Origin: a virus | Lineage: Duplodnaviria; Caudoviricetes | Strand: one strand, 5' to 3' | DNA length: 55,361 nucleotides | IMG/VR virus record: IMGVR_UViG_3300036781_000204 | Span: 1 to 55,361 of that record | In this document: in pieces, positions 1 to 55,361 of the stretch | How the letters are laid out: every line of letters begins with the position of its first letter | Position numbering within the stretch: position 1 is the first letter of the stretch | Notes under the pieces: generated by a model | Database searches by the model: none | What the model was told of the DNA's origin: nothing | The model's input: only the letters and a program-made list of their open reading frames with translations | Translations under genes and position numbers: made by a program

Positions 1-211
1 TATTTGAGGGAACTGTGTCAAGAGTCGATAACGATAACGTAGGTAGGAAATCTTTGCCTGGTTTTGGGAGTTGTGGGAGTTGTGGGGGGGGGGGCGCGAT
101 CAAATCGTGTCACACATCTCCACTCCGGAAGATTCACCCGGAAGCGCCCACAAGTTGTCCCCGACTCGGACATTTGCCGAACGTGATACCTGGAGTCCTT
201 CATGACATCGC
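1..211. repeat. Terminal direct repeat, left copy (or circular-assembly overlap)
   Basis: 1-211 matches 55152-55361 except the G run after TTGTG (11 G here, 10 G in the right copy). Confidence 0.95.
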
Positions 212-350
212 GGAATTTTTTGATATCTCGGCGTGGATGGCAAAGGAGACTTGAAATCGACCCAGACCCCTCTGAGTATTTCCATATCCATTTCCATGTC
301 TACACGAATATGGATGGGTTACCAATTGACATACACAGTGTATTATTTGT

Positions 351-379
351 TTGACAGGGTGTTTGGGGTATGAGAAAAA
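351..379 (+). promoter_or_regulatory. Putative sigma70-like leaderless promoter
   Basis: TTGACA-N17-GAAAAA-N6-ATG(386); weak -10 match. Confidence 0.4.
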
Positions 380-385
380 GGGAGT

Positions 386-748
386 ATGAGACCCCAGAAA
401 AATGGCTGGATTGGAGTCGATCTGGATGGAACCCTCGCCCACTACGACGGGTGGCAGGGGGAGCACCACATCGGAGAGCCGATCAAACCGATGGTCAAAC
501 GAGTGAAGGACTGGCTCGCCGCGGGTTATGAAGTCCGAATCTTCACCGCCCGAGTCGGCACCACCAAGGACGACCGGGACATCTCAAAAGTCCGGGCCAC
601 TATCGAATCCTGGTGCTTCCAACACATCGGAGTTGCCCTTCCCATCACCAACCTGAAAGACTTCGGGATGATCGAACTGTGGGACGACCGCGCAGTTCAG
701 GTCGAGAAAAACACCGGCCGAAGAATCGGAAGAACCCCCACCTCCTGA
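386..748 (+). CDS. HAD-superfamily phosphatase (polynucleotide kinase/phosphatase-like)
   Basis: Motif I GVDLDGTL, IFTAR and WDDR motifs. Confidence 0.8.
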   Translation: MRPQKNGWIGVDLDGTLAHYDGWQGEHHIGEPIKPMVKRVKDWLAAGYEVRIFTARVGTTKDDRDISKVRATIESWCFQHIGVALPITNLKDFGMIELWDDRAVQVEKNTGRRIGRTPTS

Positions 749-751
749 GTC

Positions 752-1267
752 ATGAAAAACTCCTTTGCCCCGATCTTCACTTCGATGCTGGATTCCTCCA
801 TCTGGCAGGAGCCCTACACGGTGAGGCTGGTTTGGATTGCCATGCTGCCACTCAAGGAGGCTGACCACGTAGTCCGATATAACGCCTTCCAAATCGCTCG
901 CCGGGCCAACATGACCGAGCAGGAAGTGATCGACGCCCTGAAAGTGCTGGAGTCCCCCGACACGCGCCGGATTGAGCCTCAGCCCTATGAAGGCCGGCGC
1001 ATCCAGCGGGTGCCCGACGGCTGGTTAATCCTCAACGGCCAGAAGTTTGAAGACCTGATGCGGACACTTTCCACCCGCGCCTACAACGCCCGAAAGCAGC
1101 GGGAATACCGCGGCGCCAAGAAGGGGAAGTCAGGTCCGAGCGGGCTCGCCGGTGAAGCTGAACACCTCCGCATGGAAGCGAACGGAGCCACCCAGGAACA
1201 GCTCGACCGGCACGAGGAGGAACACCTCGAACGAATAACCAAAAACTCCATCCCGGAAATCGAATGA
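752..1267 (+). CDS. Replication initiator / replisome-organiser-like protein
   Basis: N-terminal 'IFTSMLDSSIW...VWIAML...IARRAN' resembles phage winged-helix replication proteins; basic RKQREYR tract. Confidence 0.5.
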   Translation: MKNSFAPIFTSMLDSSIWQEPYTVRLVWIAMLPLKEADHVVRYNAFQIARRANMTEQEVIDALKVLESPDTRRIEPQPYEGRRIQRVPDGWLILNGQKFEDLMRTLSTRAYNARKQREYRGAKKGKSGPSGLAGEAEHLRMEANGATQEQLDRHEEEHLERITKNSIPEIE

Positions 1268-1268
1268 A

Positions 1269-1496
1269 ATGGAAGACATTCCCGAACCCAGAGCCCTTGG
1301 CCAGTCGTGGTTTTTATCCGGTGGCCATTTTGAGGATTGCCCCTTCCGGGGAGAATCCAAGGAGGACTCCGAGCTCAGGATCAGTTGGGAGCTCGGCTGG
1401 TTGCGGGAACGATTGAACGAATGGGACCGAAAAGTTGAAATGGCCGGGGGAGTCCTCTGGAAATACTCGGCCGATGGAAAAATTATAAAAGCATGA
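1269..1496 (+). CDS. Hypothetical protein
   Basis: Tightly packed ORF in the rightward run. Confidence 0.5.
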   Translation: MEDIPEPRALGQSWFLSGGHFEDCPFRGESKEDSELRISWELGWLRERLNEWDRKVEMAGGVLWKYSADGKIIKA

Positions 1497-1711
1497 ACCC
1501 ATCCACCCACACTCGCTTTCAAAGAATGAAAACTACAAACCAAACGAATCTTCAGATAAAAAGAATCCAACCCCGACCTTACTCCAGCATTCGACTCACG
1601 CTGAAGTTCCAAAACTGCGTGGCGGCCCTGAGGGGTATGGTGGACGCGATTGAAGAACTTTCCGAGGAACTGATAGCCAACGAGAAGCACGCTCGGAATA
1701 AATCAAAATGA
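1493..1711 (+). CDS. Hypothetical protein
   Basis: ATGA overlaps with both neighbours. Confidence 0.55.
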   Translation: MNPSTHTRFQRMKTTNQTNLQIKRIQPRPYSSIRLTLKFQNCVAALRGMVDAIEELSEELIANEKHARNKSK

Positions 1712-2115
1712 AAACCACACCCGAAAATATCACCCACCTCGCACCTCACCAGATCTTCGTGTTCGGCTCCAACGTCCAGGGCGTCCACGGAAAGGGCGCG
1801 GCCAAAGTCGCGGAGCAATTGTTCGGCGCTGTCCGCGGCGTCGGCGAAGGACTCTCCGGCCAGTCTTACGCCATCCCGACTCGAGAGATTCTGCCACCGA
1901 CCAGGCATCACCGGGGACTCCGCTTCCACACGCTCGAACCGATTGAAATAAAGTGGTCGGTGAACAAGTTCATCATGTTCGCCATCGCCCACCCGGAATT
2001 GGAATTCTTTGTCACGCCCATCGGCTGCGGATACGCCGGCCACAAACCCGAAGACATCAAACCGTTGTTCCACCATCGGGTTGAGAACGTAATCCTTCCT
2101 GAGTGTTTTCAGTGA
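1708..2115 (+). CDS. A1S_2505-like phage protein (macrodomain-related)
   Basis: 'IFVFGSN..G.HGKGAA', 'G.SYAIPT', 'F.VTPIGCGYAG' motifs. Confidence 0.7.
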   Translation: MKTTPENITHLAPHQIFVFGSNVQGVHGKGAAKVAEQLFGAVRGVGEGLSGQSYAIPTREILPPTRHHRGLRFHTLEPIEIKWSVNKFIMFAIAHPELEFFVTPIGCGYAGHKPEDIKPLFHHRVENVILPECFQ

Positions 2116-2392
2116 ACACCATCAGCACGTTCGACTGGCGAATGAACCCGCGCCGGTAGATGTCTCCAGCGTAAACCGGCTCCACGTTGTCGTGATCGAA
2201 CTGGCAGACAATCCGGTCACGCGGTTTGATTCCCACCACCTTCGGACCCACCGCGCAGACCCAGAACTCGTGGTCTCCATCGCCTTCCCATTTCGACACC
2301 GTATTGGGGATGATGACTTTGCCCGATGGATTCCGGTCGGTCTTCGTGGGGGAGACCAGCAGCCGGTCCCCTGTTGGTTTTATTGTGCTCAT
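2057..2392 (-). CDS. GroES-like co-chaperonin
   Basis: 'IKPTGDRLLV...SGKVIIP...V.AVGP.V..IKP.D.IV' Cpn10 pattern. Confidence 0.75.
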   Translation of the reverse strand: MSTIKPTGDRLLVSPTKTDRNPSGKVIIPNTVSKWEGDGDHEFWVCAVGPKVVGIKPRDRIVCQFDHDNVEPVYAGDIYRRGFIRQSNVLMVFTENTQEGLRSQPDGGTTV

Positions 2393-2814
2393 AGGTATTC
2401 CAATGCCATCGCCATCCCGTTCGATCTCAGGGCGTCAATGGCCATCGGAATCAGCCAGTCCAGATTATCCACCGTGTCCCACCCTGACACTCCAACAACG
2501 AAGTGCTTTTCAATGTGCTCGTCAGTCATGGTCTTCGCCATGTCGAACGAGCGCTGGTCTCGTAGGGCGAAGCAGCACACTCGAAACCCTTTTCCATAAA
2601 AGTGGCCGAAGTGCTTCCACGCAGAGCATTCGGTGTCCACCCCGGCCTCCTCTCGGAACTCGCGCGTCATGCCATCACGCATCTGCTCTCCTTCGTTTAG
2701 CTCACCGCCCAGTCCGTTGAGAAGGTCCTTTTGAAACGTCGGCCTGTTCTTGCGAATCAGGACGACGTTTTTAAGGTCTTGATCGAAACAAAATCCCAGC
2801 ACGTAAGTTTTCAT
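2389..2814 (-). CDS. NUDIX hydrolase
   Basis: Nudix box 'GGELNEGEQMRDGMTREFREEAG'. Confidence 0.9.
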   Translation of the reverse strand: MKTYVLGFCFDQDLKNVVLIRKNRPTFQKDLLNGLGGELNEGEQMRDGMTREFREEAGVDTECSAWKHFGHFYGKGFRVCCFALRDQRSFDMAKTMTDEHIEKHFVVGVSGWDTVDNLDWLIPMAIDALRSNGMAMALEYL

Positions 2815-3353
2815 CAGAATCGTTTTCCGTCTGATTGTTGGCGAGCCTCATGAGTGTGGTCGAGTCGTGTCTTGTTGTATTCCAACTTTTCCCACATTGC
2901 TCCGTCCAGATCGTATCCGAACTTGACGCAGTAGGCGTCGATGTAGGAGAGGCACAGACTAATCCACTGTGGGCCTTGGCTTATCATGGTGAGCGCTTGA
3001 ATCAGGTTGAAAAGGGCCTCACCCTTGTTGTCTGGAATCGGACCCGGCAATTCCATCTTCGCCAGCATGACTCCAAATCCGGCAGCGAAGTCGAGCAGCC
3101 TGATCTTCGTGTCAGCCATCTCCACTTCCGCCATCTTGCGAGTAGGCAGCTTGTCGTCCCAGATATTCCTGCGCTCACCCTCGAGGCACTCAGAAACTTC
3201 AGAGATCGTGAGCGCGAGGAGTTCCTTCGCGTTGCGCGCTATCGGTTCTCCGGTTTTGATGTCCACCCACCACTTTTCGTGAATCTCGTGGACAGCGATG
3301 GCGAGTTCGTTCAGGTCAGTTGGTCGTTCAGGTATCATATTTATTTTTCCCAT
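2814..3353 (-). CDS. MazG-like NTP pyrophosphohydrolase
   Basis: 'ISEVSECLEG...EVEMADTKIRLLD...KLEYNKTR' all-alpha NTP-PPase signature. Confidence 0.85.
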   Translation of the reverse strand: MGKINMIPERPTDLNELAIAVHEIHEKWWVDIKTGEPIARNAKELLALTISEVSECLEGERRNIWDDKLPTRKMAEVEMADTKIRLLDFAAGFGVMLAKMELPGPIPDNKGEALFNLIQALTMISQGPQWISLCLSYIDAYCVKFGYDLDGAMWEKLEYNKTRLDHTHEARQQSDGKRF

Positions 3354-3544
3354 TTTATTTCGGAGCCCTTCATCAGGGCCTCCACTGTGGTAACGAAAAT
3401 CGCAGCTTTCATTTTCTCCTTGGCGTGAGTCTCACAGATGCCGCGCCACTTCCCGTTGCCGATGAAGTAGGCGTGTGTGGACTCCGGACGCTTGCCCTGC
3501 CAGTCATCCTTGCAGAGCTCGCACATTTTATTGAGGGGACTCAT
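3341..3544 (-). CDS. Small Zn-binding hypothetical protein
   Basis: CxxC...CxxH; overlaps neighbours in the leftward run. Confidence 0.5.
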   Translation of the reverse strand: MSPLNKMCELCKDDWQGKRPESTHAYFIGNGKWRGICETHAKEKMKAAIFVTTVEALMKGSEIKWEK

Positions 3545-3939
3545 GATACTTTTTCGATGACGATGCTAATCGCTGGTCCGTGTTCCGGGGAGAGCGCGCT
3601 GTCTATCGCGAGCCGACTTAAAATCTTCCAGTCGTCGTCGGGCGGCAATGAGGCAATCAAGGACAGTAGCGCAGCATCCATCTGGGTCGTGGGGGCGTCG
3701 GTCGGCAAAGAGGAAAACAATGCCGATACGATAGCGTCCTCCAGATTTTTCTTTCTTTGGGCGACGGACTTTTGGGTGAGGGTTCGCATCTTCCCGGTGT
3801 CGCGGTCCCTGATCGCTCGCTTCGCATTTTTGAACGACGGGCACACCATCCCTAAAACGTCGATCTGAACGATGGACCCATTCTCCCGGAGAAATTTGGA
3901 CGTAACCTTTTCGCTCGTATGCTTTGATGATCGACTCAT
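3541..3939 (-). CDS. RusA-like Holliday junction resolvase candidate
   Basis: 'PSFKN' N-terminal motif, acidic 'PDDD', terminal beta strand 'ISIVIEK'. Confidence 0.45.
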   Translation of the reverse strand: MSRSSKHTSEKVTSKFLRENGSIVQIDVLGMVCPSFKNAKRAIRDRDTGKMRTLTQKSVAQRKKNLEDAIVSALFSSLPTDAPTTQMDAALLSLIASLPPDDDWKILSRLAIDSALSPEHGPAISIVIEKVS

Positions 3940-4496
3940 TTGATGAACTCATTTAATTGATCTCGAGTGTTGTTCTTTCTCCCAAACTTGGAGTGAAATT
4001 CTATATGGTGTTTTAGACACAGCGTTGCTCCATTGCCAACCAAATATCGAAGATCTTTCCTGGTGGAAAAATTTTCAATGTGGTGTGGGTGAATTTCCCC
4101 TCCGGTGACTCCGCATTTAAGGCAGGTGAATTTATCCCTTTTGAAAACAGACTCTCGCCATATTTTCCACTCGCATCCCTTTCGGGATATTTTGGAATCA
4201 TCCACAAACGTGCGAACCCTTCTCGATTTAGCAATTCTGCTCATAAGCAGTCTCGTTTTAGTGCTGTGAGGATTCCCAGTCTTTCCGGTCTGCTGTTCAG
4301 ACCACCTCTGCCTTCGGCCTTTATCCCAACTGATTCCCTTCTGGGACGAATGAAATTTTGAATTGGGATGCAATCTCATACGGGCTGATGTTTTAATTCT
4401 AAAGGATTCAGAAACGGGGTGCCCCATGAGCGCTAACGAGTGGCGGCGTTTTCGCTCATCACTCCACGGCTTATGTTTGTAAACTCCTCTCGGCAT
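3936..4496 (-). CDS. HNH homing endonuclease with NUMOD3-like repeats
   Basis: 'WRESVFKRDKFTCLKCG...HPHHI...NGATLCLKHH'; N-terminal 'SDERKRRHS'/'HSTKTRLLMS'; start taken at MPRG (4496). Confidence 0.85.
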   Translation of the reverse strand: MPRGVYKHKPWSDERKRRHSLALMGHPVSESFRIKTSARMRLHPNSKFHSSQKGISWDKGRRQRWSEQQTGKTGNPHSTKTRLLMSRIAKSRRVRTFVDDSKISRKGCEWKIWRESVFKRDKFTCLKCGVTGGEIHPHHIENFSTRKDLRYLVGNGATLCLKHHIEFHSKFGRKNNTRDQLNEFIK

Positions 4497-4503
4497 GATT
4501 TTA

Positions 4504-4680
4504 TTATGGGCCGAAAATCCACACGAGAATCTTGTGGAAGTTGTCGATGCTAAGGGTTTCAGTGTCGCCGTTTTCAAACCGGCAGAGAGTGGTGTGGTCA
4601 ATCCCGATCTCGAGCGCCATCTTCCTCAGGGAGATTTTGTTCTCGGCACGGTAGGCTTTGATGAGTTGGCTGAGAATCAT
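4504..4680 (-). CDS. XRE-family HTH transcriptional regulator (58 aa; absent from the ORF track)
   Basis: Manual translation MILSQLIKAYRAENKISLRKMALEIGIDHTTLCRFENGDTETLSIDNFHKILVWIFGP; ATGA overlap with the upstream exonuclease. Confidence 0.85.
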   Translation of the reverse strand: MILSQLIKAYRAENKISLRKMALEIGIDHTTLCRFENGDTETLSIDNFHKILVWIFGP

Positions 4681-5195
4681 TTGTTTTTGATTTTGAAAAC
4701 CGCCTCCGAAAGCAGTCGCGCTGACTGTCGAGCATCAGCGGACGGGTCATGAACTGGGAGCTCACTTTGGGTGCGTTCGTATTTTCCCATCGGGTCCATT
4801 CCAGCAGCAGCCATGTAGCTGGATATTTCATGGAGCGGATAAGGACCGTCCCATTTCCGACTCGGGTCATCAGTGATGCAGCTTCCAAGAAATTTTGCCT
4901 CCACAGGCCACCCGCACTCAACAGCGGCAACCGCGCCCTCAGTTTTGGCCTTGAGCCACAGTTCCCAAAAAGCACTTCTCAACTGCACAGGAGACCTGTG
5001 TGTGACATCCAGCATGGGCACGTTCTCCGCAACCCACTTCCGATCATCGTCAGTGCCGATGCATTCGCTGGACGGGCACGCCATTCGGAATCCCCATTGA
5101 ACCGCCCCATTCTCGAGATATACACCGCCACCAACAGCAAACCCTTCGCCGTGCAGTCCGACCGACTCAACATCGAATACGAAAAAAGATTTCAT
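4677..5195 (-). CDS. DEDDh 3'-5' exonuclease (DnaQ-like)
   Basis: ExoI 'VFDVESVG', ExoIII 'HDPSADA'; start taken at MKSFF (5195). Confidence 0.8.
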   Translation of the reverse strand: MKSFFVFDVESVGLHGEGFAVGGGVYLENGAVQWGFRMACPSSECIGTDDDRKWVAENVPMLDVTHRSPVQLRSAFWELWLKAKTEGAVAAVECGWPVEAKFLGSCITDDPSRKWDGPYPLHEISSYMAAAGMDPMGKYERTQSELPVHDPSADARQSARLLSEAVFKIKNK

Positions 5196-5257
5196 GTGTT
5201 GCGACTGTGCAACAACTCGGGCTTGACTGCAAGCATAAAATCTGAGACAACCATTCC

Positions 5258-5977
5258 ATGTCACGACTCAAGAACCGACAAAAGCAAATCCCAGGCGGTT
5301 TTAAGCTCTACATCCCGCAGACCGGATACAAGTCAGCCCCGTTCGCCTCGTTCGATTCCATCGTTAACTCAGCGGCGGCGAACCTTGCGGCCAACCCAGC
5401 GGCAGCCAAGGCGGGTGGATACCCATCCGACCGAACCGCGCTCGCCGATTACATTGATTCCTACAACGCCGCACTCTGCGAGCGCATGGGATGGAACGAT
5501 TACATCATGCTTCCGTCAGTCTCCGCTCCCTCCCCAAAATTCAAAGCCCTGTCACCCCTCGACCAAAAGCAAATCGGTGCTGTGGCCGGAAAGATTAAGA
5601 AGGTGTGGCAGGGCGTCAAGAGTTTGAATGATTGGATTGAATCAGGAGAACCGGCAGTGGAGCGGAGTCACGCAGAATGCCGCGCTGTAGTTTGCGTAAA
5701 ATGTCCACTTAACGGAAAAGGCGGTTTGGAGGAGTGGTTCACTCGCCCCGCTGCGGAGGTTATTAAAAAGCAGTTCGAGAAATTGGAAAGCAGGAAGCTG
5801 CTCACGTCGGTTGATGACCAATTAGGCACATGCTCTGCGTGCCTTTGCCCTCTTAAGTTATTGGTGCAGACTCCGCTGAAGTATAAATTGTCACACATGG
5901 GAGAAGAAACTCGCAAGGCGCTCGACGCGAACTGCTGGGTGTTGTCCGAAGAAAAAGCGATGACTCCAACGACGTGA
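5258..5977 (+). CDS. Hypothetical Cys-rich protein
   Basis: 239-aa ORF with CxxC, CxxCxC and CW motifs; TTGACT 35 nt upstream. Confidence 0.7.
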   Translation: MSRLKNRQKQIPGGFKLYIPQTGYKSAPFASFDSIVNSAAANLAANPAAAKAGGYPSDRTALADYIDSYNAALCERMGWNDYIMLPSVSAPSPKFKALSPLDQKQIGAVAGKIKKVWQGVKSLNDWIESGEPAVERSHAECRAVVCVKCPLNGKGGLEEWFTRPAAEVIKKQFEKLESRKLLTSVDDQLGTCSACLCPLKLLVQTPLKYKLSHMGEETRKALDANCWVLSEEKAMTPTT

Positions 5978-6618
5978 AAGTCGCGATCATCTATATTTTT
6001 CCAACGACGCTGGCTCGAGTTTATATGCCGATGGCGCGTCGTTTTGTGGAGAGTTACATGACGAACCCGCCCGGTGAAACCGATCATGAAATCCATGTTG
6101 CCATCAACGGCGGCGTGGATATTGGTGACTGGTGTCGGGACCTTTTCAAACCGCTGCCGGTTCGTTTCTTCAAGCACAACAATTACGGCAAGGACATTGG
6201 CGCGTATCAGGTGGCGGCTGACATGATCGAGTGCGATTTGATGATGTGCCTTGGCTCTCCGATTTACTTCCACCGCCCAGGCTGGCTTGATCGCATCGCG
6301 CTCGCCTACATGGAGAATGGCCCCGCAGTTTACGGGCCTTGGGGATTTCACACGCCACTGCCCCACCTAAGGACGACCGCCTTCTGGATTCCGCCCGAGC
6401 TGCTCAACGCATACCCGCACAGGATTTCCGATTCCAACCGATACTCTTTCGAGCATGGAACGGATTCGATCACGCTCTGGAGTAAAAAGATTGGCCTCGA
6501 ACCATTGATGGTCACATGGAGCGGCACTTACCAGATGGAGGCATGGCACCATGTTACGCGCCACGATTCCCTACTCATCGACCAGCACCTCGACCGAAAT
6601 CAGCCAGCACCAAAATGA
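5974..6618 (+). CDS. Glycosyltransferase-like protein (RgpF/rhamnan-synthesis-like)
   Basis: 'HNNYGKDIGAY', 'PHLRTTAFW', 'FEHG..SIT' motifs. Confidence 0.6.
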   Translation: MKVAIIYIFPTTLARVYMPMARRFVESYMTNPPGETDHEIHVAINGGVDIGDWCRDLFKPLPVRFFKHNNYGKDIGAYQVAADMIECDLMMCLGSPIYFHRPGWLDRIALAYMENGPAVYGPWGFHTPLPHLRTTAFWIPPELLNAYPHRISDSNRYSFEHGTDSITLWSKKIGLEPLMVTWSGTYQMEAWHHVTRHDSLLIDQHLDRNQPAPK

Positions 6619-7259
6619 GCCCAATCGCGATTTTCTACCATTGCATCATCAGCGGCCGGGAGCGTCAGATCGACCCGGACTATGCGCTGGCCCTGATCTC
6701 TGCCCAGATGGACGCCCTCAAGCGCAGCGGTCTCGCCAATGCCGCTCAGGAGTTCATCATTGGGGTGAACGGAGGGGATGCTGATTGCTTTGCCGTGGCG
6801 TGCCTGTGCGACTCGAAGCCGAAGATCATCTCTCATGGAAAACACGCGACGACCGAAATCCACACCCTCAACGTCCTTCGCTCCTGGTTGCCTGATCACC
6901 GTGGATGGAACGTGCTTTATCACCACACAAAGGGAGTATCAACCCCCAACCAAGCAGATGGCTGGCGCCGCCGGATGGAGAACGCCTGCGTGTGGGGATG
7001 GAGCGAATGTGTCCGGGGATTGGATGCCGGATTCGACGCCGCGGGCTGTCACTGGCTGACGCCTGAAGTTCACGGAGGCGTGATACCGAGTCCCTTTTTT
7101 GGAGGAACTTTTTGGTGGGCAAAGTCGGATTACCTGCTCACTCTCCCACCGCTCCCGGAAGCGATCTGGGCGAACCGATACGAGGCCGAGACCTGGATTG
7201 GGAAAGGCACCCGCCGGCCAAAGGTCCTCGATTTCAGTCCAGGCTGGCCAACCCCATAA
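6615..7259 (+). CDS. Glycosyltransferase-like protein
   Basis: 'VLYHHTKGVS..WRRRM...FGGTFWWAKSDYL..RYEAETWIG' pattern; start at ATG 6615. Confidence 0.55.
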   Translation: MSPIAIFYHCIISGRERQIDPDYALALISAQMDALKRSGLANAAQEFIIGVNGGDADCFAVACLCDSKPKIISHGKHATTEIHTLNVLRSWLPDHRGWNVLYHHTKGVSTPNQADGWRRRMENACVWGWSECVRGLDAGFDAAGCHWLTPEVHGGVIPSPFFGGTFWWAKSDYLLTLPPLPEAIWANRYEAETWIGKGTRRPKVLDFSPGWPTP

Positions 7260-7278
7260 GCGCAACGGTTGCGTATTT
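7260..7278. promoter_or_regulatory. Palindromic operator-like site, copy 1
   Basis: GCGCAACGGTTGCGTATTT, intergenic. Confidence 0.65.
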
Positions 7279-7389
7279 GAGACCATGCGATAATGGAAAG
7301 AAAATCCAGAATGGGAAACCGATCAGTATGATTTAATTTTCAGAGATGGATTGATTTTAGGGTTCCTGAAAGATAGAAAAAACAACCCA

Positions 7390-8070
7390 ATGCTGCACAT
7401 ACGAAATCCTATGCAAACAGACTCAGAATTCGAGACCTACGGACCTGGTGGGAGACCAACTATGGACGAGATCGCCTGCCGGGAAACCGTGCCAGCGCTC
7501 TGGTCAGACAAACGCTCCCCCAAGGAGGGATTCATCTGTCACGACTACCTGAAGATTTATGAACGGGAATTCGGACGTTGGCGCGATGAACCGATTCGGT
7601 TTATGGAGATCGGCCTCAATAAGGGCGCCTCGATCAAAATCTGGCTGGAGTATTTCCAGCAGGCCACGATCTACGGCGTGGACATCGCCGACTTTTGCAA
7701 CGAGGCGGGGATTCCACAGGAACACCTGAATCGGTTCGTGTTCGAGAAGGGCGACCAGATGGACCCTTACTTCTGGCAGCGTTTCGCCGAGAGGCACACC
7801 GATCAATTCGATGTCATCATTGACGACGGTAGCCATGCCTCCGGCCCGATCATCTTGTCGTTTAATTCGCTCTGGGGGAAAGTGAAGCCCGGTGGTTGCT
7901 ACGTTATCGAGGACTTGACCGAGGCTCAGTTTAATGCCAGCCACACACCGGGATTCCCGACTCAAATCGAATTCGTGGAGACATTCATTCCGTCCGTGAT
8001 CTACGGCCAGAACGACATCGAAGAAATATTCATCAGCAAAGACCTTTGCATCCTGAGGAAGGAGAAATGA
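7390..8070 (+). CDS. Class I SAM-dependent (sugar O-)methyltransferase
   Basis: 'HDYLKIYE', 'MEIGLNKGAS', 'GVDI', 'FDVIIDDGSH', 'VKPGGCYVIED'. Confidence 0.85.
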   Translation: MLHIRNPMQTDSEFETYGPGGRPTMDEIACRETVPALWSDKRSPKEGFICHDYLKIYEREFGRWRDEPIRFMEIGLNKGASIKIWLEYFQQATIYGVDIADFCNEAGIPQEHLNRFVFEKGDQMDPYFWQRFAERHTDQFDVIIDDGSHASGPIILSFNSLWGKVKPGGCYVIEDLTEAQFNASHTPGFPTQIEFVETFIPSVIYGQNDIEEIFISKDLCILRKEK

Positions 8071-8267
8071 ACCAACCCACCGGAGTTGAGGCCATCGTCT
8101 GTCAGGACATCGCAGCGCGGCAGCAGATAGGCATCAAGAAATACGGCATGACCGTTGCTGAAAATCCAGCGGACATGCGGGAGAAATTGAACCACGCCTA
8201 CGAGGAGTGTTTAGATCAAGCCATCTACCTCAAATGGGCAATCATGCAACTGGACGCAAACCCATGA
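8067..8267 (+). CDS. Small all-alpha NTP-PPase-like protein
   Basis: 'RQQIGIKKYG...HAYEECLDQAIYL' motif common in phages. Confidence 0.6.
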   Translation: MNQPTGVEAIVCQDIAARQQIGIKKYGMTVAENPADMREKLNHAYEECLDQAIYLKWAIMQLDANP

Positions 8268-8941
8268 CCATAGAACTAATCACTTGTTTTTATCGGGAGG
8301 AATTTTTACTCCCACTTTTTAGGAATCATTATTCTTGGGTTGACGTGTTCAACGTCATCACCGATCAGCGGCCGGATGGCACCTTCGACGACGAAGACAA
8401 AATGAACTGGATTAACGACGCCATCAGGAAATCGCCCGCCGACTGGGTGGTCCTGGTGGATATGGACGAGTTCGTTTATCCAGCTCCGTGGGGAGCCAAT
8501 CCTCGCGTCGTTCTCGAGCAGGAGACCGGAGACATGATCTTCTCGCACATGACCCGGATGTGGCGTCACCACACCGACAAGGACATTGACCGTAACGCCC
8601 CACCAGTGCCGCAGCGGTTACACGGCCAGAGAGATCACATCAAGCCTTGCGTGTTCCGTCCGGCCGGGATAACCGTGGGCGCAGGAAATCACGATTACCA
8701 ATGCACCCACCCTATTGAAATTGGAAAACCTTGGTCCGGCGCTCACTGGGCGAACGCCGATCAAGCCTTCTGGATTGAACGTGAGACTCGAGACCGGGGA
8801 CCACGGTTGAGTCAGCGGAACATCTCTCGCGGCCACGGCACTCACACACGTCGATCAGCCGATCAAATTCTCGCTGAGTGCAAGGCTCACGAGAACGACC
8901 CGGTCATTATCGAGATTGACCGATACGCCAAAGGCGCGTAA
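8264..8941 (+). CDS. Glycosyltransferase family 2-like (GT-A)
   Basis: 'YREEFLLPLFRNHY', 'ADWVVLVDMDEF' (DxD motif), 'GAGNH'. Confidence 0.8.
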   Translation: MTIELITCFYREEFLLPLFRNHYSWVDVFNVITDQRPDGTFDDEDKMNWINDAIRKSPADWVVLVDMDEFVYPAPWGANPRVVLEQETGDMIFSHMTRMWRHHTDKDIDRNAPPVPQRLHGQRDHIKPCVFRPAGITVGAGNHDYQCTHPIEIGKPWSGAHWANADQAFWIERETRDRGPRLSQRNISRGHGTHTRRSADQILAECKAHENDPVIIEIDRYAKGA

Positions 8942-8944
8942 GAC
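8916..8944 (+). promoter_or_regulatory. Putative leaderless promoter of the portal gene
   Basis: TTGACC-N17-TAAGAC-N7-ATG(8952). Confidence 0.55.
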
Positions 8945-8951
8945 AGGCACT

Positions 8952-11249
8952 ATGAAATTTGAGGACGCCGCACTCGTGCAGTCAATGGGATGGCAGCTTC
9001 GATACGGCGACTGGTATCGCGGAAACAATCGGGCACGCATCAACTCTCTTTTCAATGGGGCTCCTCCATACAGCGAAAGTGAAGTGCAGGAGAACAACAT
9101 CTCTGTCAACGTAAACTTTCTGGAATCCACCAGCATCTCGCACGATGCGCGCTCCCAGTTCGCCAGCGCATTCCAGAAACCAGGGAATTACTTCCGCGCC
9201 TCGACTGACAGTGGTCCCGTTCACAAGCGCAACGAGCGAGGAACTATTGTCACGAAGGAGATCAACCGAATCATGAAGCGCTCTGTGGATTACTACGAGT
9301 GTTTTCGTTCCAAGTTCGCTCTTGATGTGCTCCACGGAATTGGTCCGGCCGCGTGGGAGAACAAGGATAATTGGTGCCCGCGCGATCTTGGTGTTGAAGA
9401 CCTGCTTGTCCCCTCCGACACGCTGCTTTCATTCCGAAACCTTCCGTTCTTCATCGTCCTGCGCGCGTTCACTGCTCCCGAGCTGATTAAGCTCACCCGC
9501 GGAGCGAAGCGCGATTCCGCCTGGAATATGTCGCTCGTGAACTCGTGCATCGAATGGGTGGATAAGGAATCCCAAACCTTGCTCGGCTCGAACTTTCCAG
9601 ATGTGTGGTCCCCGGAGAAAATGAACGAGCGCGTCAAGAGTGACGGTGGCTACTACATGGGCGACCGGGTTCCCACGATCAACGTGTTTGATTTTTACTA
9701 TTGGTCCGACGAAGGGAATGATGAGGGCTGGAGGCGACGAATGGTTTTGGATTGCTGGAGCGCGCCCGCTGGTATCAGTGGTCAACCGTCCATCAACACG
9801 GAAATGGATTTTGGAAGGGGTCAATTTCTCTACAACCCGAAGGACCGGAAAGTGGCCAGCGACCGCAGTGAGATTTTCAGTTGCCAGTTCGCCGACCTTT
9901 CCGCTGTCGCGCCATTCCGATACCACTCCGTTCGATCACTCGGGTTCCTGCTCTATTCCGCGTGCCATCTTCAAAACCGACTGCGATGTAAATTGAGCGA
10001 GGCCACGTTTGAGGCCCTGATGATGTATTTCCGGGTGAAGACGATGGACGACGTTCAACGTGCCCTGAAGGTGGACTTGGTGAATCAGGGGTTCATCGAC
10101 GACTCGATCTCTTTTGTTCCGGCTGCTGACCGATTCCAAGTCAACGCTGGATTGGTGGAGACGGTTATTGGTCAGAATGCCGACCTGATTGCAAAGCACT
10201 CCTCCTCATTTACCGCGCTCCCGCAGAGTCAGGGAGATCAGGAGAAGACAAAATTTCAAGTGATGGCGGAGACTCAGACGGCCACGGCACTGGTGTCCAT
10301 CGCACTCCAGCAGGCTTACACTTACCAGACGTTTGAGTATCGTGAAATCTTCCGACGATTCTGCAAAGACAAATCCAGCGACCCTGACGTGCTGCGATTC
10401 CAGGCCGCGTGTTTACGGCAGGGGGTTCCCAAAAGTTCACTCACCGCCGAGGCGTGGGAAATTGAACCTGAGCGCGTGATGGGCGCGGGCAACAAGACTC
10501 TCGAGATGGCCATCGCTCAACAGCTCATGCAATATCGCCAACTCTATGACCCCGAGCCTCAGCGCGACATCTTGCGCGACGTTACGCTCGCGATCACGGA
10601 CGACCCGGCGCGCGCCAACGCACTCGTACCCGAGAAACCAGTGTCCATCACCGACACGGTTCACGACGCTCAGATTTCGGCCGGCACACTCATGCAGGGA
10701 TTACCCATCGCTGTCAAAACCGGAATCAACCACATCGAATGGGTGGACACGCTCATGGCGACGATGGCTTCGATCATCCAGAAGACTGGCGAGAATGCCG
10801 ACATCAAAACGATCACTGGGTTGCAGAACATGGCCCAGAACATTTCGCAGCACATTCAAATTGTTGCTCAGGACCCCGAGGAAAAACAGCGCGTCAAAGT
10901 CTGGGGCGATCAGTTGGGCAAGATGATGAACCTCGTGAAGGCCATGATGCAGCGACTCCAGGATCAGATGAAGCAGCAGCAGGCCCAAGGCCCTCAGATG
11001 GACCCGAAGGACCAAGCCAAGATTCAAGGCCAAGTTCTCATGTCCCAGACGAAAGCCCAGCTCACGAAAGAGAGCCACGCCCAGCGCACTGCCCAGCGTC
11101 AAATCCAGTTCGAGATGACTCAGAAGCAGAAAGAGGAGCAGCATCAGCTTAACATGCAGATCGAAGCCCAGCGTGCCGGATTGGAACTTACTTCCGACCG
11201 GCTAAAGATGATCGCCAATCACAACGGGAAAAAAGAGTCGCAGGAATGA
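8952..11249 (+). CDS. Portal protein
   Basis: ~765 aa, helical, Q-rich coiled-coil C-terminus like P22-type portals; lies upstream of scaffold and capsid genes. Confidence 0.7.
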   Translation: MKFEDAALVQSMGWQLRYGDWYRGNNRARINSLFNGAPPYSESEVQENNISVNVNFLESTSISHDARSQFASAFQKPGNYFRASTDSGPVHKRNERGTIVTKEINRIMKRSVDYYECFRSKFALDVLHGIGPAAWENKDNWCPRDLGVEDLLVPSDTLLSFRNLPFFIVLRAFTAPELIKLTRGAKRDSAWNMSLVNSCIEWVDKESQTLLGSNFPDVWSPEKMNERVKSDGGYYMGDRVPTINVFDFYYWSDEGNDEGWRRRMVLDCWSAPAGISGQPSINTEMDFGRGQFLYNPKDRKVASDRSEIFSCQFADLSAVAPFRYHSVRSLGFLLYSACHLQNRLRCKLSEATFEALMMYFRVKTMDDVQRALKVDLVNQGFIDDSISFVPAADRFQVNAGLVETVIGQNADLIAKHSSSFTALPQSQGDQEKTKFQVMAETQTATALVSIALQQAYTYQTFEYREIFRRFCKDKSSDPDVLRFQAACLRQGVPKSSLTAEAWEIEPERVMGAGNKTLEMAIAQQLMQYRQLYDPEPQRDILRDVTLAITDDPARANALVPEKPVSITDTVHDAQISAGTLMQGLPIAVKTGINHIEWVDTLMATMASIIQKTGENADIKTITGLQNMAQNISQHIQIVAQDPEEKQRVKVWGDQLGKMMNLVKAMMQRLQDQMKQQQAQGPQMDPKDQAKIQGQVLMSQTKAQLTKESHAQRTAQRQIQFEMTQKQKEEQHQLNMQIEAQRAGLELTSDRLKMIANHNGKKESQE

Positions 11250-11393
11250 AATGCCCGAAGAAGCAGTCGATTACGAAGTCGCCGACGGACTTCCCGAAGA
11301 TGCCCAGGAAGACGATTGAACTCGTTTTTACTCCGGACGCGCTGCGCCGTGTGATGAAGGAGTCCATCGAAAAACGCACCACTAAAATCCATC

Positions 11394-12677
11394 ATGAAAG
11401 ACACTGAGGATATTGTTGCGTGCGTTGTGGATCACGGCCTTTTCCTGCCCATCGCTCAGAAATTGGCCGAGCAATACAAGCAGGTTTTTTACTGGTCGCC
11501 CCACGAGCGAATGATGCCCCGGCTGGAGGAGGGAGTGATTGGAGACGGGTTCAGGAATCTCACCAAGGTAAACGACATTTGGAGAATTAAGAGCCAGTGC
11601 GACCTTTTTGTTTTTCCTGACGTTGGATTTTCCGGTCTGCAAAACGAATTGATCTCTCAAGGGTTTCCGGTTTGGGGCCATCACGGAGGAGATGTTATCG
11701 AGACCAACCGTGGATTATTTCTCGAGACCCTGGATGAAGTGGGAATGGAAGTTCCGGGCTATGAAGTCATACAGGGTATGACCAATCTACAGAGCCACCT
11801 TCGCGATCAGAAGGACAAATGGATTAAAATCTCAAAGTGGCGCGGAGATTGGGAAACGCTGCACTGGCGGGACTGGTCTCACGACGAATCAACTCTGGAC
11901 TGTTACGCCTACCAGCTCGGGCCGATGAAGGAGATGATTAAATTTTACGTCTTCGATTCTATAGACACCGACATCGAGGACGGCATCGACACTTATTGTA
12001 TCGACGGAAAATTTCCATCGGTGGTAATGCATGGGATGGAGTGCAAGGACAAATCCTACCTGTGCTCGATTCAGTCGCTTGAGGATGTGGATGAGCGCGT
12101 GAGCGTCGTGACTGAAAAGTTTGGTCCGGTCCTTGGCCGTTACGGATACCGCGGATTCTTTTCGTGCGAGGTGAGAATTAAGGACGACAAAAGTTTCTTC
12201 ATCGACCCGACATGCCGCGCCGCCTCCCCTCCTTCTCAGGTGATGACCGAGCTGTTTGGAAATTTGGGTGAGATTATCTGGCATGGTGCCAACGGAGAAT
12301 GTGTTGACCCGGAGCCCGCTGCTCAGTTTGGAGTCCAAGCCTTGCTCACCATTGACCGCCAGAAGAACGAGTGGGAAGTGATGGACGTTCCAGACTCGAT
12401 TCGTCAATGGGTGAAGTGTGGATTCGCGTGCGAGATCGACGGCCGAATTTGCATTCCACCGCACCAATGCGAGAACATGGTGGGGTGGCTGGTGGCGACC
12501 GGAGACTCCATTGGGGGGGCTATCGACAACCTGAAAGATCACTGTGGAGAATTGCCTGATGGTGTAAACTGCGACGTGGACTCTCTGGCAAAATTGCTCG
12601 ACGAAGCGCAGAAGGCTGAGGGCGAAGGCATTGAATTAACCGACGATAAAATCCCCGAACCATCATCTGTATTATGA
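11394..12677 (+). CDS. ATP-grasp ligase (PurD-like fold)
   Basis: 'GFPVWG...IETNR..F...VGM.VP', 'WIKIS', 'YRGFFSCEVRI...FFIDPTCR' ATP-grasp pattern. Confidence 0.75.
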   Translation: MKDTEDIVACVVDHGLFLPIAQKLAEQYKQVFYWSPHERMMPRLEEGVIGDGFRNLTKVNDIWRIKSQCDLFVFPDVGFSGLQNELISQGFPVWGHHGGDVIETNRGLFLETLDEVGMEVPGYEVIQGMTNLQSHLRDQKDKWIKISKWRGDWETLHWRDWSHDESTLDCYAYQLGPMKEMIKFYVFDSIDTDIEDGIDTYCIDGKFPSVVMHGMECKDKSYLCSIQSLEDVDERVSVVTEKFGPVLGRYGYRGFFSCEVRIKDDKSFFIDPTCRAASPPSQVMTELFGNLGEIIWHGANGECVDPEPAAQFGVQALLTIDRQKNEWEVMDVPDSIRQWVKCGFACEIDGRICIPPHQCENMVGWLVATGDSIGGAIDNLKDHCGELPDGVNCDVDSLAKLLDEAQKAEGEGIELTDDKIPEPSSVL

Positions 12678-12832
12678 GCTGCATGTCAAAAGGAAGCGGA
12701 ACTGTGGGTCAGTCATTGGTGAATCAAACCCCAGTGTTTGACAACGGCCATCGCTCCCGCAAGACCGTTCACTCTCGTAAGGCTGGCGTGATGCGCCCCA
12801 CCAAGAAACATAGAAAGGAAAAATTCCTATGA
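12674..12832 (+). CDS. Small basic hypothetical protein (52 aa; absent from the ORF track)
   Basis: MSCMSKGSG...RPTKKHRKEKFL, ATGA overlaps on both sides. Confidence 0.45.
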   Translation: MSCMSKGSGTVGQSLVNQTPVFDNGHRSRKTVHSRKAGVMRPTKKHRKEKFL

Positions 12833-13014
12833 GCCCGACCGACGAACCCTCATTCCCGCAATACCAACCGCCAGCTTCCGGAATCCCGGTATTCTCTCAC
12901 CCAAAGCAGCAGGCCCCGCTGATGAAGGTGATGAACAAAATGCTGAAGATGCCGAAGAAAAAAGTGTTGCAAAGGCGAAACAGAGTGGTTAGAAAGAAAT
13001 ACACAATCGTTTAA
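12829..13014 (+). CDS. Small basic hypothetical protein
   Basis: K/R-rich C-terminus; AAAGGA upstream. Confidence 0.5.
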   Translation: MSPTDEPSFPQYQPPASGIPVFSHPKQQAPLMKVMNKMLKMPKKKVLQRRNRVVRKKYTIV

Positions 13015-13016
13015 CT

Positions 13017-13337
13017 ATGGAATCAAAACCAACGGCCCCTCCTGTCGCGCGTCTCAACCCCAATGCCAGCCCAAAGGCTCGGTTCATTGCAAACCCACGA
13101 ACCGTATCCGATCACCGGCAGATGGTGGATTTGGATGCTTTCAATCGAGGCTGTGACGCCGCGCTGCTCCAGTATGGATTGCTCCTGACTGAGCAATGCA
13201 AGGACGGTCAGACCGCGATGGCAAACGGCTTCAGGGTTCAGGGAGCGAATGAAATTATCGCCATCTTGAAAACCATTTCTGAATCCAGCCCGGTCACTCC
13301 CCGCCGCGCCACCGATAACCTCGACCACTCGCAATAA
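13017..13337 (+). CDS. Hypothetical protein (head module)
   Basis: Lies between portal and scaffold genes. Confidence 0.6.
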   Translation: MESKPTAPPVARLNPNASPKARFIANPRTVSDHRQMVDLDAFNRGCDAALLQYGLLLTEQCKDGQTAMANGFRVQGANEIIAILKTISESSPVTPRRATDNLDHSQ

Positions 13338-13549
13338 TGGGGCGCGCCAAAAAACGTGGGACGATGGAGGAGAGAATTGAGTGGGCTCAGGCTCGGAATC
13401 ATGAGCTGTCCCACGCCATAAAATCCGGCTCGCCATCCCACTTGTTTGAGATCGCCCACGGAACCCAGCAGCTCGCCACGAAATTAACCGCAGCCGGAGC
13501 ACTCCCAATCCCAATATCGAAAGACTTTTATGCCAGCACCAATCATTGA
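13337..13549 (+). CDS. Hypothetical protein
   Basis: 'MGRAKKRGT.EER' N-terminus; TAATG coupling to the upstream gene. Confidence 0.5.
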   Translation: MGRAKKRGTMEERIEWAQARNHELSHAIKSGSPSHLFEIAHGTQQLATKLTAAGALPIPISKDFYASTNH

Positions 13550-14840
13550 ACCAGCGGCGCCAGCCGCAACAGCCGCAGCTCCCGGAAGACCAAGCGCCGC
13601 CCCAGCTTCATCTGGAGTAATCAACGTCACTGCTTCATCGGTAACTCCGGTGCGGCCAGCCGAGGTTCCACAAGAGGGCTCTGCGAAGGCCAATCTTTTC
13701 ACAGAGCTCGGAAAGAAAGCGAAACCAACCAATGCTCCACGCGAACCGAAACCAGAACCGCCGGCAAAGCCAGCCGAGGCTGCCACAGCAAAACCTGCGG
13801 AGACACCCGAACCCGCCGCCGCAGCCGCCGCTGAACCCGGTGCTCCCGTGGAGGCTGGCAAACCTGCTGAAGGAAAGGATTCAAAAGGCCGCGTAAGTCC
13901 ATGGAAATTGGTGGACGAATACAAAGGAAAACTAGCGGCTGCTGAAAAGGAAGTCGCCGAGGCTCGCGCCGCTGTTATGCCGGAAGCTGATCGCCGAAAA
14001 TACGACGAACGAATCGCCAAGTCTGAAGCGCGCCAAAAGGAACTTGAGAGCCACATGGCCTATGTGGACTATTCCAAGACTGATGAATTCCAAACCAAGT
14101 TTGTCGCACCCTATAACAAGGCATGGGAAAAAGCCATCGGTGAACTAAAGGAGATCACGGTCGTTGACCCCGCCTCCCAGACCGAGCGCGCGGTTACTGC
14201 TCAGGACATGCTCGATCTCGTGAATCTTCCACTGGGCAAGGCACGAGCGATGGCGAATGAAGTCTTCGGAGAATTTGCCGACGACGTGATGAACCACCGA
14301 AAGTCTATCAAGGACCTGTTCTATGCCCAGCAGGGCGCATTGGAGGACGCGAAGAAGAACGGAGTTGAGCGTGTCAAGCAGGCTCAGGAGGAAAATTCCA
14401 GAAAGGCCACGGATATGCAGCGCACAGTCAATGAGACTTGGGAAAAAGAGAACAAAGCTGTTCTCGAGGACCCGACTCATGGACCGCTGTTTAAGCCACG
14501 CGAAGGTGATGAAGTTTGGAATCAACGTCTCTCGAAAGGATTTGAACTTGTTGATCGCGCGTTCAAGGAAAGCCCGCTGGACCCGAAGCTGACCCCCGAG
14601 CAACGTCAGGCCGTTATCCGCCGCCACGCTGCTGTCCGTAATCGTGCTGCATCATGGGGAGCCATCCGTGCCGAGAATGATTCTCTCAAGGTAAAGATGA
14701 CTGCTCTGGAAAAAGAGCTCGCCGAATACAAAGGTAGCGAGCCTGGAACAGCCGGAGGAAAGCCCGGAGCCCTCGGCGCCCTCGCTGTTGGAAACGCCAA
14801 AGATCAAATGTTTGGAGCGCTTCGTAAAATAGCGAAGTAA
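13530..14840 (+). CDS. Capsid scaffolding protein (putative)
   Basis: P/A/E-rich disordered N-terminus plus long coiled coils; upstream of the capsid gene. Confidence 0.65.
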   Translation: MPAPIIEPAAPAATAAAPGRPSAAPASSGVINVTASSVTPVRPAEVPQEGSAKANLFTELGKKAKPTNAPREPKPEPPAKPAEAATAKPAETPEPAAAAAAEPGAPVEAGKPAEGKDSKGRVSPWKLVDEYKGKLAAAEKEVAEARAAVMPEADRRKYDERIAKSEARQKELESHMAYVDYSKTDEFQTKFVAPYNKAWEKAIGELKEITVVDPASQTERAVTAQDMLDLVNLPLGKARAMANEVFGEFADDVMNHRKSIKDLFYAQQGALEDAKKNGVERVKQAQEENSRKATDMQRTVNETWEKENKAVLEDPTHGPLFKPREGDEVWNQRLSKGFELVDRAFKESPLDPKLTPEQRQAVIRRHAAVRNRAASWGAIRAENDSLKVKMTALEKELAEYKGSEPGTAGGKPGALGALAVGNAKDQMFGALRKIAK

Positions 14841-14846
14841 TGTCCC

Positions 14847-15122
14847 ATGTGTGCCACCATAAAAGAATTCGTGTGCGACTGCGGTAATCCCGCGGTTCGC
14901 AAGAAGAACAGTTTCCCAATTTGCCAGAGGTGCCTGGACATCGAAAGCAAGCTGGGAATTCGGGCTAACGCAAGATCAGGACTGGCAGAGAAGAAGCTGC
15001 CTATATGCTCCCACATTCGATGGGAGACTCGAATCGTTGAGGTGCCAATTCAGGTGGGGGCGTCTCTGGAAATTTTAGATATATGGCTTCGAGATTTGAC
15101 ACTTCTCCGGGAAGTGGTTTAA
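14847..15122 (+). CDS. Small Zn-finger-like hypothetical protein
   Basis: CxCG...CxxC. Confidence 0.45.
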   Translation: MCATIKEFVCDCGNPAVRKKNSFPICQRCLDIESKLGIRANARSGLAEKKLPICSHIRWETRIVEVPIQVGASLEILDIWLRDLTLLREVV

Positions 15123-15153
15123 TAAAAACTTGTCGGGTCCCTTGGTGGTTTAG

Positions 15154-15196
15154 TCCCGTCGTGAGTTTATCCATTCTCGCGGCGGGATTTTTATTT
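15154..15196 (+). terminator. Intrinsic terminator
   Basis: TCCCGTCGTGAG/CTCGCGGCGGGA stem followed by TTTTTATTT. Confidence 0.7.
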
Positions 15197-15197
15197 G

Positions 15198-15227
15198 TTG
15201 ACTTCCCCTGCTGAACGGGAGTAGAAC
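15198..15227 (+). promoter_or_regulatory. Putative capsid-gene promoter
   Basis: TTGACT-N18-TAGAAC immediately after the terminator. Confidence 0.45.
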
Positions 15228-15402
15228 CCCCATCAGTTTTGTTAGTCGCTCGTTTCTAAAAACAACGACTCTCGGCATAAGTGGGCACCGGAAGCCCGAA
15301 GCTACTCGCCGACTTCAAGAAATTCCAACGATAGAAAACTCATGTTTGCGTGTGCATCCATGCTCTTTTTCTGAACCGAAAACAAATTGAATTTTTTGAA
15401 TT

Positions 15403-16926
15403 ATGGCATGTCCCCCATCCGGCATTGTAGCCGCCTGCGATATTCCGCAGTTTCTCGTCGATCAAACCCCGCGCTTTGATGAAATCATCATGCAGGACAT
15501 CCGGCCCACTGATGGCTGGCTGTATAACGTAACCACCGGCACGACCGAGATGGGAACCCCCGTCGAAGTCACGCAGGACCGTTTCCGAAGTGTGTTCCCG
15601 AACACCACTAAACCGTGGACTCGGAAGACCGCAAACGGCCCCGGCTGTGTGGGAACTCCTTGCGATATGACTGAGCATCAGATCGGTTGGGGTGCTGACC
15701 GGCTCACATGGTATGCTGAACAGCAATACTGGAACACACCGCTGTTCTGCTATGACCAGGACATGCACATCACCGCGGCGCAGGAGCACATCAGCCAGAT
15801 CATCTCCAAAATCCTAAAGCCCGCTACGACCGCGATCTCGAGCAACTTCCTACGCAAACGCCATCTTCTCTGGTCCTACAAAAAGAACGTGGCCAACAAA
15901 AATTGCGGCTACCTCAACACCGACGGCGAGTTCACCTACCAGTGGAATCTCGATGCCAACGGCGACGAGTCGTATTTCGACTGCTCGATCAGCCCGACCC
16001 GCGTGTTCAAGCTGGTGCCTCAGATGCTCCAGAACCGTTTCAATGACCTGATGCTGATCGGCTATGCCGGTGAGAATCCGTTCAAGGAAACCTCCCCGTT
16101 CATCGAACTCTGCACCGACGTTGACACATGCTGGAGCCTGGACCATCTCGGTGGTCAGCAAGGTGTAGGCGGAGCGGACAATCCAAATGTGCTGGGCAAC
16201 TGGCGCTTTGAGCAGTTCGGCGAGAGCACGAAATACTGGCGCTACGGGTTCTCCGGCCAGATCGGTAACTTCATGACCCGCGTGGACCCGATGGGCCTCC
16301 GGTTCAATTTCATGTCCGACCTTGGTGCCAACGCCAATGGCGGAAATGGAAACCGTTACCGCTATCAGGTCGTTCTCCCCTACGTGAACCAGATCACGAC
16401 TGGCGCGGGCGGCGCAGCCGGACTCGGAAGCATCCCCAATCCGGACTTCTTCAAGGCCCAATACGCGATCAGCCAAATCCATCACAAAATGGGTATGGAG
16501 CTGCTCGTGCCTGACGCGCGACCGCTCAATCCTGAAATGCCGTTCGGCCACCGCGACTTTGGTGGCAAGTGGCAGTTCGTGATGGACAACCTTGGAGCCG
16601 ACCAAAACGGCGTGGTTATCAACAATAAGCGACGCAACAAGGGTCAGTTCATCGCCGACTTCAATTATTATGTGCGTCCGCTGCACTACGAGTTTTTGGA
16701 AGTGTTCTTCCACAAACGCGAGCAGTTCTGCGTTCCTGAAATTGACGTGTGCAGCAACCCGACCGGATACCCGGCCCAGAACTACAACAGCACACTCCCG
16801 AGCTGCCCGTTGCCGGCTGACTTCGCGGGATTGTATCCTGGAGGTGGAGTGCCGACTGGTCCCCAGGACGGACCCATTCCTCCGGAAAATAATCCGAATC
16901 CGGGCGACCCGCATCTGGACCAATAA
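15403..16926 (+). CDS. Major capsid protein (putative)
   Basis: 507 aa, follows the scaffold, has its own promoter and a downstream hairpin, codon usage strongly C-ending. Confidence 0.7.
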   Translation: MACPPSGIVAACDIPQFLVDQTPRFDEIIMQDIRPTDGWLYNVTTGTTEMGTPVEVTQDRFRSVFPNTTKPWTRKTANGPGCVGTPCDMTEHQIGWGADRLTWYAEQQYWNTPLFCYDQDMHITAAQEHISQIISKILKPATTAISSNFLRKRHLLWSYKKNVANKNCGYLNTDGEFTYQWNLDANGDESYFDCSISPTRVFKLVPQMLQNRFNDLMLIGYAGENPFKETSPFIELCTDVDTCWSLDHLGGQQGVGGADNPNVLGNWRFEQFGESTKYWRYGFSGQIGNFMTRVDPMGLRFNFMSDLGANANGGNGNRYRYQVVLPYVNQITTGAGGAAGLGSIPNPDFFKAQYAISQIHHKMGMELLVPDARPLNPEMPFGHRDFGGKWQFVMDNLGADQNGVVINNKRRNKGQFIADFNYYVRPLHYEFLEVFFHKREQFCVPEIDVCSNPTGYPAQNYNSTLPSCPLPADFAGLYPGGGVPTGPQDGPIPPENNPNPGDPHLDQ

Positions 16927-16949
16927 TCCGGATGGTGATTGATTAAACT

Positions 16950-16980
16950 CACCCGCAGGGGGTAAAAACTCCTGCGGGTG
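16950..16980 (+). terminator. Stem-loop after the capsid gene
   Basis: CACCCGCAGG...CCTGCGGGTG inverted repeat. Confidence 0.6.
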
Positions 16981-17027
16981 AAACACCGAATAACAATCAA
17001 CTGGCTCGAATCGGGGCCTGCCATACC

Positions 17028-17303
17028 ATGCAAGATAGTGAAGATCTTTACGGAGAAACTCCAACCGCGCCTGAATCGCCCGCAAGTGATGGCGATGGAA
17101 AGGGCGCTGACGATCAAAAGACATTCGTTGTGCCAGAAGAAGTCTGTCCCGGAATGAAGCCCGGAGACCAGATGCAAGCGCGAGTTCTGAGGGTGAATGA
17201 GGGCAGTTACGAAATGTCCTACGAACCCTCAGAAAAGGAAGAAACACCGCCGGCTGAGGAACCAGCTCCCGACGAGGGAAGTATGGCCTCAATGATGCAG
17301 TGA
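17028..17303 (+). CDS. Acidic hypothetical protein
   Basis: ORF directly after the capsid gene, coupled to the next ORF. Confidence 0.6.
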   Translation: MQDSEDLYGETPTAPESPASDGDGKGADDQKTFVVPEEVCPGMKPGDQMQARVLRVNEGSYEMSYEPSEKEETPPAEEPAPDEGSMASMMQ

Positions 17304-17638
17304 GCGCGGAACAAACTATCGACTCTGCTAAATGCCTGCTCTGTTTCGGCGCCATGAATCTTGGTGACGCGATGGAGTTGGCACTGCTGGGTCAGATTGC
17401 AAATATGACCGACCCGAAAACTCTGATTACTGAAGGCCACTGTTACGTCTGTTATGGTGCCAGCACTGCACAGGTGTTAAAGCTGGCGTTGCTCGCGCGC
17501 ATCTCAAAGAATCACAACTCAGCCAATAAAACCGACCCCGACAGTCTCATCGCCCAGGGGCAGTGTCTCGAATGCTTTGGGATGGTGAGCATCCCGAAAC
17601 TGATGGAGCTGGTTCTGTTTTCCCAAATCGCATCATGA
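17300..17638 (+). CDS. CxxC-repeat protein (3 repeats)
   Basis: AKCLLCFG / GHCYVCYG / GQCLECFG, each followed by L.LL.(Q/R)I. Confidence 0.7.
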   Translation: MSAEQTIDSAKCLLCFGAMNLGDAMELALLGQIANMTDPKTLITEGHCYVCYGASTAQVLKLALLARISKNHNSANKTDPDSLIAQGQCLECFGMVSIPKLMELVLFSQIAS

Positions 17639-17874
17639 CCGACCCACAAACATTGCTGGCCAATGCGAAGTGTTACATCTGCCTTGGGGTAAGTCTTTAC
17701 GAGGCTCTCCAGTTGGCCCTGCTTGACCAGATCGCCAGCGGTGGCACCAGCAGTGCGGGCGGCATCACTTCTGGAATCGGCGCACCCACTCTCGCACCAA
17801 CAACCTCCCCGGCAATCTATTTCGATGAAAACACTGGCACGCAATATAATTACTACGCTGGCGCTTGGCATTAG
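17635..17874 (+). CDS. CxxC-repeat protein (1 repeat plus fibre-like tail)
   Basis: MTDPQTLLANAKCYICLG...LALLDQIA, then 'GAPT...IYFD...YAGAW'. Confidence 0.65.
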   Translation: MTDPQTLLANAKCYICLGVSLYEALQLALLDQIASGGTSSAGGITSGIGAPTLAPTTSPAIYFDENTGTQYNYYAGAWH

Positions 17875-18982
17875 CCTCGCACTCAGCTTCCCCATCAACG
17901 CCGCCACAGTCGCGAACAGCTTTGTAACGAATGCTGATCTCACGGCTAAGTCTTTGGTGGTGACTGTTCCTGGGGCCGGGACGAACTCTGTAAACAATCT
18001 TTTTAATGTAGTTATTCCCGGACCTATAAAGTTGTTCATCCTGGGAGACTCGAAAAGTCTCATAACGAACGGTGCCGGGGTGAGCAATCAGTGGCCTATC
18101 GTGTTCACTAACATACCCTATTGGCGTAGCAATCTGGTTTCCGTTACGAATTTTTCAGCGAGTGGGTTCACGTTCACTGACATCTCAAATAAATATACCT
18201 CCGTCATCTCATTGCTGGCCGCGCCGGGAACAGGGACCAACAACCTTATTATTATTCGAGATGGGGCGAACGACTTTCCAACCAATCCACTGGTGTCATC
18301 GTGGATTGCGAACTATTCCAATCTGCTTAATGACATCCAAGGAAGGGCGAATTGCTATTCGTGTGTGTGGGATATTCAGCCGCGCACCGACTGGCCTGAC
18401 ACAACTGCCACCAATCGAAACGCGATGAATCAGGCGTTGCGTAGGCTCACCAACTGGAATTATTTCGTGAAGTCAGAAAAGTTGGTTCCCAACGCCACTG
18501 CGACCGACCTGTTTCGCGATGGCATCCACGCAAATACCAACGGCGCGTGCGCGGAGGCGATGATTTGCGATTACGCGATACGTCTTGGTCCGCAGCATTT
18601 TTACGACGAACCACGGAGTTGGAGCGAGGCTCAATCATTGTATGGAATTCAGCCACAGGTTATAAATGTGGCTGCGTGGGCATTCAACACCACGTTTGTA
18701 AACACAAATTCATCTCCAATTTTTGTCAGAGCGAATTATCAAATTATAAGTGCCGCAGTTAATGGAGCGGCGACCCTTGCTGCGTATGTGAGTGGTGCAA
18801 ATGTGGCTTTGCGGGGGTATAACACAACCGTCTCCATACCTGCGGAGGCGGCAAATTATGGGGACATTACATGGCTGGTTCCCCCATTTTCTAATTTCGC
18901 ACTCACTAACACTTCCACCGGGGCAGGAAATTCAGTCACGTTGTTTGGTGGGCAGATACTCATATTGGGAAAAGTAAATTGA
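17825..18982 (+). CDS. SGNH/GDSL hydrolase with signal-peptide-like N-terminus
   Basis: Blocks 'ILGDS', 'SASG', 'GAND', 'DGIH'; hydrophobic N-terminus MKTLARNIITTLALGISLALS. Confidence 0.8.
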   Translation: MKTLARNIITTLALGISLALSFPINAATVANSFVTNADLTAKSLVVTVPGAGTNSVNNLFNVVIPGPIKLFILGDSKSLITNGAGVSNQWPIVFTNIPYWRSNLVSVTNFSASGFTFTDISNKYTSVISLLAAPGTGTNNLIIIRDGANDFPTNPLVSSWIANYSNLLNDIQGRANCYSCVWDIQPRTDWPDTTATNRNAMNQALRRLTNWNYFVKSEKLVPNATATDLFRDGIHANTNGACAEAMICDYAIRLGPQHFYDEPRSWSEAQSLYGIQPQVINVAAWAFNTTFVNTNSSPIFVRANYQIISAAVNGAATLAAYVSGANVALRGYNTTVSIPAEAANYGDITWLVPPFSNFALTNTSTGAGNSVTLFGGQILILGKVN

Positions 18983-18983
18983 C

Positions 18984-19361
18984 ATGAGGCGTTCAAATCT
19001 CGCGTTGCTTATGTTGGCCGGGTGTGTGACTGCCACGCACCCAAACACCCCACCAATGCCGCCGTCCGACGCTGCGGTTGCGATGTCTCCAAAGCTAAAG
19101 TATTTCTCCTCCACTTCCCAATCGGTCCCATTGGTAGTGGTAAACCCCATAAAGCCGTGGTGGGTTCAATGGAGTATCTGTGGTCCAGATGGGAATACCA
19201 ACATGCCCTATCCAAATGTCGAATTCGACCTTGAGAAGCGTGACAGCATTGATGGAGCGTGGTATTTATTTTGCAGAACAAATCAACCCCCTGTGCCTTT
19301 TAATTTCGACAACGAACAGGGTTACTTTCGTGTCGGTTCCCATTGGATTGTTGAGCCATGA
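18984..19361 (+). CDS. Putative lipoprotein
   Basis: MRRSNLALLMLAG-C lipobox, then a Pro-rich linker. Confidence 0.65.
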   Translation: MRRSNLALLMLAGCVTATHPNTPPMPPSDAAVAMSPKLKYFSSTSQSVPLVVVNPIKPWWVQWSICGPDGNTNMPYPNVEFDLEKRDSIDGAWYLFCRTNQPPVPFNFDNEQGYFRVGSHWIVEP

Positions 19362-19702
19362 ATGCGCGACCATACCACGAAGACCCGCCGCCTCCAAAAA
19401 CAGATACGATTGTAAAGACGGCTAAGAAATCTTTCATTAACTGGGTTGTTCCAGCACTCTGCTTGGCTGTCTCGCTCGCCGTGTTCACTGTGGTTAAATC
19501 TTGGGCTGATGATCGCTACACCCAGAAGAAGGACGCCGATGCGGTGCAGTTGGTGGTCACTCGCCAGATCGACGAGGAACGGCAAAAACGAGAATCGCTT
19601 GAGAGAGAGCAATCCGAAATGAATCGCAAGCTGGACTTGATTGTTTACATCCTCCAGAATAGCGGCAAAGTTGACCCGAAAACATTACCGCCTGGACCAT
19701 GA
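19358..19702 (+). CDS. Single-TM membrane protein with coiled coil (holin/spanin-like)
   Basis: TM 'WVVPALCLAVSLAVFTVV' followed by a coiled coil. Confidence 0.6.
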   Translation: MNARPYHEDPPPPKTDTIVKTAKKSFINWVVPALCLAVSLAVFTVVKSWADDRYTQKKDADAVQLVVTRQIDEERQKRESLEREQSEMNRKLDLIVYILQNSGKVDPKTLPPGP

Positions 19703-20049
19703 GCGCAAAGTTTGAAATCCCCACCCTCACCCCACTCCAAAGGTATGCAGTCCTGACGGCTCTTAAGCTGGTTGGGGTTGCGGCTGCTGCTCATGGGCTG
19801 ACTCGACTCTCCACTTTTGTAAACGCCTCGGACACCATTGAGCTTTCTGTCGGACTTGTGGCGGCCATCATCGGGCTTATTGGTGGATACAAGTCCAACA
19901 CCGTGAAGGGCGTTCAGCAGGCCGCGGCCGACACGCTTCCTCCAGGAACCGTTCTGCCAGCCACCACCGACGAGTCTCCCAAGGCAACCGTGATGAGCCC
20001 TGAGGGAGCTACCGAGTTCATTCGTAAATCACCACCTCCAATCCAATAA
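19699..20049 (+). CDS. Two-TM membrane protein (holin candidate)
   Basis: Two hydrophobic segments. Confidence 0.55.
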   Translation: MSAKFEIPTLTPLQRYAVLTALKLVGVAAAAHGLTRLSTFVNASDTIELSVGLVAAIIGLIGGYKSNTVKGVQQAAADTLPPGTVLPATTDESPKATVMSPEGATEFIRKSPPPIQ

Positions 20050-20059
20050 TCACAAACCC

Positions 20060-20443
20060 ATGAGATCAATCAAATACGCAACGGTTGCGCTTTTGGCAGG
20101 AGTCGCTGCTTTGGCGCTGTCCATAACCGCCTGTAACACAACCCAGCAGCGCACAGTCTTCACTACCCTTGGAAGCCTCGAGTCCACGGCTACGGCCGGA
20201 GTGGACGGATACTTCCTGGCAGCGGTCAAGGGGTTGGCCGACACGAATGGAATTCCCAAAGTGTCAGCGCTCTACAATAAATTTCAGGTGGATATGCAGG
20301 CCGCAGTGCTGCTGGCCCAGAACAACACCAACGCGCTCGCCACAACTAATCTGGTGGCGGAGGCTGGGGCGATGCTCAGTGCTGTCGCTCAATACTATCC
20401 TGTACCCAAAACCCAAATTGAAAAAGTAAATCCAACGCCATGA
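20060..20443 (+). CDS. Putative lipoprotein
   Basis: Signal peptide ending 'LSITA-C'. Confidence 0.7.
   Translation: MRSIKYATVALLAGVAALALSITACNTTQQRTVFTTLGSLESTATAGVDGYFLAAVKGLADTNGIPKVSALYNKFQVDMQAAVLLAQNNTNALATTNLVAEAGAMLSAVAQYYPVPKTQIEKVNPTP
20072..20090. promoter_or_regulatory. Palindromic operator-like site, copy 2
   Basis: AAATACGCAACGGTTGCGC near the 5' end of the lipoprotein gene. Confidence 0.6.
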
Positions 20444-20676
20444 ATCCGATCTTAATCGCACAACTTCTCGTCACGTTTGGACCGCCGGCAATCACACTGA
20501 TCGACGACCTTATCAAGAAGATCGAGACGAAGGGTGATGTTACTGCTGCTGAGTGGCAAACAATCAGCACTGATGTTCGTCGCACCGCGAAGGACAGGAT
20601 GTTGGTGACGCTGCAAACTGCCGGCATTGACCCGACCAGTCCCCAGGGTGTCGCAATGCTCGCCGCGGCGTCGTAA
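20440..20676 (+). CDS. Hypothetical protein
   Basis: ATGA-coupled; amphipathic N-terminus. Confidence 0.6.
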   Translation: MNPILIAQLLVTFGPPAITLIDDLIKKIETKGDVTAAEWQTISTDVRRTAKDRMLVTLQTAGIDPTSPQGVAMLAAAS

Positions 20677-22542
20677 CTAATCGTATTTCAACTCATGGCC
20701 ACGGCGAATTGCCGTGGCCTTTTTCTTCAACTCATCCATCCAGTCGGATTTGAACTGCACCGGCGCCTGATCGCTGAGACGGTTGATTACAAATCCACGC
20801 CGCTTCGCTCCCTCCAATCCGACAGCCACAGCGTCGGCCAAGTCGGGCGAGCGTCCGGTCTTCAACTTCATGTTCGCCTTGGGCTCGACTTCTATCTTGT
20901 TCTTTCCAACGACGGTCCACTCGCGCTGAGAGAACTCCATTATGACATCTTCAGTTAGGCCGCGCCATTGTGCTGCCTCAACCGCGTGACGGACAGAATA
21001 CCACAGCTCGGTAATGAACTTGGAGTAGTAGTCCTTGCAAATCATTTCAATCTGCTCGGACACTTTCCGGTCTGAAGCATTTCCACCGCAGTCGATGGGA
21101 TTTGTGTAGACCGACCAAAGCCGTCCAAACGCGCTGACGAGTCCTGTTCTCATGCCGGAGTCGTAGAAGAAATTCTCCGGGACAATACCTCCGTCCAGGC
21201 ATCGCTTCATGACGAACTGAACGATCTGATCTTCAGCCTCCTCCTTGCTGCTGGCGACGATTGGAATCACGGTGGTCTCACGAAGCGATATAATGTTTCG
21301 TTTCGAGGTTAGTGACGGTTTCTGACTCACGAGGTTTTCCACGATAACCGTCCCTGGGTCCAGCGAAGTATCCACTTCTTCTCCGAACTCCAGCTCTCCG
21401 TAAACGCAACGATCACCTCCCACCCCCTTGTAAGCGGCGTCCAGAAAGGCAATCCGAGTGCGATTGGAATTCTTCCAGATCGGTTCCTCCATCGCGCGGT
21501 GCTTGATGCACATATTTCGGGTAAGCACGCGCCGGCTGCCTTGGCCGCGCGGCATTTTTCCCTCATCCATCATCGAGAACCAAAGGCTGTCTTTTCCATA
21601 GAACGCCACGTCGCGGTCGATCTGCTCCTGAGTAATGAGTGGAATCCCGAGTTTGCCGTCTAGGTTTGGTGAATCGCTCCCCGGAAGTTGGATGCAGATT
21701 CCTTGCGGTCGGCGCGTGGCCCACGTTTTTGTTCCCGGTCCTTGGTCGATACCTCCATCCCACCCACCCAGTTCAGCGGACGGCTCACAGAATACGCCGA
21801 GTGCGTCCGTAGTGTCTTTCGGGTTTCCCATCCCGATACCTTTGAAGTCGGGGTTTTTATCGAGGTTGGAAATCGCATCCACGAACACGCGCGGGAGCAG
21901 GCTCAACTCATCAGCCAACAGCCTGACCCGCTTGTTCTTCACCCCTGCGAAGTCGCCGAGGCCGACCATATCGTTTCCCTTTTTACAGGGCACACCGAGC
22001 AGACCATTGCGGAAGTCCCGCCCCTCGTCGGATTCCGACTTATCGCTGGTGATGATGCGCTGCCTTGACTCGATGATGTGACCCGGAAGCCACGATCTTA
22101 ACTTCTTTGCGAGCGAGTGGTGGCGCTTGATTTCTCCCCAGATGCGTTGCTCCAGCATCTCTCGCGTGGTGGAGCAGCACAGGACCGTGGTGCAGTCTGG
22201 AAACACGTAATAATCCGCCAGCGCATCAGTAGCCGATTCAAAACTCTTACCGCTGCTGGCGGGACCAATGACCCCGATGGAGCGGTATTTGATGTAGCAG
22301 TCGAGCTGGAGCTCATTCCATTTGTGCCATTTCTTGTGAGGCCAAAGCAGCTTTTGAAAATTTATGAAGTGCTCAAACATCCCCAGCCCGATGGTTTGAC
22401 CATGCTTTCCCTTCCACTGGCCACCCTTGGCGAGCATACTTCTCTCGATGTGAATCGGGTCTGCGGTGGTCGGCCAGTTGAGCCCGTATTTAACAAACGT
22501 GGTGGGCGCACGGCGAACGTAGGGCGCTGAAGGAGTAGCCAT
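20677..22542 (-). CDS. terL: Terminase large subunit
   Basis: Walker A GPASSGKS, Walker B LLADE, GNP coupling motif, nuclease 'FLDAA..GGD' and 'SPDLADA'. Confidence 0.9.
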   Translation of the reverse strand: MATPSAPYVRRAPTTFVKYGLNWPTTADPIHIERSMLAKGGQWKGKHGQTIGLGMFEHFINFQKLLWPHKKWHKWNELQLDCYIKYRSIGVIGPASSGKSFESATDALADYYVFPDCTTVLCCSTTREMLEQRIWGEIKRHHSLAKKLRSWLPGHIIESRQRIITSDKSESDEGRDFRNGLLGVPCKKGNDMVGLGDFAGVKNKRVRLLADELSLLPRVFVDAISNLDKNPDFKGIGMGNPKDTTDALGVFCEPSAELGGWDGGIDQGPGTKTWATRRPQGICIQLPGSDSPNLDGKLGIPLITQEQIDRDVAFYGKDSLWFSMMDEGKMPRGQGSRRVLTRNMCIKHRAMEEPIWKNSNRTRIAFLDAAYKGVGGDRCVYGELEFGEEVDTSLDPGTVIVENLVSQKPSLTSKRNIISLRETTVIPIVASSKEEAEDQIVQFVMKRCLDGGIVPENFFYDSGMRTGLVSAFGRLWSVYTNPIDCGGNASDRKVSEQIEMICKDYYSKFITELWYSVRHAVEAAQWRGLTEDVIMEFSQREWTVVGKNKIEVEPKANMKLKTGRSPDLADAVAVGLEGAKRRGFVINRLSDQAPVQFKSDWMDELKKKATAIRRGHELKYD

Positions 22543-22584
22543 TTATGCTTGATTGAATCACTCTGGAGCGTAACGTCAAGGCGT

Positions 22585-25287
22585 ATGGTTCCCAGCCAAA
22601 GCCCAAACTCGGATGTGACATCGGTGGACGGCGCCATAGACTTCTCTGGCGGAGTCAACAGCCTCAAGGTCACGACTATTCAGTCCCAGCAGAATCCTAA
22701 TGGACTCTCTCGAAACGAATTGTCGTGGCTCATCAACGGCTCCGTGCGGGATGGCGGCATCACTCCTCGTCCAGGGTGGAAGCCGCTAAAGCGACTGGGC
22801 AGTGGCTCGTTCGCTTATCAGGGCGCGTATCTGTATCGACCCATCGACGGCAGCGACCCTTACTTCATCGCGCTCATTGGCGGAAAGGCATACAAAGCGA
22901 GCGTGGACGGAGATGATCTGATTGACCTTTTCTCGACCGCGTATCAGTTGTCGGTGGGCGATCAACCATCCATCACGCTGAAGAATATCGGCCTCACTCC
23001 CGGCGATACGATTCCGGTTGCTCCCGACATCCAATCATTTTGGGGCCTGCCAGCGTCCTTTGTGGCCCCCGCCGCGAACGGCTCAATCAAGTTCAACACC
23101 AACGGAAATATATCGGGGGTAATCGGGCAAACCATTTTGTTCTACGGAACGATGTCGATTCAGGCAGTGTCATTCGCATTCGACACCCCATCCCTTTCGT
23201 GGCGTGCCACCCTTACATTGCTCAATGAGAGCTACCCGGCAGGAACGCTCGTCAACACCACGCCGTTTACCAACCCTCATGGTCCTCCGATTTCTGGGAC
23301 GCTGAATAATTTCATTCCCGGAATGACATTCTCTCCGTTCACTGCTCCCGCCATCGGTTCCACAGTGAATGTGGTTTTCATTTTTCCAGTGGCTACCCGC
23401 ATTGGATTTGGAAATGTTTTTTTCACAAACGACACTCAAATACTGGAGTTCAACATCGGACAAAACCTTCTTCCGGGGCACATCGGAGGAGAAACGGTCA
23501 CCTACGATTCCGGAACCAATCAACTCATCGACACAATCAGTGGAGTGATGTCCCTCCAAGACGCGAGGTTTGCCAATGGAATGTGGTGTGAAAAGTCCCT
23601 CACGTTCAACTCTGGAGACCCCGTTCCTGCTGGCCCGGTTTTTAAGTTTGATTGCACCGCCGTTCCTGGATGGGTGTTCGATGCGTTCACCGCAGTCAGC
23701 GGATTCGCCACCTTGATTGGTCGCCAGCCAAACCTTCACCCCGAGGTGGGGCTAGACATCGGAGCGAACTTGAATTTCTGGTTTGGTGGAGCGCTGGTCA
23801 CGAACGTAAATAACACCACGTTCGATAAGTTTGGAACCAACCGTCCTTTCTTTTGTCAGGGCAACGAGTTCCTCGTGATTCAAGCTGGCGACTACACCAG
23901 CCTCCCACTGTTCTGGGACGGGGCGGTCCTGAGAAAATCCATCGGCATCAACAATAACGCCGTGGCTCCAGGGACTCCAGGCGTGAACGAACTTCCGGCC
24001 GGTGGTCCGATGGACTATTACCTGAACCGATTGTGGTATGCACAGGTTGGAATCTTCAACGCTGGCGACATCAGCGGCGGAGGCTCTGGAACGGCTCAAT
24101 ACAATTTCCGAGATTCGATTCTAAACGTCACCGAGAACCCGCTCGTTTTGGGTGGCGATGGATTTTCAACTCCAGCCGACGAAGGCCCCATCACCGCGCT
24201 CGCCCACAACGCAAATCAAGACGCTGCCCTTGGTCAGGGAAAATTGTTCTCGTTCACCGGAAAGGGCGCGCACCAGCTTTCAGTTCCGGTCACACGCGCG
24301 GATTGGATTGCGGCCAACTCCCAAAACCAACCGCTCCTTGTTCCAGTGCAGCTCGCCAACGGCACGGCCTCTGACAGGTCAGTCGTGGCGGTGAATGGAG
24401 ATCTTTTTTACCAGTCTCCTCAGGCTGACACACGGACCATGAAGACGGCGGTGAGATACTTCAGCGAGTGGGGGAATCTCCCAATCAGCTCGAACGTGAA
24501 CCGGGTGAATCAGTTCTCGAATCAGGCTCTCCTGGAATTCGCCACTGGAATTTATTTCGGAAATCGTTTGATGATGTCTGCGCTTCCGCTGCTAACCCCG
24601 CAGGGCTGCATCCACCAAGCGCTGACGGTTTTGGACTTTGAATCCATTAGCAGCTTCGGGGCGAACTTGACTCCCACATGGCAGGGAATGTATGAAGGCC
24701 TCGACATCCTCCAGTTGTTCACTGGAATCTTCTCGGGCCGCGAGCGCGCGTTTGCGATCACGGTGTCTCGAGTTGATTTCAGTATCCAGCTTTGGGAAAT
24801 CACAAAGGAGGATAAATTCGATAATACCGACTCTCGCATCCAGATGATTACCGAATTCCCTGCGTTCACTTGGGGGAATGAGTTTTCACTGAAGCAACAG
24901 GTGAGCGCGGAAATCTGGATTGACCGTCTCTACGGTGAAGTCACTTTTCTGATGGAATATAGACCTGACGGGGAATCGTGCTGGCAAAAATGGCACGAGT
25001 GGAAAGTGTGCGCTCCCAAAAATAGTTGTGAGAACACTGGGCCTGACCCGTGCACTGGACTGGTCAAGGCCATCTGTTATCCGCTGACCACGTTCGGAGA
25101 ATCGTATCGTCAAACGATGACGCTGCCAACGCCGCCAAAAGCGTGTGCCGGCACGAGCGGACGGCCGTCATACGTCAATTTCCAGTGCCAGCCACGGTTG
25201 ACGGTCAGGGGATTTTGCCGCATCCGTGGATTGCTCCTGCACGCCGCCCCGATTGAGCGAAAACTATTCACCGGAAAGGTTTGTTGA
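22585..25287 (+). CDS. Tail nozzle / stabilisation protein (tail tubular B-like) with a large internal insertion
   Basis: ~900 aa beta-rich; 'DFSGG...N...PRPG' N-terminus typical of podovirus nozzle proteins; start at ATG 22585. Confidence 0.6.
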   Translation: MVPSQSPNSDVTSVDGAIDFSGGVNSLKVTTIQSQQNPNGLSRNELSWLINGSVRDGGITPRPGWKPLKRLGSGSFAYQGAYLYRPIDGSDPYFIALIGGKAYKASVDGDDLIDLFSTAYQLSVGDQPSITLKNIGLTPGDTIPVAPDIQSFWGLPASFVAPAANGSIKFNTNGNISGVIGQTILFYGTMSIQAVSFAFDTPSLSWRATLTLLNESYPAGTLVNTTPFTNPHGPPISGTLNNFIPGMTFSPFTAPAIGSTVNVVFIFPVATRIGFGNVFFTNDTQILEFNIGQNLLPGHIGGETVTYDSGTNQLIDTISGVMSLQDARFANGMWCEKSLTFNSGDPVPAGPVFKFDCTAVPGWVFDAFTAVSGFATLIGRQPNLHPEVGLDIGANLNFWFGGALVTNVNNTTFDKFGTNRPFFCQGNEFLVIQAGDYTSLPLFWDGAVLRKSIGINNNAVAPGTPGVNELPAGGPMDYYLNRLWYAQVGIFNAGDISGGGSGTAQYNFRDSILNVTENPLVLGGDGFSTPADEGPITALAHNANQDAALGQGKLFSFTGKGAHQLSVPVTRADWIAANSQNQPLLVPVQLANGTASDRSVVAVNGDLFYQSPQADTRTMKTAVRYFSEWGNLPISSNVNRVNQFSNQALLEFATGIYFGNRLMMSALPLLTPQGCIHQALTVLDFESISSFGANLTPTWQGMYEGLDILQLFTGIFSGRERAFAITVSRVDFSIQLWEITKEDKFDNTDSRIQMITEFPAFTWGNEFSLKQQVSAEIWIDRLYGEVTFLMEYRPDGESCWQKWHEWKVCAPKNSCENTGPDPCTGLVKAICYPLTTFGESYRQTMTLPTPPKACAGTSGRPSYVNFQCQPRLTVRGFCRIRGLLLHAAPIERKLFTGKVC

Positions 25288-25288
25288 T

Positions 25289-26662
25289 ATGGCAAAATTT
25301 CCATGCTCAAGTCCGGCCAGTCTGTGCGATCAATCGCCCAACCCAATCACGACGTATTCAAGTGAAGCGATTGACGGCCCCACGTTCATCGGTATCGCCT
25401 GGAGTCAGGTCAAGCCGCTGCTCGGGAAGGTGTTCACGGTTTATCCGTGCGAAGCGATCTGTGAGTCTCAAGTGTCCCAGTTGGATGCCAACCAATGCGC
25501 TGCCCGAAACGTGGTGGGCTGCGCGGACACGTGCGCCCCGCTATTCAACAGCACGACACAATCAGCCTCACTGAACTGTGCCGACGGAACACCCTACTCA
25601 TTTTCAGTTTCGGCAGGACAATTCACGGCGCTCAGTCAGCTCGAGGCCGACCGGCTGGCATTCCAGTTCGCGGCTCAATTCCTCCAACTCCATTCGATAT
25701 GTATGTCCGGACTCGCCCCGCTGTCTATCTGCCTCGAAGACTTTTACGTGGGTCAGATTGTTCTGAGTGGAACCGATGCTCCATTCTCAGCCGCAGTGAT
25801 CGCTGGATCGCTCCCTCCTGGAGTGGTGATGGATGTTCAATCGGGCCAAATATCGTTTTCCGGACAACCCACTCAGGCTGGGGTTTTCACATTCACAATC
25901 GAGGCAACCAACTCGGCATCGATTGTCACACAGAAGACCTTCACGGTGGCAGTTGGACAGATCATCACGGACAGCCCGCTGCCCGATGGAACTCCAGGAA
26001 CTGATTACTCAGTGCAGTTCCAAGCGTTCACGAACCCTGATTTCAGTGTAACATGGCAGGTTACAGATGGGACACTCCCTGACGGTCTCGCGCTCGACCC
26101 GGATACTGGAGTCCTTAGTGGAAATCCAACCACTCCGGGAGACAGCGACTTCACAGTGTCAGTCACGAATGGTCCCGCCACTTGCTCGAAGGAGTTTGCG
26201 ATGACCGTGATCTCCAGCTCTAACGTCTGCGATGACGGCCTTGGAGACTTGGGGAATAACTGCTATGCGATTTCAGGATATTTTGATGGGCTCGTGCCGA
26301 ACACTTCAGCCAACCCTCCGGGTGATACCGTATATGACGGAACCTTTAAATTCTTCGACCCCGACCAAGGGGACCAGGGATTCTGGTTTGGAGCGGACGT
26401 TACTGATACCAATTTGGCAATGGTTGGTCAGTTCCTTTGCAACGTGCAGTTGCAGTTTCGGGGCTGCACAGATGAAATCCCGCTGTGGAGGATTCAATTT
26501 GACATCAATTCGGACGACTGGCGCGGTGAAAAAGGCGAGGGCAATACCCCAGAGGGGGTTTACACTAAGGTTGCCGGTTCCGCTCCTGGACCAGCCACGC
26601 TGACGATTGTTAAAATTGCGGGAGTGACAACCGTTCCAGGCAATACCACCTGTTCATCGTAA
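25289..26662 (+). CDS. Virion protein with tandem Ig-like (He_PIG-type) domains
   Basis: 'GSLPPGV...SGQPTQAG.FTFTI.AT' and 'GTLPDGLALDPDTGVLSGNPTTPG...FTVSVT'; Cys-rich N-terminus. Confidence 0.8.
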   Translation: MAKFPCSSPASLCDQSPNPITTYSSEAIDGPTFIGIAWSQVKPLLGKVFTVYPCEAICESQVSQLDANQCAARNVVGCADTCAPLFNSTTQSASLNCADGTPYSFSVSAGQFTALSQLEADRLAFQFAAQFLQLHSICMSGLAPLSICLEDFYVGQIVLSGTDAPFSAAVIAGSLPPGVVMDVQSGQISFSGQPTQAGVFTFTIEATNSASIVTQKTFTVAVGQIITDSPLPDGTPGTDYSVQFQAFTNPDFSVTWQVTDGTLPDGLALDPDTGVLSGNPTTPGDSDFTVSVTNGPATCSKEFAMTVISSSNVCDDGLGDLGNNCYAISGYFDGLVPNTSANPPGDTVYDGTFKFFDPDQGDQGFWFGADVTDTNLAMVGQFLCNVQLQFRGCTDEIPLWRIQFDINSDDWRGEKGEGNTPEGVYTKVAGSAPGPATLTIVKIAGVTTVPGNTTCSS

Positions 26663-26665
26663 TGC

Positions 26666-26694
26666 TTGCATTTATCAATGATTCAGCCTAAGAC
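26666..26694 (+). promoter_or_regulatory. Putative leaderless promoter
   Basis: TTGCAT-N17-TAAGAC-N6-ATG(26701). Confidence 0.5.
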
Positions 26695-26700
26695 CATCGT

Positions 26701-27792
26701 ATGCCGCGACTGAGACTTTACGACTGCCGAATCAGCAGGCTCCCGACATTGATCGGGAAGTGTCAGGCCGACATCCCCGAAATCTCTGATGCAGTGAACG
26801 CGGCGCAGCGCCGGCTGCTTTACGCGAAGGAGGCTTCCGATGAATCCTGGTGGGGAACTTGGGCGGAAGTTCGTCTCAATGTTTCACGCAATGAGCCCTA
26901 CCTGACGCTGCCCCGAGAGATTGCCCGTTTGGAAGCAATTGTCGTTTGTGGCCGGCCTATCCAGTTGTTCAACCAGTTCTACGAATATCTCCAGTTCGGA
27001 AATGGACGCATGACGAAAGGCTGTCAAAGCCAGCACTGGAACGGTGGACACCGACTGCACGCGGCCTACACGCGGAACAACGCTGTCCTGTTCACTGACC
27101 TTCATCCGTCCCCGCAGATGATTGTGATCTTCCCGACGAATGCCGCTGATGCCACGGGGACTTCCCGAGTGCTGTTGCAAGGTCTGGACCAGAACGGGAT
27201 TCGGATTTATTCGCAGGATGGCGGCAACCAAATCGACGGCATATTTGTCACTATTGCATCCCCGTTCGTAGTCGCGCCGATTCAGTTCAGCCAGATCACC
27301 GGAGTCCAGAAGGACGTGACGCAAGGGCCAGTTCAGATTTTCCAGCAGGACCCGGTTACCGCGGCACAATCAATCCTGCTCTCGATGGAGCCCGGCGAAA
27401 CCGTTGCGTCATACCGACGCTACTATTTCGACAATCTTCCGTGCAGTTGCCGGCCGCCGATTTCACACAATCTGTGCCTGACCAGCAACCCGCAGCTACC
27501 ACCACCCCAAGTTATCGCGCTGGCGAAGCTGGAGCTGATTCCAGTTGTCACCGACACCGACTATCTGCTGATTCAGAATTTGGAAGCGATCACGGAGGAG
27601 TGCCAGTCGGCTCGGTATGCAGAGATGGACACGGCGGCTGCACAGCAGTTAGCTGCCGTCCACCACACCAACGCGATTCGATTGCTCAATGGCGAGCTTG
27701 GTCACTATAATGGCGTGAATAAGCCGGCGGTGGGGGTGCATCCTTTCGGCTCGGCAAGGCTCGTAAGGCAGCGCATCGGAACCCTTTACTAA
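26701..27792 (+). CDS. Head-tail adaptor / tail tubular A-like protein
   Basis: 'AVNAAQRRLL...YLTLPREI' pattern and position in the tail module. Confidence 0.55.
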   Translation: MPRLRLYDCRISRLPTLIGKCQADIPEISDAVNAAQRRLLYAKEASDESWWGTWAEVRLNVSRNEPYLTLPREIARLEAIVVCGRPIQLFNQFYEYLQFGNGRMTKGCQSQHWNGGHRLHAAYTRNNAVLFTDLHPSPQMIVIFPTNAADATGTSRVLLQGLDQNGIRIYSQDGGNQIDGIFVTIASPFVVAPIQFSQITGVQKDVTQGPVQIFQQDPVTAAQSILLSMEPGETVASYRRYYFDNLPCSCRPPISHNLCLTSNPQLPPPQVIALAKLELIPVVTDTDYLLIQNLEAITEECQSARYAEMDTAAAQQLAAVHHTNAIRLLNGELGHYNGVNKPAVGVHPFGSARLVRQRIGTLY

Positions 27793-27804
27793 TATATTAC
27801 TAAT

Positions 27805-28491
27805 ATGGCTTCTGGATTCAACTTTGGAGGTGGTTACACACCCGCATACGGCGGCATTCCAGGAGTTCCAGACCCGACCAGCTCGGCCGCTGGAGCCATC
27901 GCGGGTAACAGCGCAAACCTTCCCGGCATTGAGGGAATCACCGGCAGTATTGACACCGCAAATCAGGCCCAGTTGGAGCAGAACTACAACATGGCCATCC
28001 CGAATTACGCCGCTCTTACTCAGCAGGCCAGCAATGTGACCGGCCAGGAATTGAACGGTCAAGTTCCTCAGGATGTGATTAGCCAGTTGCTTCAGCAGGC
28101 GGCCGAACGCGGTATCATGACCGGCGGCGCTGGCAGCCCAAACACGAACGCTGCCTACCTGCGTGCGCTCGGACTGACTTCGCTTGGCCAGCAGCAAACC
28201 GGCATGGGAAACCTAAGCCAGATCATTCAGGAAGCTCCCAAGGCCCCGCTGATGGATGCGAGCAGCCTGTTTGTTACCGCAGATCAAGAGCAACAGGCCA
28301 ACGCCGCGCGCGAGCTGTATGCCTCTGCCCCAATCCCTTCAGCAGCAGCAGCAGCGGCCAAGAGCGCTGCGACCGTTCCAAGCACGTCTCCCCAACCGTG
28401 GTGGGCTCAGGGAGCTGGCTATGCCGGTTGGCTTGGCACGGGCACCACCTCCAACGGCGCGGGCACTTATCACACTCCGTCTCGGAATTGA
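27805..28491 (+). CDS. Internal virion / DNA-ejection protein
   Basis: G/A/Q/N-rich low-complexity protein between tail and ejection genes. Confidence 0.55.
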   Translation: MASGFNFGGGYTPAYGGIPGVPDPTSSAAGAIAGNSANLPGIEGITGSIDTANQAQLEQNYNMAIPNYAALTQQASNVTGQELNGQVPQDVISQLLQQAAERGIMTGGAGSPNTNAAYLRALGLTSLGQQQTGMGNLSQIIQEAPKAPLMDASSLFVTADQEQQANAARELYASAPIPSAAAAAAKSAATVPSTSPQPWWAQGAGYAGWLGTGTTSNGAGTYHTPSRN

Positions 28492-28492
28492 T

Positions 28493-29020
28493 TTATTTAA
28501 CATGAGCCCAAGTTTTTCCAGAACAAACACACGCAACCGCGCTATGACTGACCCCGAATTGTTTTGCAACATCCCTCTGGGAGGTGCCGTTCGAGGTGAG
28601 TTCTCTTATTTGCCTTACTTTAGAGTCGTCCAGAACACGGTTAAAATGCTTTTCTCCGATTGGTCGAAACTGCCTTCCTTTATTTACCATGTCATCCATA
28701 TTGTCCTGTCGATTTCCAGGAAAGAGATGATTAGGATTGCAGCACCTCCGCACATCGCATTTATGAAGTATGTGGACGCCTTTTGGAATTGGACCGTTTG
28801 CAACCTCGTAAGCTACGCGGTGGGCACTGGTATGATTGCCATGTATTTTGGATTTTCCATATCCAGTTTTTTTGTTTATGGACATTTTCCAAAGCCAGCA
28901 CTCGTCATTGGATTTAACATCCACTCTCGCCCAAAACCTTTTTTCAAACGGGGGCTCTTTGGACCACCTTTCATTCGCACCTTTAATTCCCCATTCAACT
29001 CTTTGCTGATGTGTTTTCAT
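28493..29020 (-). CDS. HNH homing endonuclease (HNH_3 plus C-terminal HTH)
   Basis: 'ECWLW...GYG...AHRVAY...ILHKCDVRRCCNPNHLF.G..QDNM.DM'; inserted antisense in the structural operon. Confidence 0.9.
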   Translation of the reverse strand: MKTHQQRVEWGIKGANERWSKEPPFEKRFWARVDVKSNDECWLWKMSINKKTGYGKSKIHGNHTSAHRVAYEVANGPIPKGVHILHKCDVRRCCNPNHLFPGNRQDNMDDMVNKGRQFRPIGEKHFNRVLDDSKVRQIRELTSNGTSQRDVAKQFGVSHSAVACVCSGKTWAHVK

Positions 29021-29070
29021 ATCAATGGTTATATGAAAAACCAACATGGCTGTAAACATATATAACCAAC

Positions 29071-29979
29071 ATGGCATCGTATCCCATTCCGGCTTGGTTA
29101 TCTCCAGAGGCCGCTCACGGTTATGGTGAGTTGGCTGGCGCTGCCTCGCGCGCTGCCCAGTCCGCGCAGTTGCAACGCGAGCAAATGGCTCAGGAGTCTT
29201 CCCGCGCCGCAATGCAAGCCCAGATGGAGCAGCAGCGATTGGCGCAGCAGGCCCAACAGCAACAGCAACAGCTCGCTCAGGCGGCCAAGATTCATTCCGA
29301 CACGCTGAATCAAAATCTGTTGGTGCAGTCCCAGAAGATCGCCATCGACCAAGCCTACAAGAATTCCATCATTGGACTCAAGGCACAGGACAGCGATTTG
29401 AAGGATAAGGAATTTCAGGAGAAGACCAAGCAGGCCGCAGGGCGATTCGCGGCCACCCAAAGTTTCCAAAAGGCCATCCTGCCACCTGAGCAGGGCGGAG
29501 AAGGAATGGCCCCGCAGGATGCCGCGCTGAAATACATGGCGCCATTCATGACTCCCGACGCAGCCGGTCGCATGGCCACCATTCCAGCCCCTTTCAAAAT
29601 CGGAGCACCGGAAGCAATCGCAGGCCACCCCGATCTGGACGCACTGCAAACCAGCCGCAATGGATATAAGATTATTCCGAAGCCCCCAGCAACCGCGACC
29701 AACGCTCCAACCGCAGTGCCGATCACTGACGAGAACGGTCAGGTCATTGGCCACTGGGCTCAACCCCCTGGTGGTGGTAAGCCCCAGAGAATCGCTCAGA
29801 CGAAGACGAAAAATTCCGGTCTCGAGGACGCTCTCAAGGCATATCAGGCCCAGAAATCGGGTGGTGGAAAATCCATTCCTGATGCTCCTCAGAATCCGAA
29901 AGACCGAAAAAAAGACACGACTTACAATACGCCTAAAGGTGCATTGACTTGGACCGGCACCGGATGGGTTAAGCCATGA
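29071..29979 (+). CDS. Internal virion / ejection protein
   Basis: Q-rich coiled coil, C-terminal 'TWTGTGW'. Confidence 0.6.
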   Translation: MASYPIPAWLSPEAAHGYGELAGAASRAAQSAQLQREQMAQESSRAAMQAQMEQQRLAQQAQQQQQQLAQAAKIHSDTLNQNLLVQSQKIAIDQAYKNSIIGLKAQDSDLKDKEFQEKTKQAAGRFAATQSFQKAILPPEQGGEGMAPQDAALKYMAPFMTPDAAGRMATIPAPFKIGAPEAIAGHPDLDALQTSRNGYKIIPKPPATATNAPTAVPITDENGQVIGHWAQPPGGGKPQRIAQTKTKNSGLEDALKAYQAQKSGGGKSIPDAPQNPKDRKKDTTYNTPKGALTWTGTGWVKP

Positions 29980-32900
29980 GCGAGCTTACTGACGAAGATG
30001 TTTTTGGAAGTGCCGCACCCGCAACTCAAACCAAAGAGCTGACGGACGAAGATGTTTTTGGAGCACCCCAAAAAAAGTTCGGTGACGATGCTTACGACAG
30101 GTTCAAGCTGGAAGAATCCAAATCCTCAAATTTACCGTCGTATCCGATCACCGTCCCGCCGTCCATGAATCCCGATTGGGATTTTACTCGCGCCACGAAA
30201 GGAAGTCCTGTGTTGGCATTAGCTGGTCAGGCGGTTTCAGCCATCGACAAGCACATCATCGGTCCGGCCGCAGCCACGCTCATGACTCAGCTCAAGCGGT
30301 CCACTGCGCCTGAAACGGCCATCATGGGACCTGGCGCTCATTTTCCTGGTGAAAGGGAATCAGACTACTCCCCGATCACGCCAGAGCAGAAATTGATTCA
30401 GCTCCCGCATTTGACTCCGAAAGAGCTGGAAGGTGCCACTGAAACAGAGCGCATCGCCTACGCTGCGTCAAACCCGTTGGCGGAAACCGCTGAAGGTTTG
30501 AGCACTCCCGGAAACATTGCCCTGCTCCCGTTCGCTGAAGCAAAGCCGGTGCAGGCGTTCTTTGCGGCCGGCGCCGCTGCCGGAATTCCTGAATCATTTC
30601 AAAAACTTTCCGAGGCCAAAACCCCAGAGGAGATCGTGGGGGCCGGTTCTCGGTTGGGAATCAACCTGGGAATGGCGGGAACACTCATCCATTCCCTCGG
30701 AAAAGAAGGAGCTCCAAATGCCAGCCAAGTCCAAACGCCAGCAGCGATTCATGGCGATGTGCAGTCACAATCCATCGACATCGAATCGGAAGTGTCCCCC
30801 GCGAAAAGTGGCGGAGGAGTTCAGTCATCTCCCGAAGCGGCGCAAGCCCAAGTTCCACTGAGGACCAAGGAGCACTATGATCTTCTCGCGGAGCATTGGG
30901 ATGACGACAAGCACGAGTTCAAAAAACTCAGCGATGGTCGCGTCATGCAGGCCAATTACGAGACTGGCAAAACCGAGATCGACCCCGACCAGTTTGTGCA
31001 GTGGGTGGACAAGGATTTAAAGGGGTTGAATCCGAAGCAGAAGGCGGCGGCGGTGAAATCCGCCTTCGAGCACGAGGACATTCACCTCAAGACCGACCCG
31101 GAGGATGCCGAACCCTACTGGAACTCGCTGTCATCGTTTGAGCAGAACGTCCTGAAACGCCAATACCTGAAAGGGGGAGCTGATGAGACGCCAAGAAATC
31201 TCGGACTGGAGGCAATTCGTAATCGCGTGGAGCGAGCGATGGGCCTCGAGCGAAACGACTTTATCGGCATGGCCCTACGGGAGCGATGGACAGCTAAGTC
31301 CCTGGATGCCCTCGCCAACATCGTTGGAAAAATACGACGACTCGGCGACAAGGAGTTGAGCGCCCACCAGACTGCCATTCTCGACAAGGTCCTGAGTAAC
31401 ATCGACGCGGCCAAAAACGCAACGGTTGCGCTTTCAGGCCAGCCAGATGATGAGGAATCCAAGTATGTCGAGGGTCCTTTCATGCGCCGCACCGCCGAGC
31501 CGGAGCCTGAGAAGGAGGGCACGGTTCGCCTGTATCGCGGTCACGATGGCGGCAACGGCGGAGTTTACTGGAGCCAGGATAAGACCTACGCCTCCCGAAT
31601 GGGTGAGCAGATGGAGTATCTGGACGTTCCGGCCGATAAGGTCAGTGACTATTCGGTTAAAAAGACCGAAGGCAGCGGCACGCCGAACGCATTCAAACTG
31701 CCACCCGAGCTGACCAAGGAAGCCAAACCTCTCGCGAGCGAAGGGGTTCCTACTCACAACATCGACGACATCGAGAGTCCACTTCCCCCAACGGCTCCTG
31801 GTGAGCGAGTCGTGATCGTGAAACGGCCGGATGGTTCACTTTACCGCGCTGCGTATTCTGGAAAGCAATACGATGTGAGCGCTGGCGGGAAGGCGATGAT
31901 CGAAAAATACGGCGGCTCCAAGGTGGACTCCATTGGAACTGTGAACGAGCGAGGCCAGTGGACACATGGGCTGCTTCCGAAGGGTGATAAAATAATCAAG
32001 GGATTCAGTCCTTACGCTGCGGTGGAACGCTCTGGTGAGCCTGAAGGTCCGGCGATGCGCCGCAAGAAAGGCGAGGACCTGAGTCAGGAGAAGCTGTTCG
32101 GAGAACCGATCACATCGAAAGGCGTTCCTGGTCAGGAATCCGTTCCGGAAGAAAAGCCCAGTGCTGAAGCATCGGGCGCGCGTGAGTTCGCCGAGGAGCA
32201 AACCATCTTCCCCCACCAGATTGATTTCACTCAGAAAAGTTCTGACACTCCACACGAGATGCCGTTCCGTCCGATCACGGATTCGGAGTCGAAGAACCCG
32301 GCGGAGTTGAGCAAGTTCCTAACGAGCGAAGGCCGCATCGGTGGCAGTGATTTGCCAGTGTCGGCCAGCCGCCGCATGACCGTGCTGTTCGATAAGACGA
32401 ACGGAAAGGTCCATGTCGTTTCCACATACCGCGGTGACGGCGTGGCTCGCATGGTGGACCCCAGCATCTCTGGAAAGAACCGCCCCAACAAACCAATTGG
32501 TGAGTTGCTTCACCGCTACAAGCCCATTTACTCGATCTTGCTCGGTGAGCCACGCCAGAATTACCACCAGCAATTCAACTCGCTCGCCGACTTCTACACG
32601 CAGTTCGGTGAGGAAGCGAAGCTGATGGCCCGACAGTTCGGAACTGGAACCCAAGGAATCCCGCAGAGCCCGGTTCGGGCCACAGGAGTTCGCGACCCCG
32701 ATTTCCGGGGCATGGCGCAAGAGCCCGCAGAAAACTTTCAATACCCCAGTGAGCATGAGCCCAACCTTCCACGGCCGGAAGCACCCGAGCTGCGCGCGCT
32801 CCACGATTTCTTTGGCGACGAACTTCCGTCTGATCGGCGCATGTTTGAGACGAAGCTGGTCCGGGGCGCGGCCAACGCCAGCAACCAGATGATTTCCGGT

Positions 32901-35900
32901 TTGTCCAAAATGATGGACATTGAGAAGCGACAAACTCGCGGCCTGAATGATCGTCAGGCTATGGAAAATGTATTGGATAAACTTTATGAAAACCTCCAGA
33001 ACAGCGACACTCGCAGCGATTTCATCGAAAGGACGCTGGCTCAAAGCCGCACCCATGATCTTGAGACAGATCAAGCTATTCAAGAGCGGCTCGCGGAAAT
33101 CCGGACAGCGAAAAAATCCGGTGCTCGGGAGCTGAGCACTGCTCGGGACGTGGCGCCCACCACAGTTCGAGGAGTTCACGGCCCATTCCCGGAAGCACCC
33201 GAGCCGAAATTGTCGGAACCTAAGGCTCCTGAGAAACTGAGTGCTGAAGATCAGGCCGCTTTGGATGCCGAGATTCGCAAGCACGTTCCTCCGTCAGCTT
33301 CGCCCACTCTCCGTCGTCAGTTGGTTGAGCGTCAGGTTCCGCAAGAGCCCTACACGATTGGAAAATCCCGCCCCGTCACGAAGGTTGAATACGTTGACCC
33401 GGAAACGGGAGAGACTTACGAACAGCCCTACCGACCGAACGAGGCGACTCAGGCGGATTTGGAGGCTCAGGATGAGGCTGAGAACAAGCGCCAGCTTGAG
33501 GTGTTTCCGGAGCGCGAGATGCGTTCCGAGAAACCAGAGAAGCCCGCCCCCAAAGAGTCGCTGGCTCAGGAGAAGAAGGTCGTCGCCAAGGCTGAGGGCT
33601 CCAAAGGCCAACTGGATTTCTGGAAGCAGCAGCCGCCCGCCATGCGCCGTAAAGCCGCTCAGGTGAAGGAGAAAGTTGATGACTATCTCAAGCGCACGGC
33701 CGCGAATGTTTCCACCGCTGGAGATTTGTCCGACCAGCTTTACCGGCTGAAGTCCGGTGAGAAGGCCGATTATGATCTGGCCCTGCCGGTCATCAAAGCA
33801 TCGCTGCAATCCATCCCGGCTGAAGATCGTCCGGCGCTGCTCCATTACGCCGACGAGATGCAAGTGATGGGCAAGAGCAACATCAAGCTGACCGATGCTC
33901 AACACGCGATGTATGAGACGTTCCTGGAGCCGCTATTGCATGACAATCAGAAGATGTATTCCGATCTCCAGAAGGCTGGCGTGCCGGTTGGCGACTCCAC
34001 CTACCTTGGTCGTATCGTTCAGGACACGCACTCGTTGTATTCCCGTTTGGCGCGTGGTGTGAAGCAGCGAGTGACTGAGGGCTCCGTCCTTGGCCAGAGC
34101 GCCAGCTTTTTCAAACGCCGGGTGTTCAAGGCCGTTCAGGATGCTGAGGGAAACCGGAGGCTGGTGGCATTGGTGGGGACGGGGGAACGTACGAAGGTGA
34201 TTGCCTACGAAAACGGGAAGGCCGAGCTCTTGGGAAACATGCCTCCGAAAAGTTTGGAAGTGAAGCCGCTCACTGAGGTTCAGAAGCGAACCCAGCGCAT
34301 CGTGGAGGCCCGCAGGTTGCAGGAATTGGACGCGCTCGGAAAAGTGGAGAACCAACTCGAGTCCAAGAAGCGTCAACTCTCCGCCACACCTGAAGCGGCC
34401 GCCCAGAATGCCGCCCAGATCAAGGCCATCGACGGAAAGTTGAACGATCTGAACCAGGAATACGTTCGCGTGAACGACGCTTACCCGAGCCCAGTATTTG
34501 AGCAGCCTCGTTTCTGGACCGACAAGGCTGGAAATCAATGGGAGGTGACTGACGCCACCGTGGGTGAGATCGAGAAAAACACCAACACGCGCTACTACAA
34601 AGAGCCGATGTCGGGAATTATCACTCAGAATTTGAAGCTGAAGCAGATTTCTCGCGCGAACAATTTCCTCACCCAGTTGAAAGACTCCAGTGATTTCAAA
34701 CGAGTATCCCGCTCCGTGAATGAGCGCAACGTGCCGGAAGACTGGCGCACCGTGGACCTTCCACAATTCCGCGGGCTCCGCATTGAACCGCGCACCGCTG
34801 ACGTGCTCGATCAGTTCGCTGCCGAACAGAAAGGGCCGTCACTGCCGATGAAATACGTCAGTCATCTGACGAGTTTCCTGCGAAACGCTTTGTTCACCTG
34901 GAACCCATTCGTCCACGAGCCGAACCTTCTAGCTCACTGGTTCACCGCGCGCGGGGCTGAGTGGGCCAAGCCCGGCGGCTACGACCGCATGTTCAAGAGC
35001 GGCGTCGAGGCCATGAATGACGTGATGACTCGAAGCCGGTTCCGCGATCAAGCCCTTCGTGCCGGCGCCCCCTTGATGCGCGGGATGGGAAAGATGAACG
35101 CCGAGGTGATGAACCTTCTTAAAAAGGAGTTGGACACCACTCCAACGGTGGCTGGAAAATTGGCGCGCGGGCTCGGTTACATTAATCCTCTCCGGATGGT
35201 GCGAGCGTTCGGTGATTCGCTGACGTGGGGCACCAATGAAATCCTCACCCTCCAACTTATTCGTGAGACGATGCGCCGCACCGGGCTCCCGCTGGAAGAC
35301 GCGATCACTGAGGTTGGAAAACACATGCCGAACTACCGCGTTCCGCCGCGCGTCCTGAATTCCAGGCTGATCTCTCACGTCATGCAGAACCCGATGCTCT
35401 CTCTGTGGGGCCACTACCACTACGGCGCGCTGCGCTCATACGGTGAGATGGCCAAAGAAATTCTCAGTCCAAGCAGCACGATGCGCGAGCGGGTGGACGG
35501 CCTTGGCCGAGTCGCCACCATCGGTTTCCTGATGGCCGTCATGTATCCCGCGATTGATTCCGTTATCAACGAGATCATGAAGTCGAAAGGTTACAAGATG
35601 CGCCGCGCTGGTTCCGCAACGGCACCGCAGAACATTTTGGACGTGGCCCGAGGAAAGAAAACTCCCGAGGCCGCATTGCAGTCCATCGTGACTCCCTCCC
35701 CGGTTCCGATTGCGGCCGCTGAATTGTTGTTCAACCGAAATCTCCGGACGGGATTGCCGGTTTACGACCGATCACTCGGCAAGGACACAGCGAAAGACCT
35801 TGGCTCGTTTGCGGCAAGTCAAGTCTCTCCCATCCAAGAAGGGGGAAATGTTTTGGGCGGAAAGAAAAGCCTGAAAGAGTTCGGTCTCGGACTGGCTGGC

Positions 35901-36320
35901 ATCAGTCACACGCGAGCCGACAGTGCGATGGCTAAGTTTGGAAGATTGGCTGACCACTGGATGCAGAACAGCCCTGACCCGGCGATGCGCGAGCAATACA
36001 AACGCCGCACGTCGGAGGTGTTCCCGGAATCTGATTACCAGATGCTCCGGAGCGCGATCATCCGTGGCGACCAACGGGGAGGCCAGATGGCCGTTGAGAA
36101 GCTTTTGAAGACCCGGAAGCCTAGGGACGTGGCCACTAGAATTGAAGCGTGGAAGGATTCTCCGTTCACTGGAACGAAGAAAGGCGACGAAGCGATGATG
36201 AAGGAAATGACTCCTGAGCAGTGGGACTTGTGGTATCAGGCTGCTCAGGAGCGCATGGACATTGCTAACGGGATGATGATGAATCTGGCACAGAAGGTAT
36301 CGGAGGAACCGACCAAGTAA
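29976..36320 (+). CDS. Giant ejection / polyvalent protein (2114 aa)
   Basis: HEDIH (HExxH) motif, ART-like 'VRLYRG...GVYWSQDKTYA', repeated P.MRR linkers, helical C-terminal region; last gene of the virion module. Confidence 0.75.
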   Translation: MSELTDEDVFGSAAPATQTKELTDEDVFGAPQKKFGDDAYDRFKLEESKSSNLPSYPITVPPSMNPDWDFTRATKGSPVLALAGQAVSAIDKHIIGPAAATLMTQLKRSTAPETAIMGPGAHFPGERESDYSPITPEQKLIQLPHLTPKELEGATETERIAYAASNPLAETAEGLSTPGNIALLPFAEAKPVQAFFAAGAAAGIPESFQKLSEAKTPEEIVGAGSRLGINLGMAGTLIHSLGKEGAPNASQVQTPAAIHGDVQSQSIDIESEVSPAKSGGGVQSSPEAAQAQVPLRTKEHYDLLAEHWDDDKHEFKKLSDGRVMQANYETGKTEIDPDQFVQWVDKDLKGLNPKQKAAAVKSAFEHEDIHLKTDPEDAEPYWNSLSSFEQNVLKRQYLKGGADETPRNLGLEAIRNRVERAMGLERNDFIGMALRERWTAKSLDALANIVGKIRRLGDKELSAHQTAILDKVLSNIDAAKNATVALSGQPDDEESKYVEGPFMRRTAEPEPEKEGTVRLYRGHDGGNGGVYWSQDKTYASRMGEQMEYLDVPADKVSDYSVKKTEGSGTPNAFKLPPELTKEAKPLASEGVPTHNIDDIESPLPPTAPGERVVIVKRPDGSLYRAAYSGKQYDVSAGGKAMIEKYGGSKVDSIGTVNERGQWTHGLLPKGDKIIKGFSPYAAVERSGEPEGPAMRRKKGEDLSQEKLFGEPITSKGVPGQESVPEEKPSAEASGAREFAEEQTIFPHQIDFTQKSSDTPHEMPFRPITDSESKNPAELSKFLTSEGRIGGSDLPVSASRRMTVLFDKTNGKVHVVSTYRGDGVARMVDPSISGKNRPNKPIGELLHRYKPIYSILLGEPRQNYHQQFNSLADFYTQFGEEAKLMARQFGTGTQGIPQSPVRATGVRDPDFRGMAQEPAENFQYPSEHEPNLPRPEAPELRALHDFFGDELPSDRRMFETKLVRGAANASNQMISGLSKMMDIEKRQTRGLNDRQAMENVLDKLYENLQNSDTRSDFIERTLAQSRTHDLETDQAIQERLAEIRTAKKSGARELSTARDVAPTTVRGVHGPFPEAPEPKLSEPKAPEKLSAEDQAALDAEIRKHVPPSASPTLRRQLVERQVPQEPYTIGKSRPVTKVEYVDPETGETYEQPYRPNEATQADLEAQDEAENKRQLEVFPEREMRSEKPEKPAPKESLAQEKKVVAKAEGSKGQLDFWKQQPPAMRRKAAQVKEKVDDYLKRTAANVSTAGDLSDQLYRLKSGEKADYDLALPVIKASLQSIPAEDRPALLHYADEMQVMGKSNIKLTDAQHAMYETFLEPLLHDNQKMYSDLQKAGVPVGDSTYLGRIVQDTHSLYSRLARGVKQRVTEGSVLGQSASFFKRRVFKAVQDAEGNRRLVALVGTGERTKVIAYENGKAELLGNMPPKSLEVKPLTEVQKRTQRIVEARRLQELDALGKVENQLESKKRQLSATPEAAAQNAAQIKAIDGKLNDLNQEYVRVNDAYPSPVFEQPRFWTDKAGNQWEVTDATVGEIEKNTNTRYYKEPMSGIITQNLKLKQISRANNFLTQLKDSSDFKRVSRSVNERNVPEDWRTVDLPQFRGLRIEPRTADVLDQFAAEQKGPSLPMKYVSHLTSFLRNALFTWNPFVHEPNLLAHWFTARGAEWAKPGGYDRMFKSGVEAMNDVMTRSRFRDQALRAGAPLMRGMGKMNAEVMNLLKKELDTTPTVAGKLARGLGYINPLRMVRAFGDSLTWGTNEILTLQLIRETMRRTGLPLEDAITEVGKHMPNYRVPPRVLNSRLISHVMQNPMLSLWGHYHYGALRSYGEMAKEILSPSSTMRERVDGLGRVATIGFLMAVMYPAIDSVINEIMKSKGYKMRRAGSATAPQNILDVARGKKTPEAALQSIVTPSPVPIAAAELLFNRNLRTGLPVYDRSLGKDTAKDLGSFAASQVSPIQEGGNVLGGKKSLKEFGLGLAGISHTRADSAMAKFGRLADHWMQNSPDPAMREQYKRRTSEVFPESDYQMLRSAIIRGDQRGGQMAVEKLLKTRKPRDVATRIEAWKDSPFTGTKKGDEAMMKEMTPEQWDLWYQAAQERMDIANGMMMNLAQKVSEEPTK

Positions 36321-37095
36321 CGCTCGAGATAATATCTTCGAGCATCTTTTTGTTGGAGCCCATCTTCACGAATTCCCTTATGTCTTTGACGGGGAGAACG
36401 ATCACACACGACGGAATTGGCAGGAACTCCTGAAGCATCTTGGCGCCCTCAATCCCCGGCTTGTCGTTGTCAGCCACTATTACCGCACGCTGAGTCCTCA
36501 GTTTTCCAATCGCCGTGACAAGGTGCTGAACCCCGCCAGAGCATGACGGCCGACCGATGGCGTAATACCCCAGCGTGAGCGCCGCCGCACAGTCGGTTGG
36601 ACCTTCGACGATTAACGCCAGCGGCTTCGGCCTCGACTTGGGAATAAAAATACCCGAGTGCGATCCGAGCTCGGACCACTTCTTACCGCTCTCGTGACGG
36701 ATACGAATACCGATGTAGTTTCCAATTCCATCCCGCATTGGCACTGCCCAAGCGTCGTTCCATCGTGATCGACAGAATTCCAAGTCAACAAGTGAATCGC
36801 GCGACACTCCCAATTTTTGAGAGAGTGCAAGTAGATCGCGCGAGTTTGTGTTTGCAAGGTAGCGATCCATAATACTGCGAACATTTATGACCGGCATTTG
36901 TCGCTCCGGTTTTCTGTAAGCCGGAACGTAACTGCCATCCAATGGGTGAACCCATCCACGCTCACCACCCCTGAAGTCCTTGGGTCGCTCACTGGTGGTC
37001 CTCATGCAGATCGCAGTACTCTTTCCGACCAAGCACCACGAATCCTTTTGACAAATGGGGCACGGCTTAGATCTGGTGACTCGATGCATCGACAT
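36265..37095 (-). CDS. DNA primase (Zn finger plus TOPRIM)
   Basis: 'PCPICQKDSWC', 'IVEGPTD', 'IVADNDKPG', 'KDIR'; start taken at MSMHRV. Confidence 0.85.
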   Translation of the reverse strand: MSMHRVTRSKPCPICQKDSWCLVGKSTAICMRTTSERPKDFRGGERGWVHPLDGSYVPAYRKPERQMPVINVRSIMDRYLANTNSRDLLALSQKLGVSRDSLVDLEFCRSRWNDAWAVPMRDGIGNYIGIRIRHESGKKWSELGSHSGIFIPKSRPKPLALIVEGPTDCAAALTLGYYAIGRPSCSGGVQHLVTAIGKLRTQRAVIVADNDKPGIEGAKMLQEFLPIPSCVIVLPVKDIREFVKMGSNKKMLEDIISSVTWSVPPIPSVPDSSSSR

Positions 37096-37096
37096 A

Positions 37097-37414
37097 TCAG
37101 ATTCCCTCCACAGTTTTGTCGTCAGTGATTCCCGGAATTGTCTGGGTGTCAAACTCGGACAACTTACGTTTCAAAGAAGCGAGCGTTTTGGTCTCGAGTC
37201 GTTCCGCCTTCTTTCCCCAGACATCTCCAAGACTGTCTTTGCGGACAGATAGTGACAACATCGCAGAGTCTTCACATCGACGGGCGGTGTCCCGTATGTT
37301 TGCAGCAGCCAGATAACATTGACGTTGATTTTCTCGATGTCCCTTGGCTTTATTTGTGAACTTGTCGATCTTCGCGATGATCTGCTCGCGGGAAGTGAAT
37401 CGATTGGTGGTCAT
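37097..37414 (-). CDS. Hypothetical protein
   Basis: ORF in the leftward operon. Confidence 0.6.
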   Translation of the reverse strand: MTTNRFTSREQIIAKIDKFTNKAKGHRENQRQCYLAAANIRDTARRCEDSAMLSLSVRKDSLGDVWGKKAERLETKTLASLKRKLSEFDTQTIPGITDDKTVEGI

Positions 37415-37417
37415 GGT

Positions 37418-37702
37418 TCAGTTGTTGGATGGCGTTTCGGTGGTATTTTCACAGTGATTCTGTGCGAATTTTTGGCACGTTGATATAACATCTTTACGAA
37501 TGATTTGAATCACGGGAATGGCGGCGGCATCGGGCATAATATCTCCGATCAATTCCATTTTGCTCATCAACGCCAACGCCCCACAGAAAAAAGCCTTACG
37601 ACATTCTTCGCGTTGTTGAGGGGACACCTCCTGCCCCTCGTAGGAATCCGACATGTATTGCTCAAACTCTCCGGTGATCGTTTTTATCTGATGTATTTCC
37701 AT
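37418..37702 (-). CDS. Hypothetical protein
   Basis: 'QQREECRKAFFCGA' motif seen in small phage proteins. Confidence 0.6.
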   Translation of the reverse strand: MEIHQIKTITGEFEQYMSDSYEGQEVSPQQREECRKAFFCGALALMSKMELIGDIMPDAAAIPVIQIIRKDVISTCQKFAQNHCENTTETPSNN

Positions 37703-37703
37703 A

Positions 37704-39449
37704 TTAAATGTCCGGGTCGATTGGTGATTTTTTAGGTGGCACTTTCCAGTTATTACTACGCAGTTCGTTCATGAGTCTATCAGCCTCCTTCTTGGTCATG
37801 TTGGTGGTTTCGTAGCCGAATTTCTTCAGCGTGTTACAGGTTCCAGGGCCAGCCAGTCGATTCTTGAAACGACGCATCGTCTCGACAAACAACTGCTTAG
37901 CTTGAGGGTATTCGTAGTCGTCAGGATTGATACCTGCCCGACGCAGCAGGCCTTGTTGTTTCTCACTCAGCTTCTTTCCAATGGTGTCGCCGCGAGCGCG
38001 CGCCGGCTGAATATCATAAGCATCGAACGGGTCCACTTTGACCGTAGTGAATTTAGACCGCGCCACGATCTTGCCCCTCCGACCTTCCGAGTCTCGTTTC
38101 GCTCTATCAATTCGCTTCTTTATGATCTCCTCCGAGTCCTCCAGCAAGTCAGAAACTCGGAACACATCTTCTTTTTCCAGCGCCTTCTTTTTCGCCAGCG
38201 CCAGCACTCGGTCAGTCACGCGACCACCGAGAATATCCGCCACGGTAATCAGCTTATGCCGGCCGCTGTTGCCCACGAAATCGCAAACCAGTAATCCCTT
38301 TTTGTAGGAGGCGTTGATGGCTTCCTTACGAGCGTTGGCGGTTTCGATTCCGTCCACCAGTTTACGGAGCGGACGAGTTCCACGTCCGATGATCTGGGTG
38401 TAAAGGCTGCGGCTTTTTGTGGCACGCGCCATGACGACGACTTCCACTTCTGGACAATCAAACCCCTCAGTGCAGATGCCGACGTTCACGAGAACCTGAA
38501 GTGTTCCATTTTTGAACTCCTCAAACATTGAACGCCGCTCACCCTTGGGAACCTTGTCCCACACCGCCGCCGCCATGCCTGGTTTCACCCGGTTCATGAT
38601 CTCAGCGAACCTCTGGGCCTGAATGACGCTCGTGCAGAACACCAGCGTCCGCCTCGGATTTCCGTGCTTCACGATCACTGATGCCCAATCACTCACTGGA
38701 GAATAATCCAGGCGGTGCAGGGGCAGTCCCGATGACACCTCTAGAGTCGGCTGAATCATTCTCTGCACTGTGTCCTCGTCCTCCATTACCTCAGACAACT
38801 GACCGAGATTCAGATCTCCGGCAGTCGTCTCGATGTGTGAGTAGTCGAGCCCCTGAACGGGAATCATCATCTGGTCGATGGGCACCAGCCACCCATCCAT
38901 GATTCCGTCTATGATGTCGTATTCGTAAACCGTCTCTTTGAAGATTTGACCGAGCGCTTCGTTGTCCGCGCGGTCAGGGGTCGCCGTCATCCCCAGCATC
39001 TTCATGCTGGAATTTTGGAAGTAGTAATCGACAACCTTCTTGAAAGACGGGGCGGGAAAGTGGTGGCCTTCATCTCCCACCAGTAATCCGAAACTGTTCG
39101 GATTGAATTTCTTCATTCGACCACCGTTGAATCCGGCGTTCTGGGTTTGGATGGTGCTGATGATGACGGGCACTTTACTAAAGATTGAGTCGTTGGCCTT
39201 TTGGTCGGCCATCTCGATCTCACATTCAAGCCCGGTGAATTCTCGAATGGTGTCACGCGCTTGATAGATCAGCGTGTCGCGGTGGGCGAGTACGATGGTC
39301 CGCGCGGGCTGGATTCTCTTGATGACTTCAGAGATGATGCAAGTTTTCCCAAGCCCGGTGGCCAACACGCCGAGCACTGAATTAACCCCTCGGTCCCACG
39401 CCTCAAAAATACAATCCGTGCAGTCGGACTGGTAGTCCCTCATTTTCAT
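37704..39449 (-). CDS. SF2 helicase (ResIII/Irc3-like DExH)
   Basis: Q motif RDYQ, ATGLGKT, DEGHH, TATP, EGFDCP, QIIGRGTR. Confidence 0.92.
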   Translation of the reverse strand: MKMRDYQSDCTDCIFEAWDRGVNSVLGVLATGLGKTCIISEVIKRIQPARTIVLAHRDTLIYQARDTIREFTGLECEIEMADQKANDSIFSKVPVIISTIQTQNAGFNGGRMKKFNPNSFGLLVGDEGHHFPAPSFKKVVDYYFQNSSMKMLGMTATPDRADNEALGQIFKETVYEYDIIDGIMDGWLVPIDQMMIPVQGLDYSHIETTAGDLNLGQLSEVMEDEDTVQRMIQPTLEVSSGLPLHRLDYSPVSDWASVIVKHGNPRRTLVFCTSVIQAQRFAEIMNRVKPGMAAAVWDKVPKGERRSMFEEFKNGTLQVLVNVGICTEGFDCPEVEVVVMARATKSRSLYTQIIGRGTRPLRKLVDGIETANARKEAINASYKKGLLVCDFVGNSGRHKLITVADILGGRVTDRVLALAKKKALEKEDVFRVSDLLEDSEEIIKKRIDRAKRDSEGRRGKIVARSKFTTVKVDPFDAYDIQPARARGDTIGKKLSEKQQGLLRRAGINPDDYEYPQAKQLFVETMRRFKNRLAGPGTCNTLKKFGYETTNMTKKEADRLMNELRSNNWKVPPKKSPIDPDI

Positions 39450-39814
39450 GACGGCCACCGCCTGTCGTTCATTTTCTTACGGTGCATTTCGATGTGCTTT
39501 GACTGGGTGGTGACATCCAGATTTTTGTCTGAATTGTTCCTTTTATTTTCATCTTTATGATGGACGATCTCGCCGGGGCGAAGCGGTCTCCCGATTTTTA
39601 TCTCAGCCACAATTCTGTGGAGGTGACGACCGTGGAATTTTATATATCCCCTTCCAGCCCCGCGTCCACGCCTGGTGTTTCCTATCTTATCGGCATTGAA
39701 TTTCCCATTGCCGCGATTCCTACAAAGTGCGGAACAGAACTTTGCGGTGAGAGCCCGATATGGCCTAACGCTGAATTCTGCTCCGCACAACTTGCATATC
39801 AAATTTACCTTCAC
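39446..39814 (-). CDS. HNH endonuclease
   Basis: Zn ribbon CxxC..FCS..C; 'HRIVAE...VHHKDENKRNN...NL'. Confidence 0.85.
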   Translation of the reverse strand: MKVNLICKLCGAEFSVRPYRALTAKFCSALCRNRGNGKFNADKIGNTRRGRGAGRGYIKFHGRHLHRIVAEIKIGRPLRPGEIVHHKDENKRNNSDKNLDVTTQSKHIEMHRKKMNDRRWPS

Positions 39815-40614
39815 TATTTCGCCTCCCCATTCACCAGCGCCTTCTGTCGAAGTTCCTTCACCTCGTTGGGGACTTTGTGCTTCCAGTAGAACTCACTGAC
39901 CATTCCCTTTCCCTGGCAGGTTCGGCACTGGTTGAGCGCGAGTCCCTGACACGTTGGACACACCGCGAACGGCAAACCGATCTTTAGGAACTGGAATGCG
40001 TTCGACAAGTCAGCGAGCAGTTGGGACATATTCACCTCGAGATACATCTTGTCCTTCTCGGCCTCCGCCTGCTCCATCCGGACGCGAATGTTGCTTAGGC
40101 TGGTGAGCATGTCGCGCACTTCCTGGGAGCGATTCCAGTGAACCAGAGCCGCTCCGCGAATGACCGCTCCGGTATGGTCGTAGATGTCCGGCATGATCGG
40201 GGGTGGTCGGTTCGGTGGTGGGACCAGCGGTGGACGCTCGTCCTCCTGAATACGCAACCGTTGCGTATTTGGAACCTCCGGTTGCGGAGTGTCGGTTGTC
40301 ATCCGTTCAGCCGGCGTCGGCCGTGGAGCCGCCAGCGCCCGGTAAGCCGCCGCGGGGTCGGTAATCTCTTGAGCGGTTAACAACTCCCGATTGTTGAAGA
40401 CCTTCATGTAATTCTGAATCGTCCGCTTGGACAATCCGGGGAGTTCTTCAGCGCAATAGCCGAGGAACTGTCCGTGTGGAAGGTCGCTCTTTATGGCGGC
40501 GATGAGCTCGCCCACCTGGATTGCTTTTTCCAGAGACGCTCTGGCGCTGCCCACGATTTCTGTGTGAAGCTCCATGATTTGTTGAACTCGAGTCGGTCCT
40601 GCTTGTCTTGGCAT
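39814..40614 (-). CDS. DUF3102-like DNA-binding protein with C-terminal Zn finger
   Basis: 'AIQVGELI...LPHGQFL.Y...SKRTIQNYM'; C-terminal CPTCQG..CRTCQGKG. Confidence 0.7.
   Translation of the reverse strand: MPRQAGPTRVQQIMELHTEIVGSARASLEKAIQVGELIAAIKSDLPHGQFLGYCAEELPGLSKRTIQNYMKVFNNRELLTAQEITDPAAAYRALAAPRPTPAERMTTDTPQPEVPNTQRLRIQEDERPPLVPPPNRPPPIMPDIYDHTGAVIRGAALVHWNRSQEVRDMLTSLSNIRVRMEQAEAEKDKMYLEVNMSQLLADLSNAFQFLKIGLPFAVCPTCQGLALNQCRTCQGKGMVSEFYWKHKVPNEVKELRQKALVNGEAK
40249..40269. promoter_or_regulatory. Palindromic operator-like site, copy 3 (perfect)
   Basis: AATACGCAAC-C-GTTGCGTATT inside the DUF3102-like gene. Confidence 0.65.
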
Positions 40615-40615
40615 A

Positions 40616-40852
40616 TTATTTTACCTCCTTGTTCTGGTGGAAGCTGCGTTCGATCTTTTCGCCACATCCCATGCAGTGACCGTTAGCCACCATGAAGTGA
40701 CTGCACGGAAAGTGCTGGCTTGCCGATCTTTCCAGTTCGAGTGCGGCCTTGGATAATTCTTCGGCGCACTTCTGGATGTATTCCAATCTTCCAATCCGGC
40801 GCGCGGACAATAATTTTGTCCACGCATCTTCATACTGCTGTCGTCTGTCCAT
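40616..40852 (-). CDS. Hypothetical protein
   Basis: AAAGGACA precedes ATG 40852; CxH...CxxC. Confidence 0.55.
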   Translation of the reverse strand: MDRRQQYEDAWTKLLSARRIGRLEYIQKCAEELSKAALELERSASQHFPCSHFMVANGHCMGCGEKIERSFHQNKEVK

Positions 40853-41702
40853 GATTCTGTCCTTTCCATTGTTTAAACTGTTCGCAAAACTGAGATACTG
40901 AGCAATAATTCTCGCAGCGCGGCCTCTCGGCAGGACGCACTTCGATTGAGTAAGCTGACGGACTGGCTTGGGACGCGATGAATTGGCCGGCATCCAGTTT
41001 TGTGGCGAGAACTCTGGACGCTTTCACATTTCCCTTCTTCATCACCGCGTATTTTTCCGGCCGCTCCCACATTTCGTCGGGGGCACATTGGGGAAGCAGT
41101 CCGTTCCGGGCAGCGATGTGTAGCGCCATCCGGTTGCTCATCCACAGCTCCGTCATGTTCTTTTCCCAGATGCGAACGGGCAGCACCCGAACCTGCGACT
41201 GGGGATATGATTTGTCGCGCGATGCTTCAGCCACACTCCAATCTCGGAAGATCGCTATGATTCTCAACTCCTTCACTTCGACACCATAGGCGTCAGCGAG
41301 ATATTTGTAGCAGTTGAGCTGCTGCTCCCACTCCGGCTTCACGCCGTCCCTCACCGCCCATAGTGAAGTGAATTTGTAATCGTCGATGGCTTTGTCGGGT
41401 TCGCAGTAATCGATCTGGCCGGAGATTTTCTTCCCCTGGAGCTCGACGATGCAGCGCTCCTCAACAATTCCTCCGTTCGATGATCGCCGGAGAACTTCGT
41501 GACCAGCGCTGCCCATGAGTTGCCACAACCGATCACTGGCGTCTTCCTCCAGTTCGTCTTTGTGGATTATTTCCAGCGCAGAGATGCGCGGTGGTTTGAC
41601 GAGCTCGGTGACGCTGAAGTCAGCGCCGCCTTTGTCGTAAACCGAGTGACTGACTGCCCGAACTAGCGGCTCGGGCAAACCGAATTTATTTGTGATTTTC
41701 AT
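40830..41702 (-). CDS. PD-(D/E)XK exonuclease (Cas4/RecB-like)
   Basis: 'G...HE', 'SGQID', 'DYK', 'QLNCY', C-terminal Cys cluster 'RCENYCSVSQFC'. Confidence 0.85.
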   Translation of the reverse strand: MKITNKFGLPEPLVRAVSHSVYDKGGADFSVTELVKPPRISALEIIHKDELEEDASDRLWQLMGSAGHEVLRRSSNGGIVEERCIVELQGKKISGQIDYCEPDKAIDDYKFTSLWAVRDGVKPEWEQQLNCYKYLADAYGVEVKELRIIAIFRDWSVAEASRDKSYPQSQVRVLPVRIWEKNMTELWMSNRMALHIAARNGLLPQCAPDEMWERPEKYAVMKKGNVKASRVLATKLDAGQFIASQASPSAYSIEVRPAERPRCENYCSVSQFCEQFKQWKGQNHGQTTAV

Positions 41703-41992
41703 TCTTTTCCATTCTCAGGAACAATCCTAATTCCACCGCCCGGATAAATAGTCACCAGGAATACTCGACCGCTGAAGGTGGCGTGAATCTTGGCATATTT
41801 CGCATCGGCGTTGTAATTCACCCACTCGATTGGCAGGAATCCTCCACCGATGAGCTTTTCTTTAACGCTCACTGTCACCGCTCTAAGCCTCTCATTGCGT
41901 TCTTTTTTGAGGGCCTCTTTCTGGAGGATTTCAGCCTCCTTCGCCGCAGCCTTCTTCGCTGCACGCGACTTAAACCATTGTGTGATTTTCAT
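41699..41992 (-). CDS. Hypothetical protein
   Basis: Coupled ORF in the leftward arm. Confidence 0.55.
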   Translation of the reverse strand: MKITQWFKSRAAKKAAAKEAEILQKEALKKERNERLRAVTVSVKEKLIGGGFLPIEWVNYNADAKYAKIHATFSGRVFLVTIYPGGGIRIVPENGKE

Positions 41993-42201
41993 TTGATAGG
42001 TTTTATTTTACTGACTTTCATGCCTGTGGTGGTCTGGGCCTCCTTAAGGCAGTGGTCGCAAGAAGGCAGTCGCTTTGGTTTCTCTCCAGGATTGGTGAAT
42101 TCAGCGGTCACTGTAGAATTTGATTTGCACTGATTCCACCCTGTCCCTCCAAGCTGGAAGGCTCCATACCTCCTCCAGCCCTCACATCTTATTTTTTTCA
42201 A
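41989..42201 (-). CDS. Small Cys-containing hypothetical protein
   Basis: Coupled ORF; C...C...CxxC. Confidence 0.55.
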   Translation of the reverse strand: MKKIRCEGWRRYGAFQLGGTGWNQCKSNSTVTAEFTNPGEKPKRLPSCDHCLKEAQTTTGMKVSKIKPIK

Positions 42202-42590
42202 AACAGCACCTCCTGTGAAGTTTCGTCTCGATACATTCCACGTCCTCTTTCATACTCGTGCTGAAAGCTGACATCATTGCGGTCGCACCAGTGCATTAAG
42301 TCGTCCAGAAAGTCCGCAACCACATCCTCGATGTCGGTTCCGGTTCGGTCCATGAACGCTCTGAGTGCCAAGCCAGCCCATTCAGCCCTCTCATAGTTTC
42401 TGCCGTCAGGATTTGGCGGGAGTGGACCGTTTTTGAAGATGACTTTTTGATTCTCTGTCGGCTGACCCGCCAACTGGCGCATCAGATTAATCTCGTGACG
42501 AACCACTTCGTCAGGAGCGTTCAATCCGATCACGTCAATCAGCCGGGCAGCCCCGCTCTTGATCTTATCCATGTCGTCCATGCTTATCAT
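42198..42590 (-). CDS. Hypothetical protein
   Basis: 'N.ERAEWA..AL...DFLDDLMHWCDR' motif; AAAGGACA upstream. Confidence 0.65.
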   Translation of the reverse strand: MISMDDMDKIKSGAARLIDVIGLNAPDEVVRHEINLMRQLAGQPTENQKVIFKNGPLPPNPDGRNYERAEWAGLALRAFMDRTGTDIEDVVADFLDDLMHWCDRNDVSFQHEYERGRGMYRDETSQEVLF

Positions 42591-42626
42591 TTTCTGTCCT
42601 TTGGTTTTTACAAGATGGGTATTGTT

Positions 42627-43535
42627 TTATTTATTCTTCAGTTCTTCCATAGTAAATACTATGCCAGCCACCTCACGGATTTTAGACACCGCGTTCCTGC
42701 ATGTCTTCAGCAGCCACTCGTAGTGCTCTTTATTTCCACGTATCTGCTCCACCTTTTTCTCATTGCAGTAAAAGAACAGTGCGCTCGAAAGCGCCAACAC
42801 GGTGCGTTGCTGATTGGCTGTCCCGCCTTCCAAATGTGTCGGCCTTTCAATGAACTTCTGGAACTGAAGCACTGGGCTGGTTTTGGGTAAATTGGCCAGC
42901 TCGTTAAACTCTGTGGCAAATAAGTCTGCCGTGTCGGGTTCGACAGTTCTTAGAAGCGCCAATGGAGCGAGTATCCTTCCAGAGTATTTCTGGGAAGGCG
43001 CGTGGTTGGCACCCAGTATTTCAATGAGGGAGACGAAGTGATTCTTCATAAGGTTCGCCACCGCCATTCCCTGTGGGTTGCTCATCGCTCGGTCGCCAAA
43101 ACTAGTCACCATTAGCGCGAGTATTCTAGAGGCGCTGGCTATGGAGGAACTATACATAAATCCGTTGATTCCTAGCTGCTCCCCCAATGCCCGCTTACGA
43201 CCAATATCAAAGGTATCTATGGTTTTAAGGCTTTTGTTCACGTTCTCTGGAAGGTCCCACAGGACAATCATTGAGATCGTCACACCACTCCTAACTACAG
43301 CCGCTAAGCGATGTTGGCCGTCGAGTAGATTGCCATCAACGTCAAATGAGATGCCTTGGCCTGTCAGGGACCAATTTCCACCTTTCATATCCATTGCATA
43401 AATTTTAACCGTTCGTTCGTTCAATAGTCGTTGACGGAACTTCCCGTCCACTTGAGACCTTGAATGCTTTTCCAGTATTTCCATTGCCCATTCGGGTGTA
43501 ACCTGACGTATTTCCGATCTTGGTTTGCTGCTCAT
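42627..43535 (-). CDS. ParB/Srx-like protein (DGQHR motif)
   Basis: 'YA.DM..G.W..TGQGI.FD..G.LLDGQHRL.A'. Confidence 0.75.
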   Translation of the reverse strand: MSSKPRSEIRQVTPEWAMEILEKHSRSQVDGKFRQRLLNERTVKIYAMDMKGGNWSLTGQGISFDVDGNLLDGQHRLAAVVRSGVTISMIVLWDLPENVNKSLKTIDTFDIGRKRALGEQLGINGFMYSSSIASASRILALMVTSFGDRAMSNPQGMAVANLMKNHFVSLIEILGANHAPSQKYSGRILAPLALLRTVEPDTADLFATEFNELANLPKTSPVLQFQKFIERPTHLEGGTANQQRTVLALSSALFFYCNEKKVEQIRGNKEHYEWLLKTCRNAVSKIREVAGIVFTMEELKNK

Positions 43536-43573
43536 AATTGTCCCTTTTTTGGTTTTTGGTTTTAATTTCCGGC

Positions 43574-44734
43574 TCAAAAATCGTAGTGATCTTCGGCTGC
43601 ATCCAGTGCAAGCCGGAAGTTCTTCATGAGTTCAATTTCAGCGTCCGGCTTACGCACGCCGTTGTAGCTCTCCTCGACTTCGTAATTCTTCACCCATCCG
43701 TAGAGCTTCTTTTTATCTAGCTCTCCGATGGGTGTTCCCTGCTGGGCACCGAATGGAACGCAAACAGCCTTCCACCAGAGCACGTCCGGCTGACGGTCGC
43801 CATCCATGAACGCCTTCAGCTCCGCCATGATCGAGTCATACTGCTTTTTGACCGTCGGCACGTATTGGTTCGGCAGGTCTTCCAAGGCCTGCGTGTCGGT
43901 TAGCCACCCATTCGCCGTGAAGTATTGCATGGCAGATGTCCTGTAATCGGACAGAGCGGCGAGGAACCGGAACCGCTGATCTTTGTCCGCCTGCGCCGGG
44001 GGTGCCATTTGGGGCGCAACATCCTCAGTTCTGGCCGCTGGCCTTGAAGCGGGCTGGGGGGCTGGCGCTGCGTTTGGACGCTGGGTGGTGTCTTGAGACC
44101 CTCCAGACCGTCCTGGGGCATTGCGTGGACTTCGGCGCCTCTCGCTTTCCCGTTCCCACCACCCGGCACACCAGTCTTTTTTCCACGCTTGGAGTCCAAT
44201 TCCGAGTTCCTTGGCACACCGACGTAGGGCGGCAGTTTTTGCCCCCTCCACGGCGTCACCATAATTCTGGGTCTGGTTTTTCTTGTAGTAAACCATGTCG
44301 CCGACGGCCTCTGCCACAAAACAGCCGCGGACGAGCAACATTGCTTCGACGTAAATTCGGGTTGCGTCATCTCCGGTGGATGTTTTGAAGTCCTCACCCC
44401 ATCGGCTGCGGGGAACGATTGCCCACTGGCCCAAGCCGAACACGTTGTTCAACCGATCACGCAAAAAAGCGTGTTCGATGTAGATCAGGTTTTCTTTTCC
44501 GCCGGCTCCCGGCTTGAACGCTTCATCCGGAAAGTCGGCCTTCAGCGCCGCGCATTCTTCCGGGGTTAGGTTCAACATGCTCGCGCGCTCATACGCCTTC
44601 AGCGTCAGATTGGCCACTGCGTCCACGCGAGCCTGGGCCGGCGTCGTGGGGGCTGCGGGTGCTGGCGGTGGAAGGGCTGGGTCGCGGAGCTGCACTGCGG
44701 ACGATTCAACTGGGATTGCATCTTGTTCGTTCAT
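43574..44734 (-). CDS. Rad52/Mgm101-like single-strand annealing protein
   Basis: 'IYIEH..LRDRLNNVFG.GQWAIVPR...EGAKTAALRRCAKELGIG..W'; C-terminal 'PFG..QG..IGEL' domain. Confidence 0.8.
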   Translation of the reverse strand: MNEQDAIPVESSAVQLRDPALPPPAPAAPTTPAQARVDAVANLTLKAYERASMLNLTPEECAALKADFPDEAFKPGAGGKENLIYIEHAFLRDRLNNVFGLGQWAIVPRSRWGEDFKTSTGDDATRIYVEAMLLVRGCFVAEAVGDMVYYKKNQTQNYGDAVEGAKTAALRRCAKELGIGLQAWKKDWCAGWWERESERRRSPRNAPGRSGGSQDTTQRPNAAPAPQPASRPAARTEDVAPQMAPPAQADKDQRFRFLAALSDYRTSAMQYFTANGWLTDTQALEDLPNQYVPTVKKQYDSIMAELKAFMDGDRQPDVLWWKAVCVPFGAQQGTPIGELDKKKLYGWVKNYEVEESYNGVRKPDAEIELMKNFRLALDAAEDHYDF

Positions 44735-45114
44735 TTTGTTTTGTGTGTTTCGGCGTGGTGGTATTTGCAGAGCCACGTCACTTGAAGTGGTTTGGAATAA
44801 TCGTCATGGTGCGCCTCCACTATTGGATTGCCACACTCCTGACATGGGGATTTAGAAAGAGTGCCGTTTCTTGCAGCGTCTCTCGCGATACGGCGGGCGC
44901 GCATCTTCACTCGGAGTGATGGCGTGCGCCAATATCGTGAGAAATTCCGCAGTTCTCTTGCTCTGTTTTCGGGGCGGGAACGCCAGCGCCTTTTATTTCG
45001 TCTGGAGTGCGCCTTGGTCTTTGGGGAGCTCTTGGAATTTTTGAGCGGCCGGCCTTCGATTTTTCTCCTGATTCGATACTCTTTGGCGTAGGCACGTCTC
45101 TGTTCGACTGTCAT
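44731..45114 (-). CDS. HNH-like endonuclease
   Basis: 'PCQECG...EAHHDDYSKPL.V.WLC..HH...H'. Confidence 0.8.
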   Translation of the reverse strand: MTVEQRRAYAKEYRIRRKIEGRPLKNSKSSPKTKAHSRRNKRRWRSRPENRARELRNFSRYWRTPSLRVKMRARRIARDAARNGTLSKSPCQECGNPIVEAHHDDYSKPLQVTWLCKYHHAETHKTK

Positions 45115-45264
45115 ATCACAATGAAATTAAGCGGGGTTGCGAGTTTTCGGGCGGGACAGAACGCCTCATGCCACGTAAGTAGCAACATGATTCTCGCAAC
45201 CCCAGATTTGTTAATTCCTAAACCGTAGTGTCTCTTTCGATTGGAACATTATCACGTTCGTCAA

Positions 45265-46371
45265 TCACCCCCCACCGTAACCGCTCCAGTCCGGGTCTCC
45301 CGGCATGGATTCAGTTGAGGGAGCGTCGGTGATTGAGGGTTTATCTCCAGCTCCGATAGCCTTTGGAGCTGGTATCGACTGCTCCTCAAACTCGGCTGCG
45401 ATAATCTCACTCGCGAAATTCGGCATCTCGCGTTCCAAGTCATCCACATCGCACTTATGATGCAGGCAAGCCTTGAGAATAACTTCGTGAGCCCCCAGGG
45501 AAAGGTCGTTCATGGCATCCTGAACTTCCTCGAGCTCGAATTGAGAATGCTTGATCTCGAAGACTATCTCCTTCCACGCCGCCCGCGCCCTCTGCCATAG
45601 TGGAACTGTCTCGGACGAAAACGTCGAGTGAGTGTTTGAATTGGAGTGATAGTCGGGAAACATGCTTGGCGAGGCCGACACCTCCGGTTTCTTGATCTCG
45701 ATCATGTTCAATTTCCAGATCTCGGGAAATGGAACCGTCGATGGTTCGCACATCTGACGACGTGCCGTGATGCTGCGAATGTCTTTCGGAAGGAACTTTT
45801 GGAACTGCACCGGACACTCGGCCATGATGTCGCCAGTATCCCAGAACCAGCTCAGGTCCGGCTCGAAGCACAGCCCCTTTCGATAGAATCGCGCATGAAT
45901 GTCGTGCAGCTTCTCATCCATCTTTCCCACGGTGATGTGGATTCCATCCTGACCTTTTTCATTTTCCAAATCCACGCCGGACTGGAATGCGCTCATTGAG
46001 CAATGGTGATGAACCGTGCCGAAGTAAAGCCACGTCGCATCGAACTGCTCGCGTTGCTTTTTCGACTCATCGTTCACGACTTCACGTGCCGACATTCCGC
46101 TCTTGGCTTCCTGGGGATATGCCCACGCAGCCCACGTCTGCTCCTGCACGTTGACGTAGAGGCGAACTTGCGACTCGCTTTTGTAGGTATCGTAAGTCCA
46201 TTTGAAGAACGCCAGAACTCGCTGCCATTCCTCTTTTGGTATATTCGGCCCCACCCATGTCAGAGATGCCGACGTTTTCTCGATCTTGTGCTCGAACGAG
46301 CACTCGAATAGTCCATCGATCTCCTCCGACTCGGAGATGACCTTCTTATTTTTATCATGTTTCATTTTCAC
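45265..46371 (-). CDS. JAB/JAMM metallopeptidase (deubiquitinase-like)
   Basis: Upstream Glu (SESQV) plus HxH-x7-S-x2-D (HHHCSMSAFQSGVD); 'DGIHITVG'; acidic C-terminal tail. Confidence 0.85.
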   Translation of the reverse strand: MKMKHDKNKKVISESEEIDGLFECSFEHKIEKTSASLTWVGPNIPKEEWQRVLAFFKWTYDTYKSESQVRLYVNVQEQTWAAWAYPQEAKSGMSAREVVNDESKKQREQFDATWLYFGTVHHHCSMSAFQSGVDLENEKGQDGIHITVGKMDEKLHDIHARFYRKGLCFEPDLSWFWDTGDIMAECPVQFQKFLPKDIRSITARRQMCEPSTVPFPEIWKLNMIEIKKPEVSASPSMFPDYHSNSNTHSTFSSETVPLWQRARAAWKEIVFEIKHSQFELEEVQDAMNDLSLGAHEVILKACLHHKCDVDDLEREMPNFASEIIAAEFEEQSIPAPKAIGAGDKPSITDAPSTESMPGDPDWSGYGGG

Positions 46372-46411
46372 TGAGTCTGTCCTTTCTTTTTGTTTTGGTT
46401 TTTTAATCGCC

Positions 46412-47275
46412 CTAACCTTCCGAATCCAACCGAGAAGTGGTTCCCGGAGAAATCCTGTCCAGAAGAACTCTCAAGTTTGCCTTAACCTCGCGCTGGTTCC
46501 AGCTCCAATTGAATTCGTCATTGTCACTGGCTTCGTGGTTTGAGTATTCATAGCCCCCGTCGATTTGATCTGGCTCAGGAACGGCAATCCAGCTAACATT
46601 ATTGCTAATACTGTCATCCATGAGATCACGAATGCTATCCATGAAATCCTCCCAAGTATCGGACTCATCTGCTTCTCGGATGATGTCCTGCTCCGTTAGT
46701 TCCACACTTCCGGAACCTCTCATCACTACCGAGTAATCAGCCGTTCCTGACTCGGGTTGGGCCGCCTCAAACGAGATGCTTAAATAGGACGGTCTCGGCG
46801 CTACGCTGACCGGACGTGGGCTTGCTGGGGCTGGCGACGGCCAACCTGGAAGCTCTGGTGGGTCGTAGTTAAACTCAATCCATTTCTTGATCTGTGCATA
46901 TGACACACAGTCATCGGGGATTGTGATGTTGAGGTGAGCCAGAATCACGGCGCGAACCGTGTTGTTCTGGGGAGCCACCTTTATGAGGTTGATGACGCTG
47001 GTCGGAAGCACTCTGTCAATCGTGCATTTCTGAACCTGCGCGACCACCGCAGGATTCGCGGCCGGGTCTTCCTTTGGAAGTTCCGGCGGTGGTGATGCGC
47101 CAGGGTCAGAGTTCACGATATTGTCGATTCGAGTGATGGTCTCCGACACCTGTTCGGCGAGAGACCGTGCGAGCGACAAGTCACCATTGTCCGGTGGTGG
47201 CAGGGGGTCGGGAGTATATATATTCGTAATAGGCTCCGGGGGCTCATCCTCCCAATTATCAAACTCGTTACTCAT
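46412..47275 (-). CDS. Acidic Pro-rich protein of the Ubl operon (function unknown)
   Basis: 287 aa between E1 and JAB; AAAGGACA upstream. Confidence 0.7.
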   Translation of the reverse strand: MSNEFDNWEDEPPEPITNIYTPDPLPPPDNGDLSLARSLAEQVSETITRIDNIVNSDPGASPPPELPKEDPAANPAVVAQVQKCTIDRVLPTSVINLIKVAPQNNTVRAVILAHLNITIPDDCVSYAQIKKWIEFNYDPPELPGWPSPAPASPRPVSVAPRPSYLSISFEAAQPESGTADYSVVMRGSGSVELTEQDIIREADESDTWEDFMDSIRDLMDDSISNNVSWIAVPEPDQIDGGYEYSNHEASDNDEFNWSWNQREVKANLRVLLDRISPGTTSRLDSEG

Positions 47276-47984
47276 CTTGCTGTCCTTTCATTTCGGTTTC
47301 TGGTTCGGTTGTTTTAAGGGCGTCGGAGATTTTGAATGTCTCCAGCTTGGTCATGTTCGCCACGAGGCGATACGGCAGGCTGCCTCTGGTCTTTTCGCTG
47401 AACTTGTCAGCCTTCAAATGCCAGAGCGCAAACAGATGACCGGCCAGTGAAGCGGCCAGCGAATTACTCGTGACGAGCTGAAGGTTCGCCTTCTGAGCCT
47501 CGCCGGTGCAACCGGCCGACCGGGATCTCGGGTCGCCACTATGGTCAGTGAGGATGTCGGGGAAGTAAACCCTCGGGTCGATCTTTGTCTCCTTCCACGC
47601 AGACTCGTAGTAATACGCCTCCGCGGAGTGAGTCTCGTTCGCCGCGAAGATGGCGCGACACTCGTGACGGTCACACTCACCGAGCGCAGCTCGACGAGCG
47701 GCGTGATTGTCCACGCAGACGATTATCCAATCGCTTTGGCGGAACTCCAGCAGTCCCTCACAAAACCATTCCGGTCTTGATTGGCACTGGTAGCGTTCAG
47801 CGAGTGCATCGGCCTTGTTCCGACCCACATCCTTTTGATTGAACAACTGACGGTCGAGGTTTTTGCTCTCGAGCGTGTCGCCGTCGATCATGGTGATGAG
47901 TTTCGGTGAAGTGAGCAGCGTGAGAGCTGGCACCAACCAGGAGCCAACGCCTCCGCATCCAATGATATAGATATTTCCTTTCAT
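47268..47984 (-). CDS. ThiF/E1-like adenylating enzyme
   Basis: GCGGVGS, IDGD, NLDRQ, K, CVDN..AR, candidate catalytic Cys in 'AGC(T)'. Confidence 0.92.
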   Translation of the reverse strand: MKGNIYIIGCGGVGSWLVPALTLLTSPKLITMIDGDTLESKNLDRQLFNQKDVGRNKADALAERYQCQSRPEWFCEGLLEFRQSDWIIVCVDNHAARRAALGECDRHECRAIFAANETHSAEAYYYESAWKETKIDPRVYFPDILTDHSGDPRSRSAGCTGEAQKANLQLVTSNSLAASLAGHLFALWHLKADKFSEKTRGSLPYRLVANMTKLETFKISDALKTTEPETEMKGQQDE

Positions 47985-48316
47985 ACGATTATTTGTGTGT
48001 CCCGATTTCGTTGAAGGACGCCGACGATTGTCACGGCCGGATTCGGCTTAGTGAGATCGCTGTTCATCCTTTCTCTAGTGCGATAAATGATGGCATCGAA
48101 CAATTCCAGATCGTGCATTGATATGTATTGAGTCCTTACCGATGTAGACATTATGAGAAGGACGGCCGTGGCCGTGTGTCCAAAGACAACCCTCCCTATC
48201 TCGTCTTGGATTTGAAGTATTCCTGATTTCAAGGAATCCTCAATGGCAGTCCGATTATCAATTCGATAGACGGCACTATTAAGCGCCTCCACCAGTTCTG
48301 GATTTGGTTGGCTCAT
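47981..48316 (-). CDS. Hypothetical protein of the Ubl operon
   Basis: ATGA-coupled to both E2 and E1. Confidence 0.6.
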   Translation of the reverse strand: MSQPNPELVEALNSAVYRIDNRTAIEDSLKSGILQIQDEIGRVVFGHTATAVLLIMSTSVRTQYISMHDLELFDAIIYRTRERMNSDLTKPNPAVTIVGVLQRNRDTQIIV

Positions 48317-49050
48317 AGCACGATGTATTTAAGGATTGCGGTTGATACCTTATTACAAAGTCTCCACCATTCACCTTCGATTGGCAGAGTTTGAAATCCA
48401 TCTTTGAGAGGCTTGAAGTGGAAGAATTTGGAAGTGATTCCGTTGTCGTCTCCGTAATACAAATCCGTGTTATACGGCGCGCTGCGGAACTGGGCGATGG
48501 CCTTCTCCACCGACTCAAACGCGGTTGGAGAGACTGAGCTGTATTCCCCGTTGCAAATCTCACCCGTGTCATAGATGTTCGCCATCGGCATCCGGTAGGC
48601 GTTTCCATCTTTGCTGAAGGCGAATAGATACTGCTTCAGCACTCGAGCCCCGCTAGGTCCCGATGCAACGTGAGCGACGAATCGAATCAGTGGAGTGTCG
48701 CGGCCAGCCAGGGCTTGCTCAACATTCCATGCAATCGACAATTTCGGGTCCGACTTCGCGAACGTGGGAACCAGTTGGGCGTCCTCGCCTTCACCGGAAG
48801 CCTTGAACGTGCTTTTGAAGACGATCTCCGCCAGCGGAATCGTCCAGTATTGTGTGCTATCCTTCGGGTCGATGGACACATTCACCACGCCACACCCAGG
48901 CATCGTGAACATATTCTTGACCTTTAATATCGCACCGGATGAGAACGCTTTTCCAAGCGCTTCTCCAGGGTCGATTTCGTCCTCCGTGACGGAGCGACGA
49001 ACCATTCTACCGTCGGCGCTGATCGCCCATTCTGCTTTTACAATTGGCAT
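48313..49050 (-). CDS. Prokaryotic E2-like conjugating enzyme (Prok-E2 family D / PRTRC protein B-like)
   Basis: 'YRMPMANIYDTGEICNG...F..AP.N.DL' with candidate catalytic Cys. Confidence 0.75.
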   Translation of the reverse strand: MPIVKAEWAISADGRMVRRSVTEDEIDPGEALGKAFSSGAILKVKNMFTMPGCGVVNVSIDPKDSTQYWTIPLAEIVFKSTFKASGEGEDAQLVPTFAKSDPKLSIAWNVEQALAGRDTPLIRFVAHVASGPSGARVLKQYLFAFSKDGNAYRMPMANIYDTGEICNGEYSSVSPTAFESVEKAIAQFRSAPYNTDLYYGDDNGITSKFFHFKPLKDGFQTLPIEGEWWRLCNKVSTAILKYIVL

Positions 49051-49069
49051 AATCTGTCCTTTTTAAATG

Positions 49070-49104
49070 GAAAAACCGGCCGCAAGGTTTCGCCCCACGG
49101 CCGG
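49070..49104 (-). terminator. Intrinsic terminator between Ubl and E2 genes
   Basis: Minus strand CCGGCCGTGGGG-CGAAA-CCTTGCGGCCGG-TTTTT. Confidence 0.75.
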
Positions 49105-49121
49105 AGTTATTTTTGTTTTCG

Positions 49122-49367
49122 TTACGCCGCCACGAGTTCGAGCTCGTTGGCTTTCGTATTCGCAGCGGTCTCAACAAGCACCTCTGCGTCCGGCGGAACG
49201 ATGGCCTCGTCCGGCATCGTGACCCCGTTAATCATGAGGTTCACGTTGTCGCCGTAGCCCAGTTGGGCACGAAGGTCTTCGTCGCGTCGGATGGAACCGA
49301 TGGTGATGGGCGAGGAACTCTCGAGAGGTTCCACGTCCACTCCATATTTAACTCTGCATTTGAACAT
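49122..49367 (-). CDS. Ubiquitin-like (beta-grasp) protein
   Basis: 81 aa; 'T(I)G.I...L....NV.LMING...D..V..DAEVLVETAANTKA' ThiS/MoaD-like pattern; adjacent to E2, E1 and JAB. Confidence 0.75.
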   Translation of the reverse strand: MFKCRVKYGVDVEPLESSSPITIGSIRRDEDLRAQLGYGDNVNLMINGVTMPDEAIVPPDAEVLVETAANTKANELELVAA

Positions 49368-49412
49368 TTGATAATCCTTTGTTCAGGTTTTGGTTGGTTT
49401 ATGCGGCTCGAA

Positions 49413-49703
49413 TTACAGAGCTGCTTGAGTGCCGGCGCCGGTGTTGACCGCAACCGTGGTCGCTTCAGCCAGCTTCACGGCCAGGTCGTTCACTTCAGCC
49501 TGCGCCTTGCCGATTTCCTGCTGGAGCACCGCGATGCGCTTGTCGCTTTCCGCGTTCTCGGCATCAATCGCGGACTTCCGCGCGTTGTTCACACGCTGCG
49601 TTTCCAGCTCACCGTTCACGGACTGAATCAGCGGCTTGATACGACGGTCAGCGAGTGCGGTGACTTGGGTATTGACGTAGGCTTTAACTTGATCTGCGTT
49701 CAT
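49413..49703 (-). CDS. Coiled-coil hypothetical protein
   Basis: Heptad-rich; directly upstream of the Ubl gene. Confidence 0.65.
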   Translation of the reverse strand: MNADQVKAYVNTQVTALADRRIKPLIQSVNGELETQRVNNARKSAIDAENAESDKRIAVLQQEIGKAQAEVNDLAVKLAEATTVAVNTGAGTQAAL

Positions 49704-49826
49704 TTTTTCTGTCTTTCTTTCGTTGTGTGCGATAGGAGCAGTTCGCTCCGTTTGACGTATCGCTCGTCACCAGTTTGAAGACTGGCCTTGGCCGGCTCAC
49801 TGTTTTGAACCGGCCAACGCTAGTTG

Positions 49827-50270
49827 TCAATACTTTGCGAACTCTCCGTGGAGAGTTTTTATCCTTTCCTCAGCATACTGTTTGGCCTCGGCCAATTTTT
49901 TGAAGTATCGAACCTTATCCCTTTTTCCGTCTTTAGTGATCTGGACGATGAACTTTTTGGCGCCTTTATGCCAGTGAACACATTTTACTCCCGTAGTATT
50001 GTTGGATAAACGCTCTCGGTTCATTTGATTTTGAGACTTGGTGCAGAGACGCAGGTTGGACTTTCGGTTATCCAACTTATTTCTGTTTTTATGGTCTCGC
50101 TCCATTTCATAAGGACAGTCAATAACGTCCCAATGCATGTGGTGTGACAACCCGTCAACCTTTCTCGCGGCATATCTCCCGGTGAAGTGCCACTTGAATT
50201 TGGAGAGTCTTTCAAAATCATCGTCATCGACGATTGCCTCCTTTCCTTGTGTTAATTTTATAGTTTTCAA
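49827..50270 (-). CDS. HNH-AP2 homing endonuclease
   Basis: 'IKLTQGKEAIVDDDDF', 'DHKNRNKLDNRKSNLR', AP2-like 'TGVKCVHW...F..LAEAK'. Confidence 0.9.
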   Translation of the reverse strand: MKTIKLTQGKEAIVDDDDFERLSKFKWHFTGRYAARKVDGLSHHMHWDVIDCPYEMERDHKNRNKLDNRKSNLRLCTKSQNQMNRERLSNNTTGVKCVHWHKGAKKFIVQITKDGKRDKVRYFKKLAEAKQYAEERIKTLHGEFAKY

Positions 50271-50495
50271 TCAATGATTTCCATTTTTTCGGCCATGAAT
50301 CTGGAATAAAACCGCATACGCCAAATATCCCGCGTCCACGCCCTTGGCCTCCAATTCACTCTGGAACGAGTGGAAATACAGCTTCAGCTTCTTTCCTTTT
50401 TCAAAATCGTCCAGCGATTCATTTAGGATGCGGGTGACTTCCTTACATTGATCCTCAGTGAGAATCTCACCGAGCGAAGTGATTTTTTCTGACAT
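50271..50495 (-). CDS. Hypothetical protein
   Basis: MSEKITSLGE... in the early arm. Confidence 0.5.
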   Translation of the reverse strand: MSEKITSLGEILTEDQCKEVTRILNESLDDFEKGKKLKLYFHSFQSELEAKGVDAGYLAYAVLFQIHGRKNGNH

Positions 50496-50649
50496 GATGG
50501 GGATTCTTTTTGATAACGAACTTCGGTGGTTTCTGAATGGTGGCGCACATGACTTGACCAGTGGGATGGACCACCGTCCAGTGAATGATAACCCCGTCGC
50601 CGTGCTCGATCTGCTCGAACACGGACGCCTTATCTTTGGCTGCCGACAT
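50467..50649 (-). CDS. Hypothetical protein
   Basis: AAAGGACA upstream of the ATG. Confidence 0.55.
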   Translation of the reverse strand: MSAAKDKASVFEQIEHGDGVIIHWTVVHPTGQVMCATIQKPPKFVIKKNPHHVRKNHFAR

Positions 50650-50724
50650 GATTCTGTCCTTTCATTTGTTCGTGGCTTTAGCGCCACAGTCCGGGGACTC
50701 ACGTGAAATCACCGGAGTGTGAGA

Positions 50725-51297
50725 CTATGGCTTGAACGTGCCCTTGTTTTTGATGATGTTCTTGCAGATGGCGACGAGGCGCTCTGTGTCGTTATCTTCA
50801 TAATTTCCAAAAAAGACTGCCTTTCCCAAACTTTCGTCTTTGGCATTCCTGTGATGTGAATCGGTGCGCTGCTCAAACGCAGCTTCCAACAAGTCCACTT
50901 GGGCCTTCGGAAAGTATTTCTCGAGAATCTTCATTCCCTCGTCGTAACCATCCATCTCGAATCCTTTCTCAATGCTTCCTGGGATAGTGTCCTGATTGAA
51001 CAGTCGGATGGCGCTAGCGCACGCGGCACCCACCGCACAACAGGTGCAATTCGCAGCCGGAGTATCAATCACAATCGTCTTTCTTCCACCAAGCAACGCG
51101 GCCTGGATAATCTTGGAATTATTTTCCCCAGCTCCCGGAGATTCGTTTCCAGCCGGGTCAACTTCCAGCCACGTGCCTTTCTGGATGTCATACTTATGGG
51201 CTTTTATCTGCTTGAGAATGTCGTTCGCGATGGCGATGCGCTTCTCGGCGGCGCCCAATCGGGAGAACGATTTTGGTTTTGATGCTGACTTTGGCAT
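50725..51297 (-). CDS. Hypothetical protein
   Basis: AAAGGACA upstream of MPKS; 'CTCCAVG', 'RL.AI..NII.N.GTF.P'. Confidence 0.7.
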   Translation of the reverse strand: MPKSASKPKSFSRLGAAEKRIAIANDILKQIKAHKYDIQKGTWLEVDPAGNESPGAGENNSKIIQAALLGGRKTIVIDTPAANCTCCAVGAACASAIRLFNQDTIPGSIEKGFEMDGYDEGMKILEKYFPKAQVDLLEAAFEQRTDSHHRNAKDESLGKAVFFGNYEDNDTERLVAICKNIIKNKGTFKP

Positions 51298-51367
51298 TTT
51301 TTGTCCTTTGTTTTTGGAACGTGATTGTTCCAGTGTGGCCAGACTCGCCGGCCACAGTGGAGGAATC

Positions 51368-51390
51368 AAATACGCAACGGTTGCGTTTTT
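51368..51390. promoter_or_regulatory. Palindromic operator-like site, copy 4
   Basis: AAATACGCAACGGTTGCGTTTTT, essentially intergenic. Confidence 0.65.
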
Positions 51391-51610
51391 ACTTTAGTCC
51401 TTGGCGCTTCAGTCGCATCGTGCGTTTGAATTTCGAGCGTCGTTCAGGGGTCCATGCTCTGAGTTTTCTGGGCAGTGGAAGCTGGAGTGGGTTTGGCAAC
51501 TTGCTGATGTCTCCAGTTAAAATTCCATCGAACTCGTTTTGAAGTGCTTCGATCTGGTCTTTAATGTCCGCGGCTCGACGAAGCGAGGCGGCGCTGATTT
51601 GGATGTTCAT
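51389..51610 (-). CDS. Small basic nucleoid-associated-like protein
   Basis: 'SAASLRRAADIKDQIEALQNE...IL' coiled coil plus basic tail 'WTPERRSKFKRTMR'. Confidence 0.6.
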   Translation of the reverse strand: MNIQISAASLRRAADIKDQIEALQNEFDGILTGDISKLPNPLQLPLPRKLRAWTPERRSKFKRTMRLKRQGLK

Positions 51611-51703
51611 TTCTGCCCTTTCATGTGGCGCTGATTCATTCAACGCCAGAGGCAATCTGCCTCGCTCGTGGTGCGACTTGCGCCACACCACGACCGAAGC
51701 CGG

Positions 51704-51853
51704 TTACGGCTCAGGAGCTTCGTCAACCAGGTTTTGCACGCCATCGACGAGGGTTTCGTAATTGGATTGTGTGTCCGGCTTTTGCTCGCTCGTTTCCGCA
51801 GTCGCGATCAATGCCTTCATTTTTTCAACCCACGCTTTTTGTTCTTCGTTCAC
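51704..51853 (-). CDS. Hypothetical protein
   Basis: AAAGGACA upstream of GTG 51853. Confidence 0.45.
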   Translation of the reverse strand: MNEEQKAWVEKMKALIATAETSEQKPDTQSNYETLVDGVQNLVDEAPEP

Positions 51854-51895
51854 TGTCTGTCCTTTGGTTAATGCTGGCGTTATTGCCAGCAAATC

Positions 51896-52339
51896 TTAAA
51901 TTCTTTTCAGCACCAATTTTTCCACATTCCATACGCACCCGCTCGCCACGTCCCACGGGTAATACCACGAGCAGTCGTCGTTGAACCGAAGTGAGTGCTG
52001 GTAGGGACTTATCTCGATTCCGTCAAACTCTTTTGCCACAGCTTTCCAATCCAGGCTGGTGTGGTTGAATTGATCGGTGACACCAAATTTTCGGCTGAAC
52101 AGCAGCACGGATATGGCGTCCTGAAGCAGGAGCATGTTGCAGGCGCTCACATCGACTTCGTATTTGAGATCGTGAATCCAATGGGGCATTTCCGACTGGC
52201 ACCACTCCGACCACGAACCGTCCACGTCATACCAGAATCCCTTCGGTTTACAGTCAGGCTTGCCGGTCTGAGTTACAGAATTAAGCCTCTCGATTGGCTT
52301 TTTGCACAGGTGGGCCCTAACTATTTTTGTTTCAGTCAT
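51896..52339 (-). CDS. Hypothetical protein
   Basis: 'KPKGFWY...W.EWC...DW..VA..FDGIEI...WDVASGCVWN' conserved-looking viral motif. Confidence 0.65.
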   Translation of the reverse strand: MTETKIVRAHLCKKPIERLNSVTQTGKPDCKPKGFWYDVDGSWSEWCQSEMPHWIHDLKYEVDVSACNMLLLQDAISVLLFSRKFGVTDQFNHTSLDWKAVAKEFDGIEISPYQHSLRFNDDCSWYYPWDVASGCVWNVEKLVLKRI

Positions 52340-52409
52340 ATTTCCTTTGGTTGAATTGCCGTCAAAGAGGGCAGCGGTGAGATCGGATTCCGCTGCCGTG
52401 CTTTGTGGG

Positions 52410-52733
52410 CTATTTCCACTTAAGATGTTCGAGCCCATCGCCGTCGGGTGATATCATTCCAGACTTAACGCCCTTGTCGTAGGCTTCTGGATGCAGCTCC
52501 AATTCCTGCTTGTCGATGGTGGGTAAGAACATGAGTGAATCAGTTGGAATGATGGCTCCCCAGCTCGGCCAGGGAGCGAAAGCGATGGCGTGGTTTTGCA
52601 GAACAAATCCCTTATTGTCTGGGAGCCTGAGAGCCCACGGTGATTCCACGTAACCCTTGCCATCCTCCAGCCTGACTTTTGTAAGTGGCAGTCCCTCGAG
52701 TGGAGTTGTTACTTTAGATCGTTTGTATTTCAT
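52410..52733 (-). CDS. Hypothetical protein
   Basis: ORF in the early arm. Confidence 0.55.
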   Translation of the reverse strand: MKYKRSKVTTPLEGLPLTKVRLEDGKGYVESPWALRLPDNKGFVLQNHAIAFAPWPSWGAIIPTDSLMFLPTIDKQELELHPEAYDKGVKSGMISPDGDGLEHLKWK

Positions 52734-52752
52734 AAATAGTCAGTCGATGGTT

Positions 52753-53019
52753 TTATTCCTGATGCGATTGCTGTTCTGGTTCTTCGGGTGGTGGCGGGAA
52801 CATTCCCGAGATGTCGCTCATCTTAATCACGGTCACGTCCTTCGGTTTTTCTGGTCCGACCCACGCTTCAATCTCGACTTCGTAATCTCGCTCGGTGATG
52901 CGCTCCATTGACGCCATCATGAGCAGGAGCCGGCGGGAAGCGATGGCTGCGAATGCGGCCGCGTCCTGTTTGTCCGAGAATTTCGCATTGACCACGAGGG
53001 TCACAGTTTGTTTTTCCAT
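52753..53019 (-). CDS. Hypothetical protein
   Basis: ORF in the early arm. Confidence 0.55.
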   Translation of the reverse strand: MEKQTVTLVVNAKFSDKQDAAAFAAIASRRLLLMMASMERITERDYEVEIEAWVGPEKPKDVTVIKMSDISGMFPPPPEEPEQQSHQE

Positions 53020-53025
53020 AGGTTT

Positions 53026-53280
53026 TTATCGTCTGACGGGTGCTAGCGCATTCTCTACCACAATGTTCGATGGTTTCGAGAGACTGAAGACGCACGAGTC
53101 GTTCACATTCACGTAAATGTCGCCCTCCTCGGTAATCATTACGTTAACTTGGGAGGGCGACACGACGCGCATGAATTTGTTTCCGTCAGCGTCAGTGTTG
53201 GAGAACACGCAGTTTTTGTTTTTTGAGCTCATAAAAGAGATACCGGGGAGTATTGTCCTCCCCGGTGTTGATTTGATCAT
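53026..53280 (-). CDS. Hypothetical protein
   Basis: ORF in the early arm; start uncertain (53280 or 53232). Confidence 0.45.
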   Translation of the reverse strand: MIKSTPGRTILPGISFMSSKNKNCVFSNTDADGNKFMRVVSPSQVNVMITEEGDIYVNVNDSCVFSLSKPSNIVVENALAPVRR

Positions 53281-53282
53281 CC

Positions 53283-53816
53283 TCAGGCGTCCACCGTGTT
53301 CTTTTCCGCTTCGGCGAGCGCAGCCACTTGGCGACCACGCATCGTCTGAACTTCGGCGACGGTGCATCCGAGTGACTTGGCGATGGCCTCGTCGCTCGGT
53401 CCCGTATTCCGCTTGATTTCCTTGACCACGATGGAGATCTGTTTCACTCCATTTCCCAGGGTGCGCTGGGCCACCTTTGCGAGCGTCCAATCGGCACCGA
53501 GCGCCGCCACTTGACCCTTTACCGCGCGGAAGGCTTCATCGGACTGTCCCAAGATCGCTTTTTCGAGCGCATCCTTGTTGTCCTTCCCGGTGAGTCCGAG
53601 GGCAGTCGCCATGTCCTTGCGCGACTTCATCGTGACGCTCGAGCCCACGTCCACGCCCTTGCCATTCTTTATGACTTTGGCGCCGAACACCTTGCCGATG
53701 TCGTCATTGATGAAGCCCATTAGTCCCAACTGCTTCGGCTTTTGAGCTGTAGCCATCGTAATGGGTTCGATGTTTTCGGTGGCATTGCTGCTGGTCACTG
53801 CTGTTTCTGTTTTCAT
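53283..53816 (-). CDS. Hypothetical protein with C-terminal HTH-like segment
   Basis: 'SDEAIAKSLGCTVAEV'; AAAGGACA upstream. Confidence 0.65.
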   Translation of the reverse strand: MKTETAVTSSNATENIEPITMATAQKPKQLGLMGFINDDIGKVFGAKVIKNGKGVDVGSSVTMKSRKDMATALGLTGKDNKDALEKAILGQSDEAFRAVKGQVAALGADWTLAKVAQRTLGNGVKQISIVVKEIKRNTGPSDEAIAKSLGCTVAEVQTMRGRQVAALAEAEKNTVDA

Positions 53817-53924
53817 GACTGTCTGTCCTTTCGATCACGCCGCTTGATTGCTGCGCGCCGGTGTGAACCGGGAGCAAAGGGAAATCAATCCCTGCTCCCG
53901 AGCCACTGAGGACAGCTCTACACC

Positions 53925-54239
53925 TTATGCTTCTGGTGATGGTTGCACTTTCCAGTCACCATATCCGCCCACATTCCAGCTCTCAATGCTCCAGCCTTGG
54001 CAAGAAACAGCGAAGTCTCGAACGAAGGCAGCGATGCCAGTCCGGTGTTCTCGAATGCCACAGCTTGCCAGCCATCCACCCTCCTTTCGCCAGTCGTTTA
54101 TAACTGGTTTATCCCCCTCTTTCCACATGCCGATTGTCACCAGTCCCGAACCAGTGTTCCAAAGCACCATGTGCCATCCATAGGTGTCAATAACATCGAA
54201 TGGTCGGCCCGATTTGATTGCAGCGATGGCAGCATTCAT
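53925..54239 (-). CDS. Hypothetical protein
   Basis: Trp-rich ORF coupled to the upstream ORF. Confidence 0.5.
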   Translation of the reverse strand: MNAAIAAIKSGRPFDVIDTYGWHMVLWNTGSGLVTIGMWKEGDKPVINDWRKEGGWLASCGIREHRTGIAAFVRDFAVSCQGWSIESWNVGGYGDWKVQPSPEA

Positions 54240-54421
54240 ATCGCGTAGTCATCCCAAGCCCAATCGGTGTTCAGCGCGCGCGCTCTCACTTCGGCAGTTT
54301 GGAGACCGATGTCCCGCCCCCACGAAGCCCACTTCAGGTTGGCAATCCGAACTCGTTCAAGCCGGGCCAGCTCAACAGCCGACGCCTCATCCAACACCGA
54401 CACCATTGTTGATTGGCTCAT
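54236..54421 (-). CDS. Hypothetical protein
   Basis: Coupled small ORF. Confidence 0.45.
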   Translation of the reverse strand: MSQSTMVSVLDEASAVELARLERVRIANLKWASWGRDIGLQTAEVRARALNTDWAWDDYAI

Positions 54422-54426
54422 ATGTT

Positions 54427-54618
54427 TTAATCCTGTGTCCGAATGTGAACCGTGCGCTTGTCATCCTTCCAATCAATACCCGAGACATTGAACGAAGACC
54501 CCGAACCGTCCTCGTGTTCGATTTGATTGATGAACTTGAATTCAACATCCTCATTTGACCCTTCCACGAGGATTGATGAACGGGATACGAACGCCGTTAG
54601 CAGCTTCCACTTTGACAT
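54427..54618 (-). CDS. Hypothetical protein (first gene of the leftward arm)
   Basis: 'I..IEHEDGSGSSFNV' motif; AAAGGACA upstream. Confidence 0.6.
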   Translation of the reverse strand: MSKWKLLTAFVSRSSILVEGSNEDVEFKFINQIEHEDGSGSSFNVSGIDWKDDKRTVHIRTQD

Positions 54619-54691
54619 GTTGTCCTTTCATGAGCAGTGCTTCATGCACCGCTCTACACCCTATGCAATCCATGATGGTTAAGCCCGATAC

Positions 54692-54720
54692 TTGACGCCC
54701 GGTGTGACGCCCGGTAGGAT
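54692..54720 (+). promoter_or_regulatory. Sigma70-like leaderless promoter with internal direct repeat
   Basis: TTGACG-N17-TAGGAT-N6-ATG(54727); TGACGCCCGGT occurs twice. Confidence 0.6.
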
Positions 54721-54726
54721 GCCACG

Positions 54727-54948
54727 ATGTGGTGTAGTAAACCTTACAAGGATGCCGTTAAGGGCCAACGTGTTATCATGGAAAGACTGGATGCCGCAGG
54801 GGATAAGGAAGTTGCGCTCTTACTTTCAACTTTCGCTAAACTGGAAATGCTGAAGCTTCGACTACGAATGAAGCCAGCTCCAAAGCCAATCGACGTGAGC
54901 AAGTCGAAGGTTAAGAGCGAGCAACCAGCCGAGCCAACCGAAGCGTAA
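54727..54948 (+). CDS. Hypothetical protein
   Basis: 73 aa after the promoter; basic C-terminus. Confidence 0.55.
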   Translation: MWCSKPYKDAVKGQRVIMERLDAAGDKEVALLLSTFAKLEMLKLRLRMKPAPKPIDVSKSKVKSEQPAEPTEA

Positions 54949-55151
54949 GGAATCTCTTTCGTTGCCGACCGTCCCTACGGGGTGCCCGGTGAGGGGCGCC
55001 ATTCTGTAACGTGCACTGTCTACCTCACCCACTTCTGAGAGATTTGGATTTTGGGAATACTACGATCAGATTCCGATTGGATTCCAGTCAACAACTGGAA
55101 CATGCCGGCCGGAGTCGATCAGGAAGACCCGATGGGGAATTATTAAGGGGG

Positions 55152-55361
55152 TATTTGAGGGAACTGTGTCAAGAGTCGATAACGATAACGTAGGTAGGAA
55201 ATCTTTGCCTGGTTTTGGGAGTTGTGGGAGTTGTGGGGGGGGGGCGCGATCAAATCGTGTCACACATCTCCACTCCGGAAGATTCACCCGGAAGCGCCCA
55301 CAAGTTGTCCCCGACTCGGACATTTGCCGAACGTGATACCTGGAGTCCTTCATGACATCGC
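55152..55361. repeat. Terminal direct repeat, right copy
   Basis: Matches 1-211 with one fewer G. Confidence 0.95.

What the first reader, a model, noticed from the sequence alone, without database searches (positions are those of the whole stretch)
45265..49367. Phage-encoded ubiquitin-like conjugation operon (Ubl-E2-X-E1-Y-JAB)
Seen: six co-oriented, tightly packed genes in the early arm. They encode an 81-aa beta-grasp-like protein, an E2-like protein with 'ANIYDTGEIC', an E1/ThiF with GxGGVG, NLDRQ and a Cys in 'AGCT', a JAB with an intact E...HxH-x7-S-x2-D motif, and two unknown proteins. Known: E1/E2/JAB/Ubl sets in bacteria occur in PRTRC cassettes on mobile elements and in anti-phage systems (CBASS Cap2/Cap3, Bil). 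Inference: here the virus itself carries the full activate-conjugate-remove cycle. It may tag host or phage proteins during takeover, or jam or reverse host Ubl-based defence. No sulfur-relay partners (ThiG, MoaE, cysteine desulfurase) are present, which favours protein conjugation over cofactor synthesis.
Basis: partly seen in the sequence, partly recalled or inferred. Interest (0 to 1): 0.93.

Follow-up and report, generated by a model that had tools for sequence, protein, structure and literature searches.

The report
Phage ubiquitin-like tagging operon
A soil phage carries a six-gene set that looks like a complete ubiquitin-style protein-tagging machine (tag, activating enzyme, carrier enzyme, trimming protease and two unknown helpers), a distant and rearranged relative of a cassette known from plasmids, kept in the same order in a whole group of uncultured phages.

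Summary
Six co-oriented minus-strand genes (45265-49367) sit in a 98%-complete IMG/VR phage genome.

- **Ubl (81 aa):** folds as a ubiquitin-like beta-grasp (pLDDT 87; best PDB matches are ubiquitin-like proteins).
- **E1 (238 aa):** a ThiF-type E1, with an invariant Cys159.
- **E2 (245 aa):** has an invariant P-x-x-N-x7-C loop. It is homologous to PRTRC protein B/Prok-E2_D (hhalign 88-95%; 5% against one single sequence). UBC-fold support is weak.
- **JAB (368 aa):** keeps E...HxH-x7-S-x2-D in 12 of 12 relatives.
- **X and Y:** no known relatives.

The order Ubl-E2-X-E1-Y-JAB recurs in 19 of 21 IMG/VR contigs; the other 2 are cut at contig ends. At least two terminase lineages carry it.

New details:
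- The tag ends in an invariant ETAANxKA, not GG.
- 40 of 61 relatives carry 1-25-residue extensions after KA.
- Some genes encode tandem di- or tri-Ubls.
- A GC hairpin follows the Ubl gene in the window and in 13 of 14 relatives.

Together these suggest a precursor trimmed by JAB and made in excess of the enzymes.

It is not a canonical PRTRC cassette: all NCBIfam cut-offs are missed and the order and accessory genes differ. It is a new variant of a known kind. The target and biological role are unknown.

The parts
49122..49367 (-). Ubl: 81-aa ubiquitin-like beta-grasp modifier. Invariant tail ETAANxKA (residues 66-73) followed here by an 8-residue extension.
   Evidence: ORF. 61 homologs. 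AF2 model pLDDT 87.4, with strands 2-8, 11-17, 42-46, 61-67 and helices 23-36. Foldseek PDB hits are ubiquitin-like proteins (BfUbb, Caldiarchaeum ubiquitin, ISG15, FAT10) at TM 0.6-0.7 and rmsd 2.2-2.9. Tail conservation.
49066..49104 (-). GC-rich hairpin (12-bp stem, 9 G-C pairs) with a T-run, between the Ubl stop and the E2 start. Putative attenuator, terminator or mRNA-stabilising 3' hairpin.
   Evidence: Scan and sequence. A comparable hairpin lies in the Ubl-E2 spacer of 13 of 14 related loci folded, without sequence conservation.
48313..49050 (-). E2-like carrier enzyme, 245 aa. Invariant P155, N158 and C166 (PMANIYDTGEIC).
47981..48316 (-). X: 111-aa fast-diverging protein of unknown function, translationally coupled to E2 and E1.
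   Evidence: 4-nt overlaps on both sides. An ORF occupies this slot in all 11 complete loci. Mean column identity is 19%. The X HMM finds it in 14 of 21 loci. No Pfam, NCBIfam, PHROG or PADLOC hit. Atlas search uninformative.
47268..47984 (-). E1: 238-aa single-domain ThiF-type adenylating enzyme with conserved Cys159 (GCTGEAQ).
   Evidence: Pfam ThiF 64.7 bits against a cut-off of 28.1. Best NCBIfam hit is PRTRC_ThiF, 47.4 bits, below its cut-off of 144.75. hhalign to a plasmid PRTRC ThiF gives 98.8%, E 6e-17, with the Cys aligned. PDB profile hits to SUMO, UBA5, NEDD8 and ubiquitin E1s, ThiF, Cap2 and BubCD. Invariants.
46412..47275 (-). Y: 287-aa protein of unknown function. Pro-rich N-terminus, a conserved segment around P102/N104/R108, and an acidic C-terminal part.
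   Evidence: Conserved in all complete loci. No family hit. No PDB hit. No similarity to PRTRC E or F, or to the 336-aa plasmid protein. Atlas search uninformative.
45265..46371 (-). JAB/JAMM metalloprotease-like protein, 368 aa. Motif residues E66, H121, H123, S131 and D134, with extra N- and C-terminal regions.
   Evidence: Motif invariant in 12/12. Pfam Prok-JAB is hit by 7 of 12 relatives at E <= 1 (best 6.4e-5; window itself 0.17). Weak PRTRC_A hit, E 0.0018. hhalign to a PRTRC_A profile gives 35%, E 4e-4, over the motif region only.

Best explanation
The operon encodes a ubiquitin-like protein-conjugation cascade of the phage's own. It is distantly related to the PRTRC / 'type 6d' cassettes of plasmids and ICEs.

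**Proposed mechanism**
1. The Ubl gene is transcribed in excess of the enzymes, because a hairpin after its stop codon terminates or stabilises most transcripts (inferred).
2. The 81-aa product is a precursor. The JAB metalloprotease trims whatever follows the invariant ...ETAANxKA tail, and cuts tandem Ubl repeats apart in those relatives that have them. This exposes Ala73 as the reactive C-terminus (inferred from conservation; there is precedent in BilC/BilA).
3. The ThiF-type E1 adenylates that carboxylate and takes the Ubl onto Cys159 (inferred from homology).
4. The Ubl passes to Cys166 of the E2-like protein, whose P-x-x-N-x7-C loop has the spacing I recall for the HPN...Cys loop of UBC enzymes (inferred).
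5. The Ubl is then transferred to lysines of unknown phage or host targets.
6. JAB can also reverse the mark.

**Accessory proteins and role**
X and Y are translationally coupled to E2 and E1 and always present. They are most likely adaptor or specificity subunits, possibly replacing the E2-E1 fusion or an E3 (speculative).

The operon is a fixed part of the replication/recombination arm across a whole phage group. I therefore favour a role in the phage's own early programme (modifying phage or host proteins, possibly counter-defence) over an accessory defence island.

**Shown versus inferred**
Shown: folds, motifs, homology and synteny. Every biochemical step is inferred.
For: - **Ubl fold:** beta-grasp.
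- **E1:** Pfam ThiF above cut-off. The adenylation residues G9/G11/G12/G14, D34, R45, K57, D92 and Cys159 are invariant in 12/12. The Cys aligns with that of a PRTRC ThiF at hhalign 98.8%. The nearest solved relatives are Ubl-activating E1s.
- **E2:** P155/N158/C166 are invariant in 72/72. Homology to PRTRC_B is 95.3% and 87.9%. Prok-E2_D is the only Pfam family hit by relatives, 8 of 72, and its only hit in the genome lies on the Cys loop. The top VIA-wide match of 48,161 chains is UBE2S, and 14 of the 50 listed rows are named E2, UEV, RWD, FANCL or Cap2 proteins.
- **JAB:** motif invariant in 12/12.
- **Synteny:** 19 of 21 viral loci keep the order, as do MAG contigs L015, L019 and L020. The operon genes stay recognisable where flanking genes do not. 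The terminase is shared by only 6 of 10 carrier records.
- **Precursor model:**
  - The tail ETAANxKA is invariant.
  - 21 of 61 homologs end at K-A and 40 of 61 carry 1-25-residue extensions.
  - Tandem di-Ubls keep the tail motif at the internal junction (L010-L012; L052). One tri-beta-grasp form exists.
  - Canonical PRTRC_C shows the same pattern: it ends ...G[TA]KG exactly in 2 of 4 and is extended in 2 of 4.
  - BilC pre-processing of BilA is reported in PMC10557695 (passages read).
- **Hairpin:**
- **Sulfur relay:** no such family in the genome.
Against: - No biochemical evidence exists.
- The window's own E2 and JAB match no Pfam or NCBIfam model at curated thresholds.
- hhalign of the E2 profile to the PRTRC_B of phage BgVeeders33 gave only 5.1%.
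- JAB against PRTRC_A gave 2.4% with single sequences and 35% with a profile.
- The Ubl shows no sequence similarity to PRTRC_C or to any PDB chain.
- The tail lacks the usual Gly.
- 57 of 61 homologs end in Ala whatever their length. This could mean the extended forms are used unprocessed.
- Multi-beta-grasp Ubls of Bub/Bil systems act as one unit rather than as cleaved precursors (PMC11601603, abstract only).
Confidence: 0.72

Rival explanations
1. The same conjugation chemistry, but carried by the phage as a defence or exclusion system against competing phages, as Bil and type II CBASS work for bacteria. It would not serve the phage's own replication programme.
For: The characterised bacterial E1/E2/JAB systems are anti-phage (PMC11601596 introduction; PMC10557695 passages). 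The E1's PADLOC hits are all to CBASS E1-E2 models. Mobile elements often carry defence genes (general knowledge).
Against: The PADLOC hits cover only the Rossmann segment, residues 4-66. No other operon protein hits PADLOC. The operon sits at a fixed position in the replication arm of 19 of 21 related viral contigs and is better conserved than its neighbours, unlike variable defence islands. No integrase family was found among the ORFs scanned.
Confidence: 0.13
2. A sulfur-carrier or other non-conjugating adenylation system. E1 activates the small protein to a thiocarboxylate, or to a modified C-terminus as for ThiS/MoaD/CysO/QbsE. JAB only matures the carrier, and the 'E2' is not a carrier enzyme.
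For: ThiF-type E1. JAB proteases mature sulfur carriers in some pathways (Iyer et al. 2006, PMC1779556, passages read). The E2 fold is only weakly supported.
Against: No rhodanese, ThiG, MoaE, cysteine synthase or desulfurase family is present in the genome. The E2-like protein has an invariant Cys in a P-x-x-N-x7-C loop and is homologous to PRTRC_B/Prok-E2_D. The E1 profile scores better against Ubl-activating E1s (E 8e-11) than against ThiF (E 5.5e-7).
Confidence: 0.07
3. A DNA-partitioning or maintenance cassette, the reading given to PRTRC ('ParB/ThiF partitioning cassette') in prophage AB2. The Ubl machinery would regulate segregation of a plasmid-like prophage.
For: PMC13366799 interprets PRTRC in a B. 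gladioli prophage this way (passages read). Three genes downstream lies a protein (42627-43577) with a DGQHR-type motif reminiscent of ParB that belongs to phrog_5931.
Against: That protein hits no ParB model in Pfam or NCBIfam at E <= 0.01 and no PDB chain. It is found near the operon in only 1 of 12 related loci, L007. No integrase or plasmid-replication family was found. The partitioning reading of PRTRC is itself untested, as the paper says.
Confidence: 0.05

Closest known systems
PRTRC system (ParB-related, ThiF-related cassette; NCBIfam TIGR03734-03742), equal to operon type 6d of Iyer, Burroughs & Aravind 2006
   Same: - Separate small Ubl, E2-like protein with P..N..C.G loop, JAB-like protein and short single-domain ThiF E1 with a conserved Cys.
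- E1 and E2 are demonstrably homologous.
- The Ubl ends in Lys plus a small residue, with optional extensions.
- It is borne by mobile elements next to replication genes.
- Canonical PRTRC also occurs in temperate phage BgVeeders33.
   Different: - Every NCBIfam cut-off is missed.
- The gene order is Ubl-E2-X-E1-Y-JAB instead of E-C-(F)-B-A-ThiF.
- Proteins D, E and F and ParB are absent, replaced by the unrelated X and Y.
- The Ubl tail ends in Ala, not Gly.
- The 6d E2's conserved His after the Cys (paper passage) is not conserved here.
- The JAB shares only the catalytic motif.
- Tandem Ubl genes occur in some members.
Bil (BilABCD) bacterial ubiquitination-like anti-phage system
   Same: A four-part logic of Ubl, E2, JAB deubiquitinase and E1. 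The JAB pre-processes the Ubl C-terminus and can reverse conjugation (PMC10557695 passages).
   Different: - The Bil E1 has inactive plus active adenylation domains and a mobile Cys domain (same passages). Here the E1 is a single 238-aa domain.
- The Bil Ubl ends in Gly.
- Bil is a host defence, not a phage core operon.
- No sequence-level hit was found.
Type II CBASS Cap2/Cap3
   Same: E1 and E2 chemistry plus a JAB protease. The E1 Rossmann segment hits the PADLOC E1-E2 models and Cap2 in the PDB.
   Different: - In CBASS, E2 and E1 are fused and the 'Ubl' is the CD-NTase itself (recalled).
- Here E2 and E1 are separate with X between them.
- A dedicated beta-grasp tag exists here.
- No nucleotidyltransferase family was found in the genome.
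Eukaryotic polyubiquitin and Ubl precursors
   Same: Head-to-tail Ubl repeats that each keep the tail motif, and variable C-terminal extensions after a conserved tail.
   Different: The tail is K-A rather than G-G. Cleavage is not shown. Most members are single-copy.

Membership tests
PRTRC system (NCBIfam) | ThiF protein scoring above the TIGR03736 cut-off (144.75 bits) | tested here: not met
   47.4 bits, E 1.5e-12. It is the best NCBIfam hit but far below the cut-off. hhalign still shows homology, 98.8%.
PRTRC system (NCBIfam) | Protein B (TIGR03737) above its cut-off | tested here: not met
   No hit for the window protein at E <= 0.01. 1 of 72 relatives hits at E 5.2e-4. Profile comparisons give 95.3%, 87.9% and 5.1%.
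PRTRC system (NCBIfam) | Protein A (TIGR03735) above its cut-off | tested here: not met
   17.9 bits against a cut-off of 101.8. hhalign gives 2.4%, 2.4% and 35%.
PRTRC system (NCBIfam) | Protein C (TIGR03738) | tested here: not met
   No hit by hmmscan or by a six-frame search at E <= 10. hhalign gives 0.1-1.1%.
PRTRC system (NCBIfam) | ParB-family protein and proteins D/E/F; gene order E-C-F-B-A-ThiF | tested here: not met
   None of the 11 ORFs scanned hits these models. X and Y are unrelated to E, F or the plasmid 336-aa protein. The order differs.
Ubiquitin-like beta-grasp modifiers | Beta-grasp fold | tested here: met
   AF2 pLDDT 87.4. Foldseek gives 5 hits at E <= 0.001, and ubiquitin, ISG15, FAT10 and SUMO throughout the top 50 at TM 0.6-0.7.
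Ubiquitin-like beta-grasp modifiers | C-terminal Gly(-Gly) as the reactive end | tested here: not met
   The tail is ETAANxKA. 57 of 61 homologs end in Ala and none ends in Gly.
E1 / ThiF superfamily (Pfam PF00899) | Score above the gathering threshold; Gly-rich loop, Arg, Lys and Asp of the adenylation site; Cys in the crossover region | tested here: met
   64.7 bits against 28.1. The residues are invariant in 12/12. 62 PDB E1-family sequences match at E <= 0.001.
E2 / UBC superfold (incl. Pfam Prok-E2_D PF14460) | Match above the Pfam cut-off | tested here: not met
   The window protein scores 15.2 bits against a cut-off of 25. 8 of 72 relatives hit at E <= 0.01, best 7.8e-5.
E2 / UBC superfold (incl. 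Pfam Prok-E2_D PF14460) | UBC-like fold | tested here: inconclusive
E2 / UBC superfold (incl. Pfam Prok-E2_D PF14460) | Invariant catalytic Cys after a Pro/Asn loop | tested here: met
   P155, N158 and C166 are invariant in 72/72. The Cys and the P..N align with PRTRC_B.
JAB/JAMM metalloproteases | E ... HxH-x7-S-x2-D motif | tested here: met
   E66, H121, H123, S131 and D134 are invariant in 12/12.
JAB/JAMM metalloproteases | Pfam Prok-JAB/JAB above cut-off; JAB fold | tested here: inconclusive
   The window protein scores E 0.17, 12.2 bits, against a cut-off of 25. 7 of 12 relatives match at E <= 1, best 6.4e-5. The six-frame search found nothing. The fold was not predicted.
Type II CBASS (Cap2/Cap3) | E2-E1 fusion protein and a CD-NTase in the operon | tested here: not met
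   E2 and E1 are separate genes. No nucleotidyltransferase family was found among the ORFs scanned.

The most novel reading that the evidence does not exclude
A group of uncultured, probably lytic soil phages runs its own ubiquitination-like pathway as a core early function. A polyubiquitin-style precursor with an Ala (not Gly) reactive end is cut by a JAB protease and made in excess through a transcriptional attenuator. A minimal E1/E2 pair attaches it to host or phage proteins, helped by two new subunits: X as an E2-E1 bridge and Y as a specificity factor. This would be the first bacteriophage-operated protein-tagging system, possibly used to disarm host proteins.
Probability: 0.3. Interest if true: 0.85.

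Novelty: new variant of a known kind. Interest (0 to 1): 0.62.

Why it matters
Ubiquitin-like conjugation in prokaryotes has so far been demonstrated only as a bacterial defence against phages (CBASS, Bil, and Bub by context). The PRTRC/6d class has been known bioinformatically since 2006 and has no assigned function.

Here a compact, highly diverged member is fixed in the replication arm of a phage group. It has features that make it experimentally tractable:
- small separate proteins;
- a clear candidate cleavage site;
- natural tandem-repeat substrates;
- a tail ending Lys-Ala, which (my inference) should leave a single-Ala remnant on modified lysines after trypsin.

Showing that a phage tags proteins with its own Ubl would reverse the usual host-versus-virus direction of this chemistry. 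It could also give the first function for the PRTRC-like class.

Tried and rejected
- **Complex prediction, E1 with Ubl residues 1-73:** no verdict (score 0.01 against the mark of 0.32; controls not run). This is no evidence either way.
- **Foldseek PDB on the whole E2 model:** nothing at E <= 0.001.
- **PDB profile searches:** the E2, Ubl, JAB and Y profiles and the ParB-like protein gave nothing meaningful.
- **ESM Atlas for X and Y:** no usable lead.
- **NCBIfam, Pfam, PHROGs and PADLOC:** nothing for Ubl, E2, X or Y.
- **Phage collection:** the DNA search found no match. tblastn with the E1 found 28 records, none covering 80% or more of the query.
- **The search for related loci:** with the single E1 protein it found nothing.
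- **Terminase in the five MAGs carrying the operon:** not found with this query. Host assignment from MAG bins (Verrucomicrobia, Geobacteraceae, Anaerolineales, Terriglobia, Cloacimonadota) is therefore unreliable.
- **Sequencing runs:** no RNA holder listed. There were 3 DNA rows, one of which may be the source.
- **Idea that the Ubl extension mimics tmRNA degradation tags:** the tags of two of those MAGs are ANQQMAYAA and ANENYALAA. They share only an Ala-rich end with the extensions, so the idea is not supported.
- **P0214 (281 aa), an apparent Ubl-E2 fusion:** it looks like a frameshifted read-through, not a real fusion.
- **Literature:** searches found no paper that describes a phage E1/E2/JAB/Ubl operon as a conjugation system. 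The closest is PMC13366799 (PRTRC as a 'partitioning cassette' in a prophage).

Full report
**What is there.** The window is a complete-looking virus record (55,361 bp, 98% complete by CheckV, IMG/VR). Long plus-strand genes with almost no family matches fill the middle. The minus-strand arm carries a primase-like gene, a helicase, an exonuclease, an Mgm101/Rad52-type annealing protein and several HNH endonucleases.

| Gene | Coordinates | Length |
|---|---|---|
| Ubl | 49122-49367 | 81 aa |
| E2-like | 48313-49050 | 245 aa |
| X | 47981-48316 | 111 aa |
| E1 | 47268-47984 | 238 aa |
| Y | 46412-47275 | 287 aa |
| JAB | 45265-46371 | 368 aa |

E2/X and X/E1 overlap by 4 nt and E1/Y by 8 nt. 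This is the pattern of translational coupling.

**The tag.** The 81-aa protein has no Pfam, NCBIfam, PHROG or PADLOC match and no PDB sequence relative. It does have 61 metagenomic homologs.
- With an alignment of 35 of them plus the window protein, AlphaFold2 gives a confident beta-grasp (mean pLDDT 87.4; residues 68-81 are low).
- Foldseek's PDB list is filled with ubiquitin-like proteins: Bacteroides fragilis ubiquitin, Caldiarchaeum ubiquitin, ISG15, FAT10 and SUMO. They match at TM 0.6-0.7 and rmsd 2.2-2.9 A.

The first refutation criterion (not beta-grasp) therefore fails.

**The tail is unusual.**
- E66, T67, A68, N70 and K72 are invariant. A69 and A73 are nearly so.
- Of the 61 homologs, 21 stop right after this K-A and 40 carry extensions of 1-25 residues. 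Twenty-four of those are 7 residues long.
- 57 of 61 end in Ala and none ends in Gly.
- In loci L010-L012 the gene encodes two head-to-tail Ubls whose first copy keeps the whole tail motif at the junction.
- L052 is a second, independent di-Ubl. P0213 has three beta-grasp units, with the tail motif on the first and last.
- Canonical PRTRC protein C behaves alike. It ends ...G[TA]KG exactly in 2 of 4 examples and is extended in 2 of 4.

I read this as a precursor trimmed after K-A, as BilC trims BilA (PMC10557695, passages). Two points weigh against that reading. The near-universal terminal Ala of the extended forms could mean they are used unprocessed. Multi-beta-grasp Ubls in Bub/Bil act as one unit (PMC11601603, abstract).

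**The E1.**
- Pfam ThiF scores 64.7 bits against a cut-off of 28.1.
- The best NCBIfam model is PRTRC_ThiF, but at 47.4 bits against a cut-off of 144.75.
- In 12 homologs the glycine loop, D34, R45, K57, D92 and Cys159 (GCTGEAQ) are invariant.
- hhalign to the PRTRC ThiF of plasmid NZ_AP018719 gives 98.8% probability over 171 columns, with the Cys aligned.
- The profile's best PDB matches are SUMO, UBA5, NEDD8 and ubiquitin E1s (E about 1e-10), ahead of ThiF (5.5e-7), Cap2 and BubCD.
- It is a single 238-aa domain, unlike the two-domain Bil E1.

**The E2 candidate.**
- A k-mer search found only 2 relatives. An exhaustive HMM search found 381 representative clusters at E <= 0.001, nearly all 230-250 aa.
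- In 72 aligned sequences (the window protein, the 2 first hits and 69 of the 150 listed), only P155, N158 and C166 are invariant. This P-x-x-N-x7-C loop has the spacing I recall for the HPN...Cys loop of UBC enzymes.
- Prok-E2_D is the only Pfam family that relatives hit: 8 of 72, best 7.8e-5. One of 72 hits PRTRC_B.
- A six-frame search of the whole phage with PF14460 gives a single hit, exactly on the Cys loop, at 15.2 bits and below the cut-off of 25.
- Profile comparisons with PRTRC_B give 95.3% for one plasmid sequence, 87.9% for a four-sequence profile over 103 columns, and only 5.1% for the PRTRC_B of phage BgVeeders33.
- The AF2 model is very confident (pLDDT 94.5), yet Foldseek finds nothing.

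So homology to the prokaryotic E2 family D is well supported. The UBC fold itself is supported only weakly.

**The JAB.**
- E66, H121, H123, S131 and D134 are invariant in 12 of 12.
- Pfam Prok-JAB is hit by 7 of 12 relatives at E <= 1, best 6.4e-5. The window protein itself scores only E 0.17.
- Similarity to PRTRC_A is confined to the motif region: 2.4% with single sequences and 35% with a profile.

**X and Y.**
- Both are present in every complete locus.
- X diverges fast (19% mean column identity; its HMM finds it in 14 of 21 loci).
- Y keeps a conserved segment around P102/N104/R108.
- Neither has any family, PDB or Atlas lead.
- Y is unrelated to PRTRC E or F.

**Conservation and distribution.**
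- Through the Ubl, 12 IMG/VR contigs were found. Eleven show Ubl-E2-(X)-E1-Y-JAB and one is cut.
- Through the E1, 21 contigs of 27-72 kb were found. Twelve are the same as before and 9 are new. Nineteen have all five recognisable genes in order and 2 are cut at contig ends.
- MAG contigs L015, L019 and L020 show the same order. L021 has JAB directly before E1. Their neighbours are phage replication genes.
- The window's terminase has homologs (51-68% identity) in 6 of 10 carrier records. It has none in two nearly complete ones of 66 and 69 kb. At least two phage lineages therefore carry the operon.
- In the more distant loci the operon genes are still found by BLAST while the flanking genes are not.
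- Ten of ten sampled E2-family clusters come only from metagenomes and carry no name beyond 'hypothetical protein'.
- The deposited-phage collection has no DNA match and no E1 hit covering 80% or more of the query.

**A regulatory detail.** A 12-bp GC-rich hairpin with a T-run lies between the Ubl and E2 genes. Thirteen of 14 related loci have a comparably strong hairpin in the same spacer, with no sequence conservation. This fits high expression of the tag and lower read-through into the enzymes. No RNA data were available to test it.

**Comparison with what is known.** The nearest known system is PRTRC, type 6d of Iyer et al. 2006 (PMC1779556, passages).
- The window's set fails every PRTRC membership feature tested: model cut-offs, gene order, ParB and proteins D/E/F.
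- It differs from the 6d description in lacking the C-terminal Gly and the conserved His after the E2 Cys.
- Canonical PRTRC, by contrast, is present with all models above cut-off in Burkholderia phage BgVeeders33.
- Phage carriage of this class is thus already in print, though not read as ubiquitin-like conjugation.
- My six literature searches found no description of a phage-operated E1/E2/Ubl/JAB pathway.

**Verdict.** The operon is best described as a new, strongly diverged variant of the PRTRC/6d class, fixed in the early arm of a group of uncultured soil phages. Its tag ends in Ala and looks like a processed precursor. The biochemistry, the targets and the biological role remain inferred.

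Noticed in passing
window 49066-49104 (-); L002-L012, L015, L019 Ubl-E2 spacers: A conserved-in-structure GC hairpin with a T-run directly after the Ubl gene. It may set the ratio of tag to enzymes.
   Followed up: partly
L010:9277-10479, L011:9589-10440, L012:9616-10722: An extra ORF sits between E1 and Y in three relatives. Its C-terminus looks HNH-like by eye, suggesting a homing-endonuclease insertion. It was not scanned against any family library. The window itself has HNH genes at 44731-45114, 49827-50270 and 39446-39814 around the operon.
   Followed up: no
window 43574-44776 (-): A 400-aa protein matching Pfam Mgm101p (E 3e-16) and Rad52_Rad22. This is a mitochondrial-type single-strand annealing protein, in a phage, two genes downstream of the operon and next to an exonuclease at 40830-41702.
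   Followed up: no
window 42627-43577 (-): A 316-aa phrog_5931 protein with a DGQHR-type motif reminiscent of ParB/sulfiredoxin. It has no Pfam, NCBIfam or PDB support. A homolog lies near the operon only in L007.
   Followed up: partly
window 49413-49703 (-): A 96-aa coiled-coil-looking protein directly upstream of the Ubl. It is 63-68% identical in L002, L003 and L006, and present in L019. It may belong to the same transcription unit.
   Followed up: no
window 29976-36320 (+): A 2114-aa ORF with no PHROG or Pfam match. Most plus-strand genes are equally unmatched. The phage group is very poorly represented in reference libraries.
   Followed up: no
L030 (Bajarodcaudo virus 1, PQ006092) 3803-4657: A roughly 98-kb phage from rodent faeces encodes an annotated 'E1 enzyme family protein' in its replication module, between hypothetical proteins. 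The neighbours hit no PRTRC model. This may be another unrecognised phage E1 system.
   Followed up: partly
Ubl homologs P0003-P0063: 57 of 61 homologs end in Ala whatever the tail length. The common 7-residue extension follows the pattern xxEL[A/V/L]xA. A resemblance to tmRNA tags was considered but was not borne out by the two MAG tags obtained.
   Followed up: partly
L021 (Cloacimonadota MAG contig) 4910-6678: JAB lies directly upstream of E1 (the PRTRC-like order) beside DnaB-like, Cpn10 and PolA-exonuclease genes. No Ubl or E2 homolog was found by BLAST. It may be an intermediate arrangement.
   Followed up: no

What the first reader, a model, noticed from the sequence alone, without database searches (positions are those of the whole stretch)
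49122..49175. Ubl lacks a Gly-Gly end and carries an SsrA-like degron tail (…ETAANTKA-NELELVAA)
Seen: the Ubl ends TKANELELVAA-stop. Known: ClpXP recognises C-terminal LAA-type ends like the tmRNA tag (E. coli AANDENYALAA), and JAB proteases mature Ubl precursors; PRTRC-type Ubls end in K-G. Inference: the mature end is probably ...TKA, exposed by JAB cleavage. The unprocessed precursor would be degraded by host ClpXP, making JAB a gate on the system. An alternative is that the Ubl delivers a degron to its targets, giving phage-directed proteolysis. From memory only, verrucomicrobial tmRNA tags resemble 'ANSNELALAA'; this needs checking.
Basis: partly seen in the sequence, partly recalled or inferred. 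Interest (0 to 1): 0.82.

Follow-up and report, generated by a model that had tools for sequence, protein, structure and literature searches.

The report
Phage ubiquitin-like protein with tmRNA-tag-like tail
A phage gene for a small ubiquitin-like protein ends in eight extra residues that closely resemble the "destroy me" tag of its likely host bacteria. The tail probably has to be clipped off before the protein can work, which would be a new way of controlling such a system.

Summary
ORF 49122-49367 (minus strand) encodes an 81-aa protein ending ...ETAANTKA-NELELVAA-stop.

- **Fold:** it is a confident beta-grasp (ubiquitin-like) fold but matches no Pfam or NCBIfam Ubl model.
- **Operon:** it is the first gene of a conserved operon: Ubl, E2-like p245, ThiF-type E1, p287, then a canonical JAMM/JAB protease.
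- **Boundary:** among 62 homologues, conservation stops exactly at ETAANxKA. 21 end there, 33 carry 5-8-residue tails, and 27 of those 33 fit EL..A-COOH. Tandem di- and tri-Ubl relatives repeat the KA end internally.
- **JAB model:** a complex model threads Ubl residues 66-76 through the JAB active site (score 0.87, best control 0.00).
- **Tag resemblance:** tmRNA tags in Verrucomicrobiota are mostly ANEELALAA (15 of 27 read in one order). This phylum holds 15 of 21 genome loci carrying the cassette. One homologue's tail is NEELALA.

Removal of the tail after KA is well supported. The tail's likeness to an ssrA tag is real. Degradation by ClpXP, and JAB acting as a gate, remain untested. This is a new variant of PRTRC/Bil/Bub-type systems.

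The parts
49122..49367 (-). Gene for the 81-aa ubiquitin-like protein precursor, first gene of the operon
   Evidence: ORF. AF2 beta-grasp model, pLDDT above 90 for residues 1-67. Foldseek PDB hits to ubiquitin-like domains, 4 at E<=0.001. 61 homologues.
49149..49367 (-). Predicted mature Ubl, residues 1-73, ending in the conserved ETAANTKA
   Evidence: Invariant E66, T67, A68, N70, K72 and nearly invariant A69, A73 in 62 sequences. 21 of 62 homologues stop exactly after KA.
49125..49148 (-). Eight-residue tail NELELVAA, a tmRNA-tag-like C-terminal extension and predicted propeptide
   Evidence: Low-confidence, probably flexible region in the model, pLDDT about 50. 27 of 33 family tails of 5-8 residues fit EL..A-COOH. 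Resembles the Verrucomicrobiota tag ANEELALAA.
49076..49104 (-). Terminator-like hairpin (12 pairs, 9 G-C, then TTTTT) between the Ubl gene and the next gene
   Evidence: A strong G+C-rich hairpin sits at the same place in 16 of 16 related loci folded, with different sequences.
48313..49050 (-). p245, a conserved second gene and candidate diverged E2
   Evidence: Present after the Ubl gene in 25 of 29 related loci; in the other 4 the locus ends within about 740 bases of the Ubl gene. Invariant P155, N158, C166. Weak Pfam Prok-E2_D matches in 11 of 20 members, best E 5.4e-4, below the cut-off. No PDB fold match.
47981..48316 (-). p111, a small ORF between p245 and E1 with no detectable relatives
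   Evidence: No family hit. No tblastn hit in 29 related loci, although a gap of similar size exists there.
47268..47984 (-). ThiF-type E1-like adenylating enzyme, 238 aa
   Evidence: Pfam ThiF E 9.1e-18, 64.7 bits, above the 28.1 cut-off. Best NCBIfam hit is PRTRC_ThiF at 47.4 bits, below its 144.75 cut-off. 48-74% identical in related loci.
46412..47275 (-). p287, a conserved operon protein of unknown function
   Evidence: No family hit. A weakly similar gene (24-39% identity) sits at the same position in related loci.
45265..46371 (-). JAB/JAMM metalloprotease, 368 aa, the predicted Ubl-processing enzyme
   Evidence: Invariant E66, H121-x-H123, S131, D134, the canonical E...HxHx7Sx2D motif, in 16 of 16 aligned sequences. 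Weak PRTRC_A hit over the motif. Complex model with the Ubl.

Best explanation
The 81-aa protein is the precursor of a phage-encoded ubiquitin-like modifier. Its reactive end is Ala73 of the conserved ...ETAANTKA.

1. The operon's JAMM/JAB protease cuts after Lys72-Ala73 and removes NELELVAA.
2. Only then can the ThiF-type E1 adenylate the C-terminus and pass the Ubl on, probably through the Cys166 protein p245.
3. The tail is more than a spacer. It imitates the C-terminal part of the tmRNA (ssrA) tag of the probable host group, Verrucomicrobiota, where the tag is ANEELALAA. An uncut precursor therefore looks like a tmRNA-tagged protein and is cleared by the host's tag-reading AAA+ proteases, most likely ClpXP.
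4. A terminator-like hairpin follows the Ubl gene, so the Ubl is probably made in excess over the enzymes. The amount of stable mature Ubl would then be set by JAB activity.

Basis of each step:
- Shown from sequence: the fold, the operon, the KA boundary, the tail motif and its likeness to the tag.
- Supported by a model only: the Ubl tail lying in the JAB active site.
- Inferred: the cleavage itself, degradation by ClpXP, and the gating logic.
For: **Boundary.** Conservation stops at ETAANxKA. 21 of 62 homologues end there, 6 have 1-3 extra residues, 33 have 5-8 and 2 have more than 8. All 15 Verrucomicrobiota-labelled genome loci end at KA, one of them with a single extra residue.

**Tandem relatives.** 25 relatives carry 2 or 3 Ubl repeats. 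Most repeats keep a K-A or K-G end, followed by a short linker. As with polyubiquitin, that arrangement needs an endopeptidase.

**JAB.** The JAMM motif is intact in 16 of 16 sequences. In the complex model, Ubl residues 66-76 contact JAB E66, H121, H123 and S131-D134. The score is 0.87, the best of 3 controls is 0.00, the runs agree in at least 85% of contacts, and the partner pLDDT is at least 88. That mark was reached by 58 of 80 solved complexes and 2 of 110 mismatched pairs.

**Precedent.** JAB enzymes cleave Ubl pre-proteins in Bub and Bil systems (PMC11601596, passages).

**Tail under constraint.** 32 of 33 tails end in Ala and 27 of 33 fit EL..A-COOH, while the first tail residue varies among 9 residue types.

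**Tag likeness.**
- ARAGORN reads ANEELALAA in 15 of 27 tmRNAs from one Verrucomicrobiota order, and 22 of 27 end ELALAA.
- All 4 cassette-carrying MAGs with a tmRNA above the family cut-off have ANEELALAA: 2 by ARAGORN and 2 by my own frame reading.
- The tail of P0003, with its preceding Ala, matches the first 8 tag residues 8 of 8.
- Null test.

**Other points.**
- The window tail ends VAA and is the only [LVI]AA end among 592 frames.
- The tail is modelled as flexible, pLDDT about 50.
- ClpX is found in 3 of 5 cassette-carrying MAGs.
- A conserved hairpin follows the Ubl gene.
Against: - There is no experimental evidence of cleavage or degradation.
- The host of this phage is not established. 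No tRNA genes, no CRISPR match, and no prophage of the tailed clade in 185,579 species genomes. Only the cassette, not the rest of the phage, is shared with the Verrucomicrobiota contigs examined.
- Only 11 of 33 tails end Ala-Ala, and 14 end Leu-Ala. A screen in E. coli found terminal Ala-Ala essential for ssrA-like degrons (PMC10862746, passages).
- The window tail is 5 of 9 identical to the tag without gaps. 3 to 15 of 2075 null ORFs score as well.
- Tail-less cassettes occur in hosts with the same tag, and 8 of 9 of them still carry JAB. The tail is therefore dispensable, and JAB has another role.
- The complex model may partly reflect memory of solved JAMM-ubiquitin structures, and its calibration did not include a riding zinc.
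- SspB was not found in 5 of 5 MAGs.
Confidence: 0.45

Rival explanations
1. Plain propeptide. JAB removes the tail, and its only role is to block premature activation by E1 or to serve as a handle for JAB, E1 or another operon protein. Its likeness to the tmRNA tag would then be a by-product of an Ala/Leu/Glu-rich helix-prone peptide.
For: - Ubl precursors with removable C-terminal extensions are common (Bub/Bil, PMC11601596 passages).
- A Cupriavidus PRTRC_C has a 5-residue extension after K-G that does not resemble an ssrA tag.
- Most family tails do not end Ala-Ala.
- AF2 draws the tail as a helix, at low confidence.
- JAB contacts reach residue 76.
Against: - A mere block needs no conserved sequence. 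In the tandem and other relatives the extensions are 1-3 variable residues.
- The constrained part, the last five residues EL..A, is the part not contacted by JAB in the model, where contacts stop at residue 76.
- The match to the tag of the associated phylum is better than 2073 or more of 2075 null C-termini for the common tails.
Confidence: 0.27
2. Decoy. The abundant precursor, a stable beta-grasp domain with a tag-like tail, competes with host substrates for ClpXP or other tag readers. That would damp host proteolysis during infection, for example the degradation of antitoxins or of phage proteins.
For: - The tag-like tail.
- The hairpin after the Ubl gene suggests the Ubl is made in excess.
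- From recall only: phages are known to inhibit host Lon (T4 PinA, T7 Gp4.5).
Against: - Nothing bears on it directly.
- Tail-less relatives show the cassette works without the tail.
- The KA boundary argues that the tail is removed.
Confidence: 0.1
3. The tail is not removed. The full-length protein is the working form, and the E1 acts on the ...VAA end, or the protein acts without conjugation.
For: Cleavage has not been observed. The C-terminal residue is Ala in both the mature-type end (KA) and the tailed end.
Against: - Invariant ETAANxKA, with 21 of 62 natural proteins ending there.
- Internal KA ends in tandem repeats.
- The model places K72-N74 at the JAB catalytic residues.
Confidence: 0.06
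4. The Ubl carries the degron onto target proteins, giving phage-directed proteolysis through ClpXP.
For: The tail is degron-like.
Against: - Ubl conjugation uses the C-terminal carboxylate, which established ClpX recognition of ssrA needs free (PMC10862746 passages, and recall).
- The conserved reactive end is KA, upstream of the tail.
Confidence: 0.03

Closest known systems
PRTRC cassettes (ParB-related, ThiF-related; NCBIfam TIGR03734-03742), found on plasmids, ICEs and a few phages
   Same: - A small Ubl ending T-K-G or A-K-G (2 of 2 examples read), compared with T-K-A here.
- A ThiF-type E1; PRTRC_ThiF is the best NCBIfam hit, and annotated PRTRC ThiF proteins are among the top plasmid hits, 5 of the 12 listed, at 27-31% identity.
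- A JAB protein; PRTRC_A gives a weak hit over the JAMM motif.
- A Prok-E2_D-like protein.
- One PRTRC_C also has a short extension after K-G.
- PRTRC in a Burkholderia phage is noted as unstudied (PMC13366799, passages).
   Different: - All model scores are far below their cut-offs.
- The Ubl matches no PRTRC_C model: 0 of 62 members, none in the window, hhalign probability 1%.
- No ParB_N in the window.
- Gene order here is Ubl, E2-like, x, E1, x, JAB. In PRTRC it is ParB, E, C, F, B, A, ThiF.
- The end is Ala, not Gly.
- The tail is tag-like.
Bacterial Bil and Bub (6E) ubiquitination-like operons
   Same: Ubl, E1, E2 and a JAB/JAMM protease. JAB cleaves a pre-protein to expose the reactive C-terminus. 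Ubls have 1-3 beta-grasp domains (PMC11601596 passages; Iyer 2006, PMC1779556, passages).
   Different: - Those are host defence operons; this one is in a phage.
- Those Ubls end in Gly.
- In Type I Bub, JAB is fused to E1 and the Ubl to E2. Here all are separate genes.
- No DUF6527 protein was seen in the operon proteins scanned.
- No tag-like propeptide is reported in the passages read.
tmRNA (ssrA) tag and natural ssrA-like C-terminal degrons
   Same: A short, flexible, non-polar C-terminus ending V-A-A. The tail has the same length and the same A-N-E start as the Verrucomicrobiota tag ANEELALAA. A screen found [L/F/Y/W]-[L/A/R]-L-A-A to be the most potent C-terminal degron in E. coli (PMC10862746 passages).
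   Different: - It is encoded in the gene, not added by trans-translation.
- It sits behind a protease site, so here cleavage would remove a degron. From recall, RseA and LexA fragments work the other way: cleavage exposes a VAA end.
- Many family tails end L-A rather than A-A.
Eukaryotic ubiquitin, SUMO, NEDD8 and Atg8 precursors, and polyubiquitin
   Same: C-terminal extensions, or head-to-tail repeats, that a protease must remove before E1 activation (textbook knowledge). Tandem di- and tri-Ubl relatives exist here.
   Different: In eukaryotes the reactive residue is Gly and, from recall, the extensions are not conserved degrons. Here the reactive residue is Ala and the extension carries a conserved motif.

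Membership tests
Ubiquitin-like beta-grasp modifiers | Beta-grasp fold | tested here: met
   AF2 pLDDT 87.9, with strand-strand-helix-strand-strand order. Foldseek PDB: 4 hits at E<=0.001, all ubiquitin-like domains, TM 0.64-0.67.
Ubiquitin-like beta-grasp modifiers | C-terminal Gly or Gly-Gly as the reactive end | tested here: not met
   The conserved end is Lys-Ala: A73 is nearly invariant and K72 invariant. A few distant relatives have K-G.
Ubiquitin-like beta-grasp modifiers | Linked E1-type adenylating enzyme | tested here: met
   Pfam ThiF at 64.7 bits, above the 28.1 cut-off. Syntenic in all related loci long enough to show it except L019.
Ubiquitin-like beta-grasp modifiers | Covalent conjugation to targets | not testable with these tools
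   Needs biochemistry.
PRTRC system | Proteins pass the NCBIfam PRTRC models (ThiF, A, B, C) | tested here: not met
   PRTRC_ThiF 47.4 bits against a 144.75 cut-off. PRTRC_A 17.9 against 101.8. No B or C hit.
PRTRC system | Associated ParB-family protein | tested here: not met
   No ParB_N match in the whole window at E<=0.01. None in 10 neighbouring ORFs scanned with Pfam.
PRTRC system | Gene order E-C-F-B-A-ThiF | tested here: not met
   Two annotated plasmid cassettes show that order. The window has Ubl, p245, p111, E1, p287, JAB.
JAB/JAMM metalloproteases | E...HxHx7Sx2D zinc-site motif | tested here: met
   E66, H121, H123, S131, D134 invariant in 16 of 16 sequences.
Ubl precursors processed at the C-terminus | Conservation ends at the reactive residue, and extensions vary or are absent in relatives | tested here: met
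   21 of 62 end at KA. Extensions range from 1 to 25 residues in the others.
Ubl precursors processed at the C-terminus | Cleavage by the cognate protease | not testable with these tools
   Only a model: score 0.87 against a best control of 0.00, with Ubl residues 66-76 in the JAB site.
ssrA-like C-terminal degrons | Free C-terminus ending hydrophobic-Ala-Ala | tested here: met
   The window ends V-A-A. In the family, only 9 of 33 tails end [LVI]AA and 11 of 33 end AA.
ssrA-like C-terminal degrons | Resemblance to the host's own tmRNA tag | tested here: inconclusive
   The tail resembles the Verrucomicrobiota tag ANEELALAA. The host of this phage is inferred, not shown.
ssrA-like C-terminal degrons | Degradation dependent on ClpXP or another AAA+ protease | not testable with these tools
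   ClpX is present in 3 of 5 cassette-carrying MAGs. There is no functional test.
Prokaryotic E2 (Pfam Prok-E2_D), for p245 | Passes the family model, or has a UBC-like fold with a catalytic Cys | tested here: inconclusive
   11 of 20 members match weakly, best E 5.4e-4, below the 25-bit cut-off. Invariant N158 and C166 lie 8 residues apart. No Foldseek PDB hit at E<=0.001.

The most novel reading that the evidence does not exclude
The tail is a copy of the host's tmRNA tag, possibly captured at the DNA level from the host ssrA gene. A related phage locus matches the tag-coding stretch of verrucomicrobial tmRNA genes at 31 of 39 aligned bases, with one missing Ala codon, and the match continues past the stop codon.

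The phage would then use the host's trans-translation quality-control pathway as a switch. The Ubl precursor is treated as a failed translation product unless the phage JAB rescues it by cutting the tag off. Alternatively, the precursor floods the tag-reading proteases. Either way it would be the first Ubl system whose activity is gated by a removable ssrA-type degron, and the first viral mimic of a tmRNA tag.
Probability: 0.3. Interest if true: 0.85.

Novelty: new variant of a known kind. Interest (0 to 1): 0.72.

Why it matters
Ubl, E1, E2 and JAB cassettes on mobile elements (PRTRC and its relatives) have been known from sequence for about 20 years, yet they have no known function or regulation. 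This family adds three things:
- a clean, testable processing site (after Lys-Ala, not Gly);
- natural tailed, tail-less and tandem forms that can be compared;
- a tail that imitates the degradation tag of the probable host.

If the tail works as a degron, it links bacterial ubiquitin-like conjugation to ATP-dependent proteolysis. That link was left open in Iyer et al. 2006 (PMC1779556, passage). It would also show a virus borrowing the host's ribosome-rescue tag as a control element. Every step can be tested with a few recombinant proteins.

Tried and rejected
- **Family searches for the Ubl.** Pfam, NCBIfam, PADLOC and PHROGs gave nothing. Scanning all 62 members gave no Ubl family.
- **hhalign of the family against one PRTRC_C.** Probability 1%.
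- **P0123 (680 aa, 7 matched stretches).** Rejected as spurious after reading its low-complexity repeat sequence.
- **Host assignment.**
  - No tRNA or tmRNA in the window.
  - A DNA search of window 36000-55361 against 401 Verrucomicrobiota genomes gave only weak gene-level similarity (66-74%) and one 27-base match at 96%. That match lies inside a 489-aa ORF with no repeat array, so I rejected it as a CRISPR spacer. The other 36 kb of the window was not searched this way.
  - tblastn of window ORFs of at least 120 aa against 120 kb of two MAG contigs found only the four operon proteins. Those elements are therefore not the same phage.
- **PHROGs on 10 large window ORFs.** Only a helicase matched, so no terminase or capsid was available for a host search.
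- **Fold of p245.** The model is confident (pLDDT 86.8), but Foldseek PDB found no hit at E<=0.001. The E2 assignment stays tentative.
- **Metagenome scan for more tailed loci.** It returned 20 loci, nearly all from the tail-less clade. The one closer locus is a record already held. The DNA-capture idea therefore rests on 4 phage loci.
- **DNA comparison of tail regions with tmRNA genes.** 21 of 24 comparisons did not exceed their own 100 shuffles. The three that did were L061 against two tmRNAs (29, shuffle maxima 26 and 24) and the window against one tmRNA (23, maximum 22). Given the same peptide, the chance of 4 or more identical codons out of 5 is 0.018, and of GCG after the stop 0.02. This pair was picked after looking, so it is a lead only.
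- **Tools and files not available.** Supplementary files of papers were not opened; the Bub paper's Table S1 and figures may list tails or phage-borne operons that I could not see.
- **Claim "not in print".** Searches listed no paper describing an ssrA-like tail on a Ubl or a phage tmRNA-tag mimic. I read only listings and the passages cited.
Full report
**1. What is there**

The window is a 55,361-base virus record, estimated 98% complete. On the minus strand, ORF 49122-49367 encodes 81 residues ending ...VETAANTKANELELVAA, followed by TAA.

The protein matches no model in Pfam, NCBIfam, PADLOC or PHROGs. None of its 61 homologues matches a Ubl family either.

An AlphaFold2 model built on the 62-sequence alignment is confident, with mean pLDDT 87.9 and values above 90 through residue 67. 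It has the strand-strand-helix-strand-strand order of a beta-grasp. Confidence falls to about 50 over the last two ten-residue blocks. Foldseek against the PDB gives 4 hits at E<=0.001, all ubiquitin-like domains: the BAG1 UBL, Bacteroides fragilis ubiquitin and Caldiarchaeum ubiquitin. Ubiquitin, ISG15, FAT10 and SUMO follow, at TM 0.6-0.67. It is therefore a Ubl by fold and a new family by sequence.

**2. Context**

The gene heads a minus-strand operon:
- Ubl;
- a 245-aa protein (p245);
- a 111-aa ORF (p111);
- a 238-aa ThiF-type E1 (Pfam ThiF 64.7 bits, above the cut-off; best NCBIfam hit PRTRC_ThiF at 47.4 bits, far below its 144.75 cut-off);
- a 287-aa protein (p287);
- a 368-aa protein with a weak PRTRC_A hit.

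Across 29 related loci (21 from species genomes; 8 from viral contigs), the order Ubl, p245, E1, p287, JAB is kept wherever the locus is long enough. The exception is L019, which has only the Ubl and p245.

The 368-aa protein and 15 orthologues all keep E66, H121-x-H123, S131 and D134. This is the canonical JAMM motif.

p245 has invariant P155, N158 and C166. It gives weak sub-threshold matches to Pfam Prok-E2_D in 11 of 20 members. Its confident model finds no PDB fold match, so "E2-like" is tentative.

The window has no ParB_N and no PRTRC_C match. Two annotated plasmid PRTRC cassettes have a different gene order. The system is a distant, rearranged relative of PRTRC, not a member.

**3. The boundary**

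In the 62-sequence alignment, E66, T67, A68, N70 and K72 are invariant, and A69 and A73 nearly so. After K-A:
- 21 sequences stop;
- 6 have 1-3 more residues;
- 33 have 5-8;
- 2 have 20 or more.

All 15 loci from Verrucomicrobiota-labelled genomes end at KA, one of them with a single extra residue.

The exhaustive representative search found 85 relatives. Of these, 26 showed two or more matched stretches. One (P0123) is a spurious low-complexity match. The other 25 are tandem di- or tri-Ubls. In most of them each repeat keeps a ...K-A or ...K-G end, followed by a short linker or by 0-3 final residues. This is the polyubiquitin arrangement. It makes sense only if an endopeptidase cuts after K-A or K-G.

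One of them has a 5-residue extension after K-G.

**4. JAB as the processing enzyme**

I modelled the JAB domain (residues 1-235, 16-row alignment), the Ubl (62-row alignment) and zinc together.
- Score 0.87 (three runs: 0.85-0.88); best of three controls 0.00.
- The runs agree in at least 85% of contacts, and the partner pLDDT is at least 88.
- The mark was reached by 58 of 80 solved complexes and 2 of 110 mismatched pairs. The tool warns that these counts hold only roughly here.
- The confident interface includes JAB E66, H121, H123 and S131-D134 and Ubl residues 66-76. H121 touches K72.

This fits a cut at or next to A73|N74. The last five tail residues are not in the confident interface. 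JAMM-ubiquitin complexes have been solved, so the pass may partly be memory of those. It supports the claim but does not show it. JAB enzymes are known to cleave pre-proteins to expose the reactive end in Bub and Bil operons (PMC11601596, passages).

Against a pure maturase role: JAB is present in 8 of 9 loci whose Ubl ends exactly at KA and that extend far enough to show it. It must also do something else, most simply deconjugation.

**5. The tail and the tmRNA tag**

The 33 tails of 5-8 residues are not random. 32 end in Ala and 27 fit EL..A-COOH. Their last five residues are almost entirely A, L, E, V or C. The first tail residue varies among nine residue types.

I then read tmRNA tags from genomes that carry the cassette.
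- Of five MAGs, four have a tmRNA above the Rfam cut-off.
- ARAGORN reads ANEELALAA in two of them. The other two contain the same frame at the expected position.
- In a sample of the same order, 27 of 31 genomes gave a tmRNA. Among 27 tags read, 15 are ANEELALAA and 22 end ELALAA.
- In a phylum-wide sample, all 29 tags end Ala-Ala and 15 start ANE. ANEEFALAA (6) and ANEEYALAA (4) are the commonest, and ANEELALAA occurs twice.
- Two non-verrucomicrobial MAGs that hold a cassette contig have ANDDNYALAA and ANRPLTLAA.

The comparison runs as follows:
- Counted from Ala73, the window's end A-NELELVAA has the same length as the tag. It shares A-N-E and the final A-A, 5 of 9 residues without gaps.
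- The P0003 end A-NEELALA equals the first eight tag residues.
- The commonest tail, TRELALA (7 sequences), equals the tag in register from the Ala but lacks the final Ala.

Against 2075 other ORF ends, 0-2 reach the scores of NEELALA or TRELALA. The only two null frames at or above their k=9 scores are tmRNA tag frames. For the window's own tail, 3-15 reach its score. Within the window, it is the only one of 592 frames ending [LVI]AA.

**6. How strong is the degron reading?**

For:
- the likeness to the tag;
- the flexible tail;
- a V-A-A end in this window;
- ClpX in 3 of 5 cassette-carrying MAGs.

Against:
- Only 11 of 33 tails end Ala-Ala and 14 end Leu-Ala. In an E. coli screen the terminal Ala-Ala was essential, and the best 5-mers were [L/F/Y/W]-[L/A/R]-L-A-A (PMC10862746, passages).
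- SspB was not found in 5 of 5 MAGs.
- The host of the tailed clade is unknown.
- Tail-less cassettes live in genomes with the same tag.

I put removal of the tail after KA at about 0.85. I put the full statement, a removed tail that also serves as a proteolysis signal, at 0.45.

**7. Two further observations bear on mechanism**

First, a 12-pair hairpin followed by TTTTT lies 18 bases after the Ubl stop codon. A comparable G+C-rich hairpin, with a different sequence, sits between the Ubl gene and p245 in 16 of 16 related loci folded. The Ubl is therefore probably transcribed in excess over the enzymes. That suits a model in which the supply of JAB limits how much precursor is rescued.

Second, in locus L061 the Ubl gene's 3' end aligns with the tag-coding stretch of two verrucomicrobial tmRNA genes at 31 of 39 bases by my count. 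There is one 3-base gap, which is the missing last Ala codon, and the match continues for 3 bases past the stop. Given the same peptide, 4 or more identical codons out of 5 has probability 0.018, and the three bases after the stop 0.02. This was chosen after looking at 24 comparisons, 21 of which did not exceed their shuffles. It is a lead for capture of the tag from a host ssrA gene and nothing more.

**8. Comparison and novelty**

By mechanism the system works like the Bil, Bub and PRTRC class: Ubl, E1, a likely E2 and JAB, with JAB-dependent maturation. It fails the membership tests for PRTRC and does not have the Bub architecture.

PRTRC cassettes in phages have only recently been noted and remain unstudied (PMC13366799, passages). 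Iyer et al. 2006 predicted JAB processing of bacterial Ubls and described polyUbl operons. They wrote that links to ATP-dependent proteolysis were unclear (PMC1779556, passages).

Six literature searches listed nothing on a tmRNA-tag-like tail on a Ubl or on a phage mimic of the tag. I read only listings and cited passages, and supplements were closed.

I rate it a new variant of a known kind, with interest 0.72.

Noticed in passing
window 49076-49104 (minus strand); the same position in L001-L064: A strong terminator-like hairpin lies directly after the Ubl gene and before p245. The structure is conserved but the sequence is not, in 16 of 16 related loci folded. It suggests attenuation that sets the Ubl-to-enzyme ratio.
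   Followed up: partly
proteins P0062-P0132: 25 relatives are tandem di- or tri-Ubl proteins of 144-231 aa. Most repeats keep the K-A or K-G end, followed by a short linker, so they look like polyubiquitin-like precursors.
   Followed up: partly
L061:5640-5700, compared with the tmRNA loci L024 and L025: The 3' end of a related phage's Ubl gene matches the tag-coding stretch of verrucomicrobial tmRNA genes at 31 of 39 bases, with one codon missing, and the match continues past the stop. This may mean the tag was captured from a host ssrA gene.
   Followed up: partly
window 48313-49050 (minus strand): p245 has invariant P155, N158 and C166, with an E2-like N-to-C spacing of 8, and weak Prok-E2_D similarity. 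Its confident model has no PDB fold match, so it may be a strongly diverged or new E2-like fold.
   Followed up: partly
window 47981-48316 (minus strand): The ORF between p245 and E1 (p111) has no detectable homologue in any of the 29 related loci, although each has a gap of similar size there. It may be a fast-evolving specificity or regulatory gene.
   Followed up: no
window 43574-44776 (minus strand): A 400-aa protein matches Mgm101p (E 3.2e-16) and Rad52/22, so it is a single-strand annealing recombinase. It lies next to the Ubl operon, with HNH-type genes nearby (HNH_3 at 49827-50270).
   Followed up: no
window 8916-27792: Nine of ten large ORFs have no PHROG match at E<=1e-5. Only the helicase at 37704-39458 matched. 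The phage is far from described families.
   Followed up: no
L019 (genome contig): One Verrucomicrobiota contig carries only the Ubl and p245, with no E1 or JAB in 9 kb downstream. Another contig of the same MAG (L017) carries the E1 and p287 as well, though it is too short to show JAB.
   Followed up: partly
L109:2126-2350 (Cupriavidus plasmid): An annotated PRTRC protein C has five residues after its K-G end, and another ends exactly at K-G. C-terminal extensions therefore also occur in canonical PRTRC Ubls.
   Followed up: partly
L056 (genome G033): One genome of the sampled order has a second tmRNA gene with a different tag (ANNMQFAYAA) beside the usual ANEELALAA one. It may be carried by a mobile element.
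   Followed up: no
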